Sequence record: OL362041.1
Length of the DNA stretch: 64,000 nucleotides
Direction: 5' to 3' (one strand)
Origin: Escherichia phage vB_Eco_OMNI12
Shown here: one piece after another, positions 1 to 64,000 of the stretch
Layout of the letters: every line of letters begins with the position of its first letter
Numbering within the stretch: the first letter of the stretch is position 1
Notes under the pieces: generated by a model
Seen by the model: the letters and a program-made list of their open reading frames with translations, nothing else
Databases searched by the model: none
What the model was told of the DNA's origin: nothing
Translations under genes and position numbers: made by a program

Positions 1-2068
<2,068 letters not shown>

Positions 2069-2099
2069 ATATATTAAAGCATATTAAAGAGGATTAAAA

Positions 2100-4079
2100 A
2101 TGACTTTATTATCTCCGGGCATTGAGCTCAAAGAAACTACGGTTCAAAGCACCGTGGTTAATAACTCTACTGGTACAGCAGCTTTGGCCGGTAAATTCCA
2201 GTGGGGTCCTGCTTTTCAGATTAAACAGGTTACAAACGAAGTAGATTTAGTTAATACTTTTGGTCAACCTACAGCTGAAACTGCTGACTATTTTATGTCT
2301 GCAATGAATTTCTTACAATATGGAAATGATTTGCGAGTTGTGCGCGCTGTCGATAGAGATACCGCTAAAAACTCATCTCCGATTGCTGGTAATATTGAAT
2401 ACACAATTTCTACCCCAGGTAGTAACTACGCGGTTGGAGATAAAATCACGGTCAAATATGTTTCAGAAGATGTTGAAACAGAAGGTAAAATTACCGAAGT
2501 AGATGCTGATGGAAAAATTAAGAAAATTAATATTCCTACTGCAAAAATTATTGCTAAAGCTAAAGAAGTTGGCGAATACCCAACATTAGGTTCTAACTGG
2601 ACCGCGGAAATTTCTTCATCTTCTTCCGGTTTAGCTGCAGTAATAACTCTTGGAAAAATTATTACTGATTCTGGTATTTTATTAGCTGAAATTGAAAATG
2701 CTGAAGCTGCTATGACAGCGGTTGACTTTCAAGCAAATCTCGAAAAATACGGAATTCCAGGAGTAGTAGCTCTTTATCCAGGCGAATTAGGCGATAAAAT
2801 TGAAATTGAAATCGTATCTAAAGCTGACTATGCAAAAGGAGCTTCTGCATTACTCCCAATTTATCCAGGTGGCGGAACACGTGCATCTACTGCCAAAGCA
2901 GTGTTTGGATATGGACCACAAACTGATTCACAATACGCTATTATAGTTCGTCGCAATGATGCTATTGTTCAAAGTATTGTTCTTTCAACAAAGCGTGGTG
3001 AAAAAGATATTTACGATAGTAACATCTACATTGATGACTTTTTCACAAAAGGCGGTTCAGAATATATTTTCGCAACTGCACAAAACTGGCCAGAAGGATT
3101 CTCTGGAATTTTAACTCTGTCTGGTGGATTATCATCAAATGCTGAAGTAACAGCAGGAGATTTAATGGAAGCCTGGGACTTCTTTGCTGACCGTGAATCT
3201 GTTGACGTTCAGTTGTTTATTGCGGGTTCTTGTGCCGGTGAATCTTTAGAAACAGCATCTACTGTCCAAAAACACGTCGTTTCAATTGGGGATGCTCGCC
3301 AGGATTGCTTAGTATTATGCTCACCACCGCGCGAAACTGTAGTTGGAATTCCTGTAACTCGCGCTGTTGATAACTTAGTCAATTGGAGAACCGCAACAGG
3401 TTCATACACTGATAATAACTTTAATATCAGTTCAACCTATGCAGCAATTGATGGTAACTACAAATATCAGTATGACAAATATAATGATGTCAATCGCTGG
3501 GTTCCATTAGCAGCTGATATTGCCGGTTTATGTGCAAGAACCGATAACGTTTCTCAGACTTGGATGTCTCCAGCTGGTTATAATCGCGGCCAGATTCTTA
3601 ACGTTATTAAACTTGCTATTGAAACTCGCCAAGCTCAGCGCGACCGTTTATACCAAGAAGCTATCAACCCAGTAACTGGTACAGGTGGTGATGGTTACGT
3701 ATTATATGGTGATAAAACAGCTACTTCTGTTCCTTCTCCATTTGATCGTATTAACGTTCGTCGTCTGTTTAATATGTTGAAAACGAATATCGGACGTAGT
3801 TCAAAATATCGTTTGTTCGAATTAAACAACGCGTTTACTCGTTCATCATTCCGCACAGAAACTGCCCAATACTTACAGGGAATTAAAGCTCTCGGTGGAA
3901 TTTATGAATATCGTGTAGTTTGCGATACAACAAATAACACTCCGTCAGTAATTGATAGAAATGAGTTTGTTGCAACATTCTACATCCAACCTGCACGCAG
4001 TATAAATTATATCCAACTTAACTTCGTTGCGACTGCTACTGGTGCAGATTTCGATGAGTTGACTGGTCTTGCAGGTTAA
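2100..4079 (+). CDS. 18: contractile tail sheath protein
   Basis: 659 aa, same length as T4 gp18; follows gene 17; SD-like GAGG upstream. Confidence 0.9.
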   Translation: MTLLSPGIELKETTVQSTVVNNSTGTAALAGKFQWGPAFQIKQVTNEVDLVNTFGQPTAETADYFMSAMNFLQYGNDLRVVRAVDRDTAKNSSPIAGNIEYTISTPGSNYAVGDKITVKYVSEDVETEGKITEVDADGKIKKINIPTAKIIAKAKEVGEYPTLGSNWTAEISSSSSGLAAVITLGKIITDSGILLAEIENAEAAMTAVDFQANLEKYGIPGVVALYPGELGDKIEIEIVSKADYAKGASALLPIYPGGGTRASTAKAVFGYGPQTDSQYAIIVRRNDAIVQSIVLSTKRGEKDIYDSNIYIDDFFTKGGSEYIFATAQNWPEGFSGILTLSGGLSSNAEVTAGDLMEAWDFFADRESVDVQLFIAGSCAGESLETASTVQKHVVSIGDARQDCLVLCSPPRETVVGIPVTRAVDNLVNWRTATGSYTDNNFNISSTYAAIDGNYKYQYDKYNDVNRWVPLAADIAGLCARTDNVSQTWMSPAGYNRGQILNVIKLAIETRQAQRDRLYQEAINPVTGTGGDGYVLYGDKTATSVPSPFDRINVRRLFNMLKTNIGRSSKYRLFELNNAFTRSSFRTETAQYLQGIKALGGIYEYRVVCDTTNNTPSVIDRNEFVATFYIQPARSINYIQLNFVATATGADFDELTGLAG

Positions 4080-4114
4080 TACGGTGCATTCTAAAGGCCT
4101 GTTTCGGCAGGCCA

Positions 4115-4122
4115 TATAAATA
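4115..4122 (+). promoter_or_regulatory. late promoter TATAAATA upstream of gene 19
   Basis: Exact TATAAATA; second copy at 4174..4181. Confidence 0.6.
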
Positions 4123-4195
4123 CACTATATCCTTAATTCTTTAATTCTATATGCCCTAGGTTAAACATAGGGATATAAATACTACAGAGGCTAAT

Positions 4196-4687
4196 ATGTT
4201 TGTAGATGATGTAACACGAGCGTTTGAATCTGGTGATTTTGCTCGACCTAACTTATTCCAAGTAGAAATTTCTTATCTTGGACAAAATTTTACATTCCAA
4301 TGTAAAGCCACTGCTTTACCAGCTGGTATTGTAGAAAAAATTCCAGTCGGATTTATGAACCGTAAAATTAACGTAGCAGGCGATCGTACATTCGATGACT
4401 GGACTGTTACAGTAATGAACGATGAAGCTCATGATGCTCGCCAGAAGTTTGTTGATTGGCAAAGCATTGCTGCTGGTCAAGGAAACGAAATTACTGGTGG
4501 AAAACCTGCAGAGTATAAAAAGAGCGCTATTGTTCGTCAATATGCTCGTGATGCTAAAACAGTAACAAAAGAAATTGAAATTAAAGGTCTGTGGCCTACT
4601 AACGTGGGTGAACTTCAATTAGATTGGGATTCAAACAATGAAATCCAAACCTTTGAAGTAACTCTTGCTCTCGATTATTGGGAATAA
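4196..4687 (+). CDS. 19: tail tube protein
   Basis: 163 aa, T4 gp19 length; two TATAAATA late promoters upstream. Confidence 0.9.
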   Translation: MFVDDVTRAFESGDFARPNLFQVEISYLGQNFTFQCKATALPAGIVEKIPVGFMNRKINVAGDRTFDDWTVTVMNDEAHDARQKFVDWQSIAAGQGNEITGGKPAEYKKSAIVRQYARDAKTVTKEIEIKGLWPTNVGELQLDWDSNNEIQTFEVTLALDYWE

Positions 4688-4719
4688 AATGAATGGGGAG
4701 AAATCCCCATCCTGCTTAA

Positions 4720-6344
<1,625 letters not shown>

Positions 6345-6345
<1 letters not shown>

Positions 6346-6584
6346 TGGAAGGTTTAATTGAAGCTATTAAATCAAACGACCTCGTAGCCGCTCGTAAATT
6401 ATTTGCTGAAGCCATGGCTGCAAGAACGACTGATTTAATTAAAGAAGAAAAAATCGCTATCGCTCGTAATTTCTTAATCGAAGGTGAAGAACCTGATGAC
6501 GAGGATGATGACGAAGACGAAGATAGTGATGATAAAGACGACAAAAAAGACAAAGACTCTGACGAAGACGAGGATGATGAATAA
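6345..6584 (+). CDS. 67: prohead core protein with acidic C-terminal tail
   Basis: 79 aa; poly-Asp/Glu tail; position between 20 and 68. Confidence 0.7.
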
Positions 6585-7009
6585 TGCTTCTGATCCCTGA
6601 AACTCATGAATTAGTTCTCGAGAATGTCGAAGCACTTATTCCTGAAGCACAGGGTCGCTTTGACGAATTGTCTTCTGCTTTAAATAAAGACGATATAAAT
6701 ACAATTGTCGAGAATATGCTTGATGATGAAACTGATTTAGCGGTTGCATTAGCTTCTATTAATGAAAATATGCCGTTAAATGAATTTATCGTTAAACATG
6801 TTTCTGCCCGTGGTGAAATTACTCGCACTAAAGATCGCAAAACCCGCGAACGTAATGCATTTCAAACTACCGGGTTGTCTAAAGCAAAACGTAGACAAAT
6901 TGCTCGTAAAGCTACCAAAACGAAGATTGCCAATCCAGCAGGTCAATCTCGTGCTCAGCGTAAGCGTAAAAAAGCTCTTAAACGCCGTAAAGCATTAGGA
7001 TTAAGCTAA
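6584..7009 (+). CDS. 68: prohead core protein
   Basis: 141 aa; basic C-terminus; position upstream of gene 21. Confidence 0.7.
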
Positions 7010-7647
7010 TGAATGAACCCCAATTACTAATTGAAACTTGGGGTCAACCTGGCGAAATTATTGATGGCGTACCAATGCTTGAATCTCATGATGGAAAAGA
7101 CTTAGGTTTAAAACCGGGTTTATACATCGAAGGAATATTCATGCAAGCGGAAGTCGTCAATAGAAATAAACGTCTTTATCCAAAACGTATATTAGAAAAA
7201 GCGGTAAAAGACTATATTAATGAGCAAGTTTTAACTAAACAAGCTCTCGGAGAATTAAATCATCCTCCACGCGCTAATGTTGACCCGATGCAAGCCGCTA
7301 TCATTATAGAAGATATGTGGTGGAAAGGAAATGACGTATACGGACGAGCTCGTGTTATTGAAGGTGACCACGGTCCTGGAGATAAATTAGCAGCTAATAT
7401 TCGTGCCGGATGGATTCCAGGAGTTTCTTCTCGTGGATTAGGTTCATTGACTGACACAAATAAAGGTTATCGTATCGTAAACGAAGGATTCAAATTAACT
7501 GTAGGTGTTGATGCAGTATGGGGTCCAAGTGCTCCAGATGCATGGGTAACTCCTAAGGAAATTACCGAATCACAGACGGCGGAAGCCGATACAAGTGCCG
7601 ATGACGCCTATATGGCTCTCGCAGAGGCCATGAAAAAAGCGTTATAA
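7009..7647 (+). CDS. 21: prohead core protease
   Basis: 212 aa as T4 gp21; position between 68 and 22. Confidence 0.85.
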   Translation: MNEPQLLIETWGQPGEIIDGVPMLESHDGKDLGLKPGLYIEGIFMQAEVVNRNKRLYPKRILEKAVKDYINEQVLTKQALGELNHPPRANVDPMQAAIIIEDMWWKGNDVYGRARVIEGDHGPGDKLAANIRAGWIPGVSSRGLGSLTDTNKGYRIVNEGFKLTVGVDAVWGPSAPDAWVTPKEITESQTAEADTSADDAYMALAEAMKKAL

Positions 7648-7677
7648 ATATTATTATCTAAACAACAGGACTACAAA

Positions 7678-8487
7678 ATGCTTAAAGAACAACTGATTGC
7701 CGAAGCGCAGAAAATTGATGCTTCCGTTGCTCTTGATAGTATTTTCGAATCAGTTAATATTTCTCCGGAAGCAAAAGAAACTTTCGGCACTGTATTCGAA
7801 GCTACCGTCAAGCAGCACGCCGTTAAATTAGCTGAATCTCATATCGCTAAAATTGCTGAAAAAGCAGAAGAAGAAGTAGAAAAAAATAAAGAAGAAGCAG
7901 AAGAAAAAGCTGAGAAGAAAATAGCTGAGCAAGCTTCTAAATTCCTTGACCATCTTGCAAAAGAATGGCTCGCTGAAAATAAATTAGCAGTTGATAAAGG
8001 CATCAAAGCCGAACTGTTTGAATCCATGCTTGGTGGATTAAAAGAGCTCTTTGTTGAACACAACGTTGTTGTTCCAGAAGAATCAGTTGATATTGTAGCT
8101 GAAATGGAAGAAGAGCTGCAAGAACATAAAGAAGAATCAGCTCGTCTGTTCGAAGAACTCAATAAGCGTGACGCATATATCAATTATGTGCAGCGTGAAG
8201 TGGCATTGAGCGAAAGTACTAAAGATCTGACTGAGTCTCAAAAAGAAAAAGTCTCTGCTCTGGTCGAAGGTATGGATTATTCAGATGCATTCTCAAGTAA
8301 ATTGAGTGCAATCGTAGAAATGGTGAAGAAATCTAATAAAGATGAAAGCACTATTACTGAGAGTATAAATACTCCTGATACTGAAGCAGCCGGACTGAAT
8401 TTCGTCACTGAAGCTGTAGAAGATAAAGCTGCACCTGGTGCAGAAGATATTGTAAGTGTATATGCGAAAGTCGCATCTCGTTTCTAA
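7678..8487 (+). CDS. 22: prohead scaffolding core protein
   Basis: 269 aa; Glu/Lys-rich coiled-coil-like sequence; immediately upstream of major capsid gene. Confidence 0.85.
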   Translation: MLKEQLIAEAQKIDASVALDSIFESVNISPEAKETFGTVFEATVKQHAVKLAESHIAKIAEKAEEEVEKNKEEAEEKAEKKIAEQASKFLDHLAKEWLAENKLAVDKGIKAELFESMLGGLKELFVEHNVVVPEESVDIVAEMEEELQEHKEESARLFEELNKRDAYINYVQREVALSESTKDLTESQKEKVSALVEGMDYSDAFSSKLSAIVEMVKKSNKDESTITESINTPDTEAAGLNFVTEAVEDKAAPGAEDIVSVYAKVASRF

Positions 8488-8505
8488 TTTTAAAGGTTAA
8501 CACAA

Positions 8506-10071
8506 ATGACTATCAAAACTAAAGCTGAACTTTTGAACAAATGGAAGCCATTACTGGAAGGTGAAGGTTTACCGGAAATTGCTAATAGCAAACAAGCGAT
8601 TATCGCTAAAATCTTTGAAAACCAGGAAAAAGATTTCCAGACAGCTCCGGAATATAAAGACGAAAAAATTGCTCAGGCATTTGGTTCTTTCTTAACAGAA
8701 GCTGAAATCGGTGGTGACCACGGTTACAATGCTACCAACATCGCTGCAGGTCAGACTTCTGGCGCAGTAACTCAGATTGGCCCAGCTGTTATGGGTATGG
8801 TACGTCGTGCTATTCCTAACCTGATTGCTTTCGATATTTGTGGTGTTCAGCCGATGAACAGCCCAACCGGTCAGGTATTCGCACTCCGCGCGGTATATGG
8901 TAAAGACCCAATCGCTGCCGATGCTAAAGAAGCATTCCACCCAATGTATGGTCCAGATGCAATGTTCTCTGGTCAGGGTGCTGCTAAGAAATTCCCAGCT
9001 CTGGCTGCTAGCACACAAACCACAGTAGGTGATATCTATACTCACTTCTTCCAGGACACTGGTACTGTGTATCTGCAAGCTTCTGCTCAAGTAACAATCG
9101 ATGCTGGTGCGACTGATGCTGCTAAATTAGATGCTGAAATTAAGAAACAAATGGAAGCTGGTGCACTGGTAGAAATCGCTGAAGGTATGGCTACTTCTAT
9201 CGCTGAACTTCAGGAAGGTTTCAATGGTTCTACCGATAACCCATGGAATGAAATGGGCTTCCGTATCGATAAGCAAGTTATCGAAGCTAAATCTCGTCAG
9301 CTGAAAGCTGCTTACTCTATTGAATTAGCACAAGACCTCCGCGCTGTTCACGGTATGGATGCTGATGCTGAACTGTCTGGTATTCTGGCTACCGAAATCA
9401 TGCTGGAAATCAACCGTGAAGTTGTTGATTGGATTAACTACTCCGCACAGGTTGGTAAATCTGGTATGACCCTGACTCCGGGTTCTAAAGCTGGTGTATT
9501 TGACTTCCAGGATCCGATTGATATTCGTGGTGCTCGCTGGGCGGGTGAATCCTTTAAAGCTCTGTTGTTCCAGATTGACAAAGAAGCAGTTGAAATTGCT
9601 CGTCAGACCGGTCGTGGTGAAGGTAACTTCATTATCGCTTCCCGTAACGTAGTTAACGTTCTGGCTTCAGTTGATACCGGCATTTCTTATGCTGCACAGG
9701 GTCTGGCTACCGGCTTTAACACTGATACTACCAAGTCAGTATTTGCTGGTGTTCTGGGTGGTAAATACCGCGTATATATCGACCAGTATGCTAAACAAGA
9801 TTATTTCACTGTAGGTTATAAAGGTCCGAACGAAATGGATGCTGGTATTTACTATGCTCCATATGTAGCTCTGACTCCGCTGCGTGGTTCCGATCCGAAG
9901 AACTTCCAACCAGTAATGGGATTCAAAACTCGTTACGGTATCGGTATCAACCCATTTGCAGAATCCGCTGCTCAGGCTCCGGCTTCTCGCATCCAGAGCG
10001 GTATGCCTTCTATCCTGAACAGCCTTGGTAAAAACGCTTACTTCCGCCGTGTATATGTTAAAGGTATCTAA
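8506..10071 (+). CDS. 23: major capsid protein
   Basis: 521 aa; N-terminus MTIKTKAELLNKWKPLLEGEG recognised as T4 gp23; strong terminator downstream. Confidence 0.95.
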   Translation: MTIKTKAELLNKWKPLLEGEGLPEIANSKQAIIAKIFENQEKDFQTAPEYKDEKIAQAFGSFLTEAEIGGDHGYNATNIAAGQTSGAVTQIGPAVMGMVRRAIPNLIAFDICGVQPMNSPTGQVFALRAVYGKDPIAADAKEAFHPMYGPDAMFSGQGAAKKFPALAASTQTTVGDIYTHFFQDTGTVYLQASAQVTIDAGATDAAKLDAEIKKQMEAGALVEIAEGMATSIAELQEGFNGSTDNPWNEMGFRIDKQVIEAKSRQLKAAYSIELAQDLRAVHGMDADAELSGILATEIMLEINREVVDWINYSAQVGKSGMTLTPGSKAGVFDFQDPIDIRGARWAGESFKALLFQIDKEAVEIARQTGRGEGNFIIASRNVVNVLASVDTGISYAAQGLATGFNTDTTKSVFAGVLGGKYRVYIDQYAKQDYFTVGYKGPNEMDAGIYYAPYVALTPLRGSDPKNFQPVMGFKTRYGIGINPFAESAAQAPASRIQSGMPSILNSLGKNAYFRRVYVKGI

Positions 10072-10086
10072 TCTTTGACGATTTAA

Positions 10087-10115
10087 GGGACCTTCGGGTC
10101 CCTTTAGTTGTTTTT
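10087..10115 (+). terminator. rho-independent terminator after gene 23
   Basis: GGGACC-TTCG-GGTCCC hairpin followed by T-rich run. Confidence 0.75.
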
Positions 10116-10119
10116 ATGG

Positions 10120-10127
10120 TATAAATA
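10120..10127 (+). promoter_or_regulatory. late promoter TATAAATA for gene 24
   Basis: Exact TATAAATA about 28 nt upstream of start. Confidence 0.65.
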
Positions 10128-10154
10128 AATCATATAAACCAAAAGGAAAGCGCA

Positions 10155-11438
10155 ATGGCTAAAATCAACGAACTTCTGCGCGAATCAACCACAACGAATA
10201 GCAACTCAATCGGTCGCCCAAATCTCGTTGCTTTGACTCGCGCTACCACTAAATTAATATATTCTGACATTGTAGCAACGCAAAGAACTAATCAACCTGT
10301 TGCTGCTTTTTATGGTATCAAATACCTTAACCCAGACAATGAATTTACATTTAAAACTGGTGCTACTTATGCTGGCGAAGCTGGATATGTAGACCGAGAA
10401 CAAATCACAGAATTAACAGAAGAGTCTAAATTAACTCTCAATAAGGGCGATTTATTCAAATATAATAATATCGTTTATAAAGTATTAGAAGATACACCAT
10501 TTGCTGATATTGAAGAAAGCGATTTAGAATTAGCTCTTCAGATTGCAATTGTTCTTTTAAAGGTTCGTCTATTTTCTGACGCAGCGTCAACAAGCAAATT
10601 TGAAAGCTCTGATAGTGAAATTGCGGATGCTAGATTCCAGATTAATAAATGGCAAACCGCAGTTAAATCTCGTAAACTTAAAACTGGTATCACAGTTGAA
10701 TTAGCACAAGATTTAGAAGCAAATGGATTCGATGCTCCTAATTTCTTGGAAGATTTGCTTGCAACTGAAATGGCAGATGAAATCAATAAAGATATTCTGC
10801 AGTCTTTGATTACAGTGTCAAAACGCTATAAAGTTACAGGAATTACTGATACTGGATTCATCGATTTGAGTTATGCATCTGCACCTGAAGCTGGTCGTTC
10901 ATTATACCGAATGGTATGTGAAATGGTTTCGCATATCCAAAAAGAATCAACTTATACAGCAACGTTCTGTGTTGCTTCAGCTCGTGCTGCTGCGATTCTT
11001 GCTGCATCAGGTTGGTTAAAACATAAACCAGAAGATGATAAATATCTTTCACAAAATGCCTATGGGTTCTTAGCTAATGGTTTACCGCTTTATTGCGATA
11101 CTAACAGCCCATTAGATTATGTAATCGTTGGCGTAGTAGAAAATATCGGTGAAAAAGAAATTGTTGGATCAATTTTCTATGCTCCGTATACAGAAGGTCT
11201 TGACTTAGATGACCCTGAACATGTAGGTGCATTTAAAGTTGTAGTTGATCCAGAAAGTTTGCAGCCATCTATCGGTTTATTAGTTAGATATGCTTTATCT
11301 GCAAATCCTTACACCGTAGCAAAAGATGAAAAAGAAGCAAGAGTAATTGATGGTGGAGACATGGATAAAATGGCGGGTCGTTCAGATTTGTCTGTTTTAT
11401 TAGGTGTTAAATTACCAAAAATTATCGTTGATGAATAA
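10155..11438 (+). CDS. 24: capsid vertex protein
   Basis: 427 aa as T4 gp24; late promoter TATAAATA at 10120; paralogous position after gene 23. Confidence 0.88.
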   Translation: MAKINELLRESTTTNSNSIGRPNLVALTRATTKLIYSDIVATQRTNQPVAAFYGIKYLNPDNEFTFKTGATYAGEAGYVDREQITELTEESKLTLNKGDLFKYNNIVYKVLEDTPFADIEESDLELALQIAIVLLKVRLFSDAASTSKFESSDSEIADARFQINKWQTAVKSRKLKTGITVELAQDLEANGFDAPNFLEDLLATEMADEINKDILQSLITVSKRYKVTGITDTGFIDLSYASAPEAGRSLYRMVCEMVSHIQKESTYTATFCVASARAAAILAASGWLKHKPEDDKYLSQNAYGFLANGLPLYCDTNSPLDYVIVGVVENIGEKEIVGSIFYAPYTEGLDLDDPEHVGAFKVVVDPESLQPSIGLLVRYALSANPYTVAKDEKEARVIDGGDMDKMAGRSDLSVLLGVKLPKIIVDE

Positions 11439-11444
11439 AACAAA

Positions 11445-11460
11445 GGGACCAAAAGGTCCC
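11445..11460. terminator. bidirectional terminator between gene 24 and rnlB
   Basis: GGGACC-AAAA-GGTCCC flanked by A-run and T-run. Confidence 0.7.
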
Positions 11461-11467
11461 TTTTTAT

Positions 11468-12472
11468 TTAACTTACCAATTCAATCCAAGCCGGACGAAG
11501 TACATCTTGTACCATTTTAACTAATTCCTTCTTAATCAAAGAAGGATTATCCGCTTGAGCTAAAGTAATACCTTCACGAGAAGTTTCTTCCAAAATATCT
11601 TGAACAGTTAGTCCCATCACCTTTCCAAAATCCTTCGGACCAATTTCACCAATTTTAGAAATAACGTTATTTACTCGGTTCAGTGTAACGTAACAAGCTA
11701 AAATTCCAACCAATTTGTTATCAGCTTCTGACAGTTCAACTTTAGCTTTAATAGGCTTATCAGACTTTTTCTTTTCACTAAATTTAGAGTTCTTGCATTT
11801 GATAGCTACGCGATTGCCATTAGGCATCCAAGAAGGATAACAAGGTTTCAATACATATCCTTCAGCGGTAAATACTTCGCCTTTTACTTCAGCATTCCAA
11901 ACGCATTTATTTGCATCAACTAATCCAGCATGGTCTACCGTAAAATTATAATCCTGGACGACAGAATCTAAATCATTTGGCAATTTAATAAGTTCTTCAA
12001 ATTTACCACGACCTAAAAGTGGAGCCATTTTAAATTTAAATGTATTACAGAATGATTCCATCATATAATCATCGACATAAGTCACATCACCACTTTCGGT
12101 AGTAACAATAATGTCAAATACATAAAAATCTTTATCACCATAATCGACATTCTTCTGAATGCCAGGTCCAGCGAATTCGCCAAAGACTTGATAAGATACA
12201 ACCGCTGAAGTTTCCATAATATCTTGTACTGCTTTAATAGAATCAGCGTAATTCTTCAAAATAATTTCATACCCAAAGAAATCTTCAGCAGGAAGAATAG
12301 GACCAGTGCGTTTAGCGCAAGTTACTTTATCACGCTCAATAATCAATGAGAAATTTGTGCCGTGAATCTTTTCACGAGCTACCCACTCCCCACCAGTCAA
12401 TCCCAAGCTATAAAGTTTTTCAATAAATTTAGAGTTGTAATGATTTTCAAGACTGCTATACTTTTTAAACAT
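11468..12472 (-). CDS. rnlB: RNA ligase 2
   Basis: 334 aa; nucleotidyltransferase KxHG motif (EKIHGTN) near N-terminus; T4 position after gene 24. Confidence 0.85.
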
Positions 12473-12481
12473 AATTAATCC

Positions 12482-12760
12482 TCAAAATGTAATTTCTAAC
12501 CAATCACCATCACGCTGATCACTATTGACTTTAAAGCTAAATCCTTCTTTTCTCAGCCAATCACCAATTTCTTCAGTAATCAATTTATCGCGAGCAGTAC
12601 AATAATAACTAAAATATGTTTTACCTTGTTCAGCTGCTTTATTAGCAAGTTCCGAAAAATCTTTAATAAAACACTCTAGCTTAAACTGTTTACTTTTAAG
12701 TGCTTTTTCGCGTAATCGATTAGCAAAAGATTCATTTTCATAAAGATCATACTGTTCCAT
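12482..12760 (-). CDS. hypothetical protein (24.2-like position)
   Basis: 92 aa ORF tightly packed between rnlB and next ORF. Confidence 0.5.
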   Translation of the reverse strand: MEQYDLYENESFANRLREKALKSKQFKLECFIKDFSELANKAAEQGKTYFSYYCTARDKLITEEIGDWLRKEGFSFKVNSDQRDGDWLEITF

Positions 12761-12763
12761 TTT

Positions 12764-12961
12764 TCACCTTTTATTAATATGTCTTTTTCTATAGACAACT
12801 TTTTCTCGAGTTTCAAATTTATTCTTAGCAGTCATAGCTCGAGCCCATAATACAGCCACTTCTTTCGCCTGTAAGTTTAATTCACGAGCAATTTCAATGA
12901 ATGACTTTCCAGACTCATGAAGAGTAAACACCACAACCTCAGTTCTCATAATCAATCTCAT
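12764..12961 (-). CDS. hypothetical small protein, possible helix-turn-helix (24.3-like position)
   Basis: 65 aa ORF; segment KSFIEIARELNLQAKEV resembles an HTH. Confidence 0.45.
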   Translation of the reverse strand: MRLIMRTEVVVFTLHESGKSFIEIARELNLQAKEVAVLWARAMTAKNKFETREKVVYRKRHINKR

Positions 12962-13030
12962 GTTATCGAGTTGATGCCATTATATACATCATTTTCTGAG
13001 TATGTTTTGTGTGCTTTCAAAATGAAGAAA

Positions 13031-13045
13031 GGGGCCGAAGCCCCT
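13031..13045 (-). terminator. terminator hairpin downstream of hoc
   Basis: GGGGC-CGAA-GCCCC; U-rich on minus-strand transcript. Confidence 0.55.
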
Positions 13046-13056
13046 TATGATTATGA

Positions 13057-14763
13057 TTATGGATAGGTATAGATGATACCAGTTTCTAAAGCAGTTTTAT
13101 GAATGATGTATCCATTGCGTGATTCTTGAACATCAACTTCTGGATAGTCTTTAATCATCTTCTGAAGAGTGTAACGATGCAGGTAGTATTTACTATCTGG
13201 GTCGTCAGTTTTCCAATCTTTACCTTCTTCGGTCATTTTTTGGATTTCATCCATAACCCACCAACCGCACCAGATATAAGCTGAAGTACGATGTGGAAGA
13301 GGATGAACATAAGGCAATTCACCTTCTGGTTCTGGAGCAACTTTATCAGTTACCTGAACTTGACCTTCTGCTGTAATAGTTTTGCTATCGTAATCAGTTG
13401 CAGTAACGACAGCAGTAACTTCAATAGTTTGACTTCCAACAGATGAGGTATCGACAGTATATACGTTAGTTGACCCTTCTACAGGAGAAGAATCTTTCTT
13501 CCATGAGTAAGTAATTTGTGCTTCTTCTGGAGCACCCGTAACATTAGCCGTAAATGTAGCCGAAGCATCTTGCTGAACGTTAATAGAAGGAGGAGTCAAT
13601 GTAACCTGTGGATTCATTGTTTTCTTATTAACAGTCAATGATACTTCATTAGAAGTAACTTCCTTTTCATTGTAATTTTCTGCAGTTACTTGCGCTACAC
13701 ACTTAACTGTTTTAGCTCCAACTGTGGTAGGAGTATAGTTAAATGTAGTAGTAGTTTCTCCATCGACCAGAGAACCGTCAACATACCACTGATACGTAGC
13801 AGACGCTCCTGGTGGCTGTGAATCCAAGGCAGCAGTAAATTGAACTGGGGTTCCAATTACTCCGGCAGCAGGATTAGCAGGAGTTACGGCTAACGTAGTT
13901 GTCTGTGTCTTCTTATTAACTGTTAATGATACTTCATTAGAAGTAACGCTTAGTGCATCATAATCTGTTGCTGTTACTTGCGCTACGCATTTAATTCTTT
14001 TTACTCCACTTGTAGTTGGAGTATAGCTAAATGTAGCAGAAGTCGCTTCACCAATTTGAGAATCATCTACATACCACTGATACGTAGCAGATGCCCCATC
14101 AGGTTGAGAAGCTAAGGCAGCAGTAAATTCAACGGCTGTTCCAATCACTCCAGCTGGAGGACTATCAGGAGTTACTGCCAAGGTAGTCGTCTGCGTCTTT
14201 TTATTAACAGTCAATGATACTTCATTAGAAGTAACGCTTAGTGCATCATAATCTGCCGCAGTTACTTGAGCTACACACTTGATTTTTTTAACTCCGCTTG
14301 TGTCAGGAGTGTAATTGAATGTAGCGTCAGTTGCTTCGTCTACAGGAGAACCGTCAACGTGCCATTGATACGTAGCGTTTGCACCTGATGGCTGTGAAGC
14401 TAAGGCAGCGGTAAATTCAATTGGAGTTCCAATCACTCCAGCATCAGGGCTACCAGGAGTTACTGCCAAAGTAGTTGTTTGTGTCTTATTTTGAACTGTG
14501 ATAGTTGTACTAATTTCAGCTGTTTCAGGTTCAGATTCTGCAACTTGATTGGTTGCAACTACTTTAATAGTCTTTTGACCGGCAGGTCCTTTTAGTACAT
14601 AACTAAAAGTTGCTGACGTTTCTTCCTGTGGAGCGTCGTCTACAGTCCAAGCATATGTAATAGGTCCATCTCCAGTTTGACCACTGGGTGTAGCAGTAAA
14701 CTGCTTAGTTTCATCAATAACCCCTGTCGGTGTTTTAGGAGTTATATCAACTGTAAAAGTCAT
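13057..14763 (-). CDS. hoc: highly immunogenic outer capsid protein Hoc, enlarged (five Ig-like modules plus capsid-binding C-terminal domain)
   Basis: 568 aa; repeated ~96 aa modules with conserved Trp/Cys Ig-like pattern; position rnlB-hoc-inh as in T4 (T4 Hoc recalled as 376 aa). Confidence 0.85.
   Translation of the reverse strand: MTFTVDITPKTPTGVIDETKQFTATPSGQTGDGPITYAWTVDDAPQEETSATFSYVLKGPAGQKTIKVVATNQVAESEPETAEISTTITVQNKTQTTTLAVTPGSPDAGVIGTPIEFTAALASQPSGANATYQWHVDGSPVDEATDATFNYTPDTSGVKKIKCVAQVTAADYDALSVTSNEVSLTVNKKTQTTTLAVTPDSPPAGVIGTAVEFTAALASQPDGASATYQWYVDDSQIGEATSATFSYTPTTSGVKRIKCVAQVTATDYDALSVTSNEVSLTVNKKTQTTTLAVTPANPAAGVIGTPVQFTAALDSQPPGASATYQWYVDGSLVDGETTTTFNYTPTTVGAKTVKCVAQVTAENYNEKEVTSNEVSLTVNKKTMNPQVTLTPPSINVQQDASATFTANVTGAPEEAQITYSWKKDSSPVEGSTNVYTVDTSSVGSQTIEVTAVVTATDYDSKTITAEGQVQVTDKVAPEPEGELPYVHPLPHRTSAYIWCGWWVMDEIQKMTEEGKDWKTDDPDSKYYLHRYTLQKMIKDYPEVDVQESRNGYIIHKTALETGIIYTYP
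13625..14488 (-). repeat. three tandem near-identical 288-bp coding repeats inside hoc
   Basis: Motif TTATTAACAGTCAATGATACTTCATTAGAAGTAAC recurs at 13625, 13913 and 14201. Confidence 0.85.
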
Positions 14764-14772
14764 AAGTTATCC

Positions 14773-15453
14773 TTATTTTAATGTTACGAAAGAAGAGTTG
14801 CGTGTTTCACGAATTAGAACTGATCCGTCACGGTTAATGTAATAAATTAAGCTAAATAAAGTTTGGTGTGCTGACGCATGTTCAAAACTAGTTGGGTGAG
14901 ATTTCCAATCAGGAGTTTCAGCAATCCATTGATAAATCCACCAAGGAACAGTACAGAATCCTGGATTTTTTCCAATCAACTGAAGATTCGGGCTAAAGTT
15001 TTCCGGAAGAGTAAATACAGACTGCTTTTCAGATTCAATAATCTCAGCTACAGCCTGTTCAAATTTTTCTTCAACAAATGGAGTATCTTCAATCAAAACA
15101 TCGGTATTTTCAGGAATTTTATCTGTTTCTACTACTTCAATTTTAATGTCAGATTTAACCGGAGAATCAATCAAAAGTGCTGCTTCTGGATTGACTTCTT
15201 CATCGTCATATTTTAACCCCTCTGCAGCATCAGCAGCATCAATTAAGTCTTTAATAGATAACCCATCAGTCTCCGGCATAGGTTCACTAGCGAGCTTCTG
15301 GAGAGCTTCTTCAATATCATTAACGATATTATCAAAAGATTTATTCTTTTTGACCTTTATACCAAACTGTTCAGCATATTCAGCTAATTTAGCTTTAGCT
15401 TCTTTATTATCATCAAGAGCCTTCAGCTCTGCAATATAATCTTTATCTATCAT
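14773..15453 (-). CDS. inh: inhibitor of prohead protease
   Basis: 226 aa acidic protein immediately downstream of hoc, T4 gene order. Confidence 0.6.
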   Translation of the reverse strand: MIDKDYIAELKALDDNKEAKAKLAEYAEQFGIKVKKNKSFDNIVNDIEEALQKLASEPMPETDGLSIKDLIDAADAAEGLKYDDEEVNPEAALLIDSPVKSDIKIEVVETDKIPENTDVLIEDTPFVEEKFEQAVAEIIESEKQSVFTLPENFSPNLQLIGKNPGFCTVPWWIYQWIAETPDWKSHPTSFEHASAHQTLFSLIYYINRDGSVLIRETRNSSFVTLK

Positions 15454-15466
15454 AATATTTCCTCAG

Positions 15467-15474
15467 TATAAATA
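15467..15474 (+). promoter_or_regulatory. late promoter TATAAATA upstream of uvsW
   Basis: Exact TATAAATA 30 nt before uvsW ATG. Confidence 0.6.
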
Positions 15475-15503
15475 TAGATATATTTATTACATGGTATTTA
15501 GAC

Positions 15504-17015
15504 ATGACTGACATTAAAGTACATTTTTATGATTTTAGTCACGTGAGAATTGATTGCGAAGAAAGTACATTTCATGAACTCCGTGATTTCTTTAGCTTTG
15601 AAGCTGATGGGTATCGTTTTAATCCGAAGTACAAATATGGCCACTGGGATGGACGAATTCGTCTTTTAGATTATAATCGCCTTCTTCCATTCGGTTTAGT
15701 CGGGCAAATTAAAAAGTTCTGCGATAACTTTGGCTATAAAGCCTGGATTGACCCACAGATTAACGAAAAAGAAGAATTATCAAGAAAAGATTTTGATGAA
15801 TGGCTTTCTAAATTAGAAATCTATTCAGGAAATAAAAGAATTGAACCGCATTGGTATCAAAAAGATGCAGTGTTCGAAGGATTAGTTAATCGTCGTAGAA
15901 TTCTTAATCTTCCAACATCCGCTGGTAAATCGTTAATTCAAGCTTTGCTTGCGCGATATTATTTGGAAAATTATGAAGGTAAAATTCTTATCATTGTTCC
16001 AACAACTGCTCTAACAACTCAGATGGCTGATGACTTCGTTGACTATCGTTTATTCAGTCATGCAATGATAAAGAAAATTGGTGGCGGAGCATCAAAAGAT
16101 GATAAATATAAAAATGATGCACCGGTCGTTGTTGGTACATGGCAAACTGTAGTAAAACAACCGAAAGAATGGTTCTCACAGTTTGGAATGATGATGAATG
16201 ATGAATGCCATCTTGCTACAGGAAAAAGTATTTCATCTATCATATCAGGTTTAAATAACTGCATGTTCAAATTTGGTCTATCTGGTTCATTACGTGATGG
16301 CAAAGCCAATATCATGCAGTATGTTGGAATGTTTGGTGAAATATTTAAGCCAGTAACGACTTCTAAATTAATGGAAGATGGACAAGTAACTGAGTTAAAA
16401 ATTAATAGTATTTTTCTTCGCTATCCCGATGAGTTCACTACTAAATTAAAGGGAAAAACTTACCAAGAAGAAATAAAAATTATTACTGGGCTTAGTAAAA
16501 GAAATAAATGGATCGCTAAATTAGCTATTAAGCTTGCACAAAAAGATGAAAACGCTTTTGTCATGTTTAAACACGTATCGCACGGTAAAGCTATTTTCGA
16601 TTTAATTAAAAATGAATACGATAAAGTTTATTACGTATCAGGGGAAGTTGATACCGAAACCCGCAATATAATGAAAACCTTAGCTGAAAACGGTAAAGGA
16701 ATAATTATAGTAGCTAGTTATGGTGTATTTTCTACTGGTATTTCAGTTAAAAATCTGCATCACGTTGTTTTAGCACACGGTGTTAAATCTAAAATTATTG
16801 TATTGCAAACAATAGGTCGCGTATTACGTAAACATGGTTCTAAAACAATCGCAACAGTCTGGGACCTCATAGATGACTGTGGTGTCAAGCCAAAATCTGC
16901 TAATACTAAAAAGAAATATGTTCACTTGAACTATCTTTTAAAACACGGCATTGATCGTATTCAGCGCTACGCAGATGAAAAATTTAATTACGTAATGAAA
17001 ACAGTTAATTTATAA
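15504..17015 (+). CDS. uvsW: UvsW DNA/RNA helicase (SF2)
   Basis: 503 aa; Walker A LPTSAGKS and DExH MMNDECH motifs; late promoter TATAAATA at 15467. Confidence 0.9.
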   Translation: MTDIKVHFYDFSHVRIDCEESTFHELRDFFSFEADGYRFNPKYKYGHWDGRIRLLDYNRLLPFGLVGQIKKFCDNFGYKAWIDPQINEKEELSRKDFDEWLSKLEIYSGNKRIEPHWYQKDAVFEGLVNRRRILNLPTSAGKSLIQALLARYYLENYEGKILIIVPTTALTTQMADDFVDYRLFSHAMIKKIGGGASKDDKYKNDAPVVVGTWQTVVKQPKEWFSQFGMMMNDECHLATGKSISSIISGLNNCMFKFGLSGSLRDGKANIMQYVGMFGEIFKPVTTSKLMEDGQVTELKINSIFLRYPDEFTTKLKGKTYQEEIKIITGLSKRNKWIAKLAIKLAQKDENAFVMFKHVSHGKAIFDLIKNEYDKVYYVSGEVDTETRNIMKTLAENGKGIIIVASYGVFSTGISVKNLHHVVLAHGVKSKIIVLQTIGRVLRKHGSKTIATVWDLIDDCGVKPKSANTKKKYVHLNYLLKHGIDRIQRYADEKFNYVMKTVNL

Positions 17016-17030
17016 GGGCTTCGGCCCTTT
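17016..17030 (+). terminator. terminator-like hairpin after uvsW
   Basis: GGGC-TTCG-GCCC then TTT; GGAG SD of next ORF follows. Confidence 0.5.
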
Positions 17031-17271
17031 GGAGAAAAAGATGTTACTAGAATTTAAACAATTTCTTTATGAAGCTTCTATTGATGAATTTATGGGTAAA
17101 ATTGCCTCTTGTCAAACATTAGAAGGTTTAGAAGAACTTGAAGCTTATTATAAGAAAAGAGTTAAAGAAACTGAATTAAAAGATACTGATGACATCTCAG
17201 TCAGAGATGCTTTGGCAGGAAAAAGAGCTGAATTAGAAGATTCAGACGATGAAGTAGAAGAAAGCTTTTAA
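17029..17271 (+). CDS. uvsW.1: UvsW.1 small acidic protein
   Basis: 80 aa ORF directly after uvsW with GGAG SD. Confidence 0.6.
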   Translation: MEKKMLLEFKQFLYEASIDEFMGKIASCQTLEGLEELEAYYKKRVKETELKDTDDISVRDALAGKRAELEDSDDEVEESF

Positions 17272-17326
17272 ATTAAAAAAGGCCCAACCAAAAAGGAAGG
17301 GCCAAAACTATAGACTAAAGGTCACA

Positions 17327-17494
17327 CTATAGCAAAAGTTGCGTTTCATTTAATTGTTCTTCCGAACTTTCTGAAACTGGTAGTTCTTTAATGTAATTAT
17401 AGCAAGGCCCAGGATGTACAGGACCTTTGTCTGTTTCAACAACCAATGCAGAATCGATTGGAGTTTTACAGACAACACAAATCTTATCTGACAT
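17327..17494 (-). CDS. small Cys-containing protein (uvsY.-2-like), 55 aa; not in the supplied ORF track
   Basis: Hand-translated: ATG preceded by GAGGAG, reads MSDKICVVCKTPIDSALVVETDKGPVHPGPCYNYIKELPVSESSEEQLNETQLLL. Confidence 0.45.
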   Translation of the reverse strand: MSDKICVVCKTPIDSALVVETDKGPVHPGPCYNYIKELPVSESSEEQLNETQLLL

Positions 17495-17522
17495 GATTGT
17501 CTCCTCTGAATTATATATCTAT

Positions 17523-17747
17523 TTATACAACTCTCATATGCATATCAATGCCCATATCTTTAGAATAAAAATATTCATCAAGATATCCGGCAAATTTTCC
17601 TTTAATATAAAGAACATCTTCACCGCACGGGTGGTCGGCCAGGATACGAATATCCTGACGCTTAAGATTATGCTTTTTCATTAAGAATTGAATTTCCGTT
17701 TCAAATTCTTCTTCATAATTAAAAGCATCATCAATGTTATATCTCAT
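17523..17747 (-). CDS. hypothetical protein (uvsY.-1-like position)
   Basis: 74 aa ORF immediately downstream of uvsY. Confidence 0.5.
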   Translation of the reverse strand: MRYNIDDAFNYEEEFETEIQFLMKKHNLKRQDIRILADHPCGEDVLYIKGKFAGYLDEYFYSKDMGIDMHMRVV

Positions 17748-18160
17748 TATTTTCCAGCCTCAAATGCTCGCATGTCTTGAATATGCTTAATAGCAAATCC
17801 ACGTGATTTAATAGCATCAAGAGCTCCGCTACAGAAATCTAATAAAATCCCCCAATACTGTAACGAGGTATCAACCTTTAAAACATCCTTATCAGCTGAT
17901 AGAACTGTCTTCATTTCTGATTTCTCGTAACGATCCATACTAAATTCATCACCATCTCCTCGTCCCGAGTAGTAGTCTAATTTAGCTTTAAGAGCAACTT
18001 TTTTCTGTGCATCAATTCTAAGCATTTCCTTTTTAATACTTGAATGCTTATTAAGCCATTTACTATATAACATCACATTATTAGCTGCTTCATACTGTAA
18101 TTTAGTCGAATCTATAAACACATCTTTCTTCAATTCTTCTTGAAGATCTTCTAATCTCAT
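17747..18160 (-). CDS. uvsY: UvsY recombination mediator
   Basis: 137 aa as T4 UvsY; position upstream of 25/26 block. Confidence 0.8.
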   Translation of the reverse strand: MRLEDLQEELKKDVFIDSTKLQYEAANNVMLYSKWLNKHSSIKKEMLRIDAQKKVALKAKLDYYSGRGDGDEFSMDRYEKSEMKTVLSADKDVLKVDTSLQYWGILLDFCSGALDAIKSRGFAIKHIQDMRAFEAGK

Positions 18161-18226
18161 ATTGTTCTCTATTCAATTGTTATTGGATGGACTTAGATTC
18201 ATTATACCACGTTTATACGTGAAGCA

Positions 18227-18625
18227 TTATACTCTATTACTGGAAGCCAGTTGTAGTTTTATCTGCTCAATATCATCAGGGTTATCGATGACTGAAAAGC
18301 GTATTTCTACTATCAAAGTATAATCATCATAAACCGGTATTACATTAACTGCTAATTTATCAATACGTGGCTCATAGTTTCTTACTGCGCTTTCGATATT
18401 ACGCTCAACCGTGTCAGCAGTAAGAGGAGTCATATTCTCAAAAAGTTGGTCAGATAAATCGCATCCAAATTCAGGGTCAAACGGTCTTGAACCTTTTCTT
18501 GTTGTAATAATTCCTAAAAGACTATTTTTAATTGACCTTAATCCAAGTGATCTTGAAACGTCTTTGTTCCAATCCATTTTCATCTCTGGGTCAATATCAG
18601 AATAAAGCTTATTAATATTTGCCAT
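18227..18625 (-). CDS. 25: baseplate wedge protein gp25
   Basis: 132 aa as T4 gp25; start overlaps stop of gene 26. Confidence 0.85.
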   Translation of the reverse strand: MANINKLYSDIDPEMKMDWNKDVSRSLGLRSIKNSLLGIITTRKGSRPFDPEFGCDLSDQLFENMTPLTADTVERNIESAVRNYEPRIDKLAVNVIPVYDDYTLIVEIRFSVIDNPDDIEQIKLQLASSNRV

Positions 18626-19251
18626 TACAATAGCTCAAAGAATTCTTTGAGTCCTCTTATTACATGAGCGTGAGTTTTTCCACACTCTGGACATTTAATT
18701 GGAACAGCCAAATAAACAGTAGGCTTTAAAAGCATATCTTTTATAGCTACAATATCTGACTCTGTGATGATAGAATATAAATCTTCTAGTTCCTTTTCAT
18801 TTAAGTCTTCAACTGGAATGCTTTCCCCGTTAGCATGAATCGTTTCTATACATGATACTATCATGTGGGCTATATTTTTATCATCAAAAATTTTAGGGTA
18901 TCGGAATTTAATTTTAATGTCACCCAGTGTATACCAAAGGTCTTCTGGTGCATCTATTTGTGTATGTAATAGATTTATATGGGTTGGTATTTCAGTTCCG
19001 CAGGTGCACTTCCAGGAGTTTTCGTGATTAACTTCTCCAAGAGAATGCGCCCATAAATGAATCAACAATAGTTCTGATTCTTGGCGATTTAAATCTTTTG
19101 CATTTGTGCAGTCTTTGATTAGCTTTTTAACAATTACTTCTACAGAACCATTATTTTTGGCAGTAATAAGTTCTAGATATTCTTTAAGAGTAAATGCGCG
19201 ACAGTTGATTATTTTAGAACCAACTCTCACATCAAATTTGTATTCATACAT
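18625..19251 (-). CDS. 26: baseplate hub protein gp26
   Basis: 208 aa; divergent from gene 51 with shared late promoter region. Confidence 0.8.
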
Positions 19252-19272
19252 ATTTAGCTCCTTTATTTATCA

Positions 19273-19284
19273 TATTTATAAATA
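19273..19284. promoter_or_regulatory. overlapping divergent late promoters for genes 26 (minus) and 51 (plus)
   Basis: TATTTATAAATA contains TATAAATA on both strands. Confidence 0.6.
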
Positions 19285-19301
19285 GAATAAAAGGAGCATC
19301 T

Positions 19302-20051
19302 ATGGCAAACATTATTCGTTGTAAATTACCAGATGGTGTTCATCGTTTTAAACCATTTACGGTAGAAGATTATCGAGATTTTTTGTTAGTTCGAAACGAT
19401 ATAGAACATCGGTCACCACAAGAACAAAAAGAAATAATTACTGATTTAATTGATGATTATTTTGGAGACTATCCGAAGACTTGGCAACCATTTATATTTT
19501 TGCAGGTATTTGTAGGTTCAATAGGTAAAACTAAAGTACCAGTCACATTTGTATGTCCAAAATGTAAAAAAGAAAAGACAGTTCCATTTGAAATATATCA
19601 AAAAGAATTAAAGGAACCTATTTTTGATGTAGCTAATGTTAAAATTAAATTAAATTTTCCTTCTGAGTTTTATGAAAATAAAGCAAAGATGATTACTGAA
19701 AATATTCATTCTGTTCAAGTAGATGAAATGTGGTATGATTGGAAGGAAATTAGTGAATCGAGTCAAATAGAACTTGTTGACGCCATCGAGATAGAAACAT
19801 TAGAAAAAATTCTCGATGCAATGAATCCTATTAATTTAACATTGCACATGTCGTGTTGTGATAAGTACATTAAAAAATACACTGATATAGTAGATGTGTT
19901 TAAGCTATTAGTTAATCCAGATGAGATATTTACTTTTTATCAAATTAATCACACGCTTGTAAAAAGTAATTATAGCTTAAATTCAATAATGAAAATGATT
20001 CCTGCCGAGCGCGGATTCGTATTAAAACTGATTGAGAAGGATAAACAATAA
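19302..20051 (+). CDS. 51: baseplate hub assembly protein gp51
   Basis: 249 aa; late promoter TATAAATA 19277..19284. Confidence 0.8.
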
Positions 20052-21223
20052 TGAGTATGTTGCAACGCCCCGGATATCCAAATCTCAGCGTTAAATTATT
20101 TGAGAGTTATGACGCTTGGAGTAATAATAGATTTGTTGAATTAGCTGCTACTATTACCACATTAACTATGCGGGATTCTCTTTATGGTCGAAATGAAGGA
20201 ATGCTACAATTTTATGATTCTAAAAATATCCATACAAAAATGGATGGAAATGAAATAATTCAGATTTCTGTAGCTAATGCAAACGATATTAATAATGTTA
20301 AAACAAGAATTTATGGATGTAAGCATTTTTCTGTATCTGTAGATTCAAAAGGTGATAACATCATTGCTATTGAATTGGGAACTATTCATTCTATAGAAAA
20401 TCTTAAATTTGGTAGACCATTTTTCCCTGATGCAGGTGAATCTATAAAAGAAATGCTTGGTGTCATTTATCAAGACCGCACATTATTAACTCCAGCAATA
20501 AATGCTATAAATGCTTATGTTCCTGATATTCCATGGACTAGCACATTTGAAAACTATTTGTCATATGTAAGAGAAGTTGCTCTAGCGGTAGGAAGCGATA
20601 AGTTCGTATTTGTATGGCAAGACATCATGGGAGTTAACATGATGGACTATGATATGATGATAAATCAAGAACCATATCCAATGATTGTAGGTGAGCCAAC
20701 TTTAATAGGTCAATTCGTCCAAGAATTGAAATATCCATTAGCATATGATTTTGTTTGGTTGACTAAATCAAACCCGCATAAACGTGATCCAATGAAAAAT
20801 GCTACTATCTATGCTCATTCATTTTTAGATTCTTCATTACCAATGATTACTACAGGAAAGGGTGAAAACTCTATTGTAGTGTCAAGGTCAGGTGCTTATT
20901 CTGAAATGACTTATAGAAATGGATATGAAGAAGCTATTCGTCTTCAGACTATGGCGCAATATGACGGCTATGCTAAATGTTCTACTGTCGGTAATTTTAA
21001 CTTGACTCCTGGCGTTAAAATTATTTTTAATGATAGTAAAAACCAATTTAAAACAGAATTTTACGTTGATGAAGTTATTCACGAATTATCAAATAATAAT
21101 TCCGTAACTCATCTATATATGTTCACTAATGCAACGAAACTGGAAACAATCGACCCAGTTAAGGTTAAAAATGAATTTAAAACTGATACTACCACTGAAG
21201 AAAGTAGTTCTTCCGATAAGTAA
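20051..21223 (+). CDS. 27: baseplate hub protein gp27
   Basis: 390 aa; follows gene 51. Confidence 0.85.
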
Positions 21224-21704
21224 TAAAGAAGTTTCTATTCCTAAGATGGGTCTTAAACATTATAACATTTTAAAAGATGTTAAAGGTCCTGATGAAAATT
21301 TAAAGCTTCTTATTGATTCTATTTGTCCAAATTTATCACCGGCAGAAGTTGATTTCGTTTCTATTCATTTATTGGAATTTAATGGAAAGATTAAATCTCG
21401 TAAAGAAATAGATGGCTATACTTATGACATTAATGATGTTTATGTATGCCAAAGATTAGAATTTCAATACCAAGGAAATACATTTTATTTTAGACCTCCT
21501 GGAAAATTTGAACAATTTTTAACGGTGAGCGATATGTTATCTAAATGCTTGCTTAAGGTCAACGATGAAGTTAAAGAAATTAATTTTCTTGAGATGCCAG
21601 CATTCGTTTTAAAATGGGCAAATGATATTTTTACAACTTTAGCAATTCCTGGCCCTAATGGTCCAATAACTGGAATTGGCAATATTATTGGATTATTTGA
21701 ATGA
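21171..21704 (+). CDS. 28: baseplate hub distal subunit gp28
   Basis: ORF 21129..21704; internal Met start gives 177 aa as recalled for T4 gp28. Confidence 0.7.
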
Positions 21705-23473
21705 AAAAGCCACAAGAAATGCAAACGATGCGTAGAAAAGTTATTTCAGATAATAAACCAACACAGGAAGCGGCTAAATCCGCTTCCAATACTTTATCTG
21801 GACTTAATGACATTTCTACAAAATTGGATGATGCTCAAGCTGCTTCTGAATTAATAGCTCAAACCGTTGAAGAAAAATCGAATGAAATAATTGGAGCAAT
21901 TGACAATGTAGAAAGCGCAGTGAGTGATACTACTGCTGGTTCTGAGTTAATTGCTGAAACTGTCGAAATTGGCAATAATATTAATAAAGAAATCGGTGAA
22001 TCGCTCGGAAGTAAATTAGATAAATTAACGAGTTTACTCGAGCAAAAAATCCAGACAGCCGGAATTCAACAAACAGGAACTAGTTTAGCTACGGTTGAAA
22101 GCGCTATTCCTGTTAAAGTTGTTGAGGACGATACAGCTGAATCCGTGGGTCCTTTATTACCAGCTCCTGAAGCAGTTAATAATGATCCTGACGCTGATTT
22201 TTTCCCTGCCCCTCAACCAGTTGAACCTAAGCGAGAGTCACCGGAAGAAAAACAGAAAAAAGAAGCATTTAATTTAAAATTATCTCAAGCTTTAGATAAA
22301 TTAACAAAGACTGTTGATTTTGGATTTAAAAAATCCATTTCAATTACTGATAAAATATCAAGCATGCTATTTAAGTATACTGTCAGTGCTGCTATTGAAG
22401 CTGCTAAAATGGTTGCATTAATAATGGCTGTTGTTATTGGAATAGACCTACTGATGGTTCATTTTAAATATTGGTCAGATAAATTTTCAAAAGCCTGGGA
22501 TTTGTTTAGCACTGATTTTAAAACTTTTTCAAGCGAAACCGGAACTTGGGGTCCTTTATTACAGAGCATCTTTGAATCTATTGATGAAATTAAAAAGTTC
22601 TGGGAAGCGGGAGATTGGGGCGGTTTGACGGTAGCTATTGTAGAAGGGCTTGGAAAGGTTCTTTATAATTTAGGAGAACTTATTCAGCTTGGAATGGCTA
22701 AATTATCAGCAGCAATTCTTCGAGTTATTCCTGGTATGAAAGATACTGCTGACGAAGTAGAAGGAAGAGCACTGGAAAATTTCCAAAATTCTACTGGAGC
22801 ATCTCTCAATAAAGAAGACCAGGAAAAAGTTGCGAATTATCAAGATAAACGAATGAATGGAGACCTTGGTCCGATAGCAGAAGGACTAGACAAAATTGCG
22901 AACTGGAAAACTCGTGCATCTAACTGGATTCGTGGTGTTGATAATAAAGAAGCATTGACAACTGATGAAGAACGCGCAGCAGAAGAAGAAAAATTAAAGC
23001 AGCTTTCACCAGAAGAAAGAAAAAATGCTTTAATGAAGGCTAATGAAGCCCGTGCCGCGATGATTCGTTTTGAAAAATATGCTGATTCAGCTGATATGAG
23101 TAAAGACTCAACGGTTAAATCAGTTGAAGCTGCCTATGAAGACCTTAAAAAACGAATGGATGACCCGGATTTAAATAATTCACCGGCAGTTAAAAAAGAA
23201 CTTGCTGCTAGATTTTCTAAAATTGATGCTACTTATCAAGAGCTCAAGAAAAATCAGCCTAATGCCAAACCTCAAACTTCTGCTAAATCGCCAGAAGCAA
23301 AACAAGTCCAGGTAATAGAAAAGAACAAAGCACAGCAAGCTCCTATTCAACAAGCATCTCCTTCAATCAATAATACTAATAATGTTATTAAGAAAAATAC
23401 TGTCGTTCATAATATGACACCCGTAACGAGCACGACTGCTCCTGGTGTATTTGATGCGACTGGAGTTAATTAA
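21701..23473 (+). CDS. 29: baseplate hub / tail length determinator gp29
   Basis: 590 aa as T4 gp29; gene order 28-29-48-54. Confidence 0.85.
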   Translation: MKKPQEMQTMRRKVISDNKPTQEAAKSASNTLSGLNDISTKLDDAQAASELIAQTVEEKSNEIIGAIDNVESAVSDTTAGSELIAETVEIGNNINKEIGESLGSKLDKLTSLLEQKIQTAGIQQTGTSLATVESAIPVKVVEDDTAESVGPLLPAPEAVNNDPDADFFPAPQPVEPKRESPEEKQKKEAFNLKLSQALDKLTKTVDFGFKKSISITDKISSMLFKYTVSAAIEAAKMVALIMAVVIGIDLLMVHFKYWSDKFSKAWDLFSTDFKTFSSETGTWGPLLQSIFESIDEIKKFWEAGDWGGLTVAIVEGLGKVLYNLGELIQLGMAKLSAAILRVIPGMKDTADEVEGRALENFQNSTGASLNKEDQEKVANYQDKRMNGDLGPIAEGLDKIANWKTRASNWIRGVDNKEALTTDEERAAEEEKLKQLSPEERKNALMKANEARAAMIRFEKYADSADMSKDSTVKSVEAAYEDLKKRMDDPDLNNSPAVKKELAARFSKIDATYQELKKNQPNAKPQTSAKSPEAKQVQVIEKNKAQQAPIQQASPSINNTNNVIKKNTVVHNMTPVTSTTAPGVFDATGVN

Positions 23474-23481
23474 GGAATAAT

Positions 23482-24576
23482 ATGGCAATTGTTAAAGAAA
23501 TAACTGCTGATTTAATTAAAAAGTCCGGTGAGAAAATTTCAGCCGGACAGAGTACTAAATCAGAAGTAGCAACTAAAACATACACTGCCCAGTTTCCAAC
23601 TGGGCGTGCTAGTGGTAATGACACTACAGGGGACTTCCAGGTAACAGATCTATATAAGAATGGATTATTATTTACTGCATACAATATGTCATCTAGGGAT
23701 TCTGGAAGTCTTAGAACGATGAGATCTAACTACTCTTCTTCATCTTCGAGTATTTTACGTACAGCCAGAAACACTATCAGTAATACAGTATCAAAACTAT
23801 CAAATGGACTAATATCAGATAATAATTCAGGAACAATAAGTAAAGTTCCTGTTGCAAATATTCTTTTACCTAGATCTAAATCTGACGTCGATACGTCATC
23901 ACATAGATTTAATGATGTTCAAGATAGTCTTATTACAAAAGGTGGAGGTACTGCTACTGGTGTGCTAAGCAATATGGCTTCAACCGCAGTATTTGGAGCG
24001 CTGGAAAGTATAACACAAGGTATAATGGCTGATAATAATGAACAGATTTATACGACAGCCAGAAGCATGTACGGCGGTGCTGAAAATAGAACTAAAGTGT
24101 TCACTTGGGATTTGACTCCGCGCTCAACAGAAGATTTAATGGCTATTATTAATATCTATCAGTATTTTAACTATTTTTCTTACGGTGAAACTGGTAAATC
24201 TCAATATGCTGCTGAAATAAAAGGATATCTAGATGAGTGGTACCGTTCTACTTTTATTGAGCCGTTAACTCCAGAAGATGCAGTTAAAAATAAGACGTTA
24301 TTTGAGAAAATGACATCGAGTTTAACTAACGTTCTTGTAGTTTCAAACCCGACAATTTGGATGGTGAAAAACTTTGGTGCAACATCTAAGTTTGATGGAA
24401 AAACGGAAATATTCGGTCCATGTCAAATCCAGAGTATCAGATTTGATAAAACACCTAATGGTAACTTTAACGGATTAGCTATTGCTCCAAATCTCCCTAG
24501 TACATTTACTCTCGAGATTACTATGAGAGAAATTATCACGTTAAACCGTGCTTCTTTATATGCGGGGACTTTTTAA
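23482..24576 (+). CDS. 48: baseplate-tail tube junction protein gp48
   Basis: 364 aa as T4 gp48. Confidence 0.85.
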   Translation: MAIVKEITADLIKKSGEKISAGQSTKSEVATKTYTAQFPTGRASGNDTTGDFQVTDLYKNGLLFTAYNMSSRDSGSLRTMRSNYSSSSSSILRTARNTISNTVSKLSNGLISDNNSGTISKVPVANILLPRSKSDVDTSSHRFNDVQDSLITKGGGTATGVLSNMASTAVFGALESITQGIMADNNEQIYTTARSMYGGAENRTKVFTWDLTPRSTEDLMAIINIYQYFNYFSYGETGKSQYAAEIKGYLDEWYRSTFIEPLTPEDAVKNKTLFEKMTSSLTNVLVVSNPTIWMVKNFGATSKFDGKTEIFGPCQIQSIRFDKTPNGNFNGLAIAPNLPSTFTLEITMREIITLNRASLYAGTF

Positions 24577-25541
24577 TGTATTCTTTAGAGGAATTTAATA
24601 ATCAAGCAATAAACGCAGATTTCCAACGTAATAATATGTTCAGCTGTGTTTTTGCTACAACTCCATCAACTAAAAGCTCTTCGTTGATAAGTTCAATTAG
24701 CAACTTTTCTTATAATAACTTGGGCCTAAATTCAGATTGGTTAGGATTAACTCAAGGCGATATTAATCAGGGAATTACTACGCTAATTACAGCTGGCACA
24801 CAAAAACTGATAAGAAAATCAGGGGTTAGTAAATATCTTATTGGTGCCATGAGTCAACGTACAGTTCAAAGTTTATTAGGCTCATTTACAGTTGGTACAT
24901 ATTTAATTGACTTCTTTAACATGGCATATAACTCATCTGGATTGATGATATACTCTGTAAAAATGCCAGAGAATAGATTATCCTATGAAACTGACTGGAA
25001 CTATAATTCTCCTAATATTCGTATAACTGGGAGAGAATTAGACCCTTTGGTTATTTCATTCAGAATGGATTCAGAAGCTTGTAACTATCGTGCAATGCAA
25101 GACTGGGTTAACGCTGTTCAAGACCCAGTAACTGGATTGCGTGCTTTGCCGCAAGATGTCGAGGCTGATATTCAGGTTAATCTTCATTCTCGCAATGGAT
25201 TACCACATACTGCGGTGATGTTCACTGGATGCATTCCAGTGTCCGTAAGCGCTCCTGAGTTATCATATGATGGAGATAACCAAATAACTACATTTGATGT
25301 TACTTTTGCGTATAGAGTCATGCAGGCTGGAGCAGTTGATAGACAAGCTGCGCTTGAATGGCTTGAATCTGCTGCTATAAATGGTATTCAAAGCGTTCTC
25401 GGAAATAGTGGAGGTGTCACTGGACTATCTAATTCGCTTTCACGACTTAGTAGATTAGGGGGAACTGCAGGAAGCATTTCAAATATTAACACTATGACAG
25501 GAATTGTCAATTCGCAAAGTAAAATATTAGGAGCAATATAA
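24576..25541 (+). CDS. 54: baseplate-tail tube initiator gp54
   Basis: 321 aa; followed by bidirectional hairpin terminator. Confidence 0.85.
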   Translation: MYSLEEFNNQAINADFQRNNMFSCVFATTPSTKSSSLISSISNFSYNNLGLNSDWLGLTQGDINQGITTLITAGTQKLIRKSGVSKYLIGAMSQRTVQSLLGSFTVGTYLIDFFNMAYNSSGLMIYSVKMPENRLSYETDWNYNSPNIRITGRELDPLVISFRMDSEACNYRAMQDWVNAVQDPVTGLRALPQDVEADIQVNLHSRNGLPHTAVMFTGCIPVSVSAPELSYDGDNQITTFDVTFAYRVMQAGAVDRQAALEWLESAAINGIQSVLGNSGGVTGLSNSLSRLSRLGGTAGSISNINTMTGIVNSQSKILGAI

Positions 25542-25544
25542 CAA

Positions 25545-25564
25545 TGGGGACCTTTCGGTCCCCA
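25545..25564. terminator. bidirectional terminator between gene 54 and the minus-strand block
   Basis: TGGGGACC-TTTC-GGTCCCCA followed by T-run. Confidence 0.7.
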
Positions 25565-25569
25565 TATTT

Positions 25570-25860
25570 TTATTTACGGAATGAAATGAAAGCAGCAACT
25601 GAAGCAACTAAACTGTCTTCAATATAAACTTCAATTTTTACCGGAGCTTCTGACTCAAATTTACCTGTTACTACACCCTGAAAAATACTTTCAGTCTGTT
25701 CTGGCTTTGAAAAATTTTCAGAAGGAAAAATTCCGAACTTTTTATCTGTTCCAAAAATTTTGATAAATTCATCGTAAACTGCTTCATTAAAAGCATTATC
25801 AGCAGGAATAACGCCTTCAACTACAAGTTCTTGACCTAAAAAGCGCAAAGAAGATTTCAT
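25570..25860 (-). CDS. hypothetical protein downstream of alt
   Basis: 96 aa ORF; its SD lies inside the repeated hairpin element at 25868..25921. Confidence 0.5.
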   Translation of the reverse strand: MKSSLRFLGQELVVEGVIPADNAFNEAVYDEFIKIFGTDKKFGIFPSENFSKPEQTESIFQGVVTGKFESEAPVKIEVYIEDSLVASVAAFISFRK

Positions 25861-25867
25861 TTTGTGT

Positions 25868-25921
25868 TCCTCATGTTATGTCAGTAAGACTACTATAACA
25901 CAACACGAGGGACTTGTAAAC
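25868..25921 (-). repeat. 54-bp repeated hairpin element containing the SD of the downstream gene (copy A)
   Basis: 53/54 identical to 41815..41868; 12-bp stem with SD GAGG in the 3' arm. Confidence 0.8.
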
Positions 25922-27978
25922 TACATCTTGAACTTTTTAGACATTCCGTTGATGTTAACCAAAGAAGCTAAGATTTGAGAAACTTCGTTTTCCTCTTCTT
26001 TTGATTCTTCTACAAGGAATTGATTAAATCCAGCCATTGGACGAACTTCACCAGTTTCCATTAGATGGTCGCCATCATATACTGATTCTTCTAATTGTTC
26101 AGAAGGAGGAACGATTGTACCTTCGATTAGATACTTGTTATAAGCAGTTTCTTTCATAAAGTAAGTACTTACTTTATTAATCTTCAGTAAAATTCCACGT
26201 GGTAGAATAACTTCAGCTTCTGACGGAAATCCTGATAAATGACCCGGAACGATAACTTTGATTCGCTCAGCTCCTTTAATTACCATACCCACGCTAGTTT
26301 CAGCATCTTCATTAGCATATGTAGAATGACTACCCATATGCATCAAATCTTCTGCATCAACGGAACCTTCTCCTTCACCAGAAAATACTGCGCCGGAATC
26401 ATCTAGAGCCATATAGTTTTTACCATGCTCACCGAAGATATTTGGTTTAAGCGATGTGGATACGAAGTTCTTGAAATAGAACATTTTATTTTCAATGTTA
26501 TGACGCAAAGTTTTAAAGGTAACTTCTTGTCCACGGTAAAGTGTAGTTCCTGGAGGAAGAACTGAACCTTTAGCGAATGCAGAATCAAGCGTCTCAATAT
26601 GTTTAATAGCTCGTTCCATATATTCTTCACGGGTAGAATCTGGTTTACCCAAAAGGAACGAGTTCATTTCAACATATGAATCTGCACAATAATCTTCAAT
26701 TACATCAGATTCAGCTTGAGTTAATCCTTTTGGAGTTACTTCAGTGCTTGCGTATTCATATGCCTGAGCAGCAGATTCATTAATCAATTTATAAATGCCA
26801 TTCATGACAAATTGAATAATAGCTGTCTTTTCATCTGGCGTAGCTTTAGAACCTTTAACCAAATCATTGATAATTTTCTTAATAACATCAAAGCTATTAG
26901 AAATATTAATATCAGCAAGATCGCTTAAAATTTTATCAGTCTTATAATCAAAGAATTCTTTATTCTTTAAATATTCTTGAGAACCTTGATATGTTATATC
27001 GCTCTGTAACTTGATAGATGGATCACGTAAACGTGCATGGGCTAATGCAATATGATTTCGGAAGCTTTCGAGTTCATAATCACTAGATTTAAAACGAGAA
27101 GCGCTTCTCATACCGCCTATAGCTCCTTTGCTGAAGTTTGAACCAATTTGAATAACGCCAGAGTTCATTGGTCCTTCTGCTTTATACACCGGAACTTTAG
27201 ATTCAAACTCTTGATATTTCTTAGCAGCGAAGCTATCACCCTGAAGTGAAGCATCAACAGTAGAATATTGAGCTTGTGCTGCTAATCGACGACTAATTTT
27301 AGTTTTCTGAATAACAGCTTGGTCCGTGCGCTTATCATTTTCTAAAGCAATAGAAGCAGCAACAGCAACAGCTTTAGGAACAGCATTACCTGTTTTAACA
27401 TCTACATAAACATCACCAACCTTTGATTCAACTTTTGTGAATAACTCAGTTGAAATAGGAGGTACACCTGGAATGTCTTCTAAATTGGCATTTTTACGAT
27501 AAACCATAATATATGCGTACTTTTTATCATAATCCCAGATTTCCTTTAAAAGAACATATCGACCTGCTCCTTTAGTACGTACTAAACGGTCAGCAATAAC
27601 TTGCATTTGACGAGCAGCGCCATTTGTTTTACTCTTTAGTACGCGGAATAAGCATGCATCAATTTTATACTGTTTCATTGTTTGAAGAGCAGTATCAAAA
27701 ACAGCGTTAATGACGCCAATTGGATTTCCACCCAAGTTTCTAAGTTTAACCAGTGATAATTTCTCGTTGACACCTATCATTACGATATGCATCATTTTAT
27801 CGCCTGGCTTAACGTTTTTATTCGTATCACCACCAGAGGTGTATGTACAAAATCTAAATCCAGGAAGCACGCTTTCTTCGCCGGCTTGAATAGCAAAAAT
27901 TTGTGGTATTTTATGCTTAGGATTTAAGTTAACAACCGGCGCCGAAGCGCCGTCAAATAATTCTGTAATAAGTTCCAT
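25921..27978 (-). CDS. alt: Alt-like ADP-ribosyltransferase, paralog 1
   Basis: 685 aa; N-terminus MELITELFD; C-terminal R-S-E type ART motifs (TLYRGQ ... FVSTSL ... EAEVILPRG). Confidence 0.85.
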   Translation of the reverse strand: MELITELFDGASAPVVNLNPKHKIPQIFAIQAGEESVLPGFRFCTYTSGGDTNKNVKPGDKMMHIVMIGVNEKLSLVKLRNLGGNPIGVINAVFDTALQTMKQYKIDACLFRVLKSKTNGAARQMQVIADRLVRTKGAGRYVLLKEIWDYDKKYAYIMVYRKNANLEDIPGVPPISTELFTKVESKVGDVYVDVKTGNAVPKAVAVAASIALENDKRTDQAVIQKTKISRRLAAQAQYSTVDASLQGDSFAAKKYQEFESKVPVYKAEGPMNSGVIQIGSNFSKGAIGGMRSASRFKSSDYELESFRNHIALAHARLRDPSIKLQSDITYQGSQEYLKNKEFFDYKTDKILSDLADINISNSFDVIKKIINDLVKGSKATPDEKTAIIQFVMNGIYKLINESAAQAYEYASTEVTPKGLTQAESDVIEDYCADSYVEMNSFLLGKPDSTREEYMERAIKHIETLDSAFAKGSVLPPGTTLYRGQEVTFKTLRHNIENKMFYFKNFVSTSLKPNIFGEHGKNYMALDDSGAVFSGEGEGSVDAEDLMHMGSHSTYANEDAETSVGMVIKGAERIKVIVPGHLSGFPSEAEVILPRGILLKINKVSTYFMKETAYNKYLIEGTIVPPSEQLEESVYDGDHLMETGEVRPMAGFNQFLVEESKEEENEVSQILASLVNINGMSKKFKM

Positions 27979-27981
27979 GAT

Positions 27982-30039
27982 TTATCCTTGAACGAACTTG
28001 TAAGGCATGTTTGCAATATCTATACAAGACGCAATAATTCCAAGAGATGATTCTACTTTCTGTTTAACATTTGATGAAACAAATGATGCAAAATCAACTC
28101 TGTCTTCTATTTCAATATCACCTGTCATTGTAACTACTTCGCCGGTTTCCATTAGACGGTCACCGTCATAAATTACCGATTCGGTGAGTTCTTCTGTGGT
28201 CATAACTTCAGCTTGAATAAGCTTGTTGTTAGTTTTAACTGTTCCATCATTGTAAGATGCATCGGTTATTTTATTAACTTTGACCATTAATCCACGTGGC
28301 AAAATGACTTCCATTTCATTTGAAGGTGCTAAACTTCCACCTGGTAAAACAACATTGACTTTATCAGCCCCAGTAATAACCCATCCAATTCCAACTAAAT
28401 TATCGCTAGAATTTACTAGTCCTTCATCAGTTTTATCAATAGAAACACTTAAACGCTTTTCGTCTGGTAAAACACCCACAGATGAATCAGTCATCCAGGT
28501 ACCAAAAATATTTGGATATAATGATGTTGACACAAAATTTCTAAAATAAAAAACTCGATTTTTTACCAGTGCTTCATATATTGAAGGTAACATTCGTTGT
28601 GAACGATACAAAGTAATACCTTTTGGTAATCGTTCACCATTTTTAAAGGCAGAATCTAAATTATCAATAGCTTTTTCTATATCAGATGCTGTCAAAATAC
28701 TTGTACGCTCATCTGGATTATATAATCCCAAAAGAGCGTTATTTATGTCTACATATCCTGAACTTACGTATTCACGAATTCCGCGTTTTTGTGCCGGTGT
28801 GTATTTAGATGAATCTTTATTTTCGACTATAGGATGTAGTGACCATCCAGCGGTAAGAGCATATCCACGCAATTCTCTTCGAATAATCTTTGTTTTTATT
28901 GCATTCCAAGAATTTTGTACTAACTCATTCGCAGCATCTTGATTTAAATGCGAATGCTTGTTAATGTTTCTTTCTAACCAAGCACCTTTATATTTTTCTA
29001 AAGTATCATCAACTATAGAAGCAATAGTTTCTAAAGTTTTTATTGAAGTAATAGATTCTTTTCGTAATCTTTCTAAAGCTTTATTTTTTATTTCTGCATT
29101 AACATCAGATTCTTTATCTTCAGGAATTATAGAAGCTTCTCTGAATGCCATTCCAGCTGTAACACTACTAAGAGCATTCTCTAATGCAAATCCTGAAGTA
29201 GAAATAACAGTTAATTCATTAGCGTCAGAAATTAAAGGAGCGTCAGCAGGTTTATTTAATTCTGCTGCTGAAGCCTCAAATTTTTGAAACATCGGCGTTT
29301 CAAATCTAGAAGATTCCAATGATTGACTTTGCGCAATTGCTCTACGGGAAATTTTAACTTTAACGATTACAGCTTGGTCAGAACGTTTATCATTTTCTTG
29401 TGCAATAGATGCTGCAATTGCCTCATTTTTGGTTACTTGAACTCCGGTATCTTTATTGATATAAACATCACCGACCTTCGATTCAACTTTAGTAAAGAGC
29501 TCGGTACTAATTTCCGGAACTCCTGGAATGTCTTCTAGTGATACATTTTTGCGATGTATAAGAATATATGCATACTTTTTATCATAATCCCAGAGTTCCT
29601 TAAGAAGGACGTATCTGCCACCTGAACGACTACGGATAAGTCTATCAGCAATAACTTGAATTTGTCGAGCTTGACCAGCGGTTTTAGACTTAAGAATACG
29701 AAGCATACAAGCATCAATTTTATACTGACGCATTGTTTGCATTGCAACAGTAAAAACTGAATTGATATAATTAATTGGGCTTGGACCAAGACCTTTTAAT
29801 TTAGCAATTGAACCTTTAGCAGTTAATGTAAAAGGAACAATATGCATCATTTTATCGCCCATCTTTAAATCGCGATTAGTATCACCTCCAGATGTATAGG
29901 TACATAAACGAAAACCTGGTTGTTCAATTGCATCATCAACATGAACTGAAAAAATTTGTGGTATTTTCTTCTTTGGATTTAAGTTTGTAATCGGAAGAGT
30001 AGTATCTTCGTCAAATAATTCTGTAATAAGTTCCATCAT
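27982..30039 (-). CDS. alt: Alt-like ADP-ribosyltransferase, paralog 2
   Basis: 685 aa; same N-terminus; ART motifs (TLYRSQ ... FVSTSL ... EMEVILPRG); late promoter upstream. Confidence 0.85.
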   Translation of the reverse strand: MMELITELFDEDTTLPITNLNPKKKIPQIFSVHVDDAIEQPGFRLCTYTSGGDTNRDLKMGDKMMHIVPFTLTAKGSIAKLKGLGPSPINYINSVFTVAMQTMRQYKIDACMLRILKSKTAGQARQIQVIADRLIRSRSGGRYVLLKELWDYDKKYAYILIHRKNVSLEDIPGVPEISTELFTKVESKVGDVYINKDTGVQVTKNEAIAASIAQENDKRSDQAVIVKVKISRRAIAQSQSLESSRFETPMFQKFEASAAELNKPADAPLISDANELTVISTSGFALENALSSVTAGMAFREASIIPEDKESDVNAEIKNKALERLRKESITSIKTLETIASIVDDTLEKYKGAWLERNINKHSHLNQDAANELVQNSWNAIKTKIIRRELRGYALTAGWSLHPIVENKDSSKYTPAQKRGIREYVSSGYVDINNALLGLYNPDERTSILTASDIEKAIDNLDSAFKNGERLPKGITLYRSQRMLPSIYEALVKNRVFYFRNFVSTSLYPNIFGTWMTDSSVGVLPDEKRLSVSIDKTDEGLVNSSDNLVGIGWVITGADKVNVVLPGGSLAPSNEMEVILPRGLMVKVNKITDASYNDGTVKTNNKLIQAEVMTTEELTESVIYDGDRLMETGEVVTMTGDIEIEDRVDFASFVSSNVKQKVESSLGIIASCIDIANMPYKFVQG

Positions 30040-30059
30040 AGCCTCTCTAGTGTTTATTC

Positions 30060-30067
30060 TATTTATA
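30060..30067 (-). promoter_or_regulatory. late promoter TATAAATA (minus strand) upstream of alt paralog 2
   Basis: TATTTATA on plus strand 21 nt from the alt start. Confidence 0.6.
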
Positions 30068-30073
30068 AAATTA

Positions 30074-30090
30074 AAGGCCCGAAGGCCTTT
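30074..30090 (-). terminator. terminator hairpin downstream of gene 30 block
   Basis: AAAGGCC-CGAA-GGCCTTT. Confidence 0.55.
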
Positions 30091-30277
30091 AGTAATCTAG
30101 TGGTAAGAGAGTACGATATATTTCAAACTTTGGTCCTTTTTCATAGGCATCAAATGTTTCTGTAAATTTATTATAAGCGTATGCATCTACAAATTCGAGA
30201 ATGACTTGTGATACAGAAGTAGAAACATCTCCACCTTCTTTTTGAGCAATGACAATTGTTTCTAAGTAAGCTTTCAT
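30089..30277 (-). CDS. hypothetical small protein
   Basis: 62 aa ORF between gene 30 and alt, start overlaps stop of gene 30. Confidence 0.4.
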   Translation of the reverse strand: MKAYLETIVIAQKEGGDVSTSVSQVILEFVDAYAYNKFTETFDAYEKGPKFEIYRTLLPLDY

Positions 30278-31737
30278 AAACCAGTTACCTCATGAAAATC
30301 ACCAAATACATCCTCGAATGTATTAGCTTTAGTTTTATCTTCACGTAAACGAATCGCAATCGGAAGAAATAATTTAACGTAATCAGTGCGGCCATCAGAT
30401 TTTAACCAACCGTTGCATTCGCACTCTAGAATTTTTCCAATATAATAATTTTGGTTTTCCATAATGCGAGTACGGTCAAGTTCATGCGATTTTACACCGG
30501 CTTTATCTTTTAAGCCTGAACCAGCATTTACCTTAATTTTTCCACACTCTGATTCAAGAATAAATCCACCCGCTTTAGTAGGGTCTTTACGGTGAGGATA
30601 AATTCCTACAATTTTTAAATCAACATCAATTACTTCTTTAAATTTATAGAGATTTTTTGAACGAGCATTTTCCCACAATCCATCGGTATTTTTGAGAATA
30701 ATACCTTCAAGACCTTGGTCAATATACTTTTTATAAATTACCTTAGCTTCATCTAGGTTATTTACTACCTGGTTTTCAATTAAAATTACTTTATCATAAC
30801 CTGATGTCATTTGTTCTAGTTTAGAAAAACGTACATCATATTTCAAACGAAATGCAGGAAGACCGTATATTTCTACCAACGGGACATAATCCCAGACCTG
30901 AAACTTCATGCATTGAGCTTCTTTTTCAGAAATGGTTCCCTTTAAAGATTTATTGGCGATGCCATTAGATGCAGTACGTGATTCAGCTACTTCGGCGAAT
31001 TCTTTAGCTTTACTAATTTCAGGATAAGCATCAAAAAGAAAATCTAGGCCTTCTGGCTCCTTTTCAACTTGCTCATGGTATACCAATTCGCCATCAATTA
31101 ACACACCTTCTGGATGAATCTGGCGGGCTTCAGCAGTCATTTTGATTAACTCTTCCTTAAGAAGATCTAATCCTAGATATTCATTACCAGCTCGTGATAA
31201 AAGACGAACATCATCTAATTCATCACCTCTGACTTCAGCAAAACACCGAGCTCCATCAGCTTTTAACTGGGCAAAGGCTGGAAATTTGATATTCTTACTA
31301 ATGCCTTTTTCATCATAAGAACTTGCAAGCATTTGAGGTTGTTCAGGAATTAAACCTGGCCAAACTTTGTTTGCAATAGATACTGAAGCACCGCATTCAA
31401 GGTCTCGCATCATCACCCGACGCAAAACTTCAACATCATCTTTTTTACCGTCAGTAATATATCCAGTTAATTCCTCAATTGCCGCATTTCCAGTCAATTT
31501 CCGAGTAGCTAACGTGAATTCAATGAAGTCAAGCATATCGGTAAGAGTCAACATTCCAAAACTCTGGGTAGCAATACCCGGTTTAGGCCATTTCTTGATA
31601 TAATACTGTAACCCACGAGAATAAGTCAGACGATATACTCGTTTAAGCAATTCATTATCTTTATTCTTTTCAAGAATTGCTTGCTTCTGCTTAGTTGAAC
31701 CAATAGATGCTATTTCGCTCAGAATTTTAAGAATCAT
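30274..31737 (-). CDS. 30: ATP-dependent DNA ligase
   Basis: 487 aa as T4 ligase; adenylation motif KADG (AQLKADGARC). Confidence 0.9.
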   Translation of the reverse strand: MILKILSEIASIGSTKQKQAILEKNKDNELLKRVYRLTYSRGLQYYIKKWPKPGIATQSFGMLTLTDMLDFIEFTLATRKLTGNAAIEELTGYITDGKKDDVEVLRRVMMRDLECGASVSIANKVWPGLIPEQPQMLASSYDEKGISKNIKFPAFAQLKADGARCFAEVRGDELDDVRLLSRAGNEYLGLDLLKEELIKMTAEARQIHPEGVLIDGELVYHEQVEKEPEGLDFLFDAYPEISKAKEFAEVAESRTASNGIANKSLKGTISEKEAQCMKFQVWDYVPLVEIYGLPAFRLKYDVRFSKLEQMTSGYDKVILIENQVVNNLDEAKVIYKKYIDQGLEGIILKNTDGLWENARSKNLYKFKEVIDVDLKIVGIYPHRKDPTKAGGFILESECGKIKVNAGSGLKDKAGVKSHELDRTRIMENQNYYIGKILECECNGWLKSDGRTDYVKLFLPIAIRLREDKTKANTFEDVFGDFHEVTGL

Positions 31738-32003
31738 TGTTCATCCTTTAGAGTTTGGTTTACAGCTCTATTATAAATCAATTCATCATTAAGCTCAGTC
31801 AAAGACCTGTGGTACGTGGTTCTAACTTTATTTCCTTGCATCCAGTGCTTGACGTAAATGAAACCTTGCTCTACACATTTTTTAAAAATTCGTTCGTCTT
31901 TTTGAGCTCGGAATTCTGGATTGCATCTAAAAAATTGATTTACGTGACCGTAATCACGTGTAGTATTACCTTCATTTTCATAAATAGTATGAACAACAAA
32001 CAT
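31734..32003 (-). CDS. hypothetical protein (30.1-like position)
   Basis: 89 aa ORF translationally coupled to neighbours. Confidence 0.5.
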   Translation of the reverse strand: MFVVHTIYENEGNTTRDYGHVNQFFRCNPEFRAQKDERIFKKCVEQGFIYVKHWMQGNKVRTTYHRSLTELNDELIYNRAVNQTLKDEQ

Positions 32004-32857
32004 TAGAATGCTCCTTGGAAAATATTATCACCACTACCACTAGTAAGTCTATTAAAATACCCTGCATCGCCAGGCTTAATATAACTCCATGTATGAAATG
32101 GATGCACATGATATGGATGTGTATAATATGGATGATATGGATTATAAGGATTAAATCCAGGAGTTCTCCAAGTAGTGTTCCAACGAAAAGAATCGTTTTT
32201 AATCATCTTTTCAATTACATCTTTTATAGCTTTTTCACTATCAAAACTTTCTTTATTTTCCTTTGGTGAAAAAAGCTTATTTTCTACATCATTCCATGTA
32301 TAAACTCGCTGTGCAGTTTTTGGAATACTGTCACGCTCCCCTCGAGCCATCCAATAAACTGGAACATTTAATATTTCACTCGCATGATCGCAGTGGTGAG
32401 CGAGATCGTCAATATAACAAATCACGTTATATTTCTCTTTTGCCTTTTTGAACAACTCTTCTTTTGAAGAATCATGACCACACATCATTACTTCTGAGAA
32501 GGCACCAGGAAAAAGAGCATTCAAATTAAATTGACGATTCAACAGAGCGTCAATAGAATCACCCAGCGCTGTAACAGCTACAAAATTATAATCTTCTTTT
32601 AATTTGTTAATTACACACAGGGCATCTTTATATGGAGACAAGTAACGAATAAAATCTGAACGATTGTATTTTTCAATTAACTTGACGCCAAGTTCTTCAT
32701 CACAATTAAAGAGTTTACCAGGAGAAATAAATTTCTCATCTTGGATCATTTTTAAAATATGTTCTAACGGAAGATTATATTTCTGAGCAAAATAAGGAAG
32801 GCCTGATTGCCAGCTTAAACATACTCCATCAATATCAGTTAAAATAGTAGGCTTCAT
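32003..32857 (-). CDS. HAD-superfamily phosphatase-like protein with His/Pro/Tyr-rich C-terminal tail
   Basis: 284 aa; N-terminal DxD motif (LTDIDGV); tail NPYNPYHPYYTHPYHVHPFHTW. Confidence 0.55.
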   Translation of the reverse strand: MKPTILTDIDGVCLSWQSGLPYFAQKYNLPLEHILKMIQDEKFISPGKLFNCDEELGVKLIEKYNRSDFIRYLSPYKDALCVINKLKEDYNFVAVTALGDSIDALLNRQFNLNALFPGAFSEVMMCGHDSSKEELFKKAKEKYNVICYIDDLAHHCDHASEILNVPVYWMARGERDSIPKTAQRVYTWNDVENKLFSPKENKESFDSEKAIKDVIEKMIKNDSFRWNTTWRTPGFNPYNPYHPYYTHPYHVHPFHTWSYIKPGDAGYFNRLTSGSGDNIFQGAF

Positions 32858-33318
32858 AGAGAGTCTCTTAATAGGTTTAACACATCAATAAATTCAGCTT
32901 CGGTTAATATTGTATCATCTTTTGTTAGACCACTAGCCATGCTGTGCTTCAAAACTTTTCCTTTCGAGGCGTGTAATGCATCACGAAAGCCCTTGTTTTG
33001 GATCGCTGCTTCAAAATATGCATTTGTGTATAATTCTTTCCATGCTGGGGAGTATCTTGAAAACGGAACTCCAAGCCAGAAGAGGGTCCCACGGTCCTGA
33101 GCTCTAGCATAAGACCTTCCAGCTTGTTGGGCGGCAAGCCCGGATAACCCAAATATACGACGTTGTTGTTCAGCATTTTTCACCTTGCATCCTTGGAAGA
33201 ATCCTTCAAGACCTCCGAATTGAATACCATCCATGACGAAAGGCCATTGGGCGAAATTACTTAATGCACACGATGGCCATCTAAAATTGCTTCTAATCTC
33301 TAACTCAGACATTTTCAA
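32854..33318 (-). CDS. NADAR / YbiA-like (DUF1768) domain protein
   Basis: 154 aa; motif LSNFAQWPFVMDG...EGFFQGCK resembles YbiA FSNFAAWP..DG...EHYFQAQK (from memory). Confidence 0.55.
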   Translation of the reverse strand: MKMSELEIRSNFRWPSCALSNFAQWPFVMDGIQFGGLEGFFQGCKVKNAEQQRRIFGLSGLAAQQAGRSYARAQDRGTLFWLGVPFSRYSPAWKELYTNAYFEAAIQNKGFRDALHASKGKVLKHSMASGLTKDDTILTEAEFIDVLNLLRDSL

Positions 33319-33511
33319 TACTTATAATTTCAACATCAGCCCAATGACCATAGCAAGGAAGACGAAATTCAACTGGCCAGTTAGGGTCCTTTTCTAATAT
33401 AATAGACTTAACTTGTGGTTCTTCATGTTCATCAGTATATGGATTTTTATCTGTTACTTTATATGTGACCTTAATGTACTGAATTCCAAAAATCTTATTA
33501 ATTATATTCAT
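33305..33511 (-). CDS. hypothetical protein
   Basis: 68 aa ORF in packed 30.x block. Confidence 0.4.
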   Translation of the reverse strand: MNIINKIFGIQYIKVTYKVTDKNPYTDEHEEPQVKSIILEKDPNWPVEFRLPCYGHWADVEIISIENV

Positions 33512-33705
33512 ACTAATTCCTTTAATCCGTAGATAGGAGATAATTCATCGCCCATACGAAGGTCTTCATTTCCATCTACCCAAGAAACAATATAAGCCTC
33601 TTTTATTTGAATACCACTCCATTTAAACGGAGGTAGAACCTTAGAAATTAATCCAGGTATACCAACTCCCTTTAATTCAACAGTTTGACCTAAAAAGAAT
33701 TTCAT
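33508..33705 (-). CDS. hypothetical protein
   Basis: 65 aa ORF in packed 30.x block. Confidence 0.4.
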   Translation of the reverse strand: MKFFLGQTVELKGVGIPGLISKVLPPFKWSGIQIKEAYIVSWVDGNEDLRMGDELSPIYGLKELV

Positions 33706-34043
33706 TAAAACCTCATCTGAAAACCGTGCGATTTAACATTACCGCCATTAATATCAGAACTATTAATTTCACGTGCAATTGAGGGATCAATGTCAATTTC
33801 GCGATTGAGTTTAGTGATAGCTAAAGTATCGCGCCCATTTACAGTACGGAACTCTAAAGGGCAGACTACATTAACGTAGTTTTTAATCGATTCACTGGTA
33901 GGTTGCAAATGTGCAGGAAGGTCTTTAGGCGCCTTTGAGAAAACTACTTCGCAGAAGTTTTTACGGGTATCAAAATAAGTAGTCATAAACATAACATTTT
34001 CCTCAGTAAGGGGCCAAAGCCCCTCATTTATTTTAAATATCAA
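33705..34043 (-). CDS. hypothetical protein
   Basis: 112 aa ORF in packed 30.x block. Confidence 0.45.
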   Translation of the reverse strand: MIFKINEGLWPLTEENVMFMTTYFDTRKNFCEVVFSKAPKDLPAHLQPTSESIKNYVNVVCPLEFRTVNGRDTLAITKLNREIDIDPSIAREINSSDINGGNVKSHGFQMRF

Positions 34044-34410
34044 ATTCGTTAAGAACTACATCAAAGATTGCTTCAAGATGCTCAGGTTTAGCTCTGTTAC
34101 TCAGAATATGACGAATCCAAGTTTTAACCAAAAGCTTGCGATTAACGCCATTCCAGCAAGGATGAGTCCCTAAATCGCGTTCACGGAAATCATCATCCAG
34201 AGCGATTTTAAAGTTGGAACCTTCCATCGTGATTGAAACCGTGATACCGTTTTCAAATCGCATATAAACGTAATTAGGAGTCATATACTGCTCAATTTCG
34301 CATACTGATCCATTTTGATGTTTCCAAAGGCAAATAGTATCAATAGAACCTGCAATACTATTAGAAACATATTTACGTTCAAAGTTGATGTAGTTCATTT
34401 TATTCTCCAA
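34033..34410 (-). CDS. hypothetical protein
   Basis: 125 aa ORF; hairpin GGTACAGG/CCTGTACC upstream. Confidence 0.45.
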   Translation of the reverse strand: MENKMNYINFERKYVSNSIAGSIDTICLWKHQNGSVCEIEQYMTPNYVYMRFENGITVSITMEGSNFKIALDDDFRERDLGTHPCWNGVNRKLLVKTWIRHILSNRAKPEHLEAIFDVVLNEFDI

Positions 34411-34465
34411 GATGTTTAATTGCGGTACAGGTATATAATATCATATCCTGTACCAAAGTAAACAA

Positions 34466-34798
34466 TTATTTTACTACTTTCCAATGCTGCATGTCAAGTT
34501 TACCAACTTTTTTCATCTTCTCAATTAAGCGTTCGGCACGTTGGCGAGCTGTAACATAATACCATTCACCTAATTCATTTTGTTCAATTTTTCCAACGAT
34601 TACTGTATTCAATTCATAAATCCAACCAGTAAAGAAATTATGAACTTGAATTGTAAAGGTGAAATCTGTTCCCATACCTTCTGTTGTTTCTACTTCAATA
34701 ATATCACCTTCAACTGCCATTAAGAACCACATAGTTTCATCATATTTACCATTGAAGCATTTAGTTTTAACTGCAGCGTTCAGATTAATCGTTTTCAT
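34466..34798 (-). CDS. hypothetical protein
   Basis: 110 aa ORF. Confidence 0.45.
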   Translation of the reverse strand: MKTINLNAAVKTKCFNGKYDETMWFLMAVEGDIIEVETTEGMGTDFTFTIQVHNFFTGWIYELNTVIVGKIEQNELGEWYYVTARQRAERLIEKMKKVGKLDMQHWKVVK

Positions 34799-34885
34799 TT
34801 TATTCTCCTTTGTTTGTGTAAGATAATACTATCACAAAGGAACCATACTGTAAACAACTTTATGCAATCTTTGGAAAATAAAAAA

Positions 34886-34903
34886 GGACTCCCGAAGGAG
34901 TCC
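34886..34903 (-). terminator. terminator hairpin downstream of the 30.9-like ORF
   Basis: GGACTCC-CGAA-GGAGTCC; on minus transcript UUCG loop then U-run. Confidence 0.6.
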
Positions 34904-34908
34904 TCAAC

Positions 34909-35127
34909 TTATGCTTTCTGCTTACCAAAACGAGAAGCATCATCTCGAAGAACCGCACGTGCTCGGCGCATGATCTTCTCAACAGTTTGATTGATACGAG
35001 AGTTCGACCCACGCTTGTAGCCAGCGCGTTTAGAATCACCAACTTTCTTTTCAACTGCTTTCTTTGCTTTAGCTTGTTTTGCCATTATAAATTCTCTTTT
35101 AAATGAAAATGCAGGACTTATTGGCAT
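34909..35127 (-). CDS. small basic protein (30.9-like position); true start may be the internal Met (MAKQAKAKK)
   Basis: 72 aa Lys/Arg-rich ORF followed by UUCG-loop terminator hairpin. Confidence 0.45.
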   Translation of the reverse strand: MPISPAFSFKREFIMAKQAKAKKAVEKKVGDSKRAGYKRGSNSRINQTVEKIMRRARAVLRDDASRFGKQKA

Positions 35128-35402
35128 TGCCTGCGCAAGCCCTCAAGGGGAACATAGGTTTTTTGATATTTAACGACCAGGATAACCATAAACCCGTCAT
35201 CATACCTTATAGCTCTTATCTGTTGCACACCGTTAGCTTAAAGGTTCCGGGTTCGATTTCTCGAGGATAAGATATATACTGATGGATATATAGGCCTTGA
35301 GGCGTACTCCCGATTGGCCATCACCTCGGGGTAGCATGCACTTGCCGCTATAAGAATAACATTCAAGAGGTACACCGTAAAACTGCCGGGGTCTTAAAAC
35401 TA

Positions 35403-35422
35403 TAATGATTCGCAAATCATTA
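35403..35422. promoter_or_regulatory. perfect 8-4-8 palindrome TAATGATT-CGCA-AATCATTA, candidate protein-binding site
   Basis: Read directly; located in 355-bp non-coding island. Confidence 0.35.
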
Positions 35423-35483
35423 ATCAGACAGTTCGACGGCTCCTCGTTTTAACTTCACACTAAGGCAGTGACTCTCCAATAAA

Positions 35484-35732
35484 TTACTTCAGTGTTACCA
35501 CAAAGTGACGAACTGCTTTTCGTGCAGCAGAAGCCAGAGGCTTAGCATATTTAAGTTCATCTTTTTCCTGAAGCTCAGCAGCTAATGCAGTTTGAGCAGG
35601 ATTCAGATGTTTGAAATAACGCAGGATTTCAAGAGCTTCGGCTTCAACATCAATAGATGCGCCATAGTTTTCGTGACCATTATTCCATGCGTTTCGTTGC
35701 AGTTCAAGAGCGTGTTGTAATTGTTTAATCAT
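35484..35732 (-). CDS. rIII: rIII lysis-inhibition accessory protein
   Basis: 82 aa; sequence MIKQLQHALELQRNAWNNGHENYGASIDVEAEALE recognised as T4 rIII; position next to gene 31. Confidence 0.8.
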   Translation of the reverse strand: MIKQLQHALELQRNAWNNGHENYGASIDVEAEALEILRYFKHLNPAQTALAAELQEKDELKYAKPLASAARKAVRHFVVTLK

Positions 35733-35871
35733 TTAAAAATTCTCGTTAGAGATTAAAACTCGGTAGTCACGTTCTTCTGAATTTCATCTTCTTTCGACAG
35801 ATCTCTCAGTTGTAGACTACCACATAGAATTGTTCGGTTAACTTATTATTCCGACACCCAATTCATATTAT

Positions 35872-35879
35872 TATTTATA
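35872..35879 (-). promoter_or_regulatory. candidate late promoter TATAAATA (minus strand) upstream of rIII
   Basis: TATTTATA on plus strand. Confidence 0.4.
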
Positions 35880-36215
35880 TCACTTATAAAGACATGGAAT
35901 AGCTTTATAGTGACAGGTAACGAATTTTTGTTTAATTTCTTTTGGCTGCTTAAGACCCAGAGCTACAAAAGGGTGTGGAACGTTTCGAATTTGACCAACT
36001 GGAAGAGAAGTCAAATCACCAACTTCACAGAAACCTTCAGGAACATCAGGACCGACAGAGTGAACTACACACAGTTCAGGAACTTCACCTTGAACACGTT
36101 TACCGATAATAAGTCCTGATTCTGTAACTTCTTCATCACCGGCTTGTGCAGGTTCAGAAACTAAAATAACATATTCACCGACAGCACGAATTGGTAGCTG
36201 TTGTACTTCAGACAT
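35880..36215 (-). CDS. 31: GroES-like co-chaperonin for capsid folding
   Basis: 111 aa as T4 gp31; N-terminus [19 protein letters not shown]. Confidence 0.85.
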
Positions 36216-36263
36216 CGTTTTTCCTTTTTGTTAACAGATGAATTAATAATAACAAATAATTCT

Positions 36264-36271
36264 TAAAGCAT
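36264..36271 (-). promoter_or_regulatory. candidate MotA box (ATGCTTTA) of a middle promoter for gene 31
   Basis: Match to (a/t)(a/t)TGCTT(t/c)A with TATTAT -10-like element about 13 bp downstream. Confidence 0.35.
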
Positions 36272-36580
36272 TTATTTACCAATAAATTGGAGCAAATGCT
36301 CAACTTTCATACCATTAACGGAAATCAATTTGTCAATAGAAAAACCTCGCCATGCACCAAGTTCAACATCAAATACTGGAATCATATCAGTAGATTCTTT
36401 CCGAGTAGATTCAGTCAATTTACCAGTTTGCATGGTTGGCATAAAGTCAGCATCGCGAGTACCTTTCATAACACGAATAGTACCATCAGACTTTTCAAAA
36501 ACTACGTTTGAAACACCCATGGACAATTTAGTTTTCAAAATTTCACGAATTGCTACTTTTTGTTCAGTCGTCAGTTTCAT
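36272..36580 (-). CDS. hypothetical protein (31.1-like position)
   Basis: 102 aa ORF. Confidence 0.5.
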   Translation of the reverse strand: MKLTTEQKVAIREILKTKLSMGVSNVVFEKSDGTIRVMKGTRDADFMPTMQTGKLTESTRKESTDMIPVFDVELGAWRGFSIDKLISVNGMKVEHLLQFIGK

Positions 36581-36817
36581 TTATTTACCTATTACAGTTT
36601 TAATATGAGTTGTTCCACGTTCTTTAAGAGTGGAAAGTAATTTTTGGCATTTTTCTAAATCAGATTTCCAACTATGTGGTCTATCAATACAAACCCAGTT
36701 TGACTTATAATACTGCTTCCATTTAGAGAAAAAATACTTCTTATACTCTACAGCAAATGAAATGTTCTCATTGGAATAAGAACTAATTGCTGTGAGCTGT
36801 ACCAAACGAAATTTCAT
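36581..36817 (-). CDS. hypothetical protein (31.2-like position)
   Basis: 78 aa ORF. Confidence 0.45.
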   Translation of the reverse strand: MKFRLVQLTAISSYSNENISFAVEYKKYFFSKWKQYYKSNWVCIDRPHSWKSDLEKCQKLLSTLKERGTTHIKTVIGK

Positions 36818-37398
36818 TATTCACCACAGAATTCGTTGATATTTTCCCAGTTTAACTTATTTAAGTTTTTCTTAGGAACATTAAACACTTCAATACCTGC
36901 ATTTCGCAGAATATCATCCCAGCCAGGTTTATTTTTATCGTATGTTTCACAATAAACCAGCTTTTTAATTCCAGATTGAGCTATTGCTTTTGCACAATCT
37001 GGGCAAGGAGAAAGTGTTACATACATAGTAGCACCTTCAATTGAAGAACCGTTTCGTGCAGCAAACAAAATCGCATTTAGTTCAGCATGAATTTCATTTT
37101 TAGACGACCATTCAGAGTGCGCGCTACGATGTTCTTTCGCCAATACAAAACGATCAGTTGAACCAAATGATACACATTCAGGCTTATGACCTTGAATGAT
37201 AGTATGTTTAGGTTTATTCAGCAACCAACCTTGCTCAGCAGCATAATCACAACAGTTCACACCACCTGCAGGTGAACCATTATATCCAGTAGAAATAATA
37301 CGTCCATTCTTTTCAATTACTGCTCCTACTTTCCAGGAGCAACATTTTGATTCTTGTGATACTAAATATGCAATTTGAAGTACTGTACTCGCTTTCAT
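36817..37398 (-). CDS. cd: dCMP deaminase
   Basis: 193 aa; zinc-binding HAELNA ... PCPDCA cytidine/dCMP deaminase motifs. Confidence 0.9.
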   Translation of the reverse strand: MKASTVLQIAYLVSQESKCCSWKVGAVIEKNGRIISTGYNGSPAGGVNCCDYAAEQGWLLNKPKHTIIQGHKPECVSFGSTDRFVLAKEHRSAHSEWSSKNEIHAELNAILFAARNGSSIEGATMYVTLSPCPDCAKAIAQSGIKKLVYCETYDKNKPGWDDILRNAGIEVFNVPKKNLNKLNWENINEFCGE

Positions 37399-37733
37399 TT
37401 CATAATCACCAGATAAGCAGATTTAGCAGTTTCAACACGATAAATTTCGTGACGAAGTTTAGTTATACTTTTAATAACAGAACTAATTATATTCTGCCCA
37501 TCTTTAAAGCGGTTTTTCTTATCAATAAAAATTGCACCAGCCATCTTTTTGTGAAGCTCAACTGGATACTTCGTCACAATAATAGCATCATACACAGAAG
37601 GATGAATACTATTCACTAGAGTATCGTTCATTAAAGTTATTCTAATGAACTGTGCTGTTTCAGAGTCAAGCGCTCTATGATCGCCAGTATCATTTTCAAG
37701 ACAATTATCAATTATATCAGTTAAATTCATCAT
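37395..37733 (-). CDS. hypothetical protein (cd.x block)
   Basis: 112 aa ORF. Confidence 0.45.
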   Translation of the reverse strand: MMNLTDIIDNCLENDTGDHRALDSETAQFIRITLMNDTLVNSIHPSVYDAIIVTKYPVELHKKMAGAIFIDKKNRFKDGQNIISSVIKSITKLRHEIYRVETAKSAYLVIMK

Positions 37734-37966
37734 AGTACGCCATACACCCTTTGTGCTTCAACTAATCCATCAAAATCCAATTTGAGATGTGTTATTTGGT
37801 CACCATCACCTGGATTCACAATTACTAATACCGAACGAGGAGTTTCGGTAATAACACGAACCGACGTTTCAGGAAATCGTTCAGAAACCTTATTTACCAA
37901 TTCTTGAGCAAATAGTTTAACTTTTTCTTGGAATTCTTTAACAGTAATTGGTTTTTCGCTTAGCAT
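37730..37966 (-). CDS. hypothetical protein (cd.x block)
   Basis: 78 aa ORF. Confidence 0.45.
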   Translation of the reverse strand: MLSEKPITVKEFQEKVKLFAQELVNKVSERFPETSVRVITETPRSVLVIVNPGDGDQITHLKLDFDGLVEAQRVYGVL

Positions 37967-38487
37967 GTTGATCCTAGCTCCTTACTTTCAACATTTTTAA
38001 CTAATTTGACAGAAACTAATTCAGCATCTTGGGTAATCATTACCGGACCTTCTTCATGCTCTTCAAGATATTCTAGAGCTTTCTTTTTAGCTTCTTCCTT
38101 CGTATCAGTTTGAGCATAGATATAGAACATACAACCAGTAATACCTACTACTTTCCACTTAATTTCTTTATCAGTTTTAATTTCAAATTTACTTACAGAA
38201 TCATCTTTTTGAACTTCTTCGAAAAAAGAATATTCTAACATATAAGCAATTGAAAATAACGGGCTAACTTTATAGGATTCACCCATTACATCAACAGCTT
38301 TATACCAACAATCATCAATTTCACGTTTAATGCTAATAACATTTTTCGCAGGATCTATTTTTACTTTAAATGAATTTTCCCCAATAAACTGGGCAATTCG
38401 TTTATTAGCCCCGCAAGTTTCATTAAAAATATCTTTATATCCAGCTTTAAAGCGATAAACCTTATCTTCTTCAAACCATTCGCTCAT
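37960..38487 (-). CDS. hypothetical protein (cd.x block)
   Basis: 175 aa ORF. Confidence 0.5.
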   Translation of the reverse strand: MSEWFEEDKVYRFKAGYKDIFNETCGANKRIAQFIGENSFKVKIDPAKNVISIKREIDDCWYKAVDVMGESYKVSPLFSIAYMLEYSFFEEVQKDDSVSKFEIKTDKEIKWKVVGITGCMFYIYAQTDTKEEAKKKALEYLEEHEEGPVMITQDAELVSVKLVKNVESKELGSTC

Positions 38488-38549
38488 TTCAATTTCCTCA
38501 TTTGTTTTGGTAGAGCTATAATATCACAACTCTACCGTAAAGTAAACTA

Positions 38550-38855
38550 TTAAATTGCTTTGAATTCTGATGTCTGTGATTCAAAGCGAATGTCGCCTTT
38601 GATAACTAGCTCAGCATCAAGACCAAATACAACAATGATATGCGCGGAACCTGGATACAACGTAATGGCAATAGAATCCACCTGGTCTGGAAGCAAAGCG
38701 TTCAATACATGAGTCACTTGAGCGTGGATTCGAAGTTCAGCTGCATTATCAAGCTTTTCAAACATGTTATTAGCGATAATTTGGCTAAACACTACTTCTA
38801 CGATTTTAGAGTAAGTCGGAAACATATTTACCTCACATAATTTTCTTCGAGCCAA
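38550..38855 (-). CDS. hypothetical protein (cd.x block)
   Basis: 101 aa ORF. Confidence 0.45.
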   Translation of the reverse strand: MARRKLCEVNMFPTYSKIVEVVFSQIIANNMFEKLDNAAELRIHAQVTHVLNALLPDQVDSIAITLYPGSAHIIVVFGLDAELVIKGDIRFESQTSEFKAI

Positions 38856-39020
38856 TCAATAACATCCAAAGCGTTATCAAAAGTTGCGCCATCTACTTTG
38901 TCTTCTGTTTCATAATCAAGAACATCTAGGCCTACTCTTCCGTCAACAATAGGCCATAGACAAAATAGATATTTCTTTTCTTTTTCAATTTTATCACAAA
39001 GACGATAAATCTTTTCTAGG

Positions 39021-39028
<8 letters not shown>
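38828..39028 (-). CDS. hypothetical protein
   Basis: 66 aa ORF. Confidence 0.4.
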
Positions 39029-40436
<1,408 letters not shown>

Positions 40437-40440
<4 letters not shown>

Positions 40441-40667
40441 TTATTTTTCTCAACTAATGATTGAATATAATCATGCAGGTCTTTAGATGCTTTACCCCAC
40501 TTATTTTGATATTCATTTTTGAGATTAGCACGGGATTGAGCTAATAAAACATCATTAGTTGGAGGTAAAGATTCTAACCGCTGAATCTGGCGTCCATAAA
40601 TCATTGCAGCCATCTCGGATTCATAAATCAATCCTTTGAGATGTTCAAATTGATGCCATGAAATCAT
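40437..40667 (-). CDS. hypothetical protein
   Basis: 76 aa ORF. Confidence 0.4.
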
Positions 40668-40963
40668 TTACATTTATCCTCTTTTAACTCTTGACGATAA
40701 TAACATATCATAGTTTTTTGGTCATGTACATATCGTTTTACATCATTAAGCCAAATACGAAATTCCTGAGAATCTTCAAATGGCATACCGACCCAAGCTT
40801 TACCATCAATAACTTTAACTTGCCAAGATAGTTTAGCTTCATCATATGACTTTATCTGTACAGGCCAATTAGGATGAACTGTTTCTTTCTTTACTTCTAG
40901 AGGCTTTGTCGAACAACCAGCTAGAAGACCGATAGATAATATTACTGCTGATAGTCTAATCAT
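40664..40963 (-). CDS. outer-membrane lipoprotein, candidate o-spanin
   Basis: 99 aa; signal peptide with lipobox LLAGC; sits immediately downstream of the TM/coiled-coil ORF. Confidence 0.55.
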   Translation of the reverse strand: MIRLSAVILSIGLLAGCSTKPLEVKKETVHPNWPVQIKSYDEAKLSWQVKVIDGKAWVGMPFEDSQEFRIWLNDVKRYVHDQKTMICYYRQELKEDKCK

Positions 40964-41313
40964 TTAGAAAGGTCCTGGATGTCTTCTGCGAACTTGTTGA
41001 AGGAGTTGTTGATTTGTTTTTCAACCAATCCTGGCTTACGAGCCACCACATCCGCCTTCTTTGCATCTTTGCGCAGTTTTTCATTTTCACGCTCAATAGC
41101 AGCAATCGCCTCACGATTTTTATTATTCATCGCATCAATATAATTATACTGAATTCGCAAATTATTTAATGCTAAGGCGTTTTCATTGGCCGTTTTTGTA
41201 ATTTCTACAACAGACGTTTCTAATCTTTCAATTTTATTTTTTAAAATTAAAGAAGTTCCGCCTAATGCAATTACAATTAATAGCAAACCTGCTGTCGTAT
41301 TACTTAATTGCAT
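40960..41313 (-). CDS. membrane-anchored coiled-coil protein, candidate i-spanin
   Basis: 117 aa; N-terminal hydrophobic helix GLLLIVIALGGTSLIL then charged heptad-like region. Confidence 0.55.
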   Translation of the reverse strand: MQLSNTTAGLLLIVIALGGTSLILKNKIERLETSVVEITKTANENALALNNLRIQYNYIDAMNNKNREAIAAIERENEKLRKDAKKADVVARKPGLVEKQINNSFNKFAEDIQDLSK

Positions 41314-41810
41314 AAAGTTTTAATAACCTCTATAATATCGTCTTGAGAAAGACCGTTAATTAAAATATGATGTTCAGCCGGAGATTTAGAAATTTTAAAG
41401 CATGCCTCAACATCTTCTGCCATATCCGATGCACTACGATTTGGATTACTAATTCCAAGACGATGCTTTCCAGTCAAAGGATTAACGATGATATAGCATT
41501 TACAACTATTGATATGAACATTAGGTTGAGTCTGATTAATAAATACATCACAATCATATTTCGCAAGCTGATTTTCTAAAAAGACTTTCATCTCTTCAAC
41601 CGCATCAGGAAGCATATCACGGGCTTGCTCAAGACGACGATTTCGATATTCTTTAATGGTCGTTTTCCGCTTGACTTGCTTAGCTAAATCTTTCTTAAGA
41701 TCGGTGATATATCCAACTCGACGGTTTCCTTTAAATACAGAAATCCCATCTGTAGTATCACCGTATGCTTCAACGACCATTTCAGTAGTAATGAGCTGCA
41801 AATCCATCAT
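41304..41810 (-). CDS. alc: Alc-like transcription terminator for cytosine-containing DNA
   Basis: 168 aa; position between the pseT.x block and rnlA as in T4; SD inside repeated hairpin element. Confidence 0.55.
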   Translation of the reverse strand: MMDLQLITTEMVVEAYGDTTDGISVFKGNRRVGYITDLKKDLAKQVKRKTTIKEYRNRRLEQARDMLPDAVEEMKVFLENQLAKYDCDVFINQTQPNVHINSCKCYIIVNPLTGKHRLGISNPNRSASDMAEDVEACFKISKSPAEHHILINGLSQDDIIEVIKTLCN

Positions 41811-41814
41811 AAAG

Positions 41815-41868
41815 TCCTCATGTTATGTCAGTAAGACTACTGTAACACAACACGAGGGACTTGTAAAC
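41815..41868 (-). repeat. 54-bp repeated hairpin element containing the SD of alc (copy B)
   Basis: 53/54 identical to 25868..25921. Confidence 0.8.
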
Positions 41869-41871
41869 AGC

Positions 41872-43459
<1,588 letters not shown>

Positions 43460-43486
43460 AATAAAATGGGCCTTGCGGCCCACTCC

Positions 43487-44665
43487 TTAAAAGTATTTTT
43501 TAAAACTCATCATAACTTTATCATCAACATCATTATCAATCTGTGCAACAAGATAAGATGACAGTTCTACTTCTTGTGGCGCTGATTGAACATTATCAGA
43601 ATTAAGATATTCACGAATCCAAGGATATGGATGTTTAACCGGAGCATCGGTAATTGGGCATGGAAGACCACACTGTTTCATACGAGATACAGTTAAGTAA
43701 TCAATAAAGCTCCACATGCTATTTGTATTTAATCCAGGAACATCGCCATCTTTAAATAAATGAACTGCCCAATCTTTTTCTTGGCGGTTAACTTCCATGA
43801 AAATATCAACTGCTTCTTGCTCGCACTCTTGAGCAATTTTAACCCATTCATCGCCATCAGTACCAGATTGAAGTTGACGAATAATATATTGTGTACCTTT
43901 AAGATGAAGCTGCTCATCACGTGCAATGAACTTCATAATCTTGGCATTACCTTCCATGATTTCCATGTTTTTATGGAAGTTAAAGGTACACGCAAAGGAT
44001 ACATAAAAACGAATAGCTTCTAATGCATTGATTACATGCAAACAGAGGTAAAGAGATTTCATTAGCTCACGCTTCCAATATGTCTCATGCTCAATAGCAT
44101 CTTCAATAACGTCTTCGTCTGCATTAATTTCTTTTTGGTATTCGATATCAGCTTTAGCGTTTTCCCAATAACGAGTTTTAATCAGAACATCATCATAATA
44201 ACGTCCAATGGATTCAGCACGTTTCATAATAGCTTCATCTAATACAATCTCATCAAATACCTTTGACGGATCAGTATAAAGATTTCGCATGATATGAGTG
44301 TATGAACGACTGTGAATAGTTTCACTAAAAGTCCATGTAGCAACCCATGTATCAAGGCTTGGGTCTGAAATTAACGACATAAGTACAGCAGATGGTGCAC
44401 GACCCTGAATGCTATCCAAAAGTGATTGATACTTCAAGTTGTTAGTAAAAATATTTTGCTGATACTGAGGAAGCTTATTAAACTGTGCAGCATCCATCAT
44501 TAAGTTTACTTCTTCCGGGCGCCAGAAAAATGATAAGGACTTTTCTGTAAGTTCTTCAAATACTCGATGCCGTTGAATATCATAACGCGCAATACCAAGA
44601 CCTGAACCAAAAAACATAGGTTCTTTTAAAACATCAACTGGATTTGTATTAAAAACTGTGCTCAT
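43487..44665 (-). CDS. nrdB: ribonucleotide reductase beta subunit, uninterrupted
   Basis: 392 aa continuous ORF with di-iron ligand motifs typical of class Ia R2. Confidence 0.9.
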   Translation of the reverse strand: MSTVFNTNPVDVLKEPMFFGSGLGIARYDIQRHRVFEELTEKSLSFFWRPEEVNLMMDAAQFNKLPQYQQNIFTNNLKYQSLLDSIQGRAPSAVLMSLISDPSLDTWVATWTFSETIHSRSYTHIMRNLYTDPSKVFDEIVLDEAIMKRAESIGRYYDDVLIKTRYWENAKADIEYQKEINADEDVIEDAIEHETYWKRELMKSLYLCLHVINALEAIRFYVSFACTFNFHKNMEIMEGNAKIMKFIARDEQLHLKGTQYIIRQLQSGTDGDEWVKIAQECEQEAVDIFMEVNRQEKDWAVHLFKDGDVPGLNTNSMWSFIDYLTVSRMKQCGLPCPITDAPVKHPYPWIREYLNSDNVQSAPQEVELSSYLVAQIDNDVDDKVMMSFKKYF

Positions 44666-44716
44666 AAATTTTCCGCTTAGTTAATAGTTGGTGACTCGTC
44701 CGTGAGTCAAATTATA

Positions 44717-46981
44717 TCATAATTTACAGGATGAACAATCTTCAGCTTTTGGAGTTTCTATTTCATAATCATCAGTACCAGAACCATCACGGGTATTATG
44801 ATAATAGAAATTTTTAATGCCATAATACCATCCGTATAGCATGTCATCAATCATTATTGACATTGGAACCTTTCCTTTTGGAAAAATCTGCGGGTCATAG
44901 TATGTATTCGCTGAAGCTGATTGACATACCCATTTCAGCATAATAGCTACCTGCGTAAGATAAGGTTTATTACCTTTCTTAGCTAATTTCCATGTATAAT
45001 CATAGAGGTCTATGTTATGCTCAATATTGGGCACGACTTGATTAAAGGAGCCCTCTTTTGATTCTTTAACAGAGACTGGTCCACGTGGAGGCTCGATACC
45101 GTTTGTACTGTTAGAAACTTGGGAAGATGACTCACATGGCATAAGTGCTGATAATGTGCTATTACGGATGCCAAAGAGCTTAAGGTCTTCCCGCAGCGCC
45201 GACCAGTCACAAACGTATTTTGGAGCTGCGATTTGGTCAATCTTTTTATTGTACCAGTCGATAGGTAATTCGCCTCGAGACCAACGAGTGTCTGAATAAT
45301 ATTCGCAAGGTCCTTTTTCTTTGGCGAGCTTAATGGATGCTTTAATGAGCCCATACTGTAATCTCTCAAATAGTTCATGTGTTAAATCGTTAGCATCTTC
45401 ATAAGAAGCAAAGTTACTTGCCAGCCAAGCTGCATAGTTGGTAACACCTACACCGAGGTTACGGCGCTTTTTAGCTTTTTCTGCTTCAGGAACTGGATAT
45501 CCTTGGTAATCCAAAAGATTATCAAGAGCACGAACTTGAACTTCTGCCAATTCATTAATTTTATCTTGGTCTTGCCAGTCAAAATTATCTAGTACGAATG
45601 CAGAGAGAGTACACAATCCAATTTCAGCATCAGGACTATTCACATCATTTGTTGGAATAGCAATTTCACAACACAAGTTGCTCTGACGAATAGGTGCCTT
45701 TTCACGAATAAACGGAGTATAGTTATTCGTATTATCTATGAACTGTACATAAATCCTTGCTGTTCCTGAGCGTTCAGTCATGAGTAATTCAAACAGTTCA
45801 CGGGCTTTAATACGCTTTTTACGAATATTAGGGTCTTTTTCTGCGGCTTCGTATAATTCACGGAAACGGTCTTGGTCTTTAAAATAAGAATAATAAAGCT
45901 CGCCACCCATTTCATGCGGACTGAACAAAGTAATGTAATCGTTCTTTCCAAAACGTTCCATCATCAAATCATTCAGCTGAACACCATAATCCATATGACG
46001 AATGCGGTTTTCTTCTACGCCTTTGTTATTTTTCAAAACGAGAAGATTTTCAACTTCCAAATGCCAAATAGGATAATAAGCAGTAGCAGCGCCGCCACGA
46101 ATTCCGCCCTGTGAACATGATTTAACAGCAGTCTGAAAATGTTTCCAAAAAGGAATAACACCAGTATGGCGTACTTCACCCATGCCAATCTTAGAACCTT
46201 CAGCACGAATCATACCAACGTTAATACCAATTCCAGCACGTTTGGAGATATATTCAACAATTGAAGCAGAAGCCTTATTAATAGACTTTAATGAATCACC
46301 TGCCTCAATAACAACGCATGAACTAAACTGCCGAGTTGGAGTACGGCAACCAGCCATAATAGGAGTTGGTAATGAAATCTGTCGAGTAGATACTGCTTCA
46401 TAAAAACGAATAACATGTTTTAATCTATCAACAGGTTCATCTTGATGCAATGCCATTCCAATAGTCATAAATGCAAACTGTGGAGTTTCATAAATTTGAC
46501 CAGTGGTTTTATCTTTAACTAGATATTTTTCTTTTAATTGCATCGCCCCGGAATAAGTAAATTCCATATCCCGCTCGTGCTTAATTTTTGATTCTAAAAA
46601 TGTAATTTCTTCTGCTGAATATTTTGACAATAATTCAGGGTCATATTTACCTTCATTTACACAGTAAGAAATATGGTCAATAAATGAACGTGGTTCATAC
46701 TGCCCATAAACATGCTTACGAAGAGCAAACATTAAACAGCGTGCAGCTACATATTGATAATCAGGTTCTTCAACCGAAATAGAATTCGCAGCGGCCTTAA
46801 TGACAATAGTCTGAATATCATCAGTTGTCATTCCATCACGGAGATAAGATTTAATATTTTCATATAATTCATAAGGATCTACTGATGTTCCCTCAGCTGC
46901 CCAAGATAAAACTTTAATAATTTTTTGTGGGTCAAAGCTCTGAGAAACACCACTACTTTTGATAACATTAATTAATTGCAT
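44717..46981 (-). CDS. nrdA: ribonucleotide reductase alpha subunit
   Basis: 754 aa; ATP-cone N-terminus and catalytic Cys motifs (NLCCEIAIP, CESSS). Confidence 0.9.
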   Translation of the reverse strand: MQLINVIKSSGVSQSFDPQKIIKVLSWAAEGTSVDPYELYENIKSYLRDGMTTDDIQTIVIKAAANSISVEEPDYQYVAARCLMFALRKHVYGQYEPRSFIDHISYCVNEGKYDPELLSKYSAEEITFLESKIKHERDMEFTYSGAMQLKEKYLVKDKTTGQIYETPQFAFMTIGMALHQDEPVDRLKHVIRFYEAVSTRQISLPTPIMAGCRTPTRQFSSCVVIEAGDSLKSINKASASIVEYISKRAGIGINVGMIRAEGSKIGMGEVRHTGVIPFWKHFQTAVKSCSQGGIRGGAATAYYPIWHLEVENLLVLKNNKGVEENRIRHMDYGVQLNDLMMERFGKNDYITLFSPHEMGGELYYSYFKDQDRFRELYEAAEKDPNIRKKRIKARELFELLMTERSGTARIYVQFIDNTNNYTPFIREKAPIRQSNLCCEIAIPTNDVNSPDAEIGLCTLSAFVLDNFDWQDQDKINELAEVQVRALDNLLDYQGYPVPEAEKAKKRRNLGVGVTNYAAWLASNFASYEDANDLTHELFERLQYGLIKASIKLAKEKGPCEYYSDTRWSRGELPIDWYNKKIDQIAAPKYVCDWSALREDLKLFGIRNSTLSALMPCESSSQVSNSTNGIEPPRGPVSVKESKEGSFNQVVPNIEHNIDLYDYTWKLAKKGNKPYLTQVAIMLKWVCQSASANTYYDPQIFPKGKVPMSIMIDDMLYGWYYGIKNFYYHNTRDGSGTDDYEIETPKAEDCSSCKL

Positions 46982-47298
46982 AAGTCCTCAACTTGAAAAT
47001 CGTCTTTAAACAATCGGTTAACTATATGAGCTATTATATCACCATGACACGGCTTTGGTTTACATGTGCATCCTAGCCTCATTCCACGTAAAGGCTCTAA
47101 ATGTGCTTTAGTTATTTCTCCGGATTTAATTCGACGTATAAAATCTTTTTTGAATAATTCAATGGCAGCCTCCCGGCTGCCAGCATCTTTACCGACGTAA
47201 TTTCCCCAAAATGTACCACGGTGAATATTAACATCAAAGTCGGATTTGTATTTATTCACTACCCGACATAGACGGCCCGCGCGGTGATAATTCGGCAT
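46972..47298 (-). CDS. DUF4326-like protein (nrdA.1 position)
   Basis: 108 aa; WGN...[12 protein letters not shown] pattern. Confidence 0.5.
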
Positions 47299-47515
47299 AT
47301 TGTTTTTCCGTTAAAACAGTAATATCGTAGTAACAGTCAGAAGAAGTTTTAACTGTGGAAATTTTATTATCAAAATACTCACGAGTCATTTTATGAGTAT
47401 AATATTTTTTGCCATAAATGATAATAGGCTGATTTGGTCCTGGAACTTCTAGCTCACTTGGATTAGGAAGTGTAAAAAGAACTACACCAGAAGTATCTTT
47501 AAATCGTAAAATCAT
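47252..47515 (-). CDS. hypothetical protein (nrdA.2 position)
   Basis: 87 aa ORF; 47-nt overlap with downstream ORF. Confidence 0.4.
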
Positions 47516-48372
47516 ATTGCCATTTTCCCTTTAATTGCTGGATGCGATTCATAATTTTCAAGGATAAAATCTTTCGGTTTCATGTATTCAGTTAACCAGT
47601 AAAGCTGTGTTTCGGTGTCACAATTTCCAAACTCTATAGGCCAATCAATTTTAAGTTCACATAGTTCTTTAGGCTCACGACGTAAAATTTCTTTACATTG
47701 CTCAGTATGATTCATATAGATGTGAGTATTACCACCAGAAAATATCAAATCTCCTGGGATAAGATTACACATCTTAGCCACAATATGCGTCAAGGCAGCG
47801 TACGAGGCAATGTTGAATGGCAATCCCAAGAAAACATCTACACTTCTTTGGTACCATTGTAAATCAAGATAACCATTACGCACATTAAACTGATAGAACA
47901 TATGACAGGGCGGTAATGCCATTTGATTGATTTCAGCTGGATTCCATGCTGAAACGATTTGACGTCGATCAGTTGGTAATTTTTTAATACGATCAATAGT
48001 TTCAACTAATTGATCCACACCGCCGAAATCACGCCATTGTTTACCGTATATAGGACCAAGTTCACCACTATGATATCCTAGGTCTTTAGCCTGGTTTTCA
48101 TAGTTATCGTCCCAAATAGTTTTACCTTGAATAAGACTACCATGTGTGCGAAGACGTAAATCATTAACATTGGTAGAACCGGAAATAAACCATAGAAGCT
48201 CAGCAATGCATGCATTCCATGCAAGCTTCTTAGTTGTTACCGCAGGAAAACCTTTAGTTAAATCCCAACGTAATTTAGTACCGAACAAAGCAATTGTTCC
48301 TGTGCCTGTTCGGTCATCGGTTTCATAGCCATTTTCAAAAATGTCTTTAATTAAATCTTGGTATTGTTTCAT
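47512..48372 (-). CDS. td: thymidylate synthase, uninterrupted
   Basis: 286 aa continuous ORF; catalytic PPCH motif ([11 protein letters not shown]). Confidence 0.9.
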
Positions 48373-48417
48373 TTAGTACCTTATATAAATTATAATACAT
48401 TTTATGAAGCTAAATAA

Positions 48418-48765
48418 TCAATACGGTTTAGCATCAAATTTTCTCTCAATTTCAGGCGTGAAATATAATTCTTTACCGCGTTTGGAAAAGCGACCAATAA
48501 TATGATAATTATTCTCATCAAACGTGATATTACCAATATCCATAGCTTTCAACCAAATATCGATATTTCTATCCAGCTTTATGTCAAAATTCCAATACGG
48601 AGAACTATTACCGAAAATACTGCAAGCGGATTCAGTGAAACAACTGCTATAAATCTTGTCTTTAGGAACTACTAATTGATAGACACCTTTAATAAACTGA
48701 GGACCCTGCCACTTTGGCTGTTTCGTGTCTTTTTCTAATAGAATAGGGTAATAATTAAAATTCAT
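48418..48765 (-). CDS. hypothetical protein between frd and td
   Basis: 115 aa ORF; no motif recognised. Confidence 0.45.
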   Translation of the reverse strand: MNFNYYPILLEKDTKQPKWQGPQFIKGVYQLVVPKDKIYSSCFTESACSIFGNSSPYWNFDIKLDRNIDIWLKAMDIGNITFDENNYHIIGRFSKRGKELYFTPEIERKFDAKPY

Positions 48766-48784
48766 ATTTCCGCCACGCGTTATT

Positions 48785-49611
<827 letters not shown>

Positions 49612-49621
49612 ATTATTTTCC

Positions 49622-49864
49622 TTAAACAGACTTTTTCACAATTTTCCAATCAGCTTTAAACTGATCGACGTCAGAGTGATAAATCCAAAATCCTGCGCTT
49701 TCACCGTCTTCATAAAGCGGACACCCATCACATTCATCTTCCCATCCCATGCCACGTAAAAGGTGTTCAGCTTTTTCAACAAGTTCAGAATCTTTACCGA
49801 TGATATTAAAATACCATTTACCTCTAACTTCTGAATCTTTGATGCTCTGGCGTTGTAATCTCAT
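49622..49864 (-). CDS. hypothetical protein (frd.2-like position)
   Basis: 80 aa ORF. Confidence 0.45.
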   Translation of the reverse strand: MRLQRQSIKDSEVRGKWYFNIIGKDSELVEKAEHLLRGMGWEDECDGCPLYEDGESAGFWIYHSDVDQFKADWKIVKKSV

Positions 49865-49874
49865 TTTATTCTCC

Positions 49875-49943
49875 TTAGCAAGCTTTAATCAAAAGATATA
49901 AACAGACCAACATAACTGCTGCCATAATATAAGGTGCGAACAT
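49875..49943 (-). CDS. candidate 22-aa hydrophobic micro-peptide (MFAPYIMAAVMLVCLYLLIKAC); not in the supplied ORF track
   Basis: Hand-translated; GGAG about 9 nt upstream of ATG. Confidence 0.3.
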   Translation of the reverse strand: MFAPYIMAAVMLVCLYLLIKAC

Positions 49944-50002
49944 TTTCTTTTCTCCATTAGTTTTGATAGGGTAATAGTATCACACTACTACCCTTCTGTA
50001 AA

Positions 50003-50368
50003 CTACTTTTTGAAAGTTTTTCGCAAAAGTTCAATGATTTCATCTACATTGTTTTCGTCAACAATGCAGTGAATTTTTGTTACGCCAGAAACTTTGTCTT
50101 TGACTTCATCTTCTTCAGAAGTCGGTTCTTTATACTCACGAAAACAATGAAATTCGTCTTCACAAACGTTAAAGTAAAAATGCTTTCCATTTGCGCATTC
50201 AATGTGTTTTATTACTCTAAATCCATCAACAAAGAAAGCTTCTTTAACTTCAAACCATCCGCCATTTTCTTGAATAATTTTAACTATTGCTGAATTAGAA
50301 CGTGGGCGATAATTAATAAATGTATCAATAAGTCTTGGAACAAGTTCATACTTTTTACCGATATACAT
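50003..50368 (-). CDS. hypothetical protein (frd.3-like position)
   Basis: 121 aa ORF. Confidence 0.45.
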   Translation of the reverse strand: MYIGKKYELVPRLIDTFINYRPRSNSAIVKIIQENGGWFEVKEAFFVDGFRVIKHIECANGKHFYFNVCEDEFHCFREYKEPTSEEDEVKDKVSGVTKIHCIVDENNVDEIIELLRKTFKK

Positions 50369-50412
50369 TATGTTTTCCTCATTTTAACGGGGCTGTAATA
50401 GCCCCTTGATAA

Positions 50413-50706
50413 TTATTGTTCAATCAATCCCATGTAAAATTCTGCGTCTTCAGAATCCATACCATCACAATATTCATTAGCCATAAAGCGGGTGAGGTCT
50501 TCAAGAGGACCTTCAATGACAATAGAAAAATTGCAATAATTGGGATCATCGTGAATACTTGTGATACTAAGTTCAGGATAACGATTACGAATAATTTCTT
50601 CGATATATTCAAAATCAACGATGTCAATATCAACTTTAGCCATATTATTTTCCTCTTTAATCATCAGCAGTATTGCCGATAGTTGTATAGTACCATGGAA
50701 GGACAA
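50413..50706 (-). CDS. hypothetical protein
   Basis: 97 aa ORF downstream of gene 32. Confidence 0.45.
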
Positions 50707-50747
50707 GGATGTAAACCGTTTTGTGAAAAAATTTTTGAAATAAAAAA

Positions 50748-50766
50748 GGGGACCTCTAGGGTCCCC
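50748..50766 (-). terminator. terminator downstream of gene 32
   Basis: GGGGACC-CTAG-AGGTCCCC then U6 on minus transcript. Confidence 0.75.
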
Positions 50767-50788
50767 AATTAATTAGTAATATAATCTG

Positions 50789-51697
50789 TTAAAGGTCATT
50801 CAAAAGGTCATCTAGATCCGTGTCATCAGCACTAGATGAACTGCCAGAGCTTGAGCTCATAAAATCATCTTCAGTTTTTGTTTTGAAGTCATCAACATTG
50901 AATGCATCCAAATCATCAGCAACTTTATCAGCTTTCTTAGCGGCAGTTGCAGCGGCACCACCCATTGCAGCAGTTCCCATAACTTGACTGAACTTAGTGC
51001 TCAGTTCTTCAAATGATTTGAATTTATCTTTAGAAGTCATTTCAGAAAGGTCAACCATTTGTTCGAACAGTTCTTTCTGGAAAGATTCATCGTCAATGTT
51101 TGGAATCGCAGATTGATTCAGGAATTTAGATTCGTCGTAGTTACTAAAACCAGAAACTTGTTTAACTTTCAGTACAAAGTTAGCACCTTCCCACGGACAA
51201 GTTACATCAACCGGAGTTTCACCCATTTCAACATCAACCGCAATCATTGCATTGATTTTATCCCAGATTTTCTTACCGAAACGATATTTAAATACTTTAC
51301 CTTCGTTTTCTGGAGCAGCTGGGTCTTTTACAACAAGAATGTTAGCCCAGTAAGAAGTTTTACGTTTAACAAGACTGTACTCTTTATTGTCAGTGTTGTA
51401 CAAATCATTTTTACTGATATACTGACATACTGGACAAGAATCGTAATCACCGTGGGTAGATGAACATGTTTCAATATACCATTTACCATTTTTCTTGAAA
51501 CCGTGATTTACAAGAATTGCGAATGGTGCTTGTTCATCATTTTTAGACGGAAGAAAACGAATTACTGCTTGACCGTTACCCGCATTATCGAGTTTCAGTT
51601 TCCACTCGCCTTTATCTTCAGAAGAAAAACCACCTTTATTTCCAGCCAGTTTAGCCATTTGTGCAGCGAGTTCAGCAGTAGATTTACGTTTAAACAT
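50789..51697 (-). CDS. 32: single-stranded DNA-binding protein
   Basis: 302 aa; zinc-binding Cys/His cluster and acidic Ser/Asp-rich C-terminus; T4-type leader and terminator. Confidence 0.9.
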
Positions 51698-51770
51698 TTT
51701 TATTTCCTTTTTAATTTAATTAACAGTTGGTGCTATGACGATGTATGACCTCATAGCTGGTCAGTGAGAT
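51698..51770 (-). promoter_or_regulatory. gene 32 autoregulatory translational operator / leader
   Basis: Minus transcript reads ...UUAAUUAAAUUAAAAAGGAAAUAAAAAUG as in T4 gene 32 leader. Confidence 0.6.
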
Positions 51771-51780
51771 AATTATAATC

Positions 51781-51788
51781 TATTTATA
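51781..51788 (-). promoter_or_regulatory. late promoter TATAAATA (minus strand) upstream of gene 32
   Basis: TATTTATA on plus strand. Confidence 0.55.
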
Positions 51789-51796
51789 ATAAGCAA

Positions 51797-52450
51797 TTAA
51801 TACTTGCAAGATTTCACAGTTTCAATGAAAACATTTTTAGCTTTCTGTGAATCAATATTTAAAATTTTTCTATAAGCCTTTAACTTTATAGAATAATTAT
51901 TCCAGACTAAATTATCAGTCTGTTCATCATGTTTATCAATTATATTTAAAAACGAATCAAGCAAGATAAACGTCTCAAACGAAATTATGTTCGATTGCAG
52001 AAGTTTAAAAATATAACTTGACTGAACCTTTGGATTATATTCAAAGATTTCTTTAAAAGCAGAAACTTCAACTTTTTTACTAAAATAATAAATGTTGCGA
52101 ATATCTTCTTCAAACTTAAATTTAATTTGCTTTAAGCGTCCGATATATTCACGATAAAACACAAGTGCATCAGCGTCAGAGATGTCACCAATCCAAGCAT
52201 CTTGGTTAGCAACCAAATTACTTATAAAAATTAAAGCAAGTTCCTTTAATTTATATTTTTCTGATAACTTCTGGAAAAAATACTTATCCCTTCGCCTTTG
52301 ATAAGCGGCATCAGACACCCGCATGCACCAATTATACTTAATAACATCATACTTTCCATTCATATGTTGTTTTATCATTAAGTATAATTTATAAACTGAT
52401 TTACCATCAATGTATCTTTCACCACCAGCAGGCATGCGGAGTTTAATCAT
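51797..52450 (-). CDS. 59: helicase loader gp59
   Basis: 217 aa as T4 gp59; position upstream of gene 32. Confidence 0.8.
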   Translation of the reverse strand: MIKLRMPAGGERYIDGKSVYKLYLMIKQHMNGKYDVIKYNWCMRVSDAAYQRRRDKYFFQKLSEKYKLKELALIFISNLVANQDAWIGDISDADALVFYREYIGRLKQIKFKFEEDIRNIYYFSKKVEVSAFKEIFEYNPKVQSSYIFKLLQSNIISFETFILLDSFLNIIDKHDEQTDNLVWNNYSIKLKAYRKILNIDSQKAKNVFIETVKSCKY

Positions 52451-52785
52451 AGCAGAAAATCTAATGTATTAGTTTTTTCACAACGAACAACAGAAGGACG
52501 TAAAAGATTTTCGTCAATGGCTTCTGACTGAATTTTTTCAATTATACCCGAAGGAATAAATTTAGCAAATTGAGTTTCAGGAATAGAGTTTTCTTCCAAG
52601 AATGCTGTCGTAGCTTCAAGATAACTCATTCCAAATTCTTCTACCATTTTTTCAATAATAAATCCATTTTCTTGACGATCAAGAAGCTTTGCTATTTCAT
52701 CCTTTTCTTTCTTGATTGAAAGTTCTTTTTCTGAAAGACCGGTCTCATCGACCGGACGAATGTCATTTAGAGAAAACTGTGTCAT
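52447..52785 (-). CDS. 33: late transcription co-activator gp33
   Basis: ORF 52447..52794; internal Met gives 112 aa. Confidence 0.7.
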   Translation of the reverse strand: MTQFSLNDIRPVDETGLSEKELSIKKEKDEIAKLLDRQENGFIIEKMVEEFGMSYLEATTAFLEENSIPETQFAKFIPSGIIEKIQSEAIDENLLRPSVVRCEKTNTLDFLL

Positions 52786-53032
52786 AAAGTTCAACTACCT
52801 CTTCAGTTTCAGCTTCAAACACATCACGGTTATCTTTATGATACAAAGCTAATAGACGATTAAACATCTTACCATCAACGCCAAGTTCATCTTTAGCACG
52901 AATTCGAATATCTTTAATCAGTTCATTATAACCGGAAATTTTCAGTTTATGATCAGATGCTTCTTTAATAAATTTAGCCAAGTCTTCGCCATGGATAGCT
53001 TCATCAAATTCAACCATTTCTTTTTTAGCCAT
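52763..53032 (-). CDS. dsbA: dsDNA-binding protein DsbA
   Basis: 89 aa as T4 DsbA; position between rnh and 33. Confidence 0.7.
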   Translation of the reverse strand: MAKKEMVEFDEAIHGEDLAKFIKEASDHKLKISGYNELIKDIRIRAKDELGVDGKMFNRLLALYHKDNRDVFEAETEEVVELYDTVFSK

Positions 53033-53040
53033 TATTCACC

Positions 53041-53958
53041 TCAAAATTCATTAATGCTATTAGTTAATTTAGAAAGACCCGCTTTTACAAAATATGAATA
53101 AATTTTGCCACGCGGTGGTAATTTATATGAATTATAGTAATTCACAATGTTTGAAGCAATATTATCAGGAATATAATCAAAATCAATTAGAACTAAATTT
53201 TCTTTATAACGATTATATTCAGATTCTGTGAGAAGCACCTTAGCTTGCTCACGGTCATTAGCAATAGCTTCAACGATTGAAGTTTTCATTGAAGGAGTCC
53301 GTTCACCTTCAACTCTGGTAAACCAAAAGTCAGAACGTACTTTAACTGAAGCAACGTTATCCTTTTTGTCACCCTTAAGAATTTTAGTCATACAATCAAT
53401 TTCAGCAGAACCGCTTTTAATTTTAACCCATTTCTTGTGCATCGGTGACCATTGCTTAACATTTGGATATTTGTGAAGCTGTGTAAAGTCACCGTCCGAT
53501 GAAATGATTAAAATCTTGTGTCCTTCTAAAGAGAACTTTTTAACAAGAACAGCAATGTGATCATCTGCTTCATACTTATCAATATCCATAACAATGTATG
53601 GCATATAAGCTTTCAATTCATCTATAACTTTATGACTGGATTCAAAATAACCTTCCCAGTCCCAAGTAGATTCTTCTCGTGCTTTTCCACGGTTTTTCTT
53701 GTAATAGTAAGCAAAATCACGACGCCAGTATCCAGATTTCGCGTTATCAATACACAGCACAATTTTAGTGTATCCAAGCGTTTTTGCTTTTTTGACATTA
53801 AACTTAATTGAGTTCAATATCAAATGACGAACCATCGATAAATTAATTTTTTCTTTATCTGGGAAGTTTACCAGAGCAGTTGAAAGAGCAATTTGACTAA
53901 AGTCAATAAAGCAAATTCCTTCTTTGTAATCTTCATCCAGCATCATTTCTAAATCCAT
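53041..53958 (-). CDS. rnh: RNase H / 5'-3' flap exonuclease
   Basis: ORF 53041..53973; internal Met gives 305 aa; acidic metal-binding residues. Confidence 0.85.
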   Translation of the reverse strand: MDLEMMLDEDYKEGICFIDFSQIALSTALVNFPDKEKINLSMVRHLILNSIKFNVKKAKTLGYTKIVLCIDNAKSGYWRRDFAYYYKKNRGKAREESTWDWEGYFESSHKVIDELKAYMPYIVMDIDKYEADDHIAVLVKKFSLEGHKILIISSDGDFTQLHKYPNVKQWSPMHKKWVKIKSGSAEIDCMTKILKGDKKDNVASVKVRSDFWFTRVEGERTPSMKTSIVEAIANDREQAKVLLTESEYNRYKENLVLIDFDYIPDNIASNIVNYYNSYKLPPRGKIYSYFVKAGLSKLTNSINEF

Positions 53959-54020
53959 ATGAACCTCGTTCAATTAGTGAGATTTCTATTATATACTATC
54001 TAAATCTTAAAGTAAACAGG

Positions 54021-54028
54021 TATAAATA
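54021..54028 (+). promoter_or_regulatory. late promoter TATAAATA for gene 34
   Basis: Exact TATAAATA 35 nt upstream of start. Confidence 0.65.
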
Positions 54029-54062
54029 CTTATTATTGAAAACACAATAGGAGCCCGGGAGA

Positions 54063-57000
54063 ATGGCCGAGATTAAAAGAAAGTTCAGAGCAGAAGATGG
54101 TCTGGACGCAGGTGGCGATAAAATAATCAACGTAGCTTTAGCTGATCGTACCGTAGGAACTGACGGTGTTAACGTTGATTACTTAATTCAAGAAAACACA
54201 GTTCAGCAATATGATCCAACTCGTGGATATTTAAAAGATTTTGTAATCATTTATAATAATCGTTTTTGGGCAGCAACGGATAATATTCCAAAACCTGCTG
54301 GAAATTTTAATAGAATTCGTTGGAAAGCATTACGTACTGATGCCGTATATACAACCGTATCATCTGGACCATATCAATTAAAATCCGGAGAAGCAATTTC
54401 AGTAGATACATCAGTTGGCAATGACATTGAGTTTACTTTACCACCTTCTCCGCTTGATGGAGAAACCGTAATAATTCAAGATATCGGTGGAAAACCTGGC
54501 ATAAATCAGGTTAAAATAAATTCTTCAAATCAGAGTATTGTCAATTTTAGAGGTGAACAAGTACGTTCAGTTTTAATGACTCATCCAAAGTCACAGATGA
54601 TATTCATTTTTAATAATCGTTTGTGGCAAATGTATGTTGCTGATTATAGCAGAGAAGCTGCGATTGTTACTCCATCGACTGCGTATCAAGCACAATCTAA
54701 TGATTTTATCGTACGTAGATTTACTTCTGCTGCACCAATTAATGTTAAACTTCCGAGATTTGCTAATCATGGCGATATTATTAATTTCGTCGATTTGGAC
54801 AAATTAAATCCACTTTATCATACAATTGTTACTACATACGATGAAACAACTTCAGTACAAGAAGTTGGAACTCATTCCATTGAAGGTCGTACATCGATTG
54901 ATGGTTTCTTAATGTATGATGATAATGAAAAATTGTGGAGATTGTTTGACGGGGATAGTAAAGCACGTTTACGTATTATAACAACTAATTCTAGTATTCG
55001 TCCAAATGAAGAAGTTATGGTATTTGGAGCGAATAACGGAACAACCCAAACAATTGAACTTCAGCTTCCAACTGATATTTCTATTGGTGATACTGTTAAA
55101 ATTTCCATGAATTACATGAGAAAAGGACAAACAGTTAAAATCAAAGCTGCTGGTGAAGATAAAATTGCTTCTTCAGTTCAATTGCTGCAATTCCCAAAAC
55201 GTTCAGAATATCCGCCTGAAGCTGAATGGGTAACAGTTCAAGAATTAGTTTTTAATGGTGAAACTAATTATGTTCCAGTTTTACAACTTGCTTATATAGA
55301 AGATTCTGATGGAAAATACTGGGTTGTACAGCAAAACGTTCCAACTGTAGAAAGAGTAGACTCTTTAAATGCTTCTACTAGAGCAAGATTAGGCGTAATT
55401 GCTTTAGCTACGCAAGCTCAAGCAAATGCTGATTTAGAAAATTCTCCACAAAAAGAATTGGCAATTACTCCAGAAACGTTAGCTAATCGTACTGCTACAG
55501 AAACTCGCAGAGGTATTGCAAGAATAGCAACTACTGCTCAAGTGAATCAGAACACCACATTCTCTTTTGCAGATGACCTTATCATCACTCCTAAAAAGCT
55601 GAATGAAAGAACTGCTACAGAAACTCGCAGAGGTGTCGCTGAAATTGCTACGCAGCAGGAAACTAATACAGGTACTGATGATACTACAATCATTACTCCT
55701 AAAAAGCTTCAAGCTCGCCAAGGTTCTGAATCATTATCTGGTATTGTAACTTTTGTATCTACCGCAGGAGCTACTCCAGCTTCTAGTCGTGAATTAAATG
55801 GTACGAATGTTTATAATAAAAACACTAATAATTTAGTTGTTTCACCTAAAGCTTTGGATCAGTATAAAGCTACTCCAACGCAACAAGGCGCAGTAATTTT
55901 AGCAGTTGAAAGTGAAGTAATTGCTGGACAAAGCCAAGAAGGATGGGCAAATGCGGTTGTAACACCAGAAACGTTACATAAAAAGACATCAACTGATGGA
56001 AGAATTGGTTTAATTGAAATTGCTACGCAAAGCGAAGTTAATACAGGAACTGATTATACTCGCGCAGTCACTCCTAAAACTTTAAATGACCGTAGAGCAA
56101 CTGAAAGTTTAAGTGGTATAGCTGAAATTGCTACACAGGTTGAATTCGACGCAGGCGTCGACGATACTCGTATCTCTACACCATTAAAAATTAAAACCAG
56201 ATTTAATAGTACTGATCGTACTTCTGTTGTTGCTCTATCTGGATTAGTTGAATCAGGAACTCTCTGGGACCATTATACCCTTAATATTCTTGAAGCAAAT
56301 GAGACACAGCGTGGTACACTTCGTGTAGCTACACAAGTTGAAGCTGCTGCAGGAACATTAGATAATGTTTTAATAACTCCTAAAAAGCTTTTAGGTACTA
56401 AATCTACCGAATCGCAAGAAGGTGTTATTAAAGTTGCAACTCAGTCTGAAACTGTGACTGGAACGTCAGCAAATACTGCTGTATCTCCAAAAAATTTAAA
56501 ATGGATTGTACAGAGTGAACCTACTTGGGCAGCTACTACTTTGGTAAGAGGTTTTGTTAAAACTTCATCTGGTTCAATTACATTCGTTGGTAATGATACG
56601 GTAGGTTCAACACAGTCATTAGAATTATATGAGAAAAATAGCTATGCAGTATCGCCATATGAATTAAACCGCGTATTAGCAAATTATTTGCCGTTAAAAG
56701 CAAAAGCTGTAGATAGTAATTTATTAGATGGTCTAGATTCGCTCCAGTTCATTCGTAGGGACATTGCACAAACAGTTAATGGTTCACTAACCTTAACCCA
56801 ACAAACGAATCTGAGTGCCCCTCTTGTATCATCTAGTACTGCTACATTCGGTGGATCAGTTTCAGCAAATAGTACATTAACTATTTCTAATACTGGAACG
56901 GCAACTCGTCTGATTTTTGAGAAAGGACCTCAAACTGGAACAAACCCAGCTCAAACGATGACAGTCAGAGTGTGGGGAAATCAATTTAGTGGGGAATCAG

Positions 57001-57932
57001 ACACAACACGTTCTACCGTATTTGAAGTTAGTGATGAAACGTCTAGTCATTTTTATTCTCAGCGTAATAAAGCTGGAAATATAACATTTAATATCAACGG
57101 TACAGTAACACCGATAAATGTTAATGCTTCAGGAACATTGAATGCAAATGGTGTAGCAACATTTGGTAATTCAGTCACTGCAACTGGTGAAATTATTTCT
57201 CGAAGCGCAAATGCTTTCCGTGCTATTAGCGGAAATTATGGTTTCATTGTTCGCAATGACGGGTCAGTAACGAATTTTATGCTTACTGCATCGGGTGATC
57301 AGACTGGCGGATTTAATGGATTGCGTCCTTTAGCTATTAATAATGCATCTGGCCAAGTAACGATTGGTGAAAGCTTAATCATTGCAAAAGGTGCTACTAT
57401 AAGTTCGGGTGGTTTGACTGTTAACTCGAGAATTCGTTCTCAGGGTACTAAAACCTCTGATTTATATACCCGTGCGCCAACATCTGATACAGTAGGATTC
57501 TGGTCAATCGATATTAATGATTCAGCCACTTATAACCAGTTCCCGGGTTATTTTAAAATGGTTGAAAAAACTAATGAAGTGACTGGACTTCCATACTTAG
57601 AACGTGGTGAAGAAGTTAAATCTCCTGGTACATTGACTCAGTTTGGTAACACACTTGATTCACTTTACCAAGATTGGATTACTTATCCAACGACCCCAGA
57701 AGCACGTACCACTCGCTGGACACGTACATGGCAGAAAACCAAAAACTCTTGGTCAAGTTTTGTTCAGGTATTTGACGGAGGTAACCCTCCTCAACCTTCA
57801 GATATAGGAGCGATCCCATCTGATAATGGAATAATAGGTAATCTTACTATTCGCGATTTCTTGCGAATTGGTAATGTTCGCATTATTCCTGACCCAGTGA
57901 ATAAAACTGTTAAATTTGAGTGGATTGAATAA
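54063..57932 (+). CDS. 34: long tail fibre proximal subunit
   Basis: 1289 aa as T4 gp34; late promoter at 54021. Confidence 0.9.
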   Translation: MAEIKRKFRAEDGLDAGGDKIINVALADRTVGTDGVNVDYLIQENTVQQYDPTRGYLKDFVIIYNNRFWAATDNIPKPAGNFNRIRWKALRTDAVYTTVSSGPYQLKSGEAISVDTSVGNDIEFTLPPSPLDGETVIIQDIGGKPGINQVKINSSNQSIVNFRGEQVRSVLMTHPKSQMIFIFNNRLWQMYVADYSREAAIVTPSTAYQAQSNDFIVRRFTSAAPINVKLPRFANHGDIINFVDLDKLNPLYHTIVTTYDETTSVQEVGTHSIEGRTSIDGFLMYDDNEKLWRLFDGDSKARLRIITTNSSIRPNEEVMVFGANNGTTQTIELQLPTDISIGDTVKISMNYMRKGQTVKIKAAGEDKIASSVQLLQFPKRSEYPPEAEWVTVQELVFNGETNYVPVLQLAYIEDSDGKYWVVQQNVPTVERVDSLNASTRARLGVIALATQAQANADLENSPQKELAITPETLANRTATETRRGIARIATTAQVNQNTTFSFADDLIITPKKLNERTATETRRGVAEIATQQETNTGTDDTTIITPKKLQARQGSESLSGIVTFVSTAGATPASSRELNGTNVYNKNTNNLVVSPKALDQYKATPTQQGAVILAVESEVIAGQSQEGWANAVVTPETLHKKTSTDGRIGLIEIATQSEVNTGTDYTRAVTPKTLNDRRATESLSGIAEIATQVEFDAGVDDTRISTPLKIKTRFNSTDRTSVVALSGLVESGTLWDHYTLNILEANETQRGTLRVATQVEAAAGTLDNVLITPKKLLGTKSTESQEGVIKVATQSETVTGTSANTAVSPKNLKWIVQSEPTWAATTLVRGFVKTSSGSITFVGNDTVGSTQSLELYEKNSYAVSPYELNRVLANYLPLKAKAVDSNLLDGLDSLQFIRRDIAQTVNGSLTLTQQTNLSAPLVSSSTATFGGSVSANSTLTISNTGTATRLIFEKGPQTGTNPAQTMTVRVWGNQFSGESDTTRSTVFEVSDETSSHFYSQRNKAGNITFNINGTVTPINVNASGTLNANGVATFGNSVTATGEIISRSANAFRAISGNYGFIVRNDGSVTNFMLTASGDQTGGFNGLRPLAINNASGQVTIGESLIIAKGATISSGGLTVNSRIRSQGTKTSDLYTRAPTSDTVGFWSIDINDSATYNQFPGYFKMVEKTNEVTGLPYLERGEEVKSPGTLTQFGNTLDSLYQDWITYPTTPEARTTRWTRTWQKTKNSWSSFVQVFDGGNPPQPSDIGAIPSDNGIIGNLTIRDFLRIGNVRIIPDPVNKTVKFEWIE

Positions 57933-57940
57933 GAGGTATT

Positions 57941-59056
57941 ATGGAAAAATTTATGGCAGAGTTTGGACAAGGATATGTCCAAACGCCATTTTTATCGGAA
58001 AGCAATTCAGTAAGATATAAAATAAGCATAGCGGGTTCTTGCCCGCTTTCTACTGCGGGGCCATATGTTAAATTTCAGGATAATCCCGTTGGAAATCAAA
58101 CATTTAGTGCAGGTCTTCATTTAAGAGTTTTTGACCCTTCTACGGGAGCATTAGTTGATAGCAAGTCATATGCTTTTTCTGCTTCAAACAATACAACATC
58201 TGCCGCTTTTGTCAGTTTCATGAATTCTTTGTCAAACAATAGACTTGTTGCTATATTAACTAGCGGAAAGGTTAATTTTCCTCCTGAAGTGGTATCTTGG
58301 TTAAGGGGAGCAGGAACTTCAGTTTTTCCATCAGATTCAGTATTGTCAAGATTTGACGTATCATATGCTGCTTTTTATACTTCTTCTAAAAGAGCTATTG
58401 CATTAGAGCATGTTAAACTAAGTAATAGAAAAAGCACAGATGATTATCAAACTATTTTAGATGTTGTATTTGATAGTTTAGAAGACGTCGGAGCGACAGG
58501 ATTTCCAAAAAGAACTTATGAAAGTGTCGAGCAATTCATGTCAGCAGTTGGTGGAACTAATAACGAAATTGCGCGATTGCCAACTTCAGCTGCTATAAGT
58601 AAACTTTCTGACTATAATTTAATTCCTGGTGATGTTCTTTATCTTAAAGCACAGTTATATGCTGATGCTGATTTACTTGATCTTGGAACTACAAACATAT
58701 CCATTCGTTTTTATGATGCATCAAATGGATATATTTCCTCTACCCAAGCTGAGTTTACTGGGCAAGCTGGGTCTTGGGAATTAAAAGAAGACTATGTAGT
58801 TGTTCCTGAAAATGCAGTAGGATTTACGATATATGCACAAAGAACTGCCCAAGCAGGTCAAGGCGGCATGAGAAATTTAAGCTTTTCTGAAGTATCAAGA
58901 AATGGCGGCATTTCAAAACCTGCCGAATTTGGCGTCAACGGTATTCGCGTTAATTATGTCTGCGAATCGGCTTCACCTCCAGATATAATGGTACTTCCTA
59001 CACAAGCCTCTTCTAAAAATGGCAAAGTGTTTGGACAGGAATTTAGAGAAGTTTAA
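57941..59056 (+). CDS. 35: long tail fibre hinge protein
   Basis: 371 aa; order 34-35-36-37. Confidence 0.85.
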   Translation: MEKFMAEFGQGYVQTPFLSESNSVRYKISIAGSCPLSTAGPYVKFQDNPVGNQTFSAGLHLRVFDPSTGALVDSKSYAFSASNNTTSAAFVSFMNSLSNNRLVAILTSGKVNFPPEVVSWLRGAGTSVFPSDSVLSRFDVSYAAFYTSSKRAIALEHVKLSNRKSTDDYQTILDVVFDSLEDVGATGFPKRTYESVEQFMSAVGGTNNEIARLPTSAAISKLSDYNLIPGDVLYLKAQLYADADLLDLGTTNISIRFYDASNGYISSTQAEFTGQAGSWELKEDYVVVPENAVGFTIYAQRTAQAGQGGMRNLSFSEVSRNGGISKPAEFGVNGIRVNYVCESASPPDIMVLPTQASSKNGKVFGQEFREV

Positions 59057-59061
59057 ACTGA

Positions 59062-59079
59062 GGGAGCCTTCGGGTTCCC
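59062..59079 (+). terminator. terminator hairpin after gene 35
   Basis: GGGAGCC-TTCG-GGTTCCC then T-run. Confidence 0.65.
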
Positions 59080-59087
59080 TTTTTCTT

Positions 59088-59095
59088 TATAAATA
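59088..59095 (+). promoter_or_regulatory. late promoter TATAAATA for gene 36
   Basis: Exact TATAAATA. Confidence 0.65.
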
Positions 59096-59118
59096 ATATT
59101 AAAATAAAGGGGCATATA

Positions 59119-59769
59119 ATGGCTGATTTAAAAGTAGGTTCAACTGTAGGTGGATCTGTCATTTGGCATCAAGGAAATTTTCCATTGAATTCAGCCGGTG
59201 ACGATGTACTCTACAAATCATTTAAAATATATTCAGAATATAATAAACCGCAGGCAGCTGATAACGATTTCGTTTCTAAAGCTAATGGTGGTACTTACGC
59301 CGGTCCAATTACTATTAATTACGGGGTAAATAGTTATCTTCAATTAAGTAATAATGAAACCCCTATCCGAATTCGTTCTGGTGGCGGCACTGGTAATACT
59401 CTTGTAGTTGGCGGCTCTTCCGGTGGTATTAGTTTTAGACCTGCAGGTAGTGAAATCACTACTGGACAAATTACTATTACGCCAGAAGGTTTGACAACAT
59501 TTACCAGGGCTGTAACGGCTCCATCGGTAACTGTTACATCTACTCCTTCCGCAGCATCTGATGTTACTCGCAAAGATTATGTTGATGGAGCAATAAATAC
59601 TGTTACAGCAAATGCAAACTCTAGGGTATTACGCTCTGGAGACACTATGACAGGAAATTTAACTGCGCCAAACCTTTTTTCACAGAATCCTGCATCTCAA
59701 CCTTCACACGTTCCACGATTTGACCAAATCGTAATTAAGGATTCTGTTCAAGATTTCGGCTATTATTAA
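59119..59769 (+). CDS. 36: long tail fibre distal connector
   Basis: 216 aa; late promoter and terminator hairpin upstream. Confidence 0.85.
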
Positions 59770-59777
59770 GAGGACTT

Positions 59778-62744
59778 ATGGCTACTTTAAAACAAATACA
59801 ATTTAAAAGAAGCAAAACTGCAGGAGCACGTCCTGCCGCTTCAGTATTAGCCGAAGGTGAATTGGCTATAAACTTAAAAGATAAAACAATTTTCACAAAA
59901 GATGACTCAGGTAGTGTTATAGAATTAGGTTTAAAATATGGAGGAACTATAAATGGGTCTTTAGAGGTTACAGAAAATATAACTGGAACTTTAATTGGAA
60001 ATTCTAGCACAGCTACTAAATTGCAAACACCTAGGAAAATTAATGGTATATCTTTTGATGGGTCAAAGGACATTACCTTAACTCCATCTGACATAAATGT
60101 CAATAGCACAACATTTATAAAAAATAATGGCGAATTACCTACTGATGCTAATTTAGATACGTATGGGCCCATTGAAGAATATCTTGGTGTTTGGTCGAAA
60201 TCTACTTCAACAAATGCGCAACCAGCAAATAAATTCCCAGAAGAAAATGCCGTAGGTGTACTAGAAGTGTTTGTGGCCGGCCAATTTGCTGGCACTCAGC
60301 GTTATACTGTAAGATCTGGTAACGTCTATATTCGTTCCTTATCTGCTAAATGGAATGGCGTCGATGGTCCATGGGGTGTGTGGCGTAATGTTCAAGCGTC
60401 AACTCGTCCACTTTCACAAACGATTGACCTTGATAGCTTGGGAGAATTAGAACATTGCGGCTTATGGCGAAACAGTTCAAGCGCAATCGCATCATTTGAT
60501 CGCCATTATCCAGAAGAAGGATCAGCCGCACAAGGATTTTTAGAAATATTTGAAGGTGGTTTATACACGAGAACTCAGCGTTATACTACCCGAATGGGTG
60601 TTGTATATGTTCGTTGTCTTGCTGGTGCATGGGATCCAGAAGCTCCGAATTGGGGACCGTGGCAACAAGTAGGTATGGTTACTCCCAACACATTCTATGA
60701 CGGGGATCTTAATAATTTTCGTTCTCCTGGCTTATATAATATTTTAGGCACTGATGCCGTTATTAACCGTCCAGTTGCAGAAGGTGTTCCGGTTGAGATG
60801 ACCGGATTGCTTGAGGTTAAACAGCGTGCTTCCGGTGCCGCTATTTTCCAACGTTTCACTACCGCAGGAACGGGTGCAACTACGCGATCTCGCGTGTTTG
60901 AACGTGCGATGACAAATAACATCTGGGGAAATTGGTACGAAGTATATACGTCCTATTCTATGCCGATCACTCTGGGTATGGGTGGTGTTAAATCTCAATT
61001 AGCGGAGCTAGACTGGCAAACCTTTGATTTTGTCCCTGGTAGTATGTTTAGTGTTCCTTTGAACAAAATAAAGAATATGCCAGCAAATATGGATTGGGGG
61101 ACGATTGACGGAAACTTGGTTATGTTTTCTGTCGGTCCTAGCGAACATACCGGAACGGGTCGAACTGTTCAAGTGTGGCGCGGTACTGTATCTCAGGCGA
61201 ACTATCGTTATTTCGTTGTTCGTATCGCTGGTAATCCAGGAAGTAGGACTAATACTTGTCGTCGTGTTGTTGTGGAAGATGGTCGCCACACATGGACAGC
61301 ACAGCAAGATTTTAATGGTGCTGTCAACTTTGGTGGTTCGACAACTTTTAAGTCCACTACAACTTTTAACACAGAAGTTAAATTCCGTTCATCCAATGCA
61401 TTTAAAATGTATGGCGGTAATTTTGGCACAATTTTCCGTAATGATGGTGAAAGTCTTTATATTCTTTCCACCGACGAAGATGATCAAGATGGAAACTTTA
61501 ATACAAATAGACCTTTCCGTTATGAATTAAGAACTGGTGATGTTACTTTAGGTGGTACTAGTGGTGCTAACGTTTTAAAATTAAAACGTGATTCTCTCAC
61601 CGCATTTTTTGGTGGTGATATTAACATGAAAGGCTTGATGACTTTTGACGCCGGACGTTTAGGATCACGAGATTATTTTAAATTTAACCATTGGGGTGAT
61701 AGTAATAATGCGCGCGATAACATTATTCAGTTAGAAGACAGCAAAGGCGTTCATTTTTCCACTGAACGTACTTTAGCGACAGGTGCAATTAAGACTAAAT
61801 TTTTTGGTGAAATTGAATCCGATGGTAAATTGATTATTAAACGTCCGGGCGATTCTATTGTATTATCAACAACTGCTAGTAATTCTTTGCATATTCGCGG
61901 TGATATAGACGGGACTGGTAACTGGTATATTGGTAAAGGTGGTGCTGATAATGGATTAGCGTTCTATAGTTATGCTACTAATGCTGGTGTATACATTACA
62001 AACGCAGGAGATATCTCGCTAAGTCCAAAGGGTGCCGAAATGGCTCAGGTCAATAACGTTCGATTATATGTTCATGGTGAACGTTGGACCGCTAGTCAAC
62101 CAGGTGATTGGGGCAGTCAGTGGCAAGTGGAAGCGCCAATATTCGTCGATCATGGTTATGTTGGACCAGATAGCTATTATCCAATTATTAAAGGAAGAAG
62201 TGTAGTCACCAATCAAGGGTTTGTAACTGCCGTCGATCTTGGTATTCGTCGTGTCCCTAACAATTGGGGGCAAGCAATTATTCGTGTTGGATCTGCAGAG
62301 GCATCGCCAGCGGCTGGACACCCTAACGCGGTATTTGAATTTCATTACGACGGTACTTTCTATTCTCCTGGTAATGGTAACTTTAACGATGTGTATATTC
62401 GTTCCGATGGTCGTCTTAAGATTAATAAAAAAGAGCTAGAAAACGGAGCACTTGAAAAAGTATGTCGACTGAAAGTTTATACATACGATAAGGTTAAGTC
62501 TATTAAAGATCGTAGTGTTATTAAACGTGAAGTTGGTATTATTGCTCAGGATCTTGAAAAAGAATTATCAGAAGCTGTATCTAAAGTTGAAGTTGATGGA
62601 TCTGATGTTCTGACAATTTCTAACTCCGCTGTAAATGCTCTTTTAATTAAGGCTATCCAAGAAATGAGCGAAGAAATTAAAGAATTGAAAACGCCTTTCT
62701 TCACTAAAATTGCTCGCAAAATTGGTAAATACTTTAAATTCTAA
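59778..62744 (+). CDS. 37: long tail fibre distal subunit with C-terminal intramolecular-chaperone-like domain
   Basis: 988 aa; C-terminus SDGRLK ... [11 protein letters not shown] resembles the S74-type chaperone domain of other fibre proteins. Confidence 0.85.
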
Positions 62745-62750
62745 TAACAA

Positions 62751-62763
62751 GGGGCATTGCCCC
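62751..62763 (+). promoter_or_regulatory. hairpin between genes 37 and 38 adjacent to the gene 38 SD
   Basis: GGGG-CATTG-CCCC followed by TTT GGAG. Confidence 0.5.
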
Positions 62764-62777
62764 TTTGGAGATAAATT

Positions 62778-63578
62778 ATGGCAGTAGTTGGTGTTCCTGG
62801 TTGGATTGGAAGTTCATCCGTAAATGAAACAGGGCAACGATGGATGAGTCAAGCGGCTGGTCAATTAAGATTGGGTGTTCCTTGCTGGATGAGTCAATTT
62901 GCAGGTCGCTCGCGAGAAATTATTCACACGCTTGGAGCAGACCATAACTTCAATGGTCAATGGTTCCGAGATAGATGTTTTGAGGCAGGTAGTGCACCTA
63001 TAGTGTTTAATATTACAGGTGATTTAGTATCATATTCTAAAGATGTTCCTTTATTCTTCATGTACGGGGATACGCCTAATGAATATGTTGTTCTTAATAT
63101 TCATGGCGGTGTTCATATGTGGGGTCGTGGTGGTAATGGTGGATACACTCACTCAGGAGGCGACGGTAACGGTACACAAGGCGGTCATGTTATTCAAAAT
63201 GATATCGGTGGACGGCTTCGTATTTGGAACTACGGTGTTATAGCTGCTGGCGGTGGCGGCGGTGGTGGTATTGCATATCGTCCACACTCAGGGGCAAACT
63301 GGCAAGATATCGGTGGCGGTGGTGGTCGACCTTTCGGTGCCGCGGGCGGTGGCGGTTATTCCGGTGGTGCTGCTTCGTATGAAGGTCCGGGTGGTGGTTA
63401 TGACTATGGTAACGCACACTCCGGCGCAGGTGGTAATGCTGGTGCTGCTGGTCAGAATGCATGGTCTGACGGCGGTAAAGTTCTTAAAGTTGGTGTTGGT
63501 GGTGCGTCTGGTCATGCAGTGTTTGGGTCTTCTCCAACTTGGGGTGCTGTTGGAACAATTTACGGACCAAGAGTATAA
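62778..63578 (+). CDS. 38: T2-type receptor-recognising adhesin gp38 with glycine-rich motifs
   Basis: 266 aa; poly-Gly motifs ([25 protein letters not shown]) separating short variable segments. Confidence 0.8.
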
Positions 63579-63608
63579 TGTGAATAAATACCCTTAAAAG
63601 GAGGGTCT

Positions 63609-64000
63609 ATGGCAGCACCTAGAATATCATTTTCGCCCTCTGATATTCTGTTTGGTGTTCTAGATCGCTTGTTCAAAGATAACGCTACCGGGAAGGTTCT
63701 TGCTTCCCGAGTAGCTGTCGTAATTCTTTTATTTATGATGGCGATTGTTTGGTATAGGGGAGATAGTTTCTTTGAGTACTATAAGCAATCAAAGTATGAA
63801 ACATACAGTGAAATTATTGAAAAGGAAAGAAATGCACGCTTTGAATCTGTCGCCCTGGAACAACTCCAGATAGTTCATATATCATCTGAGGCAGACTTTA
63901 GTGCGGTGTATTCTTTCCGCCCTAAAAACTTAAACTATTTTGTTGATATTATAGCATATGAAGGAAAATTACCTTCAACAATAAGTGAAAAATCACTTGG
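63609..64000 (+). CDS. t: holin t, N-terminal part (3' end outside window)
   Basis: Hand-translated MAAPRISFSPSDILFGVLDRLFKDNATGKVLASRVAVVILLF matches T4 holin; frame open to window end. Confidence 0.85.
   Translation, partial: MAAPRISFSPSDILFGVLDRLFKDNATGKVLASRVAVVILLFMMAIVWYRGDSFFEYYKQSKYETYSEIIEKERNARFESVALEQLQIVHISSEADFSAVYSFRPKNLNYFVDIIAYEGKLPSTISEKSL

What the first reader, a model, noticed from the sequence alone, without database searches (positions are those of the whole stretch)
13057..14763. Enlarged Hoc built by recent tandem duplication of an Ig-like module
hoc encodes 568 aa here, against 376 aa recalled for T4. Three consecutive ~96-aa Ig-like modules (NKKTQTTTLAVTP...SNEVSLTV) are encoded by near-identical 288-bp tandem repeats (motif at 13625, 13913, 14201). 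Nucleotide-level identity implies recent duplication, and such repeats can expand or contract by recombination, changing the length of the capsid surface fibre.
Basis: partly seen in the sequence, partly recalled or inferred. Interest (0 to 1): 0.6.

Follow-up and report, generated by a model that had tools for sequence, protein, structure and literature searches.

The report
Five-Ig Hoc from old tandem modules
This T4-like phage carries a longer version of the capsid fibre protein Hoc with two extra immunoglobulin-like modules, but the modules are old and diverged, the same gene is already in public databases, and relatives carry one to four such modules, so it is an ordinary, known variant.

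Summary
The gene is real. hoc lies at 13057-14763 on the minus strand and encodes 568 aa: five Ig-like modules plus the T4-type capsid-binding domain. Three 288-bp units sit in tandem at the stated positions. They are not near-identical: pairwise identity is 77-78% in nucleotides, 57-68% at third codon positions, and dS is 0.54-0.91. The same modules in other phages are 98-100% identical (dS 0-0.06), so the duplication long predates this phage. The exact protein is already in NCBI, and at least 12 sequenced Tequatrovirus phages share the architecture at 94-98.8% nucleotide identity. Hoc in this genus forms a ladder of 376, 472, 568 and 664 aa, built from four old module lineages (A-B-C-D) that almost always keep their order; the window has A-C-D. 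Alleles about 99% identical to the window's differ from it only by clean 288- or 576-bp in-register deletions or insertions with breakpoints in the conserved module ends. An extra Ig domain arising from an intragenic repeat was annotated for phage RB30 (AY101183), and variable Ig number in Hoc is published. Low interest.

The parts
13057..14763 (-). hoc coding sequence, 568 aa plus stop codon (head outer capsid / decoration fibre protein)
   Evidence: ORF list. phmmer against PDB T4 Hoc 5vf3_Z gives E=2e-208. 98.8% nt identical to the annotated 'Hoc-like head decoration' gene of YUEEL01. Exact protein is UGC97620.1/WP_214667515.1.
14494..14763 (-). Ig-like domain 1 (aa 1-90), the distal N-terminal tip of the fibre
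   Evidence: Domain split. Aligns to T4 Hoc residues 1-90. pLDDT 86-94. 34-37 identical positions when aligned with each middle module.
14206..14493 (-). Middle module M1 (aa 91-186), lineage A
   Evidence: 99.3% nt identical to the single middle module of UKE3-1 and to YUEEL01 M1. 78% identical to M2 and M3.
13918..14205 (-). Middle module M2 (aa 187-282), lineage C
   Evidence: 98.3% nt identical to YUEEL01 M2, 94.1% to FJ1 module 3 and 91% to T4's single middle module.
13630..13917 (-). Middle module M3 (aa 283-378), lineage D
   Evidence: 100% nt identical in YUEEL01, U115, EC101, KMB26, ECML-123-2 and TOPO13. 99.3% identical over module nt 7-288 to the only middle module of fPS-65; 98.3% over all 288 nt.
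13342..13629 (-). Ig-like domain 3 of T4 nomenclature (aa 379-474), here the fifth Ig module
   Evidence: Aligns to T4 Hoc residues 187-282. Pfam Ig_3 and I-set hits at aa 385-469. 100% nt identical in YUEEL01, U115, UKE3-1 and fPS-65.
13060..13341 (-). C-terminal capsid-binding domain (aa 475-568)
   Evidence: Nearly identical to T4 Hoc 281-376 and almost invariant across 28 aligned homologs, including the ESRNG motif. PMC10385173 defines this domain as the capsid anchor. It was poorly modelled here (pLDDT 39-59).
13019..13046 (-). Intrinsic-terminator-like hairpin AAGGGGC-TTCG-GCCCCTT followed by a T-rich tail, 11 nt after the hoc stop codon
   Evidence: Consensus scan. A terminator is annotated at the same place in the fPS-65 record.
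14770..14775 (-). Shine-Dalgarno-like TAAGGA overlapping the inh stop codon, 6-7 nt upstream of the hoc ATG
   Evidence: Read directly from the sequence. The U115 record annotates a ribosome-binding site in the equivalent position.

Best explanation
This is the hoc gene of a Tequatrovirus (T4-like phage). It encodes a monomeric capsid decoration fibre made of five Ig-like modules in a row, followed by the conserved C-terminal domain that anchors it at the centre of each major-capsid-protein hexamer. The two modules it has beyond T4's Hoc are extra copies of T4 domain 2. They arose by tandem duplication long ago and now belong to distinct, long-lived module lineages, called A, B, C and D here. 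The window carries A-C-D. Across the genus, natural hoc alleles carry one to four of these modules, almost always in the order A<B<C<D. Alleles that are otherwise about 99% identical differ by exact 288- or 576-nt in-register indels whose breakpoints fall in the conserved module heads or tails. Module number is therefore changed by unequal, in-register homologous recombination. This is shown by comparison between genomes; the recombination machinery itself is inferred from the known high recombination activity of T4-type phages. The window's allele is as readily explained as a six-Ig (664-aa, A-B-C-D) allele that lost module B as it is by an expansion of a T4-like allele. Functionally (inferred), each module should add roughly 45 Å to the ~180 Å T4 fibre. 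That would place the N-terminal tip domain, which binds mucin fucose in a related phage, further from the capsid surface.
For: - Identity as Hoc. Synteny inh-hoc-24.3-24.2-rnlB.
- Old paralogs: 77-78% nt identity; dS 0.54-0.91, dN/dS 0.14-0.34.
- Orthologous modules elsewhere are 98-100% identical.
- Length ladder of 376, 472, 568 and 664 aa.
- Single-breakpoint relations to the window gene: U115 = window minus 288 nt (breakpoint hoc nt 508-551, 16 mismatches). UKE3-1 = window minus 576 nt (528-563, 14 mismatches). fPS-65 = window minus 576 nt (294-296, 13 mismatches).
- Window = FJ1 minus 288 nt (breakpoint 588-626, 96.6% identity); T4_ev151 = FJ1 minus 288 nt with a B-head/C-tail chimera.
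- Module order is ascending in 3/3 four-module, 12/12 three-module and all but about 2 two-module alleles.
- No allele has paralogs more than 82/96 aa identical.
- Five confident beta-sandwich modules; fold matches to multi-Ig strings.
- Fibre length, anchor domain and variable Ig number: PMC10385173. [quoted passage not shown]
Against: - The direction of change (loss from a four-module array versus stepwise gain) cannot be decided from these data, because the same crossover mechanism produces both products.
- Two two-module alleles (P0025 B-B, P0036 C-B by core class) do not fit strict order.
- Mosaic patches show additional gene conversion or allelic exchange that single-event models ignore (for example the slur03 module 3 head, and the clustered D1 differences to YUEEL01).
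- The expected synonymous-site homogenisation at module boundaries was not significant.
- No functional measurement of fibre length or binding exists for the 568-aa form.
Confidence: 0.85

Rival explanations
1. One reading: the array was created by a recent tandem duplication or triplication in this phage's own lineage. The near-identical copies are therefore unstable and currently expanding or contracting.
For: Perfect 288-nt period, conserved reading frame and conserved module ends. Copy number does differ among close relatives.
Against: Copies are only 77-78% identical, with dS 0.54-0.91. Each copy has a 98-100% identical ortholog in other phages. At least 12 phages share the architecture. 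No recent duplicate appears in 48 multi-module alleles.
Confidence: 0.03
2. Build-up from alleles: single-module hoc alleles diverged in different phages. Multi-module arrays were then assembled by out-of-register crossovers between co-infecting phages, so divergence between modules reflects allelic divergence rather than the age of the duplication. On this view the window's A-C-D is a recent assembly.
For: Single-module alleles of type A, B and D exist. hoc Ig domains are unusually divergent between phages (D1 and D3 84-93% versus about 98% for the neighbouring genome). T4-type phages recombine readily, and SegE homing next to hoc co-converts flanks (PMC2330249).
Against: No single-module allele has a clear lineage-C core among about 80 examined. 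A-only and D-only alleles share a 100%-identical D3 and about 99%-identical flanks with the A-C-D allele, which is simpler to explain as deletions from it. Module order is conserved. The first out-of-register join would have to use only the short NK(K)T microhomology at the D1/M and M/D3 junctions (read from the sequence).
Confidence: 0.1
3. Assembly artefact: the repeat count is wrong because short reads were mis-assembled across the repeats.
For: Tandem repeats are a classic source of assembly error.
Against: Copies differ at about 63 of 288 positions, so they are uniquely placeable. The same 1707-bp gene occurs in many independently sequenced phages from different countries. The exact protein occurs on 3 contigs.
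Confidence: 0.01

Closest known systems
T4 Hoc (376 aa; NP_049793; PDB 5vf3, 8t1x and others)
   Same: Same gene position. N-terminal Ig domain 1, last Ig domain and C-terminal capsid-binding domain align end to end (window aa 1-189 to T4 1-189, and 369-568 to 177-376, E=2e-208).
   Different: T4 has one middle module, a lineage-B-core mosaic 91% nt identical to the window's M2. The window has three.
Hoc of Escherichia phage YUEEL01 and relatives (ECML-123-2, TOPO13, KMB26, EC101, ESh16/34/36, UGKSEcP1/2, ESh26, T4_ev151), 568-570 aa
   Same: Same five-Ig architecture with the same module lineages. 94-98.8% nt identity over the full 1707 bp. YUEEL01 differs at 21 positions.
   Different: A few clustered substitutions in D1, the M2 tail and the C-terminal domain. 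T4_ev151 carries a B/C chimeric second module instead of C.
RB30 Hoc (472 aa; GenBank AY101183)
   Same: An extra Ig-like domain created by an intragenic 288-bp tandem repeat, explicitly annotated as such by the depositors.
   Different: One extra module rather than two. Overall about 88-90% nt identity.
664-aa Hoc of slur03/08/14, vB_EcoM_FJ1 and Shigella phage Sfk20
   Same: Same module lineages in the same order. The window equals FJ1 minus module B, with one breakpoint, at 96.6% identity.
   Different: Four middle modules (six Ig in all), so the window is not the longest form in the genus.
Long Hoc-like fibres of other Straboviridae (e.g. Serratia phage Muldoon, 1174 aa, 10 Ig domains; PMC10385173)
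   Same: A conserved C-terminal anchor plus a variable string of Ig-like domains.
   Different: Distant sequences with independent domain expansions. Outgroup loci here also show their own 280/377/472-aa ladder and an independent tandem pair.

Membership tests
Hoc (highly immunogenic outer capsid protein) of T4-type phages | C-terminal capsid-binding domain homologous to T4 Hoc residues 281-376, with the conserved Tyr/His/Trp-Trp and ESRNG positions | tested here: met
   alignment: window 472-568 versus T4 280-376, nearly identical, containing YVHPLPH, WCGWWV and QESRNG. These columns are invariant in 28 homologs. The feature definition comes from PMC10385173.
Hoc (highly immunogenic outer capsid protein) of T4-type phages | N-terminal string of Ig-like (PKD/I-set type) domains | tested here: met
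   Pfam PKD E=6.9e-14, Ig_3 1e-8, Ig_2 and I-set. The AlphaFold model has five beta-sandwich blocks with pLDDT about 85-95. Foldseek hits are to multi-Ig chains.
Hoc (highly immunogenic outer capsid protein) of T4-type phages | Conserved genomic position between inh and 24.3/24.2/rnlB | tested here: met
   Window ORFs match the gene order and gene lengths of T4 and YUEEL01.
Hoc (highly immunogenic outer capsid protein) of T4-type phages | One copy bound at the centre of each gp23 hexamer on the mature capsid | not testable with these tools
   Requires cryo-EM or biochemistry of this phage.
Hoc variants enlarged by an intragenic tandem repeat of an Ig module (RB30 type) | In-frame head-to-tail repeats of 288 bp (96 aa) corresponding to T4 domain 2 | tested here: met
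Recent (evolutionarily young) tandem duplication | Near-identical nucleotide sequence between copies, with synonymous divergence no greater than between orthologs | tested here: not met
   77-78% nt identity. dS 0.54-0.91 between copies versus 0-0.06 between orthologs.
Contingency-type or rapidly variable repeat locus (copy number changing within a population) | Copy-number heterogeneity within a single phage stock, or very frequent change between near-identical genomes | tested here: inconclusive
   Between-genome changes exist among about 99%-identical alleles. Within-population variation cannot be measured from one assembled window, and no allele shows a fresh duplicate.

The most novel reading that the evidence does not exclude
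The middle of Tequatrovirus hoc is a collinear four-cassette array (A-B-C-D), and natural isolates carry nearly every ordered subset of it. On this reading, recurrent in-register loss and exchange of cassettes is an adaptive way of tuning fibre length from roughly 180 to 315 Å, and with it the reach of the glycan-binding tip domain, to different mucosal or environmental niches. The exchange may be helped by SegE homing next door. This would be comparable to repeat-number variation in bacterial surface adhesins. The ladder and the ordered-subset pattern do not seem to be described in the papers I could search, although the general fact of variable Ig number is published.
Probability: 0.25. Interest if true: 0.45.

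Novelty: already known. Interest (0 to 1): 0.2.

Why it matters
Hoc mediates phage adherence to mucus and is the main display platform for T4 nanoparticle vaccines, so fibre length and domain content have practical relevance. For this window, however, the gene is a database-known allele of a known polymorphic family. The useful results here are corrective. The copies are old, not recent. The window's form is an intermediate rung of a 376/472/568/664-aa ladder. The visible recent dynamics are in-register loss or reassortment of old modules rather than new duplication.

Tried and rejected
- **Boundary homogenisation.** I tested whether module ends are homogenised at synonymous sites, as recombination 'handles' would be. 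The result was not significant. The longest run of identical codons (7) was reached in 5058 of 20000 shuffles, and the tail region had 8/10 identical codons against 21/43 in the core.
- **T4_ev151 as a lab-evolved T4.** If true, this would have shown real-time expansion. It was rejected because its hoc D1 is only 83% identical to T4.
- **Full-length fold search against PDB.** It returned only generic multi-Ig or beta-sandwich chains with low TM-scores. This was uninformative beyond fold class, and the C-terminal domain of the model had low confidence.
- **IMG/VR scan.** It gave only 4 close Tequatrovirus loci, so the census relied on the phage and protein collections.
- **Literature searches.** I found no paper describing the 568-aa form or the ordered-cassette ladder, only general statements. 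Absence from this library is not proof of absence.
- **Terminator-like hairpin inside hoc** (14440-14422). I regard it as a chance match.

Full report
**Observation.** The window has an ORF at 13057..14763 on the minus strand that encodes 568 aa. Tandem Repeats Finder reports a single strong array inside it, at 13618-14487, with period 288, 3.0 copies, 79% matches and score 1040. The repeat finder gives three in-register copies spaced 288 nt apart at 78% identity. In the protein, the motifs TTLAVTP (aa 97, 193, 289) and EVSLTV (aa 181, 277, 373) recur every 96 residues. I divided the protein into D1 (1-90), M1 (91-186), M2 (187-282), M3 (283-378), D3 (379-474) and a C-terminal domain (475-568). 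The claim of 'near-identical' repeats is not. M1/M2/M3 share 78.1, 78.1 and 77.4% of nucleotides and 81, 72 and 73% of residues. Third codon positions are only 57-68% identical, and the longest exact shared runs are 43, 30 and 23 nt.

**What the gene is.** The window is a Tequatrovirus (T4-like) genome segment, about 98% identical over 25 kb to many sequenced phages. The protein matches T4 Hoc in the PDB (5vf3_Z and others) at E=2e-208. The match comes in two blocks, window 1-189 to T4 1-189 and window 369-568 to T4 177-376, so the difference is an insertion of two modules in the middle. Pfam finds PKD, Ig_3, Ig_2 and I-set domains. An AlphaFold model built from a 28-sequence alignment shows five confident beta-sandwich blocks (pLDDT about 85-95 over residues 1-470) and a poorly modelled C-terminal domain. 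Foldseek returns multi-Ig chains. Gene order (inh, hoc, 24.3, 24.2, rnlB on the minus strand, uvsW opposite) matches T4 and YUEEL01. A GC-rich hairpin followed by a T-rich tail sits 11 nt after the stop codon, where the fPS-65 record annotates a terminator.

**Age of the copies.** Nei-Gojobori estimates between the three modules give dS 0.54-0.91, dN 0.13-0.18 and dN/dS 0.14-0.34, which indicates old copies under purifying selection. Each module, by contrast, has near-identical counterparts in other phages:
- M3 is 100% identical in nucleotides in YUEEL01, U115, EC101, KMB26, ECML-123-2 and TOPO13. It is 99.3% identical over module nt 7-288 in fPS-65.
- M1 is 99.3% identical in YUEEL01 and UKE3-1.
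- M2 is 98.3% identical in YUEEL01.

Ortholog dS is 0-0.06. The duplication therefore long predates this phage. Among 48 multi-module Hoc proteins retrieved, the most similar pair of modules within any one protein is 82/96 aa, and the median of the per-protein maxima is 76/96. No sampled allele carries a fresh duplicate.

**How common the architecture is.** The full 1707-bp gene is matched end to end at 94-98.8% identity in 13 phage records, representing 12 phages. The exact protein is in NCBI as UGC97620.1/WP_214667515.1 and occurs on three contigs. Hoc homologs fall into discrete length classes of 376, 472 and 568-570 aa. A 664-aa class occurs in slur03/08/14, vB_EcoM_FJ1 and Shigella phage Sfk20, which were isolated in the UK, Portugal and India. 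In a systematic sample of 60 of the 678 matching phage records, about 29 had a 1131-bp hoc, about 20 a 1419-bp hoc and 2 a 1707-bp hoc. The window's form is a minority allele and an intermediate rung. It is neither the norm nor the extreme.

**Mechanism of length change.** I painted every middle module against the window's three modules and against the four modules of FJ1, labelled A, B, C and D. This shows four long-lived module lineages, and the window is A-C-D. All three four-module alleles are A-B-C-D. All twelve three-module alleles are ordered subsets (A-C-D, A-B-D or A-B-C). Two-module alleles are A-B, A-C, A-D or B-D, with about two exceptions. Single-module alleles have a core of mostly B (the T4 type), and some have A or D.

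At the nucleotide level, three shorter genes each equal the window gene with one in-register deletion and about 98.8% identity elsewhere:
- U115: minus 288 nt, breakpoint at hoc nt 508-551, 16 mismatches.
- UKE3-1: minus 576 nt, breakpoint 528-563, 14 mismatches.
- fPS-65: minus 576 nt, breakpoint 294-296, 13 mismatches.

Conversely, the window equals FJ1 minus module B, with a breakpoint at 588-626 and 96.6% identity. T4_ev151 equals FJ1 minus 288 nt and carries a B-head/C-tail chimera, which is the signature of a deletion crossover. Breakpoints lie in the conserved module heads (TQTTTLAVTP) and tails (VTSNEVSLTV).

I conclude that module number changes by unequal, in-register homologous recombination among old modules. 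The comparative pattern is shown. The involvement of the phage recombination system is inferred from what is known about T4-type phages. The direction (loss versus gain) is not resolved. The conserved order, the absence of fresh duplicates, and A-only and D-only alleles sharing a 100%-identical D3 with the A-C-D allele all favour loss or reassortment as the visible recent process. Most outgroup genera have a Hoc of about 375 aa, so the original expansion by tandem duplication is probably genuine but ancient.

**Function (inferred).** T4 Hoc is a 180-Å linear fibre of four domains (PMC10385173). By proportion, the 568-aa form should be about 270 Å long. [quoted passage not shown] The extra middle modules may therefore act mainly as spacers that extend the reach of the tip. 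This was not tested.

**Comparison with what is known.** GenBank AY101183 (phage RB30) annotates an 'intragenic repeat [that] led to appearance of additional immunoglobulin-like domain' in hoc. PMC10385173 reports 650 Hoc homologs with strings of one to ten Ig-like domains. [quoted passage not shown] The feature is thus already known. The ordered four-cassette ladder and the single-breakpoint relations are a tidy description that I did not find in the searchable literature. They are an elaboration, not a new kind of system.

**Negative and side results.**
- Synonymous-site homogenisation at module boundaries was not significant.
- T4_ev151 is not a T4 derivative at hoc.
- Outgroup Tevenvirinae show their own 280/377/472-aa ladder, a 907-aa form and an independent tandem pair (72/90 aa identical in L010).
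- The window lacks the segE homing-endonuclease gene that T4 carries between inh and uvsW. FJ1 has an annotated homing endonuclease and T4_ev151 an unannotated 618-bp ORF at the same position. SegE homing co-converts flanking DNA (PMC2330249), so it could contribute to hoc allele exchange. This is speculative.

**Verdict.** This is a database-known allele of a known polymorphic family. Interest 0.2.

Noticed in passing
L028 867-2861 (slur03), L031 867-2861 (FJ1), L030 867-2861 (Sfk20): A 664-aa Hoc class with four middle modules (six Ig-like domains) exists in independent isolates from the UK, Portugal and India. It contains all four module lineages in the order A-B-C-D.
   Followed up: yes
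window 15454-15503: Only a 50-nt spacer separates inh from uvsW. T4 carries the segE homing-endonuclease gene here; FJ1 has an annotated homing endonuclease and T4_ev151 an unannotated 618-bp ORF at the same position. According to PMC2330249, this intergenic site is the SegE target in segE-less phages and homing co-converts flanking DNA. That could move hoc alleles between phages.
   Followed up: partly
L009-L025 (IMG/VR outgroup Tevenvirinae loci), e.g. L010 1501-2916, L018 46-2769: More distant Hoc genes (35-58% identical) show their own length ladder of about 280, 377 and 472 aa, plus a 907-aa ORF. L010 has an independent tandem Ig pair that is 72/90 aa identical at offset 94. Module gain or loss is therefore a general property of Hoc.
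   Followed up: partly
proteins P0057 (BYEP02, 439 aa), P0132 (vB_Eco_EL, 511 aa), P0024 (468 aa), P0074 (360 aa): Irregular Hoc lengths occur in databases. BYEP02 ends in an unrelated C-terminus, which looks like a frameshift that would remove the capsid anchor. vB_Eco_EL has an odd N-terminus. These could be sequencing or annotation errors, or real disrupted hoc genes.
   Followed up: no
window 12764-12961 (-): The small ORF downstream of hoc (24.3-like, 65 aa here) varies in annotated length among close relatives: 171 bp in T4, 186 in YUEEL01, 198 here and in UKE3-1 and fPS-65, 204 in U115 and slur03, and 216 in Sfk20.
   Followed up: no
window 7858-7929: A short GAA-rich tandem repeat (periods 24 and 14, TRF score 55). 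It is the only other tandem repeat in the 64-kb window.
   Followed up: no
window 14422-14440 (-): A terminator-like hairpin match inside module M1 of hoc. It is probably a chance consensus hit.
   Followed up: no

Follow-up and report, generated by a model that had tools for sequence, protein, structure and literature searches.

A perfect 12-bp palindrome between the baseplate genes 26 and 51, TATTTATAAATA at positions 19273-19284 of the window (the whole 64-kb stretch of DNA analysed), is very probably an overlapping, back-to-back pair of T4-type late promoters. The sequence is identical to its own reverse complement, carries as such no strand, and is composed of two late-promoter boxes TATAAATA overlapping by 4 bp, the central TATA (19277-19280) being common to both. 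The box on the plus strand (19277-19284), 17 bp before the ATG of gene 51, would serve gene 51 together with the genes after it (27 onwards), and the box on the minus strand (19280-19273), 21 bp before the ATG of gene 26, would serve gene 26 and the genes downstream in the opposite direction (25 onwards). The whole element is located in the 50-bp gap between gene 26 (minus strand, ATG at 19251) and gene 51 (plus strand, ATG at 19302). The first-pass annotation had described a palindrome-like 12-bp core with a late box on both strands; the palindrome turned out to be exact and TATAAATA to be perfect on either strand.

The 12-mer TATTTATAAATA is present in a single copy in the window versus 0.02 copies expected from dinucleotide-preserving shuffles, two out of one hundred of which contained it, and TATAAATA is present in 18 copies versus 8.5 +/- 3.2 expected. 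Enumeration by inspection indicates that two perfect boxes placed back to back have just two possible overlaps, one of 4 bp and one of 2 bp, the 4 bp found here being the tightest arrangement. In an AT-rich genome, where chance alone would give about eight copies of TATAAATA per window, the site could be taken for a chance AT-rich palindrome devoid of function. Such a reading is hardly credible in view of the low expectation for the 12-mer itself, of its position within the 50 bp separating two late genes and of its conservation in phages with as little as about 27% gp26 identity, and it is effectively refuted when the shuffles are considered together with the flank conservation reported below.

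Flanking genes and relationship to T4

Gene 26 (18625-19251, minus strand) is an ORF of 208 aa for a baseplate hub protein or chaperone, and gene 51 (19302-20051, plus strand) an ORF of 249 aa for a baseplate hub assembly protein. Family searches assigned both flanking proteins to PF12322 and to the PHROG category 'baseplate hub', and identified the next proteins outward as gp25 and gp27. The window belongs to a Tequatrovirus; the region is 99.9% identical to that of Escherichia phage vB_EcoM_G4498 and matches about 500 Tequatrovirus records at 95% identity or more, and its spacer equals the T4 26-51 spacer at every base. The gene order of the T4 reference, with uvsY, 25 and 26 pointing one way and 51 and 27 the opposite way, is the same as in the window. 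The initial assignment of the site to the upstream region of two baseplate genes, gene 26 on the minus strand and gene 51 on the plus strand, is borne out by the annotation of T4, whose spacer is identical, and by the PF12322 and PHROG matches.

With the Pfam profile PF12322 (T4_baseplate) gp26 scored 215.6 bits and gp51 185.8 bits (cut-off 24.5), both alignments starting at residue 1 and at profile position 1. Compared directly, gp26 and gp51 share 19% identity (E = 2e-4), with residue 18 placed opposite residue 17. Judged by these alignments, genes 26 and 51 are distant paralogs standing head to head around the palindrome. The locus as a whole is mirror-symmetric, with paralog, ribosome-binding site and promoter followed by promoter, ribosome-binding site and paralog, and with the palindrome on the axis.

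Late-promoter signals at the site and across the window

The T4 late promoter consists of the 8-bp box TATAAATA at -13 to -6 (PMC1524935), with an A/T-rich stretch downstream of the box and without a -35 element (PMC2988020). At the palindrome the segment from -5 to +1 reads GAATAA on the plus strand and TGATAA on the minus strand, five of the six positions being A/T in each, and on both strands the start codon of a late gene follows the box at the short distance given above. In 22 diverse palindrome-bearing spacers the positions just outside the 12-mer carry 0.1-0.45 bits as far as the ribosome-binding-site complements, without any conserved -35-like element; this comparison was anchored on the palindrome, so that its 2-bit core is circular and the informative observations are the sharp fall at the edges and the 32 out of 38 spacers described in the next section. 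As far as sequence can tell, every property of a T4 late promoter is present on the plus as well as on the minus strand.

The context of the boxes was scored against crude ORF calls covering 94.6% of the window. Fifteen of the 18 TATAAATA boxes lie outside the called ORFs and eleven are found 14-34 bp upstream of a same-strand ATG, a range which includes the two boxes of the palindrome (17 and 21 bp). A twelfth box, at 17520 on the minus strand, probably serves the small uvsY.-2 ORF. Scans for sigma-70-type promoters and for terminators around the site did not exceed shuffle level (9 sigma-70-like matches versus 9.4 expected); no sigma-70-like promoter was called across the spacer, which gave no evidence for an early promoter.

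The late-transcription coactivator is encoded in the window by gene 33 (52447-52794, minus strand; PF16805, E = 5.6e-27), as is dsbA. The nearest relatives of the window are complete Tequatroviruses, and genes 55 and 45 would presumably lie outside the 64 kb analysed. Gene 33 and dsbA (together 52447-53032, minus strand) overlap by 32 nt, which fits the translational coupling noted for them in the literature. The predicted C-terminus of gp33 reads ...TLDFLL and may be its hydrophobic clamp-binding tail.

A second divergent late-gene spacer of 50 bp is present at 15454-15503, between an inh-like ORF (14773-15453, minus strand) and an uvsW-like ORF (15504-17015, plus strand). It contains TATAAATA at 15467-15474 on the plus strand and the common variant AATAAATA at 15481-15488 on the minus strand, in crossed order, and the two predicted transcripts would overlap at the 5' end, by about 6 nt. 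Between inh and uvsW T4 has the homing-endonuclease gene segE, which is absent in the window.

Conservation and variant layouts

Thirteen annotated phages were sampled across the range of gp26 identity, and a further 80 IMG/VR loci were collected via the conserved neighbour gp25, the alignment of gp26 being too divergent for this use. The exact 12-mer was found in ten of the thirteen annotated phages, namely T4, CC31 (Karamvirus), members of Mosigvirus, Marfavirus, Winklervirus, Dhakavirus, Lazarusvirus and Tegunavirus, and one Klebsiella and one Enterobacter phage without genus assignment. The IMG/VR loci yielded 38 distinct 51-26 spacers, of which 32 contain the 12-mer, the most distant of these being in phages whose gp26 is about 27% identical to that of the window. 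Positions 19273-19276 are unique to the gene 26 box and positions 19281-19284 to the gene 51 box. All twelve bases being invariant, and the outer four on each side being specific to one box, both promoters are evidently under selection; conservation of twelve bases between drifting flanks argues that both directions are used.

Three lineages do without the exact palindrome. In Krischvirus (RB49-like phages, four loci) a 1-bp insertion gives TATTTATAAAATA, in which the gene 51 box alone stays perfect. The Aeromonas Tulanevirus-like phages (four loci) carry a 10-bp palindrome, TATTTAAATA, which is 2 bp shorter, and Pseudomonas phage PspYZU05 (two loci) carries two separate perfect boxes in crossed order, each nearer the other gene. 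The overlap is therefore strongly retained, but is not essential. Such a distribution suits a layout from which escape is difficult, one box being lost with any insertion or deletion, better than a layout needing maintenance for its own sake.

These data bear on the possibility that a single promoter is at work, that the other box merely follows from TATAAATA being nearly symmetric, and that the gene behind it is served by another start or by read-through. The TATA inside TATAAATA does favour self-overlap, GenBank record M77695 lists alternative boxes for gene 26, and the Krischvirus sequence preserves a perfect box for gene 51 only. We regard a single promoter as improbable nonetheless, since the box-specific outer four bases are invariant on both sides in 32 of the 38 spacers where their neighbours drift, since both boxes are at typical distance from a ribosome-binding site and an ATG, and since no other perfect box is present upstream of either gene 26 or gene 51 within the spacer.

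A pair of promoters is also not the only way to account for a dyad. The palindrome could be kept chiefly as the site of a dimeric DNA-binding protein regulating both genes, for which the phage DsbA is a candidate: the perfect 12-bp dyad stands within a 48-bp imperfect palindrome, dsbA is present in the window, and DsbA has been reported to bind A/T-rich sites, including sites overlapping two late promoters, with micromolar affinity (PMC2988020). The dsbA gene is non-essential (PMC2988020), and DsbA binding at this site is conjecture. What makes this explanation very improbable is that the two boxes account for every conserved position, that conservation ends exactly at the box edges, and that the variant lineages keep late-box-like sequences and lose the dyad spacing.

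In KP15-like phages (two loci; positions 1197-2884) genes 51, 26 and 25 form a tandem array with a single orientation and a stop/start overlap ATGA. Their locus lacks the palindrome as well as any nearby TATAAATA, and a CTAAATA inside gene 51 is its only late-like motif. An origin of the 26/51 locus by inverted duplication is conceivable; the KP15-like phages have the 51/26 tandem, and the cyanophage S-SM2 locus examined has a single full-length PF12322 gene.

In Enterobacter phage CC31 (GU323318; positions 1046-1195) gene 51 seems to have been annotated with its start about 33 codons too far downstream. In the resulting 148-bp 'spacer' a CAT and the complement of a ribosome-binding site stand as far from the palindrome as they usually do, and translation from the upstream start matches the N-terminus of T4 gp51.

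Previous descriptions of the site in T4

Overlapping T4 late promoters directing divergent transcription of the base plate gene cluster were reportedly described by Scarlato, Storlazzi, Gargano and Cascino in 1989, in Virology, and the RNA 5' ends of the pair are said to have been reported in the same work. A literature search of limited coverage retrieved neither genome-wide T4 start-site maps nor mentions of a bidirectional late promoter for gp26 and gp51.

In GenBank record M77695 (T4 genes 51/26/25/uvsY) protein 51 is given a TATA_box at 768-774, corresponding to 19284-19278 of the window, and protein 26 a TATA_box that overlaps with it, at 772-779, corresponding to 19280-19273. The divergent pair is therefore already on record, known and ordinary. 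In the T4 reference records NC_000866 and AF158101 no promoter features are annotated in the 26-51 region. M77695 contains two further TATA boxes for gene 26, the variant boxes GATAAATA (M77695 781-788; window 19271-19264, minus strand) and TATGAATA (window 19248-19241, minus strand), the latter overlapping codons 2-4. Neither of them is conserved outside Tequatrovirus, GATAAATA being absent from the other sampled phages, and they may give rise to extra gene 26 starts. The same record, following an older gene model, gives gene 26 no more than a short internal CDS.

The proposal from the first reading of the DNA, that overlapping divergent late promoters at one site would serve both genes, is thus supported by the promoter features on each strand, by the boxes of M77695 and by conservation. 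What is added here to the T4 record is modest, and consists of the conservation across genera, the three variant layouts and the head-to-head paralogy of genes 26 and 51.

Predicted starts, leaders and symmetry of the spacer

According to the -13 to -6 rule (PMC1524935), transcription of gene 51 is predicted to start at an A at 19290 on the plus strand, with the leader AAAGGAGCAUCU followed by AUG, and transcription of gene 26 at an A at 19267 on the minus strand, with the leader AAUAAAGGAGCUAAAU followed by AUG. The distance between the two predicted starts is 23 bp, and the predicted leaders have a length of 12 nt for gene 51 and 16 nt for gene 26. Each box of the palindrome is followed by an AAAGGAG ribosome-binding site. 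The ribosome-binding region AAAGGAGC of gene 51 is located at 19290-19297 on the plus strand (GGAG at 19293-19296) and the one of gene 26, with the same sequence, at 19264-19257 on the minus strand (GGAG at 19261-19258; RBS at 791-794 of M77695), the two being respectively the right and the left arm of a perfect 8-bp inverted repeat, GCTCCTTT/AAAGGAGC. This is the outer repeat of the 48-bp imperfect palindrome (19255-19302, no strand), which covers nearly the whole spacer with arms that are 71% complementary and a centre at 19278/19279.

RNAs reading through the spacer on either strand are predicted to form hairpins in which the ribosome-binding site is base-paired (-14.3 and -13.0 kcal/mol; z = -2.6 and -3.2), and the predicted late transcripts, which are without the 5' arm, are predicted to be unstructured. 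The read-through hairpins resemble the arrangement of T4 gene e and I-TevI, where only the transcripts from the late promoter are translated (PMC3014915). Covariation of the ribosome-binding-site arms was looked for across phages, and the complementarity of 4-11 bp followed no consistent compensatory pattern. The hairpin may be a mere consequence of two Shine-Dalgarno sequences facing each other.

Proposed mechanism

Host RNA polymerase carrying the phage late sigma gp55 would use TATAAATA as a -10-like element, reading it on the non-template strand, and the shared TATA would make the same 12 bp readable in either orientation. Engaged in one orientation, the polymerase would start at about 19290 and transcribe gene 51 and the genes downstream, and engaged in the other it would start at about 19267 and transcribe gene 26 and the genes downstream. 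Cryo-EM structures show non-template-strand bases flipped and recognised by gp55, with the DNA unwound from -12 to +2 (PMC7892883); the melted regions predicted for the two directions are 19278-19291 and 19266-19279, so that the two bubbles would abut.

In the activated complex gp33 is near -39 and -35, the gp45 clamp adds 13 bp to the upstream footprint, and the nicked strand sets the polarity of activation (PMC2988020). A complex firing toward gene 51 would cover the gene 26 box, start site, ribosome-binding site and start codon, and the reverse would hold for a complex firing toward gene 26. With the opposite promoter covered in this way, no more than one polymerase would be expected to occupy the palindrome at any moment. 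Which way it fires would probably be decided by how the incoming gp45 clamp is oriented, and this in turn depends on the strand that the clamp was loaded on. The sequence, position, statistics, conservation and prior annotation of the pair are directly supported, and it is the starts, the mutual exclusion and the choice by clamp orientation that we infer. Geiduschek and Kassavetis remark that not all of the 50 listed T4 late sites have been proven active in vivo (PMC2988020).

It could further be thought that the exact 4-bp overlap is selected for its own sake, as a strand-choice switch working through exclusive occupancy and clamp orientation, and is not a frozen accident. We hold this to be rather unlikely; if true, the switch would couple both baseplate operons to replication and balance them. 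A related idea, offered as speculation, is that the read-through hairpins sequester the ribosome-binding site, so that translation would be confined to transcripts that have their start at the palindrome.

Comparison with known systems

As a discovery the site matters little, the box being the textbook late-promoter box and the pair being already annotated for T4. Its use is rather in annotation, where the 12-bp marker locates the 51/26 junction together with both start codons in most T4-like phages, and exposes the apparently mis-called gene 51 start in phage CC31.

The closest known system is the 26/51 promoter pair of T4 itself, which has the same spacer, the same overlapping TATA boxes and the same flanking genes; there is no difference within the element, and the window is simply a different Tequatrovirus isolate. 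Single T4 late promoters such as P23, which depend on gp55, gp33 and gp45, share with the palindrome the 8-bp TATAAATA, the A/T-rich stretch between box and start, the lack of a conserved upstream element and the short leader before a late gene. P23 is unidirectional, whereas the two promoters of the palindrome share 4 bp, face apart and should compete for one site. The crossed pairs, that is the inh/uvsW spacer of the window (15467-15488) and the 51-26 spacer of PspYZU05, likewise have late boxes on opposite strands within a 50-bp divergent spacer, but their boxes are separate and each is nearer the other gene, and the predicted transcripts consequently overlap at their 5' ends instead of starting back to back.

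In bacteria, symmetry-based bidirectional promoters have been described in which a pseudo-symmetrical -10 element engages the polymerase either way and one binding excludes the other (Warman et al. 2026, PMC12825309), the common spacings between divergent starts being 18, 10 and 23 bp (PMC12825309). Two characteristics of this class (Warman et al. 2021, 2026), overlapping -10-type elements and the spacing of the starts, are found at the palindrome in the 4-bp overlap and in the predicted distance of 23 bp. The bacterial promoters are read by the host sigma-70 through a 6-bp -10 element, whereas the palindrome pair would be read not by a housekeeping sigma but by the phage sigma gp55 through an 8-bp box, with a sliding-clamp activator whose orientation on the DNA would add a directional input. 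By analogy, the palindrome resembles a phage-sigma version of the symmetry-based bidirectional promoter. It offers a clean natural substrate for asking whether the orientation of a sliding clamp picks the direction at a symmetric promoter, in parallel to the work on the bidirectional promoters of bacteria.

Follow-up and report, generated by a model that had tools for sequence, protein, structure and literature searches.

The locus described here raises the question of why a phage genome would carry two adjacent genes for Alt-like ADP-ribosyltransferases (ARTs), and what the second of them may contribute to infection. It lies in a 64,000-nt stretch of Escherichia phage vB_Eco_OMNI12 (OL362041.1), hereafter called the window. 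Alt is the textbook case of a head-carried phage enzyme that is injected together with the DNA; what is known about it derives almost entirely from T4, where it modifies many proteins besides RNA polymerase, the alpha-subunit residue Arg265 of the latter being among its targets. In line with the initial annotation, we found two open reading frames of 685 codons each, arranged head-to-tail on the minus strand (copy A, 27982-30039; copy B, 25921-27978; all features below are on this strand unless otherwise indicated) and separated by 3 nt (27979-27981) between the stop codon of A and the start codon of B (TAA-atc-ATG). The pair is placed between alt.1/DNA ligase and alt.-3/gene 54, opposite the baseplate genes, in the order 29-48-54 (plus strand) followed by alt.-3, B, A, alt.1 and gene 30 (minus strand), an order which is, B aside, that of T4. 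The length of 685 aa that had been given for both products is right for the reading frames, but the A protein probably has 684 aa, since its frame opens with ATGATG and the Shine-Dalgarno sequence is better spaced from the second of these ATGs (at 30036), which also corresponds to the annotated start of T4 Alt (residues of A are numbered from this second ATG).

Copy A is the orthologue of T4 alt, with 98% amino-acid identity to gpAlt (NP_049811), the head-packaged and injected NAD:arginine mono-ADP-ribosyltransferase, with which it also has flanking genes, late promoter position and cleavage motifs in common. Copy B, which is intact here and truncated in T4, resembles T4 Alt in domain plan, N-terminal propeptide and catalytic motifs (R, S-T-S and E-x-E), and differs from it in overall identity (41-42%), in the central helical region (15% identity) and in the loop between S-T-S and E-x-E. 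The direct comparison of A and B (BLASTP, 41% identity, E 2e-158) revealed a resemblance far past chance; both products scored above the gathering cutoff of the PF03496 (ADPrib_exo_Tox) profile (23.4 bits; A 120.9 bits, E 5.5e-35; B 71.9 bits, E 5.8e-20) and matched phrog_802 from end to end (E 2.3e-261 for A and 2e-256 for B), while the Tevenvirinae_ADPRT profile (PF26846) is precomputed on the homologues P0001 (99% identical to B) and P0005. By region, identity amounts to 67% in the N-terminal alpha/beta domain (aa 1-238; 27265-27978 in B), 15% in the central part (aa 239-405) and 34% across the ART domain. The common MELITELFD start (of which MELITE is identical) and the differing C-terminal catalytic halves noticed earlier are thus borne out, whereas the conserved part proved to be the N-terminal third and not, as had been proposed, the central region. 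Synonymous divergence between the copies is saturated (dS 1.28), and on this comparison B is an old paralogue of A.

The catalytic residues are intact in both copies, as the initial annotation had held. In A they comprise R478 within LYR (28603-28605), S503-T-S505 (28522-28530) and E574-M-E576 (28309-28317; the ExE or ARTT glutamates), and their counterparts in B are R482 (26533-26535), S507-T-S509 (26452-26460) and E587-A-E589 (26212-26220). These three motifs are invariant in an alignment of 22 sequences (of the A type, the B type and related paralogues) and conserved to at least 90% over 59 family representatives, and the context of the S-T-S motif (FVSTSL..PNIF) is common to A and B. On the other hand, the loop leading from S-T-S to E-x-E is unlike between the copies, as are the residues that precede the glutamates (GFPSEAE in B, APSNEME in A); judged by these differences, the substrate-facing regions of the two enzymes have diverged. 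The structural comparison, carried out on B alone, gave an AlphaFold2 model of moderate confidence (pLDDT 71.8) with a beta-rich ART domain, whose best PDB matches (Foldseek; E down to 3.7e-07, target TM around 0.6) were Vis, CDTa, C3bot, Certhrax, VIP2 and iota toxin. The Alt pair has the ART fold and the Arg / S-T-S / (E/Q)-x-E signature in common with these PF03496 toxins (C3bot, iota Ia, CDTa, VIP2, Vis and Certhrax), but sequence identity to the C3-like and binary toxins is as low as 14-20%, they lack anything that corresponds to the N-terminal and helical regions of Alt, and delivery is by a toxin translocon in the one case and by a phage capsid in the other. Within the same phage group, T4 ModA and ModB also belong to the R-S-E clade of ARTs (PMC5512222). 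For B, the E-x-E signature together with the analogy to T4 Alt suggests specificity for arginine.

Outside the catalytic domain, the two copies have in common the features that are associated with passage through the prohead. The Alt N-terminal domain was recovered in 69 representative clusters among 1.84 billion proteins, in all of them at the N-terminus, and is presumed to be a module for association with the prohead core, that is, for delivery. Cleavage of T4 Alt by the prohead protease gp21 has been mapped experimentally at ITE-6 and LTE-619 (PMC5694885), and sequence motifs of this type are found at homologous positions in A (ITE and LTE, the latter at 28180-28188 and equivalent to LTE-619) and in B (ITE at aa 4-6, 27961-27969, identical to the T4 site; LEE at aa 629-631, 26086-26094, at the position homologous to LTE-619). 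The LEE motif abuts SVYDGD and marks the start of a disordered, low-confidence stretch of the model (629-664); an (L/I)xE motif likewise immediately precedes SV(I)YDGD in A and in two of the three paralogues of Dhakavirus WG01 (in the third it is found at the aligned position), and the C-terminal propeptide block YDGDxLMETGEV is conserved in B. Trimming at these sites would leave mature products of 68.2 kDa for A (aa 7-619), a value equal to the published mass of mature T4 Alt (PMC5694885), and of 69.1 kDa for B (aa 7-631). Foldseek searches with the model of the N-terminal domain also returned large, uncharacterised proteins from unrelated myoviruses, among them one that carries a Zeta-toxin domain and another that carries a deaminase domain; these matches hint at, but do not prove, a wider use of the delivery fold.

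With regard to expression, a T4-type late promoter motif (TATAAATA, 30060-30067), whose promoter function is deduced from its agreement with the consensus, is located 20 nt upstream of A and is the sole perfect match on the minus strand between 25.5 and 30.4 kb. The late promoter had been assigned to the distal copy; it lies instead in front of A, the first and promoter-proximal gene in the direction of transcription. No perfect late-promoter motif for B itself was found on the minus strand of the same interval (a similar motif, TATAGATA at 28024-28017, has one mismatch), and no strong terminator was detected downstream of the A promoter before the end of alt.-3. B is therefore probably co-transcribed with A, and TATAAATA would probably drive both genes and possibly also alt.-3 (25570-25860; 96 aa, DUF5498), the final gene of the cluster. 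A terminator-like hairpin (30072-30091; 8-bp stem and T-run) occurs immediately past alt.1 and shortly 5' of the late promoter, and a bidirectional one (25544-25565) at the junction of alt.-3 and gene 54, where phage OE5505 has an annotated terminator at the equivalent site. Between the stop codon of B and alt.-3 there is furthermore a candidate sigma-70 or T4-early-like promoter (25892-25920; GTTTACA, 17 nt, TGnTATAGT), recognised by consensus match only. The AAGGA Shine-Dalgarno sequence of B sits within the final codons of A, which suggests translational coupling of the two genes.

The second copy is not peculiar to this phage. About 400 phage records, T2, T6 and RB51 among them, contain an intact full-length B at an amino-acid identity of at least 95%, and many of these annotate two 'Alt-like' genes. 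The second genes annotated in T2 (AYD82791), T6 (AXN58232), RB51 (ORF198), OE5505 (YP_010072485) and SH7 (gp188), among others, match B in sequence (97-100% amino-acid identity), position and 3-nt spacing; we found no difference of substance between this set and the present locus, which is a further member of it. The novelty implied in the initial annotation finds no support, since the pair is annotated in T2, T6, RB51 and hundreds more, and adjacent alt paralogues were noted in 2006 for 44RR, RB49 and T4 (Nolan et al. 2006, PMC1524935); the two-gene arrangement is already known as annotation and is an ordinary genome feature. Dhakavirus WG01 has three tandem copies (ORF201, ORF200 and ORF199; 33-51% identity to A and B) as against two here, in the corresponding interval from the ligase side to gene 54 and each with R-S-ExE and (L/I)xE motifs; among them ORF199 is the B-type orthologue (51% identity) and occupies the same last slot. 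Across six Tequatrovirus genomes dN/dS of B ranged from 0.02 to 0.06 (at dS 0.12-0.28), and B evolves under strong purifying selection.

The statement that T4 has a single alt is right in so far as one intact gene is concerned, and overlooks that alt.-1 and alt.-2 (NP_049810 and NP_049809; phrog_23015 and phrog_15247) are a deletion remnant of B. They correspond to its 5' 348 nt (DNA about 95% identical), and the two profiles match B (E 2e-40 and 1e-37) better than A (only 1e-21 and 2e-19). The T4 gene has suffered a 1-nt deletion (frameshift) in an A-run and a deletion of about 1.69 kb (25941-27630 in the window) at a 9-nt microhomology (CTAAARAGT), as a result of which the tail of alt.-2 runs out of frame into the spacer. 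In the T4 record the remnant appears as 'an old duplication of the first part of alt', while 'an apparent insertion in alt.-2' is how the full gene is described in that of T6; the present comparison indicates instead that T4 underwent a deletion of B. B is an ancient paralogue that is retained by most Tequatrovirus genomes and was lost from T4 by deletion. The junction is common to 91 records (T4 and 90 others), and B is thus dispensable, at least in laboratory hosts.

Taken together, we consider it fairly probable that the locus is a two-gene late array of Alt-family mono-ADP-ribosyltransferases, both of which would be packaged, trimmed by gp21, injected and arginine-specific, each with host substrates of its own. 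Two packaged ARTs with different targets, as initially suggested, is the most reasonable reading of the motifs, the selection, the N-terminal domain with its gp21 motifs, and the divergence. The plan common to A and B (from N- to C-terminus, a short propeptide ending in ITE, a conserved alpha/beta domain, a variable helical region, a C3/iota/VIP2-like R-S-ExE ART domain, and an LxE site followed by an acidic propeptide) would accommodate the following course. The lone TATAAATA promoter upstream of A would transcribe both genes, with B translated through coupling or from its own AAGGA site; both proteins would enter the prohead core through the common N-terminal (possibly also the C-terminal) module and would be cut by gp21 at the conserved sites into species of about 68 and 69 kDa. 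On reaching the next host along with the ejected DNA, each would ADP-ribosylate arginines in a set of host proteins of its own, as determined by the diverged helical region, the STS-ExE loop and the ARTT turn. We found no functional study of B in the literature, where the data on packaging and injection concern T4 Alt only.

Should both enzymes be delivered in this manner, B could also be a redundant second dose of Alt, acting on the same substrates (RNA polymerase alpha Arg265 and the other Alt targets) and providing a higher dose or robustness. The two copies belong to one family and carry the same arginine-type E-x-E signature in addition to the FVSTSL..PNIF context, so that overlapping targets are possible, and T4 grows well without B. 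However, the paralogues are old (dS is saturated and a B-type orthologue is found in another genus), each is under strong purifying selection, and the long retention of copies so unlike in their helical (15%) and ART (34%) regions would be unexpected if they were purely redundant, for which reasons we regard simple redundancy as unlikely. Less likely still, and in our estimation rather improbable, is that B is an active but unpackaged enzyme which acts late in the producing cell (its substrates being, e.g., host or phage proteins at the assembly stage), as ModA and ModB act from inside the infected cell. Late transcription would fit such an intracellular role too, and the only virion proteome found for a two-copy phage, that of SH7, contains the A-slot protein alone (2 peptides) among 13 listed proteins, which is too shallow to decide. 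B nevertheless keeps the whole of an N-terminal domain that is restricted to the Alt family, along with both gp21 motifs and the YDGDxLMETGEV block, features for which a role other than in the prohead is not obvious; the small proteins ModA and ModB, which are expressed early, encoded elsewhere in the genome and not packaged, have neither the Alt N-terminal domain nor the gp21 sites. That B is a duplicate in decay or without catalytic activity, as its loss from T4 and some 90 other records might suggest, is highly improbable: the intact full-length frame in about 400 records, dN/dS of 0.02-0.06 and a complete set of catalytic residues amount in effect to a refutation.

We tentatively put forward a wider reading, in which B is an injected effector in its own right, directed at a different host target (possibly a protein of defence or of the stress response), and the alt locus is an array of cassettes that combine a fixed delivery frame with interchangeable ART modules. 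The N-terminal domain and the C-terminal propeptide may constitute the frame, while the ART modules may be duplicated (a genome has 1 to 3 copies), deleted (the case of T4), fused (a single A/B chimera was found on one metagenomic contig) and transferred from one genus to another. An identity of 95% (dS 0.39) links the T2/T6-type ART domain with Dhakavirus ORF200, while the flanks are saturated.

On this comparison T4 is the exception: about 400 of its sequenced relatives (T2 and T6 included) encode a second, strongly conserved Alt paralogue with the same packaging hallmarks and a different substrate-facing part. If B is a separate injected effector, the T4-based view of the proteins injected by T-even phages would be incomplete, B being deleted in T4. 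Moreover, if B is injected and has targets of its own, the inventory of host modifications made by T-even phages in the first minutes of infection would have to be revisited, together with the ways in which T4 differs from T2/T6 in taking over the host or in its sensitivity to defence systems, and the reliance on T4 as the sole model.

The window represents a segment of a Tequatrovirus (T4-like) genome in which the orthologues of T4 genes 29, 48 and 54 lie on the plus strand, and in which the minus strand carries, in transcription order, gene 30 (DNA ligase; 30274-31737), alt.1 (30089-30277), two 685-codon open reading frames (copy A, 27982-30039; copy B, 25921-27978) and alt.-3 (DUF5498; 25570-25860). 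The two open reading frames, proposed by the initial annotation to encode tandem Alt-like ADP-ribosyltransferase (ART) paralogues, were found in the claimed location, 3 nt apart (TAA-atc-ATG), and their paralogy was borne out by BLASTP (41% identity, E 2e-158). Profile searches upheld the family assignment as well, since both copies scored well over the gathering cutoff of Pfam PF03496 (ADP-ribosyltransferase exoenzyme) and aligned along their whole length with PHROG 802 ('Alt-like RNA polymerase ADP-ribosyltransferase'); an NCBIfam scan returned no family match for A, B or alt.-3. Copy A begins with ATGATG, and the second ATG (30036), which is better spaced from GAGAGG and corresponds to the annotated T4 start, is the likelier initiation codon by sequence (giving 684 aa). 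The likeness between the copies is unevenly distributed (67% identity in aa 1-238, 15% in aa 239-405, 34% in the ART domain and 35% in the tail), so that conservation is concentrated in the N-terminal third and not, as had been described, in a central region.

The R-S-E catalytic motifs attributed to both copies proved intact upon alignment: the arginine (R478 in A, R482 in B), the S-T-S motif (S503-T-S505 in A, S507-T-S509 in B) and the E-x-E motif (E574-M-E576 in A, E587-A-E589 in B; residues of A counted from its second ATG). These positions are invariant across 22 aligned sequences (A-type, B-type and other paralogues) and at least 90% conserved among 59 representatives of the whole Alt family, while the residues preceding E-x-E differ between the copies (GFPSEAE in B vs APSNEME in A). 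Both A and B belong to the Tevenvirinae Alt family, within the R-S-E (Alt/VIP2) ART clade (PMC5512222), and show its sequence-testable defining features in profile match, gene position and cleavage motifs.

The AF2 model of B (mean pLDDT 71.8, pTM 0.68) comprises an alpha/beta N-terminal domain (approximately aa 12-215), a long helical region (aa 220-470), a beta-rich ART domain (aa 470-622) and a disordered stretch (aa 629-664) followed by a terminal helix. Structural matches of the ART domain (Foldseek vs PDB) included Vis, CDTa, C3bot, Certhrax, VIP2 and iota toxin. By sequence, the PDB yielded zero matches for B and only a weak one for A (CDTa, E 0.008), leaving no solved Alt structure onto which residues could be mapped. 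A phmmer search with the N-terminal domain (aa 1-238) against 1.84 billion representatives recovered homologues in only 69 clusters; PF03496 was present in 57 of the 59 near full-length proteins scanned (58 representative clusters plus copy B), and other Pfam families in none, so that at the sequence level we reject the idea that this domain is a general delivery module carried by varied effectors. At the structural level, the model of aa 1-240 of B (m239c30351fc9; window 27259-27978), run against BFVD with Foldseek, also matched large uncharacterised proteins beyond Alt from unrelated myoviruses (E 1e-7 to 1e-5, query TM ~0.5), among them Erwinia phiEa2809, Dickeya RC-2014, Vibrio VP-1 and Kuja, and Agrobacterium Atu_ph07; one of these non-Alt matches has an annotated Zeta-toxin domain and another a deaminase domain. 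We regard these model-based matches as an unverified lead that may hint at a wider use of the fold.

The late promoter had been placed upstream of the distal copy only; the sole perfect motif TATAAATA (30067-30060) in fact precedes A, the first of the pair in the direction of transcription. A terminator-like hairpin lies ahead of this predicted promoter, the next strong terminator candidate occurs only after alt.-3, and AAGGA is found 6 nt before the ATG of B. No perfect TATAAATA was found for B itself, and a separate late promoter for this gene was rejected, one-mismatch sites occurring near the chance rate (8 in 4.9 kb); at this rate the one-mismatch TATAGATA at 28017-28024 (minus strand), inside the 3' end of A and 39 nt upstream of the B ATG, is likely a chance occurrence. 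Additionally, the 60-nt spacer between the B stop and alt.-3 is occupied by a good candidate sigma-70/T4-early-like promoter (25892-25920, minus strand; GTTTACA, 17 nt, TGnTATAGT), which suggests that alt.-3 may also be expressed early, apart from the late alt transcript. Between the convergent gene 54 and alt.-3 we observed a hairpin with a perfect 9-bp stem and a T-run on either strand (25544-25565), a candidate bidirectional terminator; phage OE5505 has an annotated terminator at the corresponding position.

Copy A is the orthologue of T4 alt (98% protein identity). T4 Alt is reported to be present in about 40 copies per head and to be processed by gp21, the prohead protease, which cuts behind ITE-6 and LTE-619 and leaves a mature form of 68.2 kDa (PMC5694885; PMC9026906); the mass predicted for mature A agrees with this exactly. 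The MELITE start of B is identical to that of A, and at the position homologous to LTE-619 (directly ahead of the conserved SVYDGDHLMETGEV block) B carries LEE (629-631), within the disordered part of the AF2 model. An (L/I)xE motif ahead of SV(I)YDGD is found in A, in B and in two of the three paralogues of Dhakavirus WG01, while the third has (L/I)xE at the aligned position without the SV(I)YDGD block. The predicted mature B (aa 7-631, 69.1 kDa) would co-migrate with Alt on gels. The only relevant virion proteome that we found for a two-copy phage, that of SH7, comprises 13 proteins in total and, of the pair, includes only the A-slot protein (encoded at the position of A), found from two peptides, a depth too low to weigh for or against B (PMC5238451); we found no virion proteomics in the literature that resolves two Alt proteins.

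A megablast search with the locus matched 527 phage records (366 of them with at least 80% query coverage), many of which are annotated with 'Alt-like RNA polymerase ADP-ribosyltransferase (x2)', and tblastn with the divergent two-thirds of B retrieved 401 records at ≥95% identity. In phages T2, T6, RB51, OE5505, ECO07P5 and SH7, B is full-length and occupies the same position, with the same 3-nt spacer. T4 keeps the first 348 nt of B (~95% identity), but one nucleotide is lost from an A-run at nt 160, which breaks the reading frame into two parts, alt.-1 and alt.-2. The 1.69 kb corresponding to window ~25941-27630 is absent from T4, and this missing stretch is bounded by copies of the 9-nt microhomology CTAAARAGT. 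Alt.-2 ends in SKCSLQVPRVVL, which results from reading the final codons of B in another frame and on into the spacer, and B scores far better than A against the PHROG families to which alt.-1 and alt.-2 belong. T4 alt.-1/alt.-2 are thus a remnant of B. The GenBank record of T4 describes them as an old 'partial duplication' of the beginning of alt, and in that of T6 the full gene is termed an 'insertion in alt.-2'; contrary to this wording, the data show that it was T4 that underwent deletion and frameshift. As a 141-nt probe across the T4 junction was at least 80% covered in 91 of 498 records, the deletion is a minority allele and T4 the exception. We set aside the apparent break in B of Shigella phage sb1 (PQ666539; locus L009, 2772-4829), where the gene is annotated as two fragments, since gp48 is also split in the same record and the break is probably a sequencing or assembly error. 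Considering its annotation in hundreds of public genomes, the remnant described in the T4 record and the earlier paper of Nolan et al. 2006 (PMC1524935), which noted neighbouring alt paralogues among T4-like phages, the tandem Alt pair is already known.

Six Tequatrovirus B genes displayed a dN/dS of 0.02-0.06 at dS 0.12-0.28 (pairwise Nei-Gojobori), the range found for A within one allele type. The B-type lineage extends to WG01, where ORF199, the last of three tandem alt genes, is its orthologue (51% identity to B overall and 52% over the divergent part, where A and B share ~30-35%). The A-B dS is saturated even in the N-terminal domain (1.28), which points to an old duplication in which the N-terminal likeness reflects constraint; recent gene conversion was rejected as its source on the basis of this value and of the longest exact DNA stretch common to A and B in the window (28 nt).

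The alt locus is furthermore variable in copy number, with one gene plus a remnant in T4, two in most Tequatrovirus and three in WG01 (locus L005, 244-6356; 631, 693 and 707 aa, all with the Arg, S-T/A-S, ExE and (L/I)xE sites), while Krischvirus MIZ6 (locus L006, 3735-6689) has one 683-aa Alt and an adjacent 274-aa stand-alone ART without the N-terminal domain. The A slot itself is allelic (window 27982-30039 compared with the loci of T6, T2 and WG01 and with L007 and L008): the T4/window type and the T2/T6/RB51/ECO07P5 type do not differ in aa 1-240 and share 93-100% identity from aa 616 onward, with 16-83% between. The T6-type ART domain (aa 420-630) shares 95% identity with WG01 ORF200 at dS 0.39, the flanks exceeding 1.7, which suggests that the ART cassette has been exchanged between genera. 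In the T4-like metagenomic contig L011 (Logan contig SRR24155011_2765), a lone alt gene between alt.1 and alt.-3 (5001-7055; protein P0005) is A-type over its first ~540 nt and B-type over the remainder, on one contig. This chimera is consistent with a putative unequal crossover between tandem copies; given the 28-nt limit of exact A/B matches in the window, a k=31 assembly artefact, while possible, is not the obvious cause.

Taken together, these observations show that the pair is real and correctly located, and that its core interpretation is reasonable. We infer that A and B would be co-transcribed late, packaged, trimmed by gp21 and injected, each as an arginine-specific (E-x-E) mono-ART, and that differences in the helical region, the STS-ExE loop and the pre-ExE residues may direct them to distinct sets of substrates. 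It is possible that the copies are purely redundant and act on the same targets, though this fits poorly with the long-term retention under purifying selection of two strongly diverged genes. Alternatively, B might stay unpackaged and play a late intracellular role, a rival reading which leaves unexplained its Alt-specific N-terminal domain, cleavage motifs and C-terminal propeptide. The selection values and the intact motifs contradict the view that B is a pseudogene or a dead enzyme. A literature search for a second Alt paralogue that had been named or characterised turned up only annotation-level remarks, and functional work on B is apparently missing from the searchable literature. We consider that B, less a surprise than a well-defined question for experiment, is an uncharacterised and widely conserved effector, probably injected, that the T4 model lacks.

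What the first reader, a model, noticed from the sequence alone, without database searches (positions are those of the whole stretch)
25868..25921. 54-bp conserved hairpin element burying the Shine-Dalgarno, repeated upstream of two unrelated genes (copy A)
The same 54 bp (53/54 identical) occur at 25868..25921, upstream of the 96-aa ORF after alt, and at 41815..41868, upstream of alc. On the minus-strand transcript each forms a 12-bp stem (CCUCGUGUUGUG / CAUAACAUGAGG, two G-U pairs) with an 18-nt loop, and the SD GAGG sits in the 3' arm a few nt before the AUG. Conservation across unrelated contexts implies selection, for example transcript-dependent translational gating as known for T4 e, soc and I-TevI, or a recombination hotspot.
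Basis: seen in the sequence. Interest (0 to 1): 0.6.

Follow-up and report, generated by a model that had tools for sequence, protein, structure and literature searches.

The report
Early promoter inside a ribosome-site-hiding hairpin
The repeated 54 bp is a complete T4-type early promoter plus ribosome-binding site; the hairpin can form only on RNA that reads in from upstream genes, so it probably limits alc and alt.-3 to early translation, and both ingredients of this design are already known in T4-like phages.

Summary
The 54 bp at 25868..25921 and 41815..41868 (minus strand) are 53/54 identical, with unrelated flanks and none expected by chance. The window is a Tequatrovirus (T4/T6-like). 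About 500 sequenced relatives carry both copies.

A 25-nt leader with SD GAGGA and the ATG follows.

The 5' arm of the hairpin lies in the promoter spacer. RNA started at this promoter therefore lacks it and leaves the SD open (about 2-3 kcal/mol to unpair). RNA reading in from the late alt promoter or the middle rnlA promoter buries the SD (about 10-13 kcal/mol).

Upstream of alc, the same design occurs with different sequences and compensatory changes in at least five other named genera. At alt.-3 it is specific to Tequatrovirus, as a copy of the alc cassette.

The most likely function is an early-only translation gate, the mirror image of T4 e/soc/I-TevI, built on a PeSL-type promoter cassette. 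The promoter assignment is strong. The gating is inferred, not shown. I rate it a new member of known kinds, of moderate interest.

The parts
25868..25921 (-). Copy A: early-promoter/leader/SD cassette upstream of alt.-3. Element position n corresponds to window coordinate 25922-n.
25916..25921 (-). Copy A -35 element GTTTAC (T4 early-promoter positions -36..-31). Its G is the last base of the alt paralogue's TAG stop codon.
   Evidence: T4 consensus from PMC1524935
25897..25910 (-). Copy A 5' arm of the hairpin (positions 12-25). It lies inside the 17-nt promoter spacer, upstream of the predicted start site.
25892..25897 (-). Copy A -10 hexamer TATAGT, preceded by TGt (extended -10).
25885..25885 (-). 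Copy A predicted transcription start (A37, i.e. G of GTTTAC + 36).
   Evidence: The rule was calibrated on T4 Pe133295. The start site itself is not mapped.
25869..25882 (-). Copy A 3' arm of the hairpin (positions 40-53), which includes GAGG of SD GAGGA (25868..25872).
25570..25860 (-). alt.-3 homologue (96 aa), the gene served by copy A.
41815..41868 (-). Copy B: the same cassette upstream of alc. Element position n corresponds to window coordinate 41869-n.
   Evidence: annotated 'predicted early promoter' in phage fPS-65
41844..41857 (-). Copy B 5' arm of the hairpin, in the promoter spacer.
41839..41844 (-). Copy B -10 hexamer TACAGT with TGt.
41832..41832 (-). Copy B predicted transcription start (A37).
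   Evidence: rule; not mapped
41816..41829 (-). Copy B 3' arm, including the SD (GAGGA at 41815..41819).
41304..41807 (-). alc. The real start is the second ATG at 41807, because the first ATG (41810) is ATA in phages UFV05 and REP3.
30060..30067 (-). Late promoter TATAAATA upstream of the two alt paralogues. It is the source of late read-through into copy A.
   Evidence: alt is late in T4 omics
43016..43048 (-). MotA-box middle promoter (TGCTT..TACTAT) upstream of rnlA. It is the source of middle-period read-through into copy B.
   Evidence: rnlA drops in motA-am infection
25544..25565 (.). Terminator-like GC hairpin between alt.-3 and gene 54, the likely end of the alt / alt.-3 transcripts. 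On the + strand it is followed by a T-rich tract (ATTTTTATTT). On the - strand, the direction of alt.-3, the tail is a weaker TGTTATATTG.
   Evidence: a terminator on the alt.-3 strand is annotated there in the G4498 and G28 records

Best explanation
Each copy is a self-contained early-gene expression cassette of the T4 type. It holds a sigma-70 early promoter (GTTTAC at -36..-31, a 17-nt GT-rich spacer, TGn plus -10, start at about A37), a 25-nt leader, SD GAGGA and the ATG. The first part of the spacer is complementary to the SD region. Two mRNA species therefore behave differently. RNA initiated at the cassette's own promoter in the first minutes of infection starts inside the loop-proximal part, lacks the 5' arm and has a free SD, so alc or alt.-3 is translated. 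RNA arriving from upstream contains both arms and folds into an 18-bp hairpin that buries the SD, so the downstream gene is transcribed but poorly translated. That upstream RNA comes from the late promoter of the alt genes or the MotA-dependent middle promoter of rnlA. The net effect is that Alc and Alt.-3 are made only from early-promoter transcripts. This is the time-reversed counterpart of the late-only gates of T4 e, soc, 49 and I-TevI. The alc copy is the ancestral one. The alt.-3 copy arose in the Tequatrovirus lineage by copying of the cassette (PeSL-type shuffling). Shown here: the repeat, the promoter match, the predicted structures, the covariation, and the promoter-like behaviour in published T4 RNA-seq. 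Inferred: the start site and the effect on translation.
For: Promoter:
- Both copies match TTTACA-17-TATAGT/TACAGT with TG.
- They also match the T4 early consensus of GTTTAC at -36..-31, a GT-rich stretch 5' of -12, and A at -11 and T at -7 (PMC1524935).
- The same pattern finds T4's documented Pe133295 and reproduces its start coordinate.
- Phage fPS-65 annotates the alc copy as an early promoter.

Published T4 RNA-seq (PMC6024815 Table S1):
- In motA-am infection alc rises 1.6x and alt.-3 rises 2.4x, while rnlA falls to 0.68x.
- In dksA/motA-am, read density jumps 6.5-fold from rnlA to alc.
- Density rises 1.6- to 3.4-fold from alt.-2 to alt.-3.

Published T4 omics class alc and alt.-3 as early RNA/early protein, rnlA as late protein and alt as late.

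Upstream later-class promoters are present: TATAAATA at 30067 and a MotA box at 43048.

Structure:
- The hairpin is -23/-25.8 kcal/mol, z -4 to -6.
- It is weaker on the antisense strand.
- Unpairing SD..AUG costs 10-13 kcal/mol in read-through RNA and 2-3 kcal/mol in RNA from A37.

Conservation:
- The rnlA-alc spacer of Gelderland-, Jiaoda-, Dhaka-, Winkler- and Karamvirus, plus two unassigned IMG/VR lineages, has GTTTACA followed by an anti-SD arm that pairs with the alc SD. The sequences differ between lineages.
- On a MAFFT alignment not fitted to the structure, 89% of cells are paired against 53% or less when slid. Four pairs change on both sides, one pair has five pair types, and 0/500 shuffles reach the score.
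- 16 of 26 distinct alc leaders cost 8-18 kcal/mol to open the SD in read-through RNA, against 0.5-5.6 from their own start.
- Within Tequatrovirus, six of the eight substitution types seen in the main stem keep pairing.

There is no U-tract after the stem in any lineage, so it is not an intrinsic terminator.
Against: - No start site is mapped and no translation has been measured. Gating rests on thermodynamic prediction.
- Mosigvirus, Lazarusvirus and several other lineages have an early promoter with a hairpin upstream of alc that does not cover the SD. SD sequestration is therefore not indispensable for alc.
- Most other early promoters in the window have a hairpin around the -10 that stops short of the SD. 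The inverted repeat may therefore have a more general role unrelated to translation.
- In wild-type T4 at 5 min, alc read density is 0.6x that of rnlA. This also fits partial termination or processing at the hairpin.
- The within-Tequatrovirus substitution count is small (8 types). The 3' arm hardly varies, as expected for an SD and leader whatever the structure.
Confidence: 0.68

Rival explanations
1. The stem-loop is mainly a transcription attenuator/terminator or a 3'-end stabiliser for the upstream alt and rnlA messages. This is the role proposed for PeSL stem-loops. SD pairing would then be a by-product.
For: Arbiol et al. 2010 showed terminator activity for one RB49 PeSL stem (PMC2839356). 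In wild-type T4 at 5 min, read density falls from rnlA (21/nt) to alc (13/nt). Most early promoters in the window have -10-centred hairpins that do not reach the SD.
Against: No U-tract follows the stem in either copy or in any of the other genera; the 3' flank is A-rich leader. In five named genera besides Tequatrovirus (plus two unassigned lineages) the 5' arm is specifically an anti-SD sequence (TCTCC/TCCTC) that co-varies with GGAG/GAGG. A mere terminator stem would not require that. The drop in read density is also expected if untranslated alc RNA decays faster.
Confidence: 0.15
2. The inverted repeat acts at the DNA level, for example as a cruciform or a protein-binding site that modulates promoter strength or early-promoter shut-off. 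The RNA hairpin would then be irrelevant.
For: Six of eight GTTTAC promoters in the window have an inverted repeat centred on the -10. That suggests a promoter-linked role. The mechanism of T4 early-promoter shut-off is unknown (PMC3014915).
Against: The Tequatrovirus stem has three G-U pairs, and tolerated variants add more (C13T, C15T). These would be A-C mismatches on the other strand. Accordingly the sense RNA is 6-8 kcal/mol more stable than the antisense RNA. The 3' arm coincides with the SD in many lineages, which a DNA-level role does not explain.
Confidence: 0.08
3. The hairpin is a translational-coupling device. On read-through RNA, ribosomes finishing alt or rnlA melt the stem and allow the downstream gene to be translated only when the upstream gene is.
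For: The upstream stop codon abuts or overlaps the -35 (TAG-TTTACA in copy A and in Dhaka-/Winklervirus), only about 7-11 nt before the 5' arm.
Against: By established ribosome geometry (my own knowledge, not tested here), a ribosome with the stop codon in its A site unwinds mRNA to about 5 nt past the stop. The stem starts beyond that in every lineage. alc and alt.-3 are early proteins, while rnlA protein and alt are late, which is the opposite of coupling.
Confidence: 0.05
4. The repeat is just a recent duplication or gene conversion of a promoter (a recombination product or hotspot), with no function for the hairpin beyond chance complementarity.
For: Copy A is a lineage-specific copy of the alc cassette. 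The same polymorphisms (G29A+G32A, G32A, T33A, C15T, G16A) occur at both loci. PeSL cassettes are known to be shuffled (PMC2839356, PMC4122927).
Against: The hairpin at alc is maintained by compensatory changes across genera whose Alc proteins are only 45-59% identical. Folding z-scores are -4 to -6. The permutation test for intragenomic conversion is not significant (p=0.086).
Confidence: 0.04

Closest known systems
T4 early promoters (Pe), the strong UP/-35/TGn/-10 sigma-70 promoters of T4 (Hinton 2010, PMC2988021; Nolan et al. 2006, PMC1524935)
   Same: GTTTAC at -36..-31, a 17-nt spacer, a GT-rich stretch with TGn, a TAnnnT -10, an intergenic position just upstream of an early gene, and MotA-independent expression of the downstream gene in T4 RNA-seq.
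   Different: Nothing essential differs. The point added here is that the spacer of this particular promoter doubles as an anti-SD arm.
PeSL (promoter-early stem-loop) cassettes of T4-type phages (Arbiol et al. 2010, PMC2839356; Comeau et al. 2014, PMC4122927)
   Same: A composite intergenic cassette running stop codon, -35, stem-loop between the -35 and -10 or overlapping the -10, SD, then ATG. It is repeated at several loci. Here the cassette has been copied from one locus (alc) to another (alt.-3).
   Different: PeSL stems were interpreted as terminators/attenuators and recombination sites, often GGGG..CCCC. Here the stem is long, has no U-tract, and its 3' arm is the SD itself. It lies next to conserved genes (alt, rnlA, alc) rather than ORFans in hyperplastic regions. 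No indel boundary was found at the element.
Transcript-specific translational gating of T4 e, soc, 49 and I-TevI (Uzan & Miller 2010, PMC3014915)
   Same: The SD is sequestered in a helix on long read-through transcripts. A promoter sits inside the helix, so the short transcript lacks the 5' arm and is translated.
   Different: In those cases the internal promoter is a late promoter and the gate makes the gene late-only. Here it is an early promoter, so the gate would make the gene early-only. There is no experimental test here.

Membership tests
T4-type early promoter (Pe) | -35 element GTTTAC at -36..-31 | tested here: met
   Positions 1-6 of both copies; consensus from PMC1524935.
T4-type early promoter (Pe) | 17 (+/-1) nt spacer, a GT-rich stretch with TGn, and a -10 TAnnnT with A at -11 and T at -7 | tested here: met
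   TTTACA-17-TATAGT / TACAGT with TG before the -10. The spacer ends GTGTTGTGT.
T4-type early promoter (Pe) | A-rich UP-like sequence around -40 to -55 | tested here: inconclusive
   Copy A has AAAAAG at about -54..-49 and copy B has AAAAAA further upstream. Both lie inside the upstream coding sequence, and no clear -42 block is present.
T4-type early promoter (Pe) | Immediate-early, MotA-independent transcription starting about 7 nt after the -10 | tested here: inconclusive
   Published T4 RNA-seq shows a MotA-independent step-up in reads across both elements, and both genes are classed early. No 5'-end mapping was available, so the start at A37 rests on the rule calibrated with Pe133295.
PeSL cassette | Intergenic composite of an early promoter, a stem-loop placed between the -35 and -10 or overlapping the -10, and then the SD and start codon | tested here: met
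   definition from PMC2839356 and PMC4122927.
PeSL cassette | Repeated at several loci and associated with cassette exchange, insertions or deletions | tested here: inconclusive
   There are two copies per genome in about 500 genomes. Copy A replaced a different promoter that is present in Karamvirus. However, the G28 duplication boundaries are not at the element, and the conversion test gave p=0.086.
PeSL cassette | The stem-loop works as a transcription terminator/attenuator | not testable with these tools
   The sequence lacks a U-tract after the stem, which argues against intrinsic termination. Function would need an assay.
Promoter-in-hairpin translational gate (T4 e / soc / 49 / I-TevI type) | SD and/or AUG sequestered in a helix on long transcripts | tested here: met
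   By prediction only: opening the SD costs 10-13 kcal/mol in read-through RNA. Covariation supports the helix.
Promoter-in-hairpin translational gate (T4 e / soc / 49 / I-TevI type) | An internal promoter gives a short transcript that lacks the 5' arm and has a free SD | tested here: met
   By prediction only: the 5' arm is at -25..-12, and RNA from A37 opens the SD at 2-3 kcal/mol.
Promoter-in-hairpin translational gate (T4 e / soc / 49 / I-TevI type) | The internal promoter is a late (gp55, TATAAATA) promoter | tested here: not met
   No TATAAATA in the element; it is an early sigma-70 promoter. It therefore works like this family but is not one of its members in the strict sense.
Promoter-in-hairpin translational gate (T4 e / soc / 49 / I-TevI type) | Measured repression of translation on long transcripts | not testable with these tools
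   Needs reporter fusions, toeprinting or ribosome profiling.
Intrinsic (Rho-independent) terminator | A GC-rich stem followed directly by a U-tract | tested here: not met
   The scan did not list it. The 3' flank is AACACAAAAUG or CUUUAUGAUG.
Any Rfam family | A match at the gathering score | tested here: not met
   0 matches in the whole window. A permissive scan of the copy A region gave only chance-level miRNA-precursor hits.

The most novel reading that the evidence does not exclude
An anti-Shine-Dalgarno sequence built into the spacer of an early promoter forms a conserved 'early-only' translation gate for the host-transcription inhibitor Alc in at least six named genera of T4-like phages. 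Alc (and, in Tequatrovirus, Alt.-3) is then silenced translationally while its gene continues to be transcribed by middle and late read-through. This would imply that late synthesis of Alc is harmful. It would also mean that promoter spacers in these phages are under RNA-level selection.
Probability: 0.5. Interest if true: 0.5.

Novelty: new member of a known kind. Interest (0 to 1): 0.38.

Why it matters
The result explains a striking repeat in a model phage without invoking anything exotic. It also shows that one short DNA segment is read twice: as a promoter spacer on DNA and as an anti-SD arm on RNA.

If the gate works as inferred, it adds the missing early-only counterpart to the classic late-only gates of T4 (e, soc, I-TevI). 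It gives a concrete reason why Alc synthesis stops although its gene lies downstream of middle and late transcription. It also suggests that many of the -10-centred hairpins in T4-type early promoters (PeSLs) deserve a look as translational elements and not only as terminators.

For annotation and for phage engineering, the cassette is a compact, portable early-expression unit that is insulated from upstream transcription.

Tried and rejected
- Rfam: no family matched, either at gathering score over the whole window or at E<=1 around copy A.
- Intrinsic terminator: rejected because there is no U-tract.
- Generic sigma-70 scan: on its own it is uninformative in this AT-rich DNA (25-26 sites found against 22-24 expected). 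A T4-specific GTTTAC pattern was therefore used and validated on T4 Pe133295.
- Literature: searches for promoter names (Pe136.3 and similar), for gene 63/alc promoter papers and for early-promoter SD hairpins found nothing specific. Miller et al. 2003 is not held, so I could not check whether these two promoters are in the published T4 list.
- IMG/VR with single proteins gave only close relatives. The metagenome scan gave 12 stretches, two of them unrelated phages with a similar promoter.
- One consensus structure over all lineages failed, because the Tequatrovirus, Dhakavirus and L072 stems are in a different register. Covariation was therefore counted on 11 sequences that share one register.
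- Concerted evolution: within-genome A-B distance was 2.25 against 2.56 between genomes, p=0.086, which is not significant.
- The G28 triple copy looked like evidence for a recombination hotspot. It is a plain tandem duplication that also includes the end of rnlA.

Full report
**1. The observation.** The 54-nt sequence GTTTACAAGTCCCTCGTGTTGTGTTATAGTAGTCTTACTGACATAACATGAGGA lies at 25868..25921 on the minus strand. It recurs at 41815..41868 with one difference (T27C). Similarity ends sharply at both edges, and no such match appears in 100 shuffles. The window is a Tequatrovirus, 98-100% identical to sequenced T4/T6-like phages.

Copy A sits between the TAG stop of the second of two 685-aa alt paralogues and the homologue of T4 alt.-3. 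Copy B sits between rnlA (gene 63) and alc. About 500 phage records contain the element, almost all at exactly two places. As sense RNA both copies fold into a stable hairpin: -23.0 and -25.8 kcal/mol, z -4.0 and -4.6. It has 14 bp (positions 12-25 with 40-53) plus a 4-bp upper stem.

The element begins with GTTTAC. Seventeen nt later comes TGt-TATAGT (copy A) or TGt-TACAGT (copy B). This matches the T4 early-promoter consensus described by Nolan et al. (PMC1524935): GTTTAC at -36..-31, a GT-rich stretch 5' of -12, and A at -11 and T at -7. A T4-specific pattern search finds eight such sites in the window, all on the minus strand and all just upstream of early genes.

One of these sites (38547) is the orthologue of the promoter that the T4 RefSeq record names Pe133295. 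Its G of GTTTAC maps to T4 133331, which is exactly 36 nt upstream of 133295. Applying the same rule puts the start of our cassettes at A37, window 25885 and 41832, or T4 123057 and 136300. One deposited genome (fPS-65) annotates the alc copy as a predicted early promoter.

**3. Independent support that the promoter is active, from published T4 data.** In Table S1 of Patterson-West et al. (PMC6024815), alc and alt.-3 rise in a motA-am infection (1.6x and 2.4x). That is how early genes behave (PMC2988021). The upstream gene rnlA falls to 0.68x, as expected for its MotA-box promoter, which I find at 43048.

Read density steps up 6.5-fold from rnlA to alc in the dksA/motA-am sample. It steps up 1.6- to 3.4-fold from alt.-2 to alt.-3 in all four of the six conditions I computed. 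Time-resolved omics (PMC9697503) class alc and alt.-3 as early RNA/early protein, rnlA as late protein and alt as late.

**4. Anatomy and the mechanism it implies.**
- The 5' arm (positions 12-25) lies wholly within the promoter spacer, at -25..-12.
- The -10 sits at the top of the helix.
- The predicted start, A37, is in the upper stem.
- The 3' arm (positions 40-53) is the leader and includes GAGG of the SD.

RNA initiated at the cassette's own promoter therefore cannot form the hairpin. RNA coming from upstream can. Computed cost to unpair SD..AUG is 10-13 kcal/mol in read-through RNA and 2-3 kcal/mol in RNA from A37.

Read-through sources exist. A late promoter TATAAATA at 30067 precedes the alt pair, and a MotA-box middle promoter precedes rnlA. 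The upstream stop codons end 0-4 nt before the -35. By standard ribosome geometry (my own knowledge), a terminating ribosome does not reach the stem. No U-tract follows the stem.

The simplest reading is a temporal gate. Alc and Alt.-3 are translated from early-promoter mRNA only, and stay silent on the middle and late RNAs that continue to traverse them. This is the logic established for T4 e, soc, 49 and I-TevI (PMC3014915), but with an early instead of a late internal promoter.

**5. Comparative test.** Alc homologues occur in more than 1100 phage records. In Gelderlandvirus, Jiaodavirus, Dhakavirus, Winklervirus and Karamvirus (Alc 45-59% identical), the rnlA-alc spacer is again about 60 nt. 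It again starts with GTTTACA directly followed by an anti-SD arm (TCTCC.. or TCCTC..), and that arm pairs with the alc SD (..GGAGA or ..GAGGA) downstream of the -10.

The arm sequences differ between genera with compensating changes:

| Lineage | 5' arm / 3' arm |
|---|---|
| Karamvirus | AUUUGGUU / AACCAAAU |
| Winklervirus | AUUUCGUU / AACGAAAU |
| Gelderlandvirus | CCGUUU / AAACGG |

IMG/VR contigs add two more lineages of unassigned genus (L059, L072) and more within-genus variants.

On a MAFFT alignment of 11 sequences that share one register, a 13-bp helix is 89% paired against 33-53% when slid. Four pairs change on both sides, and one of them shows five pair types. No shuffle out of 500 reaches the covariation score.

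Across 26 distinct alc leaders, 16 cost 8-18 kcal/mol to open the SD in read-through RNA, against 0.5-5.6 from their own start. Upstream-shuffled controls average 3-5. Gualtarvirus uses a different layout with the same logic, placing the 5' arm between the -10 and +1.

The design is not universal. Mosigvirus, Lazarusvirus and some other lineages have a promoter hairpin that leaves the SD free.

**6. Variation within Tequatrovirus.** Among 40-odd copies sampled, most polymorphism lies in the -10/loop region (T27C, G29A, G32A, T33A, C34T). In the main stem, six substitution types keep pairing (C13T, C15T, G16A, G40A, C42T, A46G) and two break it (C12A, G16T). Roughly 30% would be expected to keep pairing with a 2:1 transition bias. 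This is suggestive, but the numbers are small. The G-U pairs make the sense RNA 6-8 kcal/mol more stable than the antisense RNA. That favours an RNA-level role over a DNA-level one.

**7. Why two identical copies.** The alt -> alt.-3 junction of Karamvirus also carries a GTTTAC promoter. It has a different spacer and only a small spacer-internal hairpin, and the SD is free. The alc-type cassette at alt.-3 is therefore a Tequatrovirus-specific acquisition, a copy of the older alc cassette. This is the kind of cassette exchange described for PeSLs (PMC2839356, PMC4122927).

The same polymorphisms occur at both loci, which hints at continued exchange. However, within-genome A-B distance (2.25) is not significantly below the between-genome distance (2.56; p=0.086). 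The three copies in phage G28 come from a tandem duplication that also includes the end of rnlA, so its boundaries are not at the element.

**8. Relation to known things.** The element is a T4 early promoter. It fits the published PeSL definition: a promoter with a stem-loop overlapping the -10, followed by the SD and ATG. Six of the eight GTTTAC promoters in this window have a significant -10-centred hairpin (z -1.7 to -6), so the architecture is general. In three of them (the two copies and the 30.8 promoter at 34855) the stem reaches the SD.

What may be new is the reading of this stem as an early-only translational gate, and its covariation-backed conservation upstream of alc. I found no description of this in the held literature. 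I could not consult Miller et al. 2003 or the older T4 sequence papers.

**9. Verdict.** Confidence is high that this is an early-promoter/SD cassette, and moderate (about two in three) that the hairpin's main job is transcript-specific translational silencing. It is a new member of known kinds (PeSL cassette; promoter-in-hairpin gate), and interest is moderate.

Noticed in passing
window minus strand, GTTTAC at 54017, 50716, 50003, 38547, 34855, 34463: Six further T4-type early promoters. Four of them (50003, 38547, 34855, 34463) have a strongly significant hairpin centred on the -10 (z -2.5 to -5.3). 50716 is marginal (z -1.7) and 54017 is not significant. This is the general PeSL architecture.
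   Followed up: partly
window 34790..34855 (-), upstream of the gene 30.8 homologue: This early promoter also pairs its spacer (CCTTTGTG) with the downstream SD region (CACAAACAAAGGAG). It is a third candidate SD-sequestering promoter hairpin in the window, unrelated in sequence to the finding.
   Followed up: partly
window 25921..27978 and 27982..30039 (-): Two intact 685-aa alt paralogues lie in tandem. T4 itself has one alt plus the remnants alt.-1 and alt.-2 of the second copy.
   Followed up: no
L019 (phage vB_EcoM-G28) 16145..16549; also L052, L063, L064 (Gaprivervirus): G28 has a tandem duplication of the rnlA 3' end, the element and the 5' part of alc, giving three element copies. Gapriverviruses also carry an N-terminal alc fragment just upstream of alc. 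So the alc 5' region has partly duplicated in two lineages.
   Followed up: partly
L020 (JK45) and L021 (mobillu) 1185..1243, ndd/denB region: Another early promoter shares the -10-to-ATG part with copy A (TATAGTAGTCCTACTGA..ACATGAGGAACACAAAATG). It has a different spacer and a short GGTAGGA/TCCTAC stem that does not cover the SD. This points to modular reuse of promoter and leader halves.
   Followed up: partly
window 41805..41810 (-): alc has two in-frame ATGs. Phages UFV05 and REP3 have ATA at the first, so the second (41807), 7 nt from the SD, is the real start. The mechanical ORF call of 168 aa is one residue too long.
   Followed up: yes
L026 and L033 (metagenome contigs OCVV011316879.1, JAEEGL016213573.1): Two contigs with no detectable similarity to the element beyond the search pattern. 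They carry a very AT-rich GTTTACAAG-N15-TATAAT promoter preceded by a long T-run. This is the same promoter type, apparently from a different phage.
   Followed up: no
window 1..64000: No Rfam family reaches its gathering score anywhere in the 64 kb. That includes group I introns, so this phage appears to lack the nrdB intron that T4 has in this region.
   Followed up: no
window 30072..30091 (-) and 30060..30067 (-): A terminator-like GC hairpin (TAAAGGCCTTCGGGCCTTTA plus a T-run) is followed immediately by the late promoter TATAAATA upstream of alt. This is a compact terminator-promoter junction that separates the gene 30/alt.1 unit from the late alt unit.
   Followed up: no

What the first reader, a model, noticed from the sequence alone, without database searches (positions are those of the whole stretch)
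32003..32857. HAD-like phosphatase with an unusual His/Pro/Tyr-rich C-terminal tail
The N-terminal DIDGV motif indicates a HAD-superfamily fold. The last ~60 residues are low-complexity (NPYNPYHPYYTHPYHVHPFHTW), reminiscent of metal-binding or phase-separating tails, and the gene is translationally coupled to the NADAR-like ORF.
Basis: seen in the sequence. Interest (0 to 1): 0.35.

Follow-up and report, generated by a model that had tools for sequence, protein, structure and literature searches.

The report
T4 gene 30.2 phosphatase, floppy tail
This is the T2/T4-phage gene 30.2: an uncharacterised nucleotidase-like HAD phosphatase with a real but fast-evolving, disordered, repeat-length-variable tail, and what the family conserves in that tail is a short end motif, not the histidines.

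Summary
The ORF at 32003..32857 (- strand, 284 aa) is real. It is the ortholog of phage T4 gene 30.2 in a Tequatrovirus genome, between AdfN (30.3) and 30.1/DNA ligase. Residues 1-195 form a C1-capped HAD fold with all four catalytic motifs invariant. The nearest relatives by structure and by linked sequence searches are 5'(3')-deoxyribonucleotidases (NT5C). The protein itself hits no Pfam model.

The tail is not a frameshift. It is kept in frame in hundreds of phages, is predicted disordered, and evolves about ten times faster than the core. Its length varies through copy number of an NPYYTHPY unit (278-295 aa).

His-richness is confined to the T2-type allele carried here. Across genera the enriched residues are Pro and Trp, and many tails end in a short motif ([IVL]-E-[YW]-hydrophobic, or LRAYY). 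The window's allele has a degenerate version, GDAGYF.

The 4-nt ATGA overlap with the NADAR gene is confirmed, but the conserved neighbour across T4-like phages is DNA ligase, not AdfN.

Best reading: a nucleotide monophosphatase tethered through a flexible tail to an unknown partner. A resemblance of the motif to the gp45 clamp-binding motif LDFLF is only a lead. Substrate and partner are untested.

The parts
32003..32857 (-). Gene 30.2 CDS (284 aa plus TAA stop), T2-type allele
   Evidence: ORF. 98.6% nt identity to Tequatrovirus G29. Matches RB32 '30.2' and T4 gp30.2. PHROG 420, E = 4.6e-91.
32273..32857 (-). HAD core with C1 helical cap (residues 1-195)
   Evidence: pLDDT above 90. The beta1 - five-helix cap (residues 14-73) - Rossmannoid layout is. 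Foldseek matches to HAD / deoxyribonucleotidase structures. dN/dS 0.01-0.06.
32822..32836 (-). HAD motif I, DIDGV (D8 nucleophile, D10 acid/base)
   Evidence: D8 and D10 are invariant in 50 homologs. Also conserved: T96 (motif II), K132 (motif III), D150-D151 (motif IV).
32186..32272 (-). Linker with amphipathic helix (residues 196-224; helix 207-220)
   Evidence: AF2 secondary structure. An equivalent helix is present in most tail-bearing homologs.
32006..32185 (-). Disordered Pro/aromatic-rich tail (residues 225-284)
   Evidence: pLDDT below 50 for residues 225-235 and 245-284 (block means 42-53). dN/dS 0.15-0.73. In-frame indels only.
32087..32152 (-). xPY / NPYYTHPY repeat (residues 236-257), variable in copy number between phages
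   Evidence: TRF period 9 and 15 at 32093-32153. One to three copies in T4, the window, HMD-9 and BYEP01.
32042..32071 (-). Degenerate terminal motif GDAGYFNRLT (residues 263-272); T4 allele has GGIEYLYNRPT
   Evidence: Alignments. The motif [IVL]E[YW]-hydrophobic is in 33/163 homologs against 0.66 in shuffles.
32011..32016 (-). AAGGAG Shine-Dalgarno of gene 30.1, inside the last codons (Q-G-A) of 30.2
   Evidence: Sequence CCAAGGAGCATTCTAATG read. These columns are invariant in the DNA alignment.
32854..32857 (-). ATGA overlap: stop of 30.3 (AdfN) and start of 30.2
   Evidence: The same overlap (d=1) is seen in Tequatro-, Mosig- and Dhaka-like loci.
32854..33318 (-). Gene 30.3 = AdfN, NADAR ADP-ribosylglycohydrolase (context)
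   Evidence: PF08010, E = 8.7e-69. Function from PMC11825919.
31734..32003 (-). Gene 30.1 (DUF3045), immediately downstream (context)
   Evidence: PF11243, E = 2.9e-64.
30274..31737 (-). Gene 30, ATP-dependent DNA ligase with gp45-binding loop EPEGLDFLFD (conserved neighbour)
   Evidence: ORF. Loop motif. Ligase lies next to or close to the 30.2 homolog in most of the 78 loci (70 within ~600 nt downstream).

Best explanation
The gene is the Tequatrovirus ortholog (T2-type allele) of T4 gene 30.2.

Core. Residues 1-195 form a Mg2+-dependent HAD phosphatase of the C1-capped type, a divergent, almost phage-only branch related to the NT5C 5'(3')-deoxyribonucleotidases. By the established HAD mechanism, D8 would form the phospho-aspartyl intermediate and D10 would act as acid/base. 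T96 and K132 would hold the phosphate, and D150/D151 the metal. The closed helical cap and invariant W16 (aligned with the base-stacking Phe of cdN) point to a small (deoxy)nucleoside monophosphate as substrate. The gene is expressed with the replication genes, directly upstream of DNA ligase.

Tail. Residues 196-284 consist of an amphipathic helix followed by an intrinsically disordered Pro/Tyr/Trp-rich linker. The linker changes length by slippage of a 9/24-bp repeat. Many homologs end in a short hydrophobic-aromatic motif (T4: IEYLY; here degenerate, AGYF) that most likely docks onto another protein.

Shown here: fold, motif conservation, disorder, repeat polymorphism, motif enrichment, synteny.
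Inferred: the substrate class, and that the tail acts as a tether.
For: - Identity: (T4 gp30.2, RB32 30.2).
- HAD motifs invariant in 50 homologs and D8/D10/K132/D151 still at least 90% conserved in a 143-sequence alignment (142 remote relatives plus the window).
- The AF2 core is confident.
- Foldseek PDB top compact matches are cdN/mdN and a deoxyribonucleotidase-like protein, TMt 0.63-0.70. BFVD hits include phage '5' nucleotidase' entries and the PhiW-14 nucleotidase.
- 2jao is the top PDB sequence hit both by single sequence and by profile, though marginal: E = 1.5 and 0.15.
- 46 of 143 alignment members scanned (142 relatives from the all-vs-profile search plus the window) hit Pfam NT5C, best E = 4.2e-10.
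- Tail: disordered in two models, with a mini-helix at IEYLN in P0046.
- Only in-frame indels. Repeat copy-number series 278/284/287/295 aa. dN/dS in the tail is 0.15-0.73 against 0.01-0.06 in the core.
- Motif enrichment is 33 observed against 0.66 expected, and 20 against 0.03. The motif is also kept in 212-aa proteins with almost no linker (AVEWIARG).
- Ligase lies next to or close to the gene in most of 78 loci.
Against: - The window protein itself hits no Pfam or NCBIfam HAD or NT5C model. Direct sequence similarity to cdN is not significant.
- No experiment on gp30.2 was found in the searched library.
- The substrate is unknown. Invariant R108 and R172 have no assigned role.
- About 45% of homologs lack the tail. 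The window/T2 allele (about 30% of Tequatrovirus records) has lost the I-E of the motif, so the motif is not indispensable.
- One metagenomic T-even contig has the whole HAD core deleted, so the gene is dispensable under some conditions.
- Tail dN/dS approaches 1 in distant comparisons.
Confidence: 0.6

Rival explanations
1. The tail is a functionless, drifting 3' extension. It would be tolerated because it is disordered, and kept in frame only because the gene's end must deliver ribosomes to the overlapping Shine-Dalgarno and start of the next gene.
For: - Tail dN/dS is up to 0.7-0.9.
- The tail is absent in about 45% of homologs.
- The motif is degenerate in the T2-type allele.
- The last codons contain the AAGGAG Shine-Dalgarno of 30.1.
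Against: - Terminal motifs are retained across genera whose linkers cannot be aligned (33 against 0.66 expected).
- Close comparisons give dN/dS of 0.15-0.3.
- Tails of 70-130 aa persist in many genera.
Confidence: 0.25
2. The tail carries a sliding-clamp (gp45) binding motif and recruits the nucleotidase to the replisome, as the neighbouring ligase is recruited by its LDFLF loop.
For: - T4 gp45 binders use LDFLF as a short amphipathic helix (PMC6212786).
- The T4-allele motif IEYLY has the same aliphatic-acidic-aromatic-aliphatic-aromatic pattern, sits near the end of a disordered tail, and is predicted as a mini-helix.
- Phages whose ligase loop reads DLFGMFEE have 30.2 tails ending DLRAYYGE.
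Against: - The match is five residues only.
- It has Tyr/Trp where the clamp binders seen here (T4 gp43 C-terminus, T4 ligase loop and the ligase loops) have Phe.
- Klebsiella-type motifs (IEYLN) lack the last aromatic residue.
- The window allele lacks I-E.
- No complex prediction or binding data were available.
Confidence: 0.2
3. gp30.2 is a DNA-end 3'-phosphatase that prepares nicks for the adjacent DNA ligase, like the HAD domain of polynucleotide kinase-phosphatase.
For: - Conserved adjacency to ligase, often with overlapping stop and start.
- Weak PHROG hit to polynucleotide kinase, E = 0.0033.
- PNKP phosphatases appear low in the BFVD list.
Against: - The model has a closed five-helix C1 cap, typical of small-molecule HADs.
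- PNKP-type matches are much weaker than nucleotidase matches.
- Only 1 of 143 alignment members scanned hits HAD_PNKP.
- T4 already has PseT (own knowledge).
Confidence: 0.08
4. gp30.2 is the unidentified T-even factor that AdfN (gp30.3) needs for full anti-DarTG1 activity, and the tail mediates their contact.
For: - ATGA translational coupling.
- The AdfN paper reports full activity only during T-even infection and proposes an extra phage protein.
Against: - Many tail-bearing 30.2 homologs have no 30.3 within 5 kb. In other genera 30.3 lies 0.5-1.2 kb away.
- AdfN removes ADP-ribose from DNA in vitro on its own.
- No chemical role for a phosphatase is evident.
Confidence: 0.05
5. The His/Tyr-rich tail is a metal-binding segment.
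For: There are 5 His within 14 residues in this allele.
Against: The T4 allele has 3 His and other genera have essentially none: 2.1% against 1.6% background. The trait is therefore not conserved.
Confidence: 0.05

Closest known systems
5'(3')-deoxyribonucleotidases cdN/mdN (NT5C family, Pfam PF06941; PDB 2jao, 2i7d, 1q92, 3bwv)
   Same: C1-capped HAD fold. DxDGV motif I followed by an aromatic residue (W16 here, Phe in cdN). About 195-aa core. These are the best compact structural matches and the top (marginal) PDB sequence hit. A third of remote relatives hit this Pfam model.
   Different: The window protein does not reach the Pfam model at all. Identity is 13-20%. The family is phage-restricted. 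It has extra invariant residues (S18, Y64, S67, R108, N111, R172). It carries a C-terminal disordered tail that NT5C enzymes lack.
T4 gp30.2 / PHROG 420 (uncharacterised conserved phage protein)
   Same: Ortholog: 89.5% aa identity, same position between 30.3 and 30.1/30.
   Different: The T4 allele is 278 aa, has one repeat unit and the intact IEYLY motif. The window carries the T2-type allele, with extra HPY units and GDAGYF.
gp45 sliding-clamp-binding motifs of T4 (gp43 C-terminus EKASLDFLFG, ligase loop EPEGLDFLFD)
   Same: A short amphipathic hydrophobic-acidic-aromatic motif in a flexible segment of a replication-associated protein.
   Different: Tyr/Trp instead of Phe, followed by N-[RQ]-P-T. 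Binding was not tested, so this is a resemblance only.
HAD 3'-phosphatase domain of polynucleotide kinase-phosphatase (T4 PseT; Pfam HAD_PNKP)
   Same: A HAD phosphatase encoded by T4-like phages and functionally linked to a ligase.
   Different: PNKP HAD domains are cap-less and act on polynucleotide ends (own knowledge). This protein has a full C1 cap and matches PNKP only weakly.

Membership tests
HAD (haloacid dehalogenase-like) phosphatase superfamily | Motif I DxDx(T/V) at the end of strand 1 | tested here: met
   D8-I-D10-G-V. D8 and D10 are invariant in 50 homologs and at least 90% conserved in the 143-sequence alignment of remote relatives.
HAD (haloacid dehalogenase-like) phosphatase superfamily | Motif II (S/T), motif III (K/R) and motif IV (DD or DxxxD) in the right order | tested here: met
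   T96 (at least 90% conserved), K132 invariant, D150-D151 invariant.
HAD (haloacid dehalogenase-like) phosphatase superfamily | Rossmannoid alpha/beta core fold | tested here: met
   AF2 pLDDT above 90 for residues 1-195. 102 PDB matches with E of 0.001 or less; the 50 listed are almost all HAD-superfamily enzymes.
HAD (haloacid dehalogenase-like) phosphatase superfamily | Match to a curated HAD profile (Pfam Hydrolase, HAD_2; NCBIfam) | tested here: not met
   No HAD family at E of 1 or less for the window protein. Only remote relatives hit Hydrolase (24) and HAD_2 (23).
HAD (haloacid dehalogenase-like) phosphatase superfamily | Mg2+-dependent phosphatase activity | not testable with these tools
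   Needs an enzyme assay.
NT5C 5'(3')-deoxyribonucleotidase family (PF06941) | Significant match to the PF06941 profile | tested here: not met
   No hit for the window protein. 46 of 143 alignment members scanned hit it, best E = 4.2e-10. The link is transitive only.
NT5C 5'(3')-deoxyribonucleotidase family (PF06941) | C1 four/five-helix cap inserted right after motif I, with an aromatic base-stacking residue after DxDGV | tested here: met
   Helices at 16-26, 32-40, 46-49, 54-65 and 68-72 lie between strand 1 and motif II. W16 is invariant and aligned to the Phe of 2jao.
NT5C 5'(3')-deoxyribonucleotidase family (PF06941) | Closest structural neighbours are family members | tested here: inconclusive
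   cdN, mdN and 3bwv give the best TMt (0.63-0.70) and rmsd. By E-value, other HAD IA enzymes (epoxysuccinate hydrolase, dehalogenase, YfnB) rank equally.
NT5C 5'(3')-deoxyribonucleotidase family (PF06941) | Hydrolysis of dNMPs | not testable with these tools
   Needs substrate profiling.
gp45 sliding-clamp interactors of T4-like phages | LDFLF-type motif in a flexible segment | tested here: inconclusive
   The T4 allele has IEYLY and the window has AGYF. The pattern is similar but no residue is identical except Leu.
gp45 sliding-clamp interactors of T4-like phages | Physical binding to gp45 | not testable with these tools
   No complex prediction or binding assay was available.

The most novel reading that the evidence does not exclude
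The variable tail is a length-tunable tether whose terminal motif (IEYLY, LRAYY and similar) docks the nucleotidase onto the gp45 sliding clamp or another replisome protein. That would place a dNMP-destroying 'house-cleaning' enzyme at the replication fork next to ligase. One possible role is removing host-derived modified or unwanted dNMPs that could be mis-incorporated or sensed by nucleotide-triggered defences; m6-dAMP sensing by PUA-Cal-HAD was reported in bioRxiv 10.64898/2026.01.15.699771.
Probability: 0.15. Interest if true: 0.55.

Novelty: new member of a known kind. Interest (0 to 1): 0.3.

Why it matters
gp30.2 is one of the conserved, still unassigned genes of T4-type phages. It sits between an anti-defence enzyme (AdfN) and DNA ligase.

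Placing it as an NT5C-like nucleotidase gives a concrete assay to run. The conserved element of the tail turns out to be a short terminal motif, not the histidines, so peptide pull-downs against gp45, gp32 and ligase are the obvious next step.

The NPYYTHPY copy-number series is also a small natural example of linker-length variation in a phage protein.

None of this overturns current knowledge. The gene is probably non-essential.

Tried and rejected
- **Direct family searches.** Pfam and NCBIfam gave nothing for the window protein. PDB sequence searches gave only marginal hits.
- **Frameshift or sequencing error.** Rejected: only in-frame 3- and 6-nt indels separate the window from T4-like alleles, and 444 phage records carry the tail.
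- **Intramolecular docking of the tail.** Two AF2 runs, one with a tail-matched alignment, gave pLDDT below 50 for the tail.
- **Tail motif as a module shared with other proteins.** A profile search of 5.8 billion proteins returned only 30.2 fragments, one 30.7::30.2 deletion chimera, and one unrelated 77-aa protein ending TGIEYLNNQP (E = 7.4, possibly chance).
- **Tail motif elsewhere in the window.** None found.
- **Fusion partners among remote relatives.** No Pfam domains in the longer proteins.
- **Cellular homologs.** One hit in 185,579 species genomes, on a 178-kb contig that looks like phage contamination.
- **Promoter or terminator signals in the tail DNA.** Not above chance.
- **Literature.** Nothing on gp30.2 function. 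The T4 genome review (PMC150520) is not held in the library.
- **gp45-type motifs in the window.** A regex scan found only the ligase loop.

Full report
**What the window is.** The region is 97-98.6% identical in DNA to Tequatrovirus genomes such as Escherichia phage vB_EcoM_G29. On the - strand the gene order is alt (27982-30039), gene 30 DNA ligase (30274-31737), 30.1 (DUF3045, 31734-32003), the finding (32003-32857), 30.3 (PF08010, 32854-33318), 30.4 and onward to rIII and gene 31. The finding is therefore the ortholog of T4 gene 30.2. It is labelled '30.2' in RB32 and 'gp30.2 conserved hypothetical protein' in T4 MT984581, at 89.5% amino-acid identity. It belongs to PHROG 420, 'unknown function'.

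**Observation check.** The ORF, the DIDGV motif (residues 8-12) and the string NPYNPYHPYYTHPYHVHPFHTW (residues 236-257) are all present. The best 24-residue stretch in this region (238-261) has 16 H/P/Y. The next-best stretch in any ORF of the window has 11, and the background is about 9%. The DNA beneath is an imperfect 9/15-bp tandem repeat at 32093-32153. The start overlaps the stop of 30.3 as ATGA. The stop shares a base with the ATG of 30.1.

**The core is a HAD phosphatase.** In an alignment of 50 homologs, D8 and D10 (motif I), K132 (motif III) and D150-D151 (motif IV) are invariant. T96 (motif II) is at least 90% conserved. D8, D10, K132 and D151 remain at least 90% conserved in a 143-sequence alignment (142 more distant relatives plus the window). 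The AlphaFold2 model has pLDDT above 90 for residues 1-195. It shows strand 1, a five-helix cap (residues 14-73) and then the Rossmannoid core, which is a C1-capped HAD.

Foldseek against the PDB gives 102 matches with E of 0.001 or less; the 50 listed are almost all HAD-superfamily enzymes. The most compact superpositions are mouse and human 5'(3')-deoxyribonucleotidases and a deoxyribonucleotidase-like protein (2jao, 2i7d, 4yih, 1q92, 3bwv; TMt 0.63-0.70). Other HAD IA enzymes have similar E-values. Against viral models, the hits include phage '5' nucleotidase' entries and the PhiW-14 nucleotidase.

By sequence, the window protein hits no Pfam or NCBIfam HAD model. Its best PDB hit is 2jao at a non-significant E (1.5 for the single sequence, 0.15 for the profile). 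In that alignment W16 pairs with the Phe that follows DMDGV in cdN.

A profile search of 1.84 billion representative proteins found 1343 relatives with E of 0.001 or less. Of the 143 alignment members scanned (142 of those relatives plus the window protein), 46 hit Pfam NT5C (best E = 4.2e-10), 24 hit Hydrolase and 23 hit HAD_2. I therefore place gp30.2 as a divergent branch related to NT5C-type nucleotidases. It is not a demonstrated member of PF06941.

The family is essentially phage-only. There was one hit in 185,579 species genomes, on a 178-kb contig that looks like a T4-like phage. Remote members sit in jumbo-phage or phage-like replication neighbourhoods, near a clamp loader, PolA and a PDDEXK nuclease.

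**The tail is real, disordered and repeat-polymorphic.** Compared with T4-like alleles, the window differs only by in-frame indels of 6, 6, 3 and 6 nt, so there is no frameshift. Tequatrovirus alleles form a copy-number series of the unit NPYYTHPY:
- T4: 278 aa, about one unit
- the window: 284 aa
- HMD-9: 287 aa, two units
- BYEP01: 295 aa, three units

A tblastn search with the last 30 residues found 444 records. About 130 carry the window-like allele, including phage T2 at 93%. About 310 carry the T4-like allele.

Both AF2 models give pLDDT below 50 for the tail. One of them used an alignment restricted to homologs with alignable tails. An amphipathic helix precedes the disordered stretch, at residues 207-220 in the window protein. 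Nei-Gojobori dN/dS is 0.01-0.06 in the core and 0.15-0.73 in the tail for close pairs.

**What is conserved in the tail.** Of 163 distinct homologs with an alignable core, about 45% have fewer than 30 residues after the core. The rest have tails of 30-148 residues that cannot be aligned between genera. Pooled distal tails are rich in Pro (13%) and Trp (4.4%) but not His (2.1% against 1.6% background). His-richness is therefore a feature of the T2-type allele only.

What recurs is a short motif near the C-terminus. [IVL]-E-[YW]-hydrophobic, usually followed by N/R-Q-P-T, occurs in 33/163 sequences against 0.66 in shuffles. It appears in T4 as GGIEYLYNRPT, in Mosigvirus-like loci as GTGIEYWYNQPT, and in Klebsiella-type phages as GTGIEYLNRQPT. 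It also appears in 212-aa proteins with almost no linker, as AVEWIARG. A second class ends in LRAYY or LRA[ST]F (20/163 against 0.03). These counts are inflated by relatedness. Even so, the motif survives where the surrounding sequence does not. The window allele has a degenerate version, GDAGYF-NRLT.

The last codons of the gene (CAA GGA GCA TTC) contain the AAGGAG Shine-Dalgarno of gene 30.1. This explains part of the invariance of the extreme C-terminus.

**Context.** In 78 loci from IMG/VR, 70 have the ligase gene within about 600 nt downstream of the 30.2 homolog, often with overlapping stop and start. Four more have it 1.2-1.5 kb downstream and three have it about 700 nt upstream. The pattern extends to Acinetobacter-, Aeromonas- and Vibrio-type relatives.

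30.3 is adjacent only in Tequatro-, Mosig- and Dhaka-like loci. It is 0.5-1.2 kb away in others, and undetected near many tail-bearing homologs (L026-L047).

30.3 is AdfN, a characterised NADAR enzyme that removes DarT1 ADP-ribosylation from phage DNA. That paper notes AdfN is fully active only in T-even infections and may need another phage protein (PMC11825919). gp30.2 is a candidate by position only, and the distribution argues against a general dependence.

**Mechanism.** Shown: HAD fold, catalytic residues, C1 cap, disorder, repeat polymorphism, motif enrichment, synteny with ligase. Inferred from HAD enzymology: phospho-aspartyl catalysis on a small phosphomonoester, most likely a (deoxy)nucleoside monophosphate. 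Inferred from architecture: the tail acts as a flexible tether ending in a docking motif.

One lead concerns the partner. T4 proteins bind the gp45 clamp through LDFLF (gp43 EKASLDFLFG, ligase EPEGLDFLFD), which forms a short amphipathic helix (PMC6212786). The window ligase has this loop. IEYLY has the same residue-class pattern and is predicted as a mini-helix in P0046. Phages whose ligase loop reads DLFGMFEE have tails ending DLRAYYGE. This is a five-residue resemblance and was not tested. I give it about 0.2.

**What failed or was rejected.** There is no intramolecular docking of the tail. The motif is not a module shared with other protein families, apart from one 77-aa protein ending TGIEYLNNQP beside a folD gene, which may be chance. 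There are no informative domain fusions. Promoter and terminator signals are not above chance. No literature on gp30.2 function was found.

**Verdict.** The HAD call is correct and can be sharpened to an NT5C-like nucleotidase. The tail is genuine but is better described as a disordered, slippage-prone linker with a partly conserved terminal motif than as a His-rich metal-binding segment. The gene is a long-known but uncharacterised T-even ORF, so novelty is modest. Interest is 0.3.

Noticed in passing
L102 270-482 (Logan ERR13962969 contig, 2109 nt); corresponds to window about 32006-34398: This is a 70-aa ORF (P0103). The first 52 residues of gp30.7 are fused in frame, at 'ENGI|EYL', to the last 18 residues of gp30.2, and the ORF is followed by 30.1 and ligase. 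It looks like a natural 2-kb deletion that removes 30.6-30.3 (including AdfN) and the HAD core of 30.2, or else an assembly chimera.
   Followed up: partly
L090 6001-6234 (ENA ERZ27297761 contig, 24 kb): A 77-aa protein (P0104) in a phage-like contig overlaps the stop of a folD (THF dehydrogenase/cyclohydrolase) gene. It ends in TGIEYLNNQPMC, the same motif as the Klebsiella-phage 30.2 tails. E = 7.4, so it may be coincidence.
   Followed up: partly
window 32854-33318 (-): The upstream ORF is T4 gp30.3 = AdfN, a characterised anti-DarTG1 NADAR ADP-ribosylglycohydrolase. It is full length here (ends ...LLRDSL), unlike the truncated RB69 allele described in PMC11825919.
   Followed up: partly
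window 32498-32515 (residues 115-120) and 32006-32023 (residues 279-284), - strand: The extreme C-terminus NIFQGAF echoes the largely invariant internal core segment ALFPGAF (F116, P117 and F120 invariant; L115 and A119 at least 90%). This may be coincidence. The C-terminal copy is also constrained by the Shine-Dalgarno of 30.1.
   Followed up: no
L091 (NZ_JBHSCL010000010.1, 178,077 bp, 'Flagellimonas marina' assembly): This is the only hit in the species-genome collection. The contig has the size of a T4-like phage genome and encodes a tail-less 30.2 homolog (48% identity). It is probably a phage genome or contaminant within a bacterial assembly.
   Followed up: no
P0076 (Acinetobacter phage AB1I1M-1), P0015 (Logan contig): P0076, a 216-aa 30.2 homolog, is named 'DNA ligase' by its source, which looks like a mis-transferred neighbour annotation. 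P0015 (302 aa) is a 30.2 core fused to a DUF3045 (30.1) domain, either a natural fusion or a frameshift.
   Followed up: no
L045, L084, P0066, P0069 (Yersinia phage phiR1-RT-like): In these phages the Pro/aromatic tail is replaced by a different C-terminal segment of about 110 aa that looks folded (...KHPKGFGWVY...EEYTKRFL). It has no Pfam hit.
   Followed up: no
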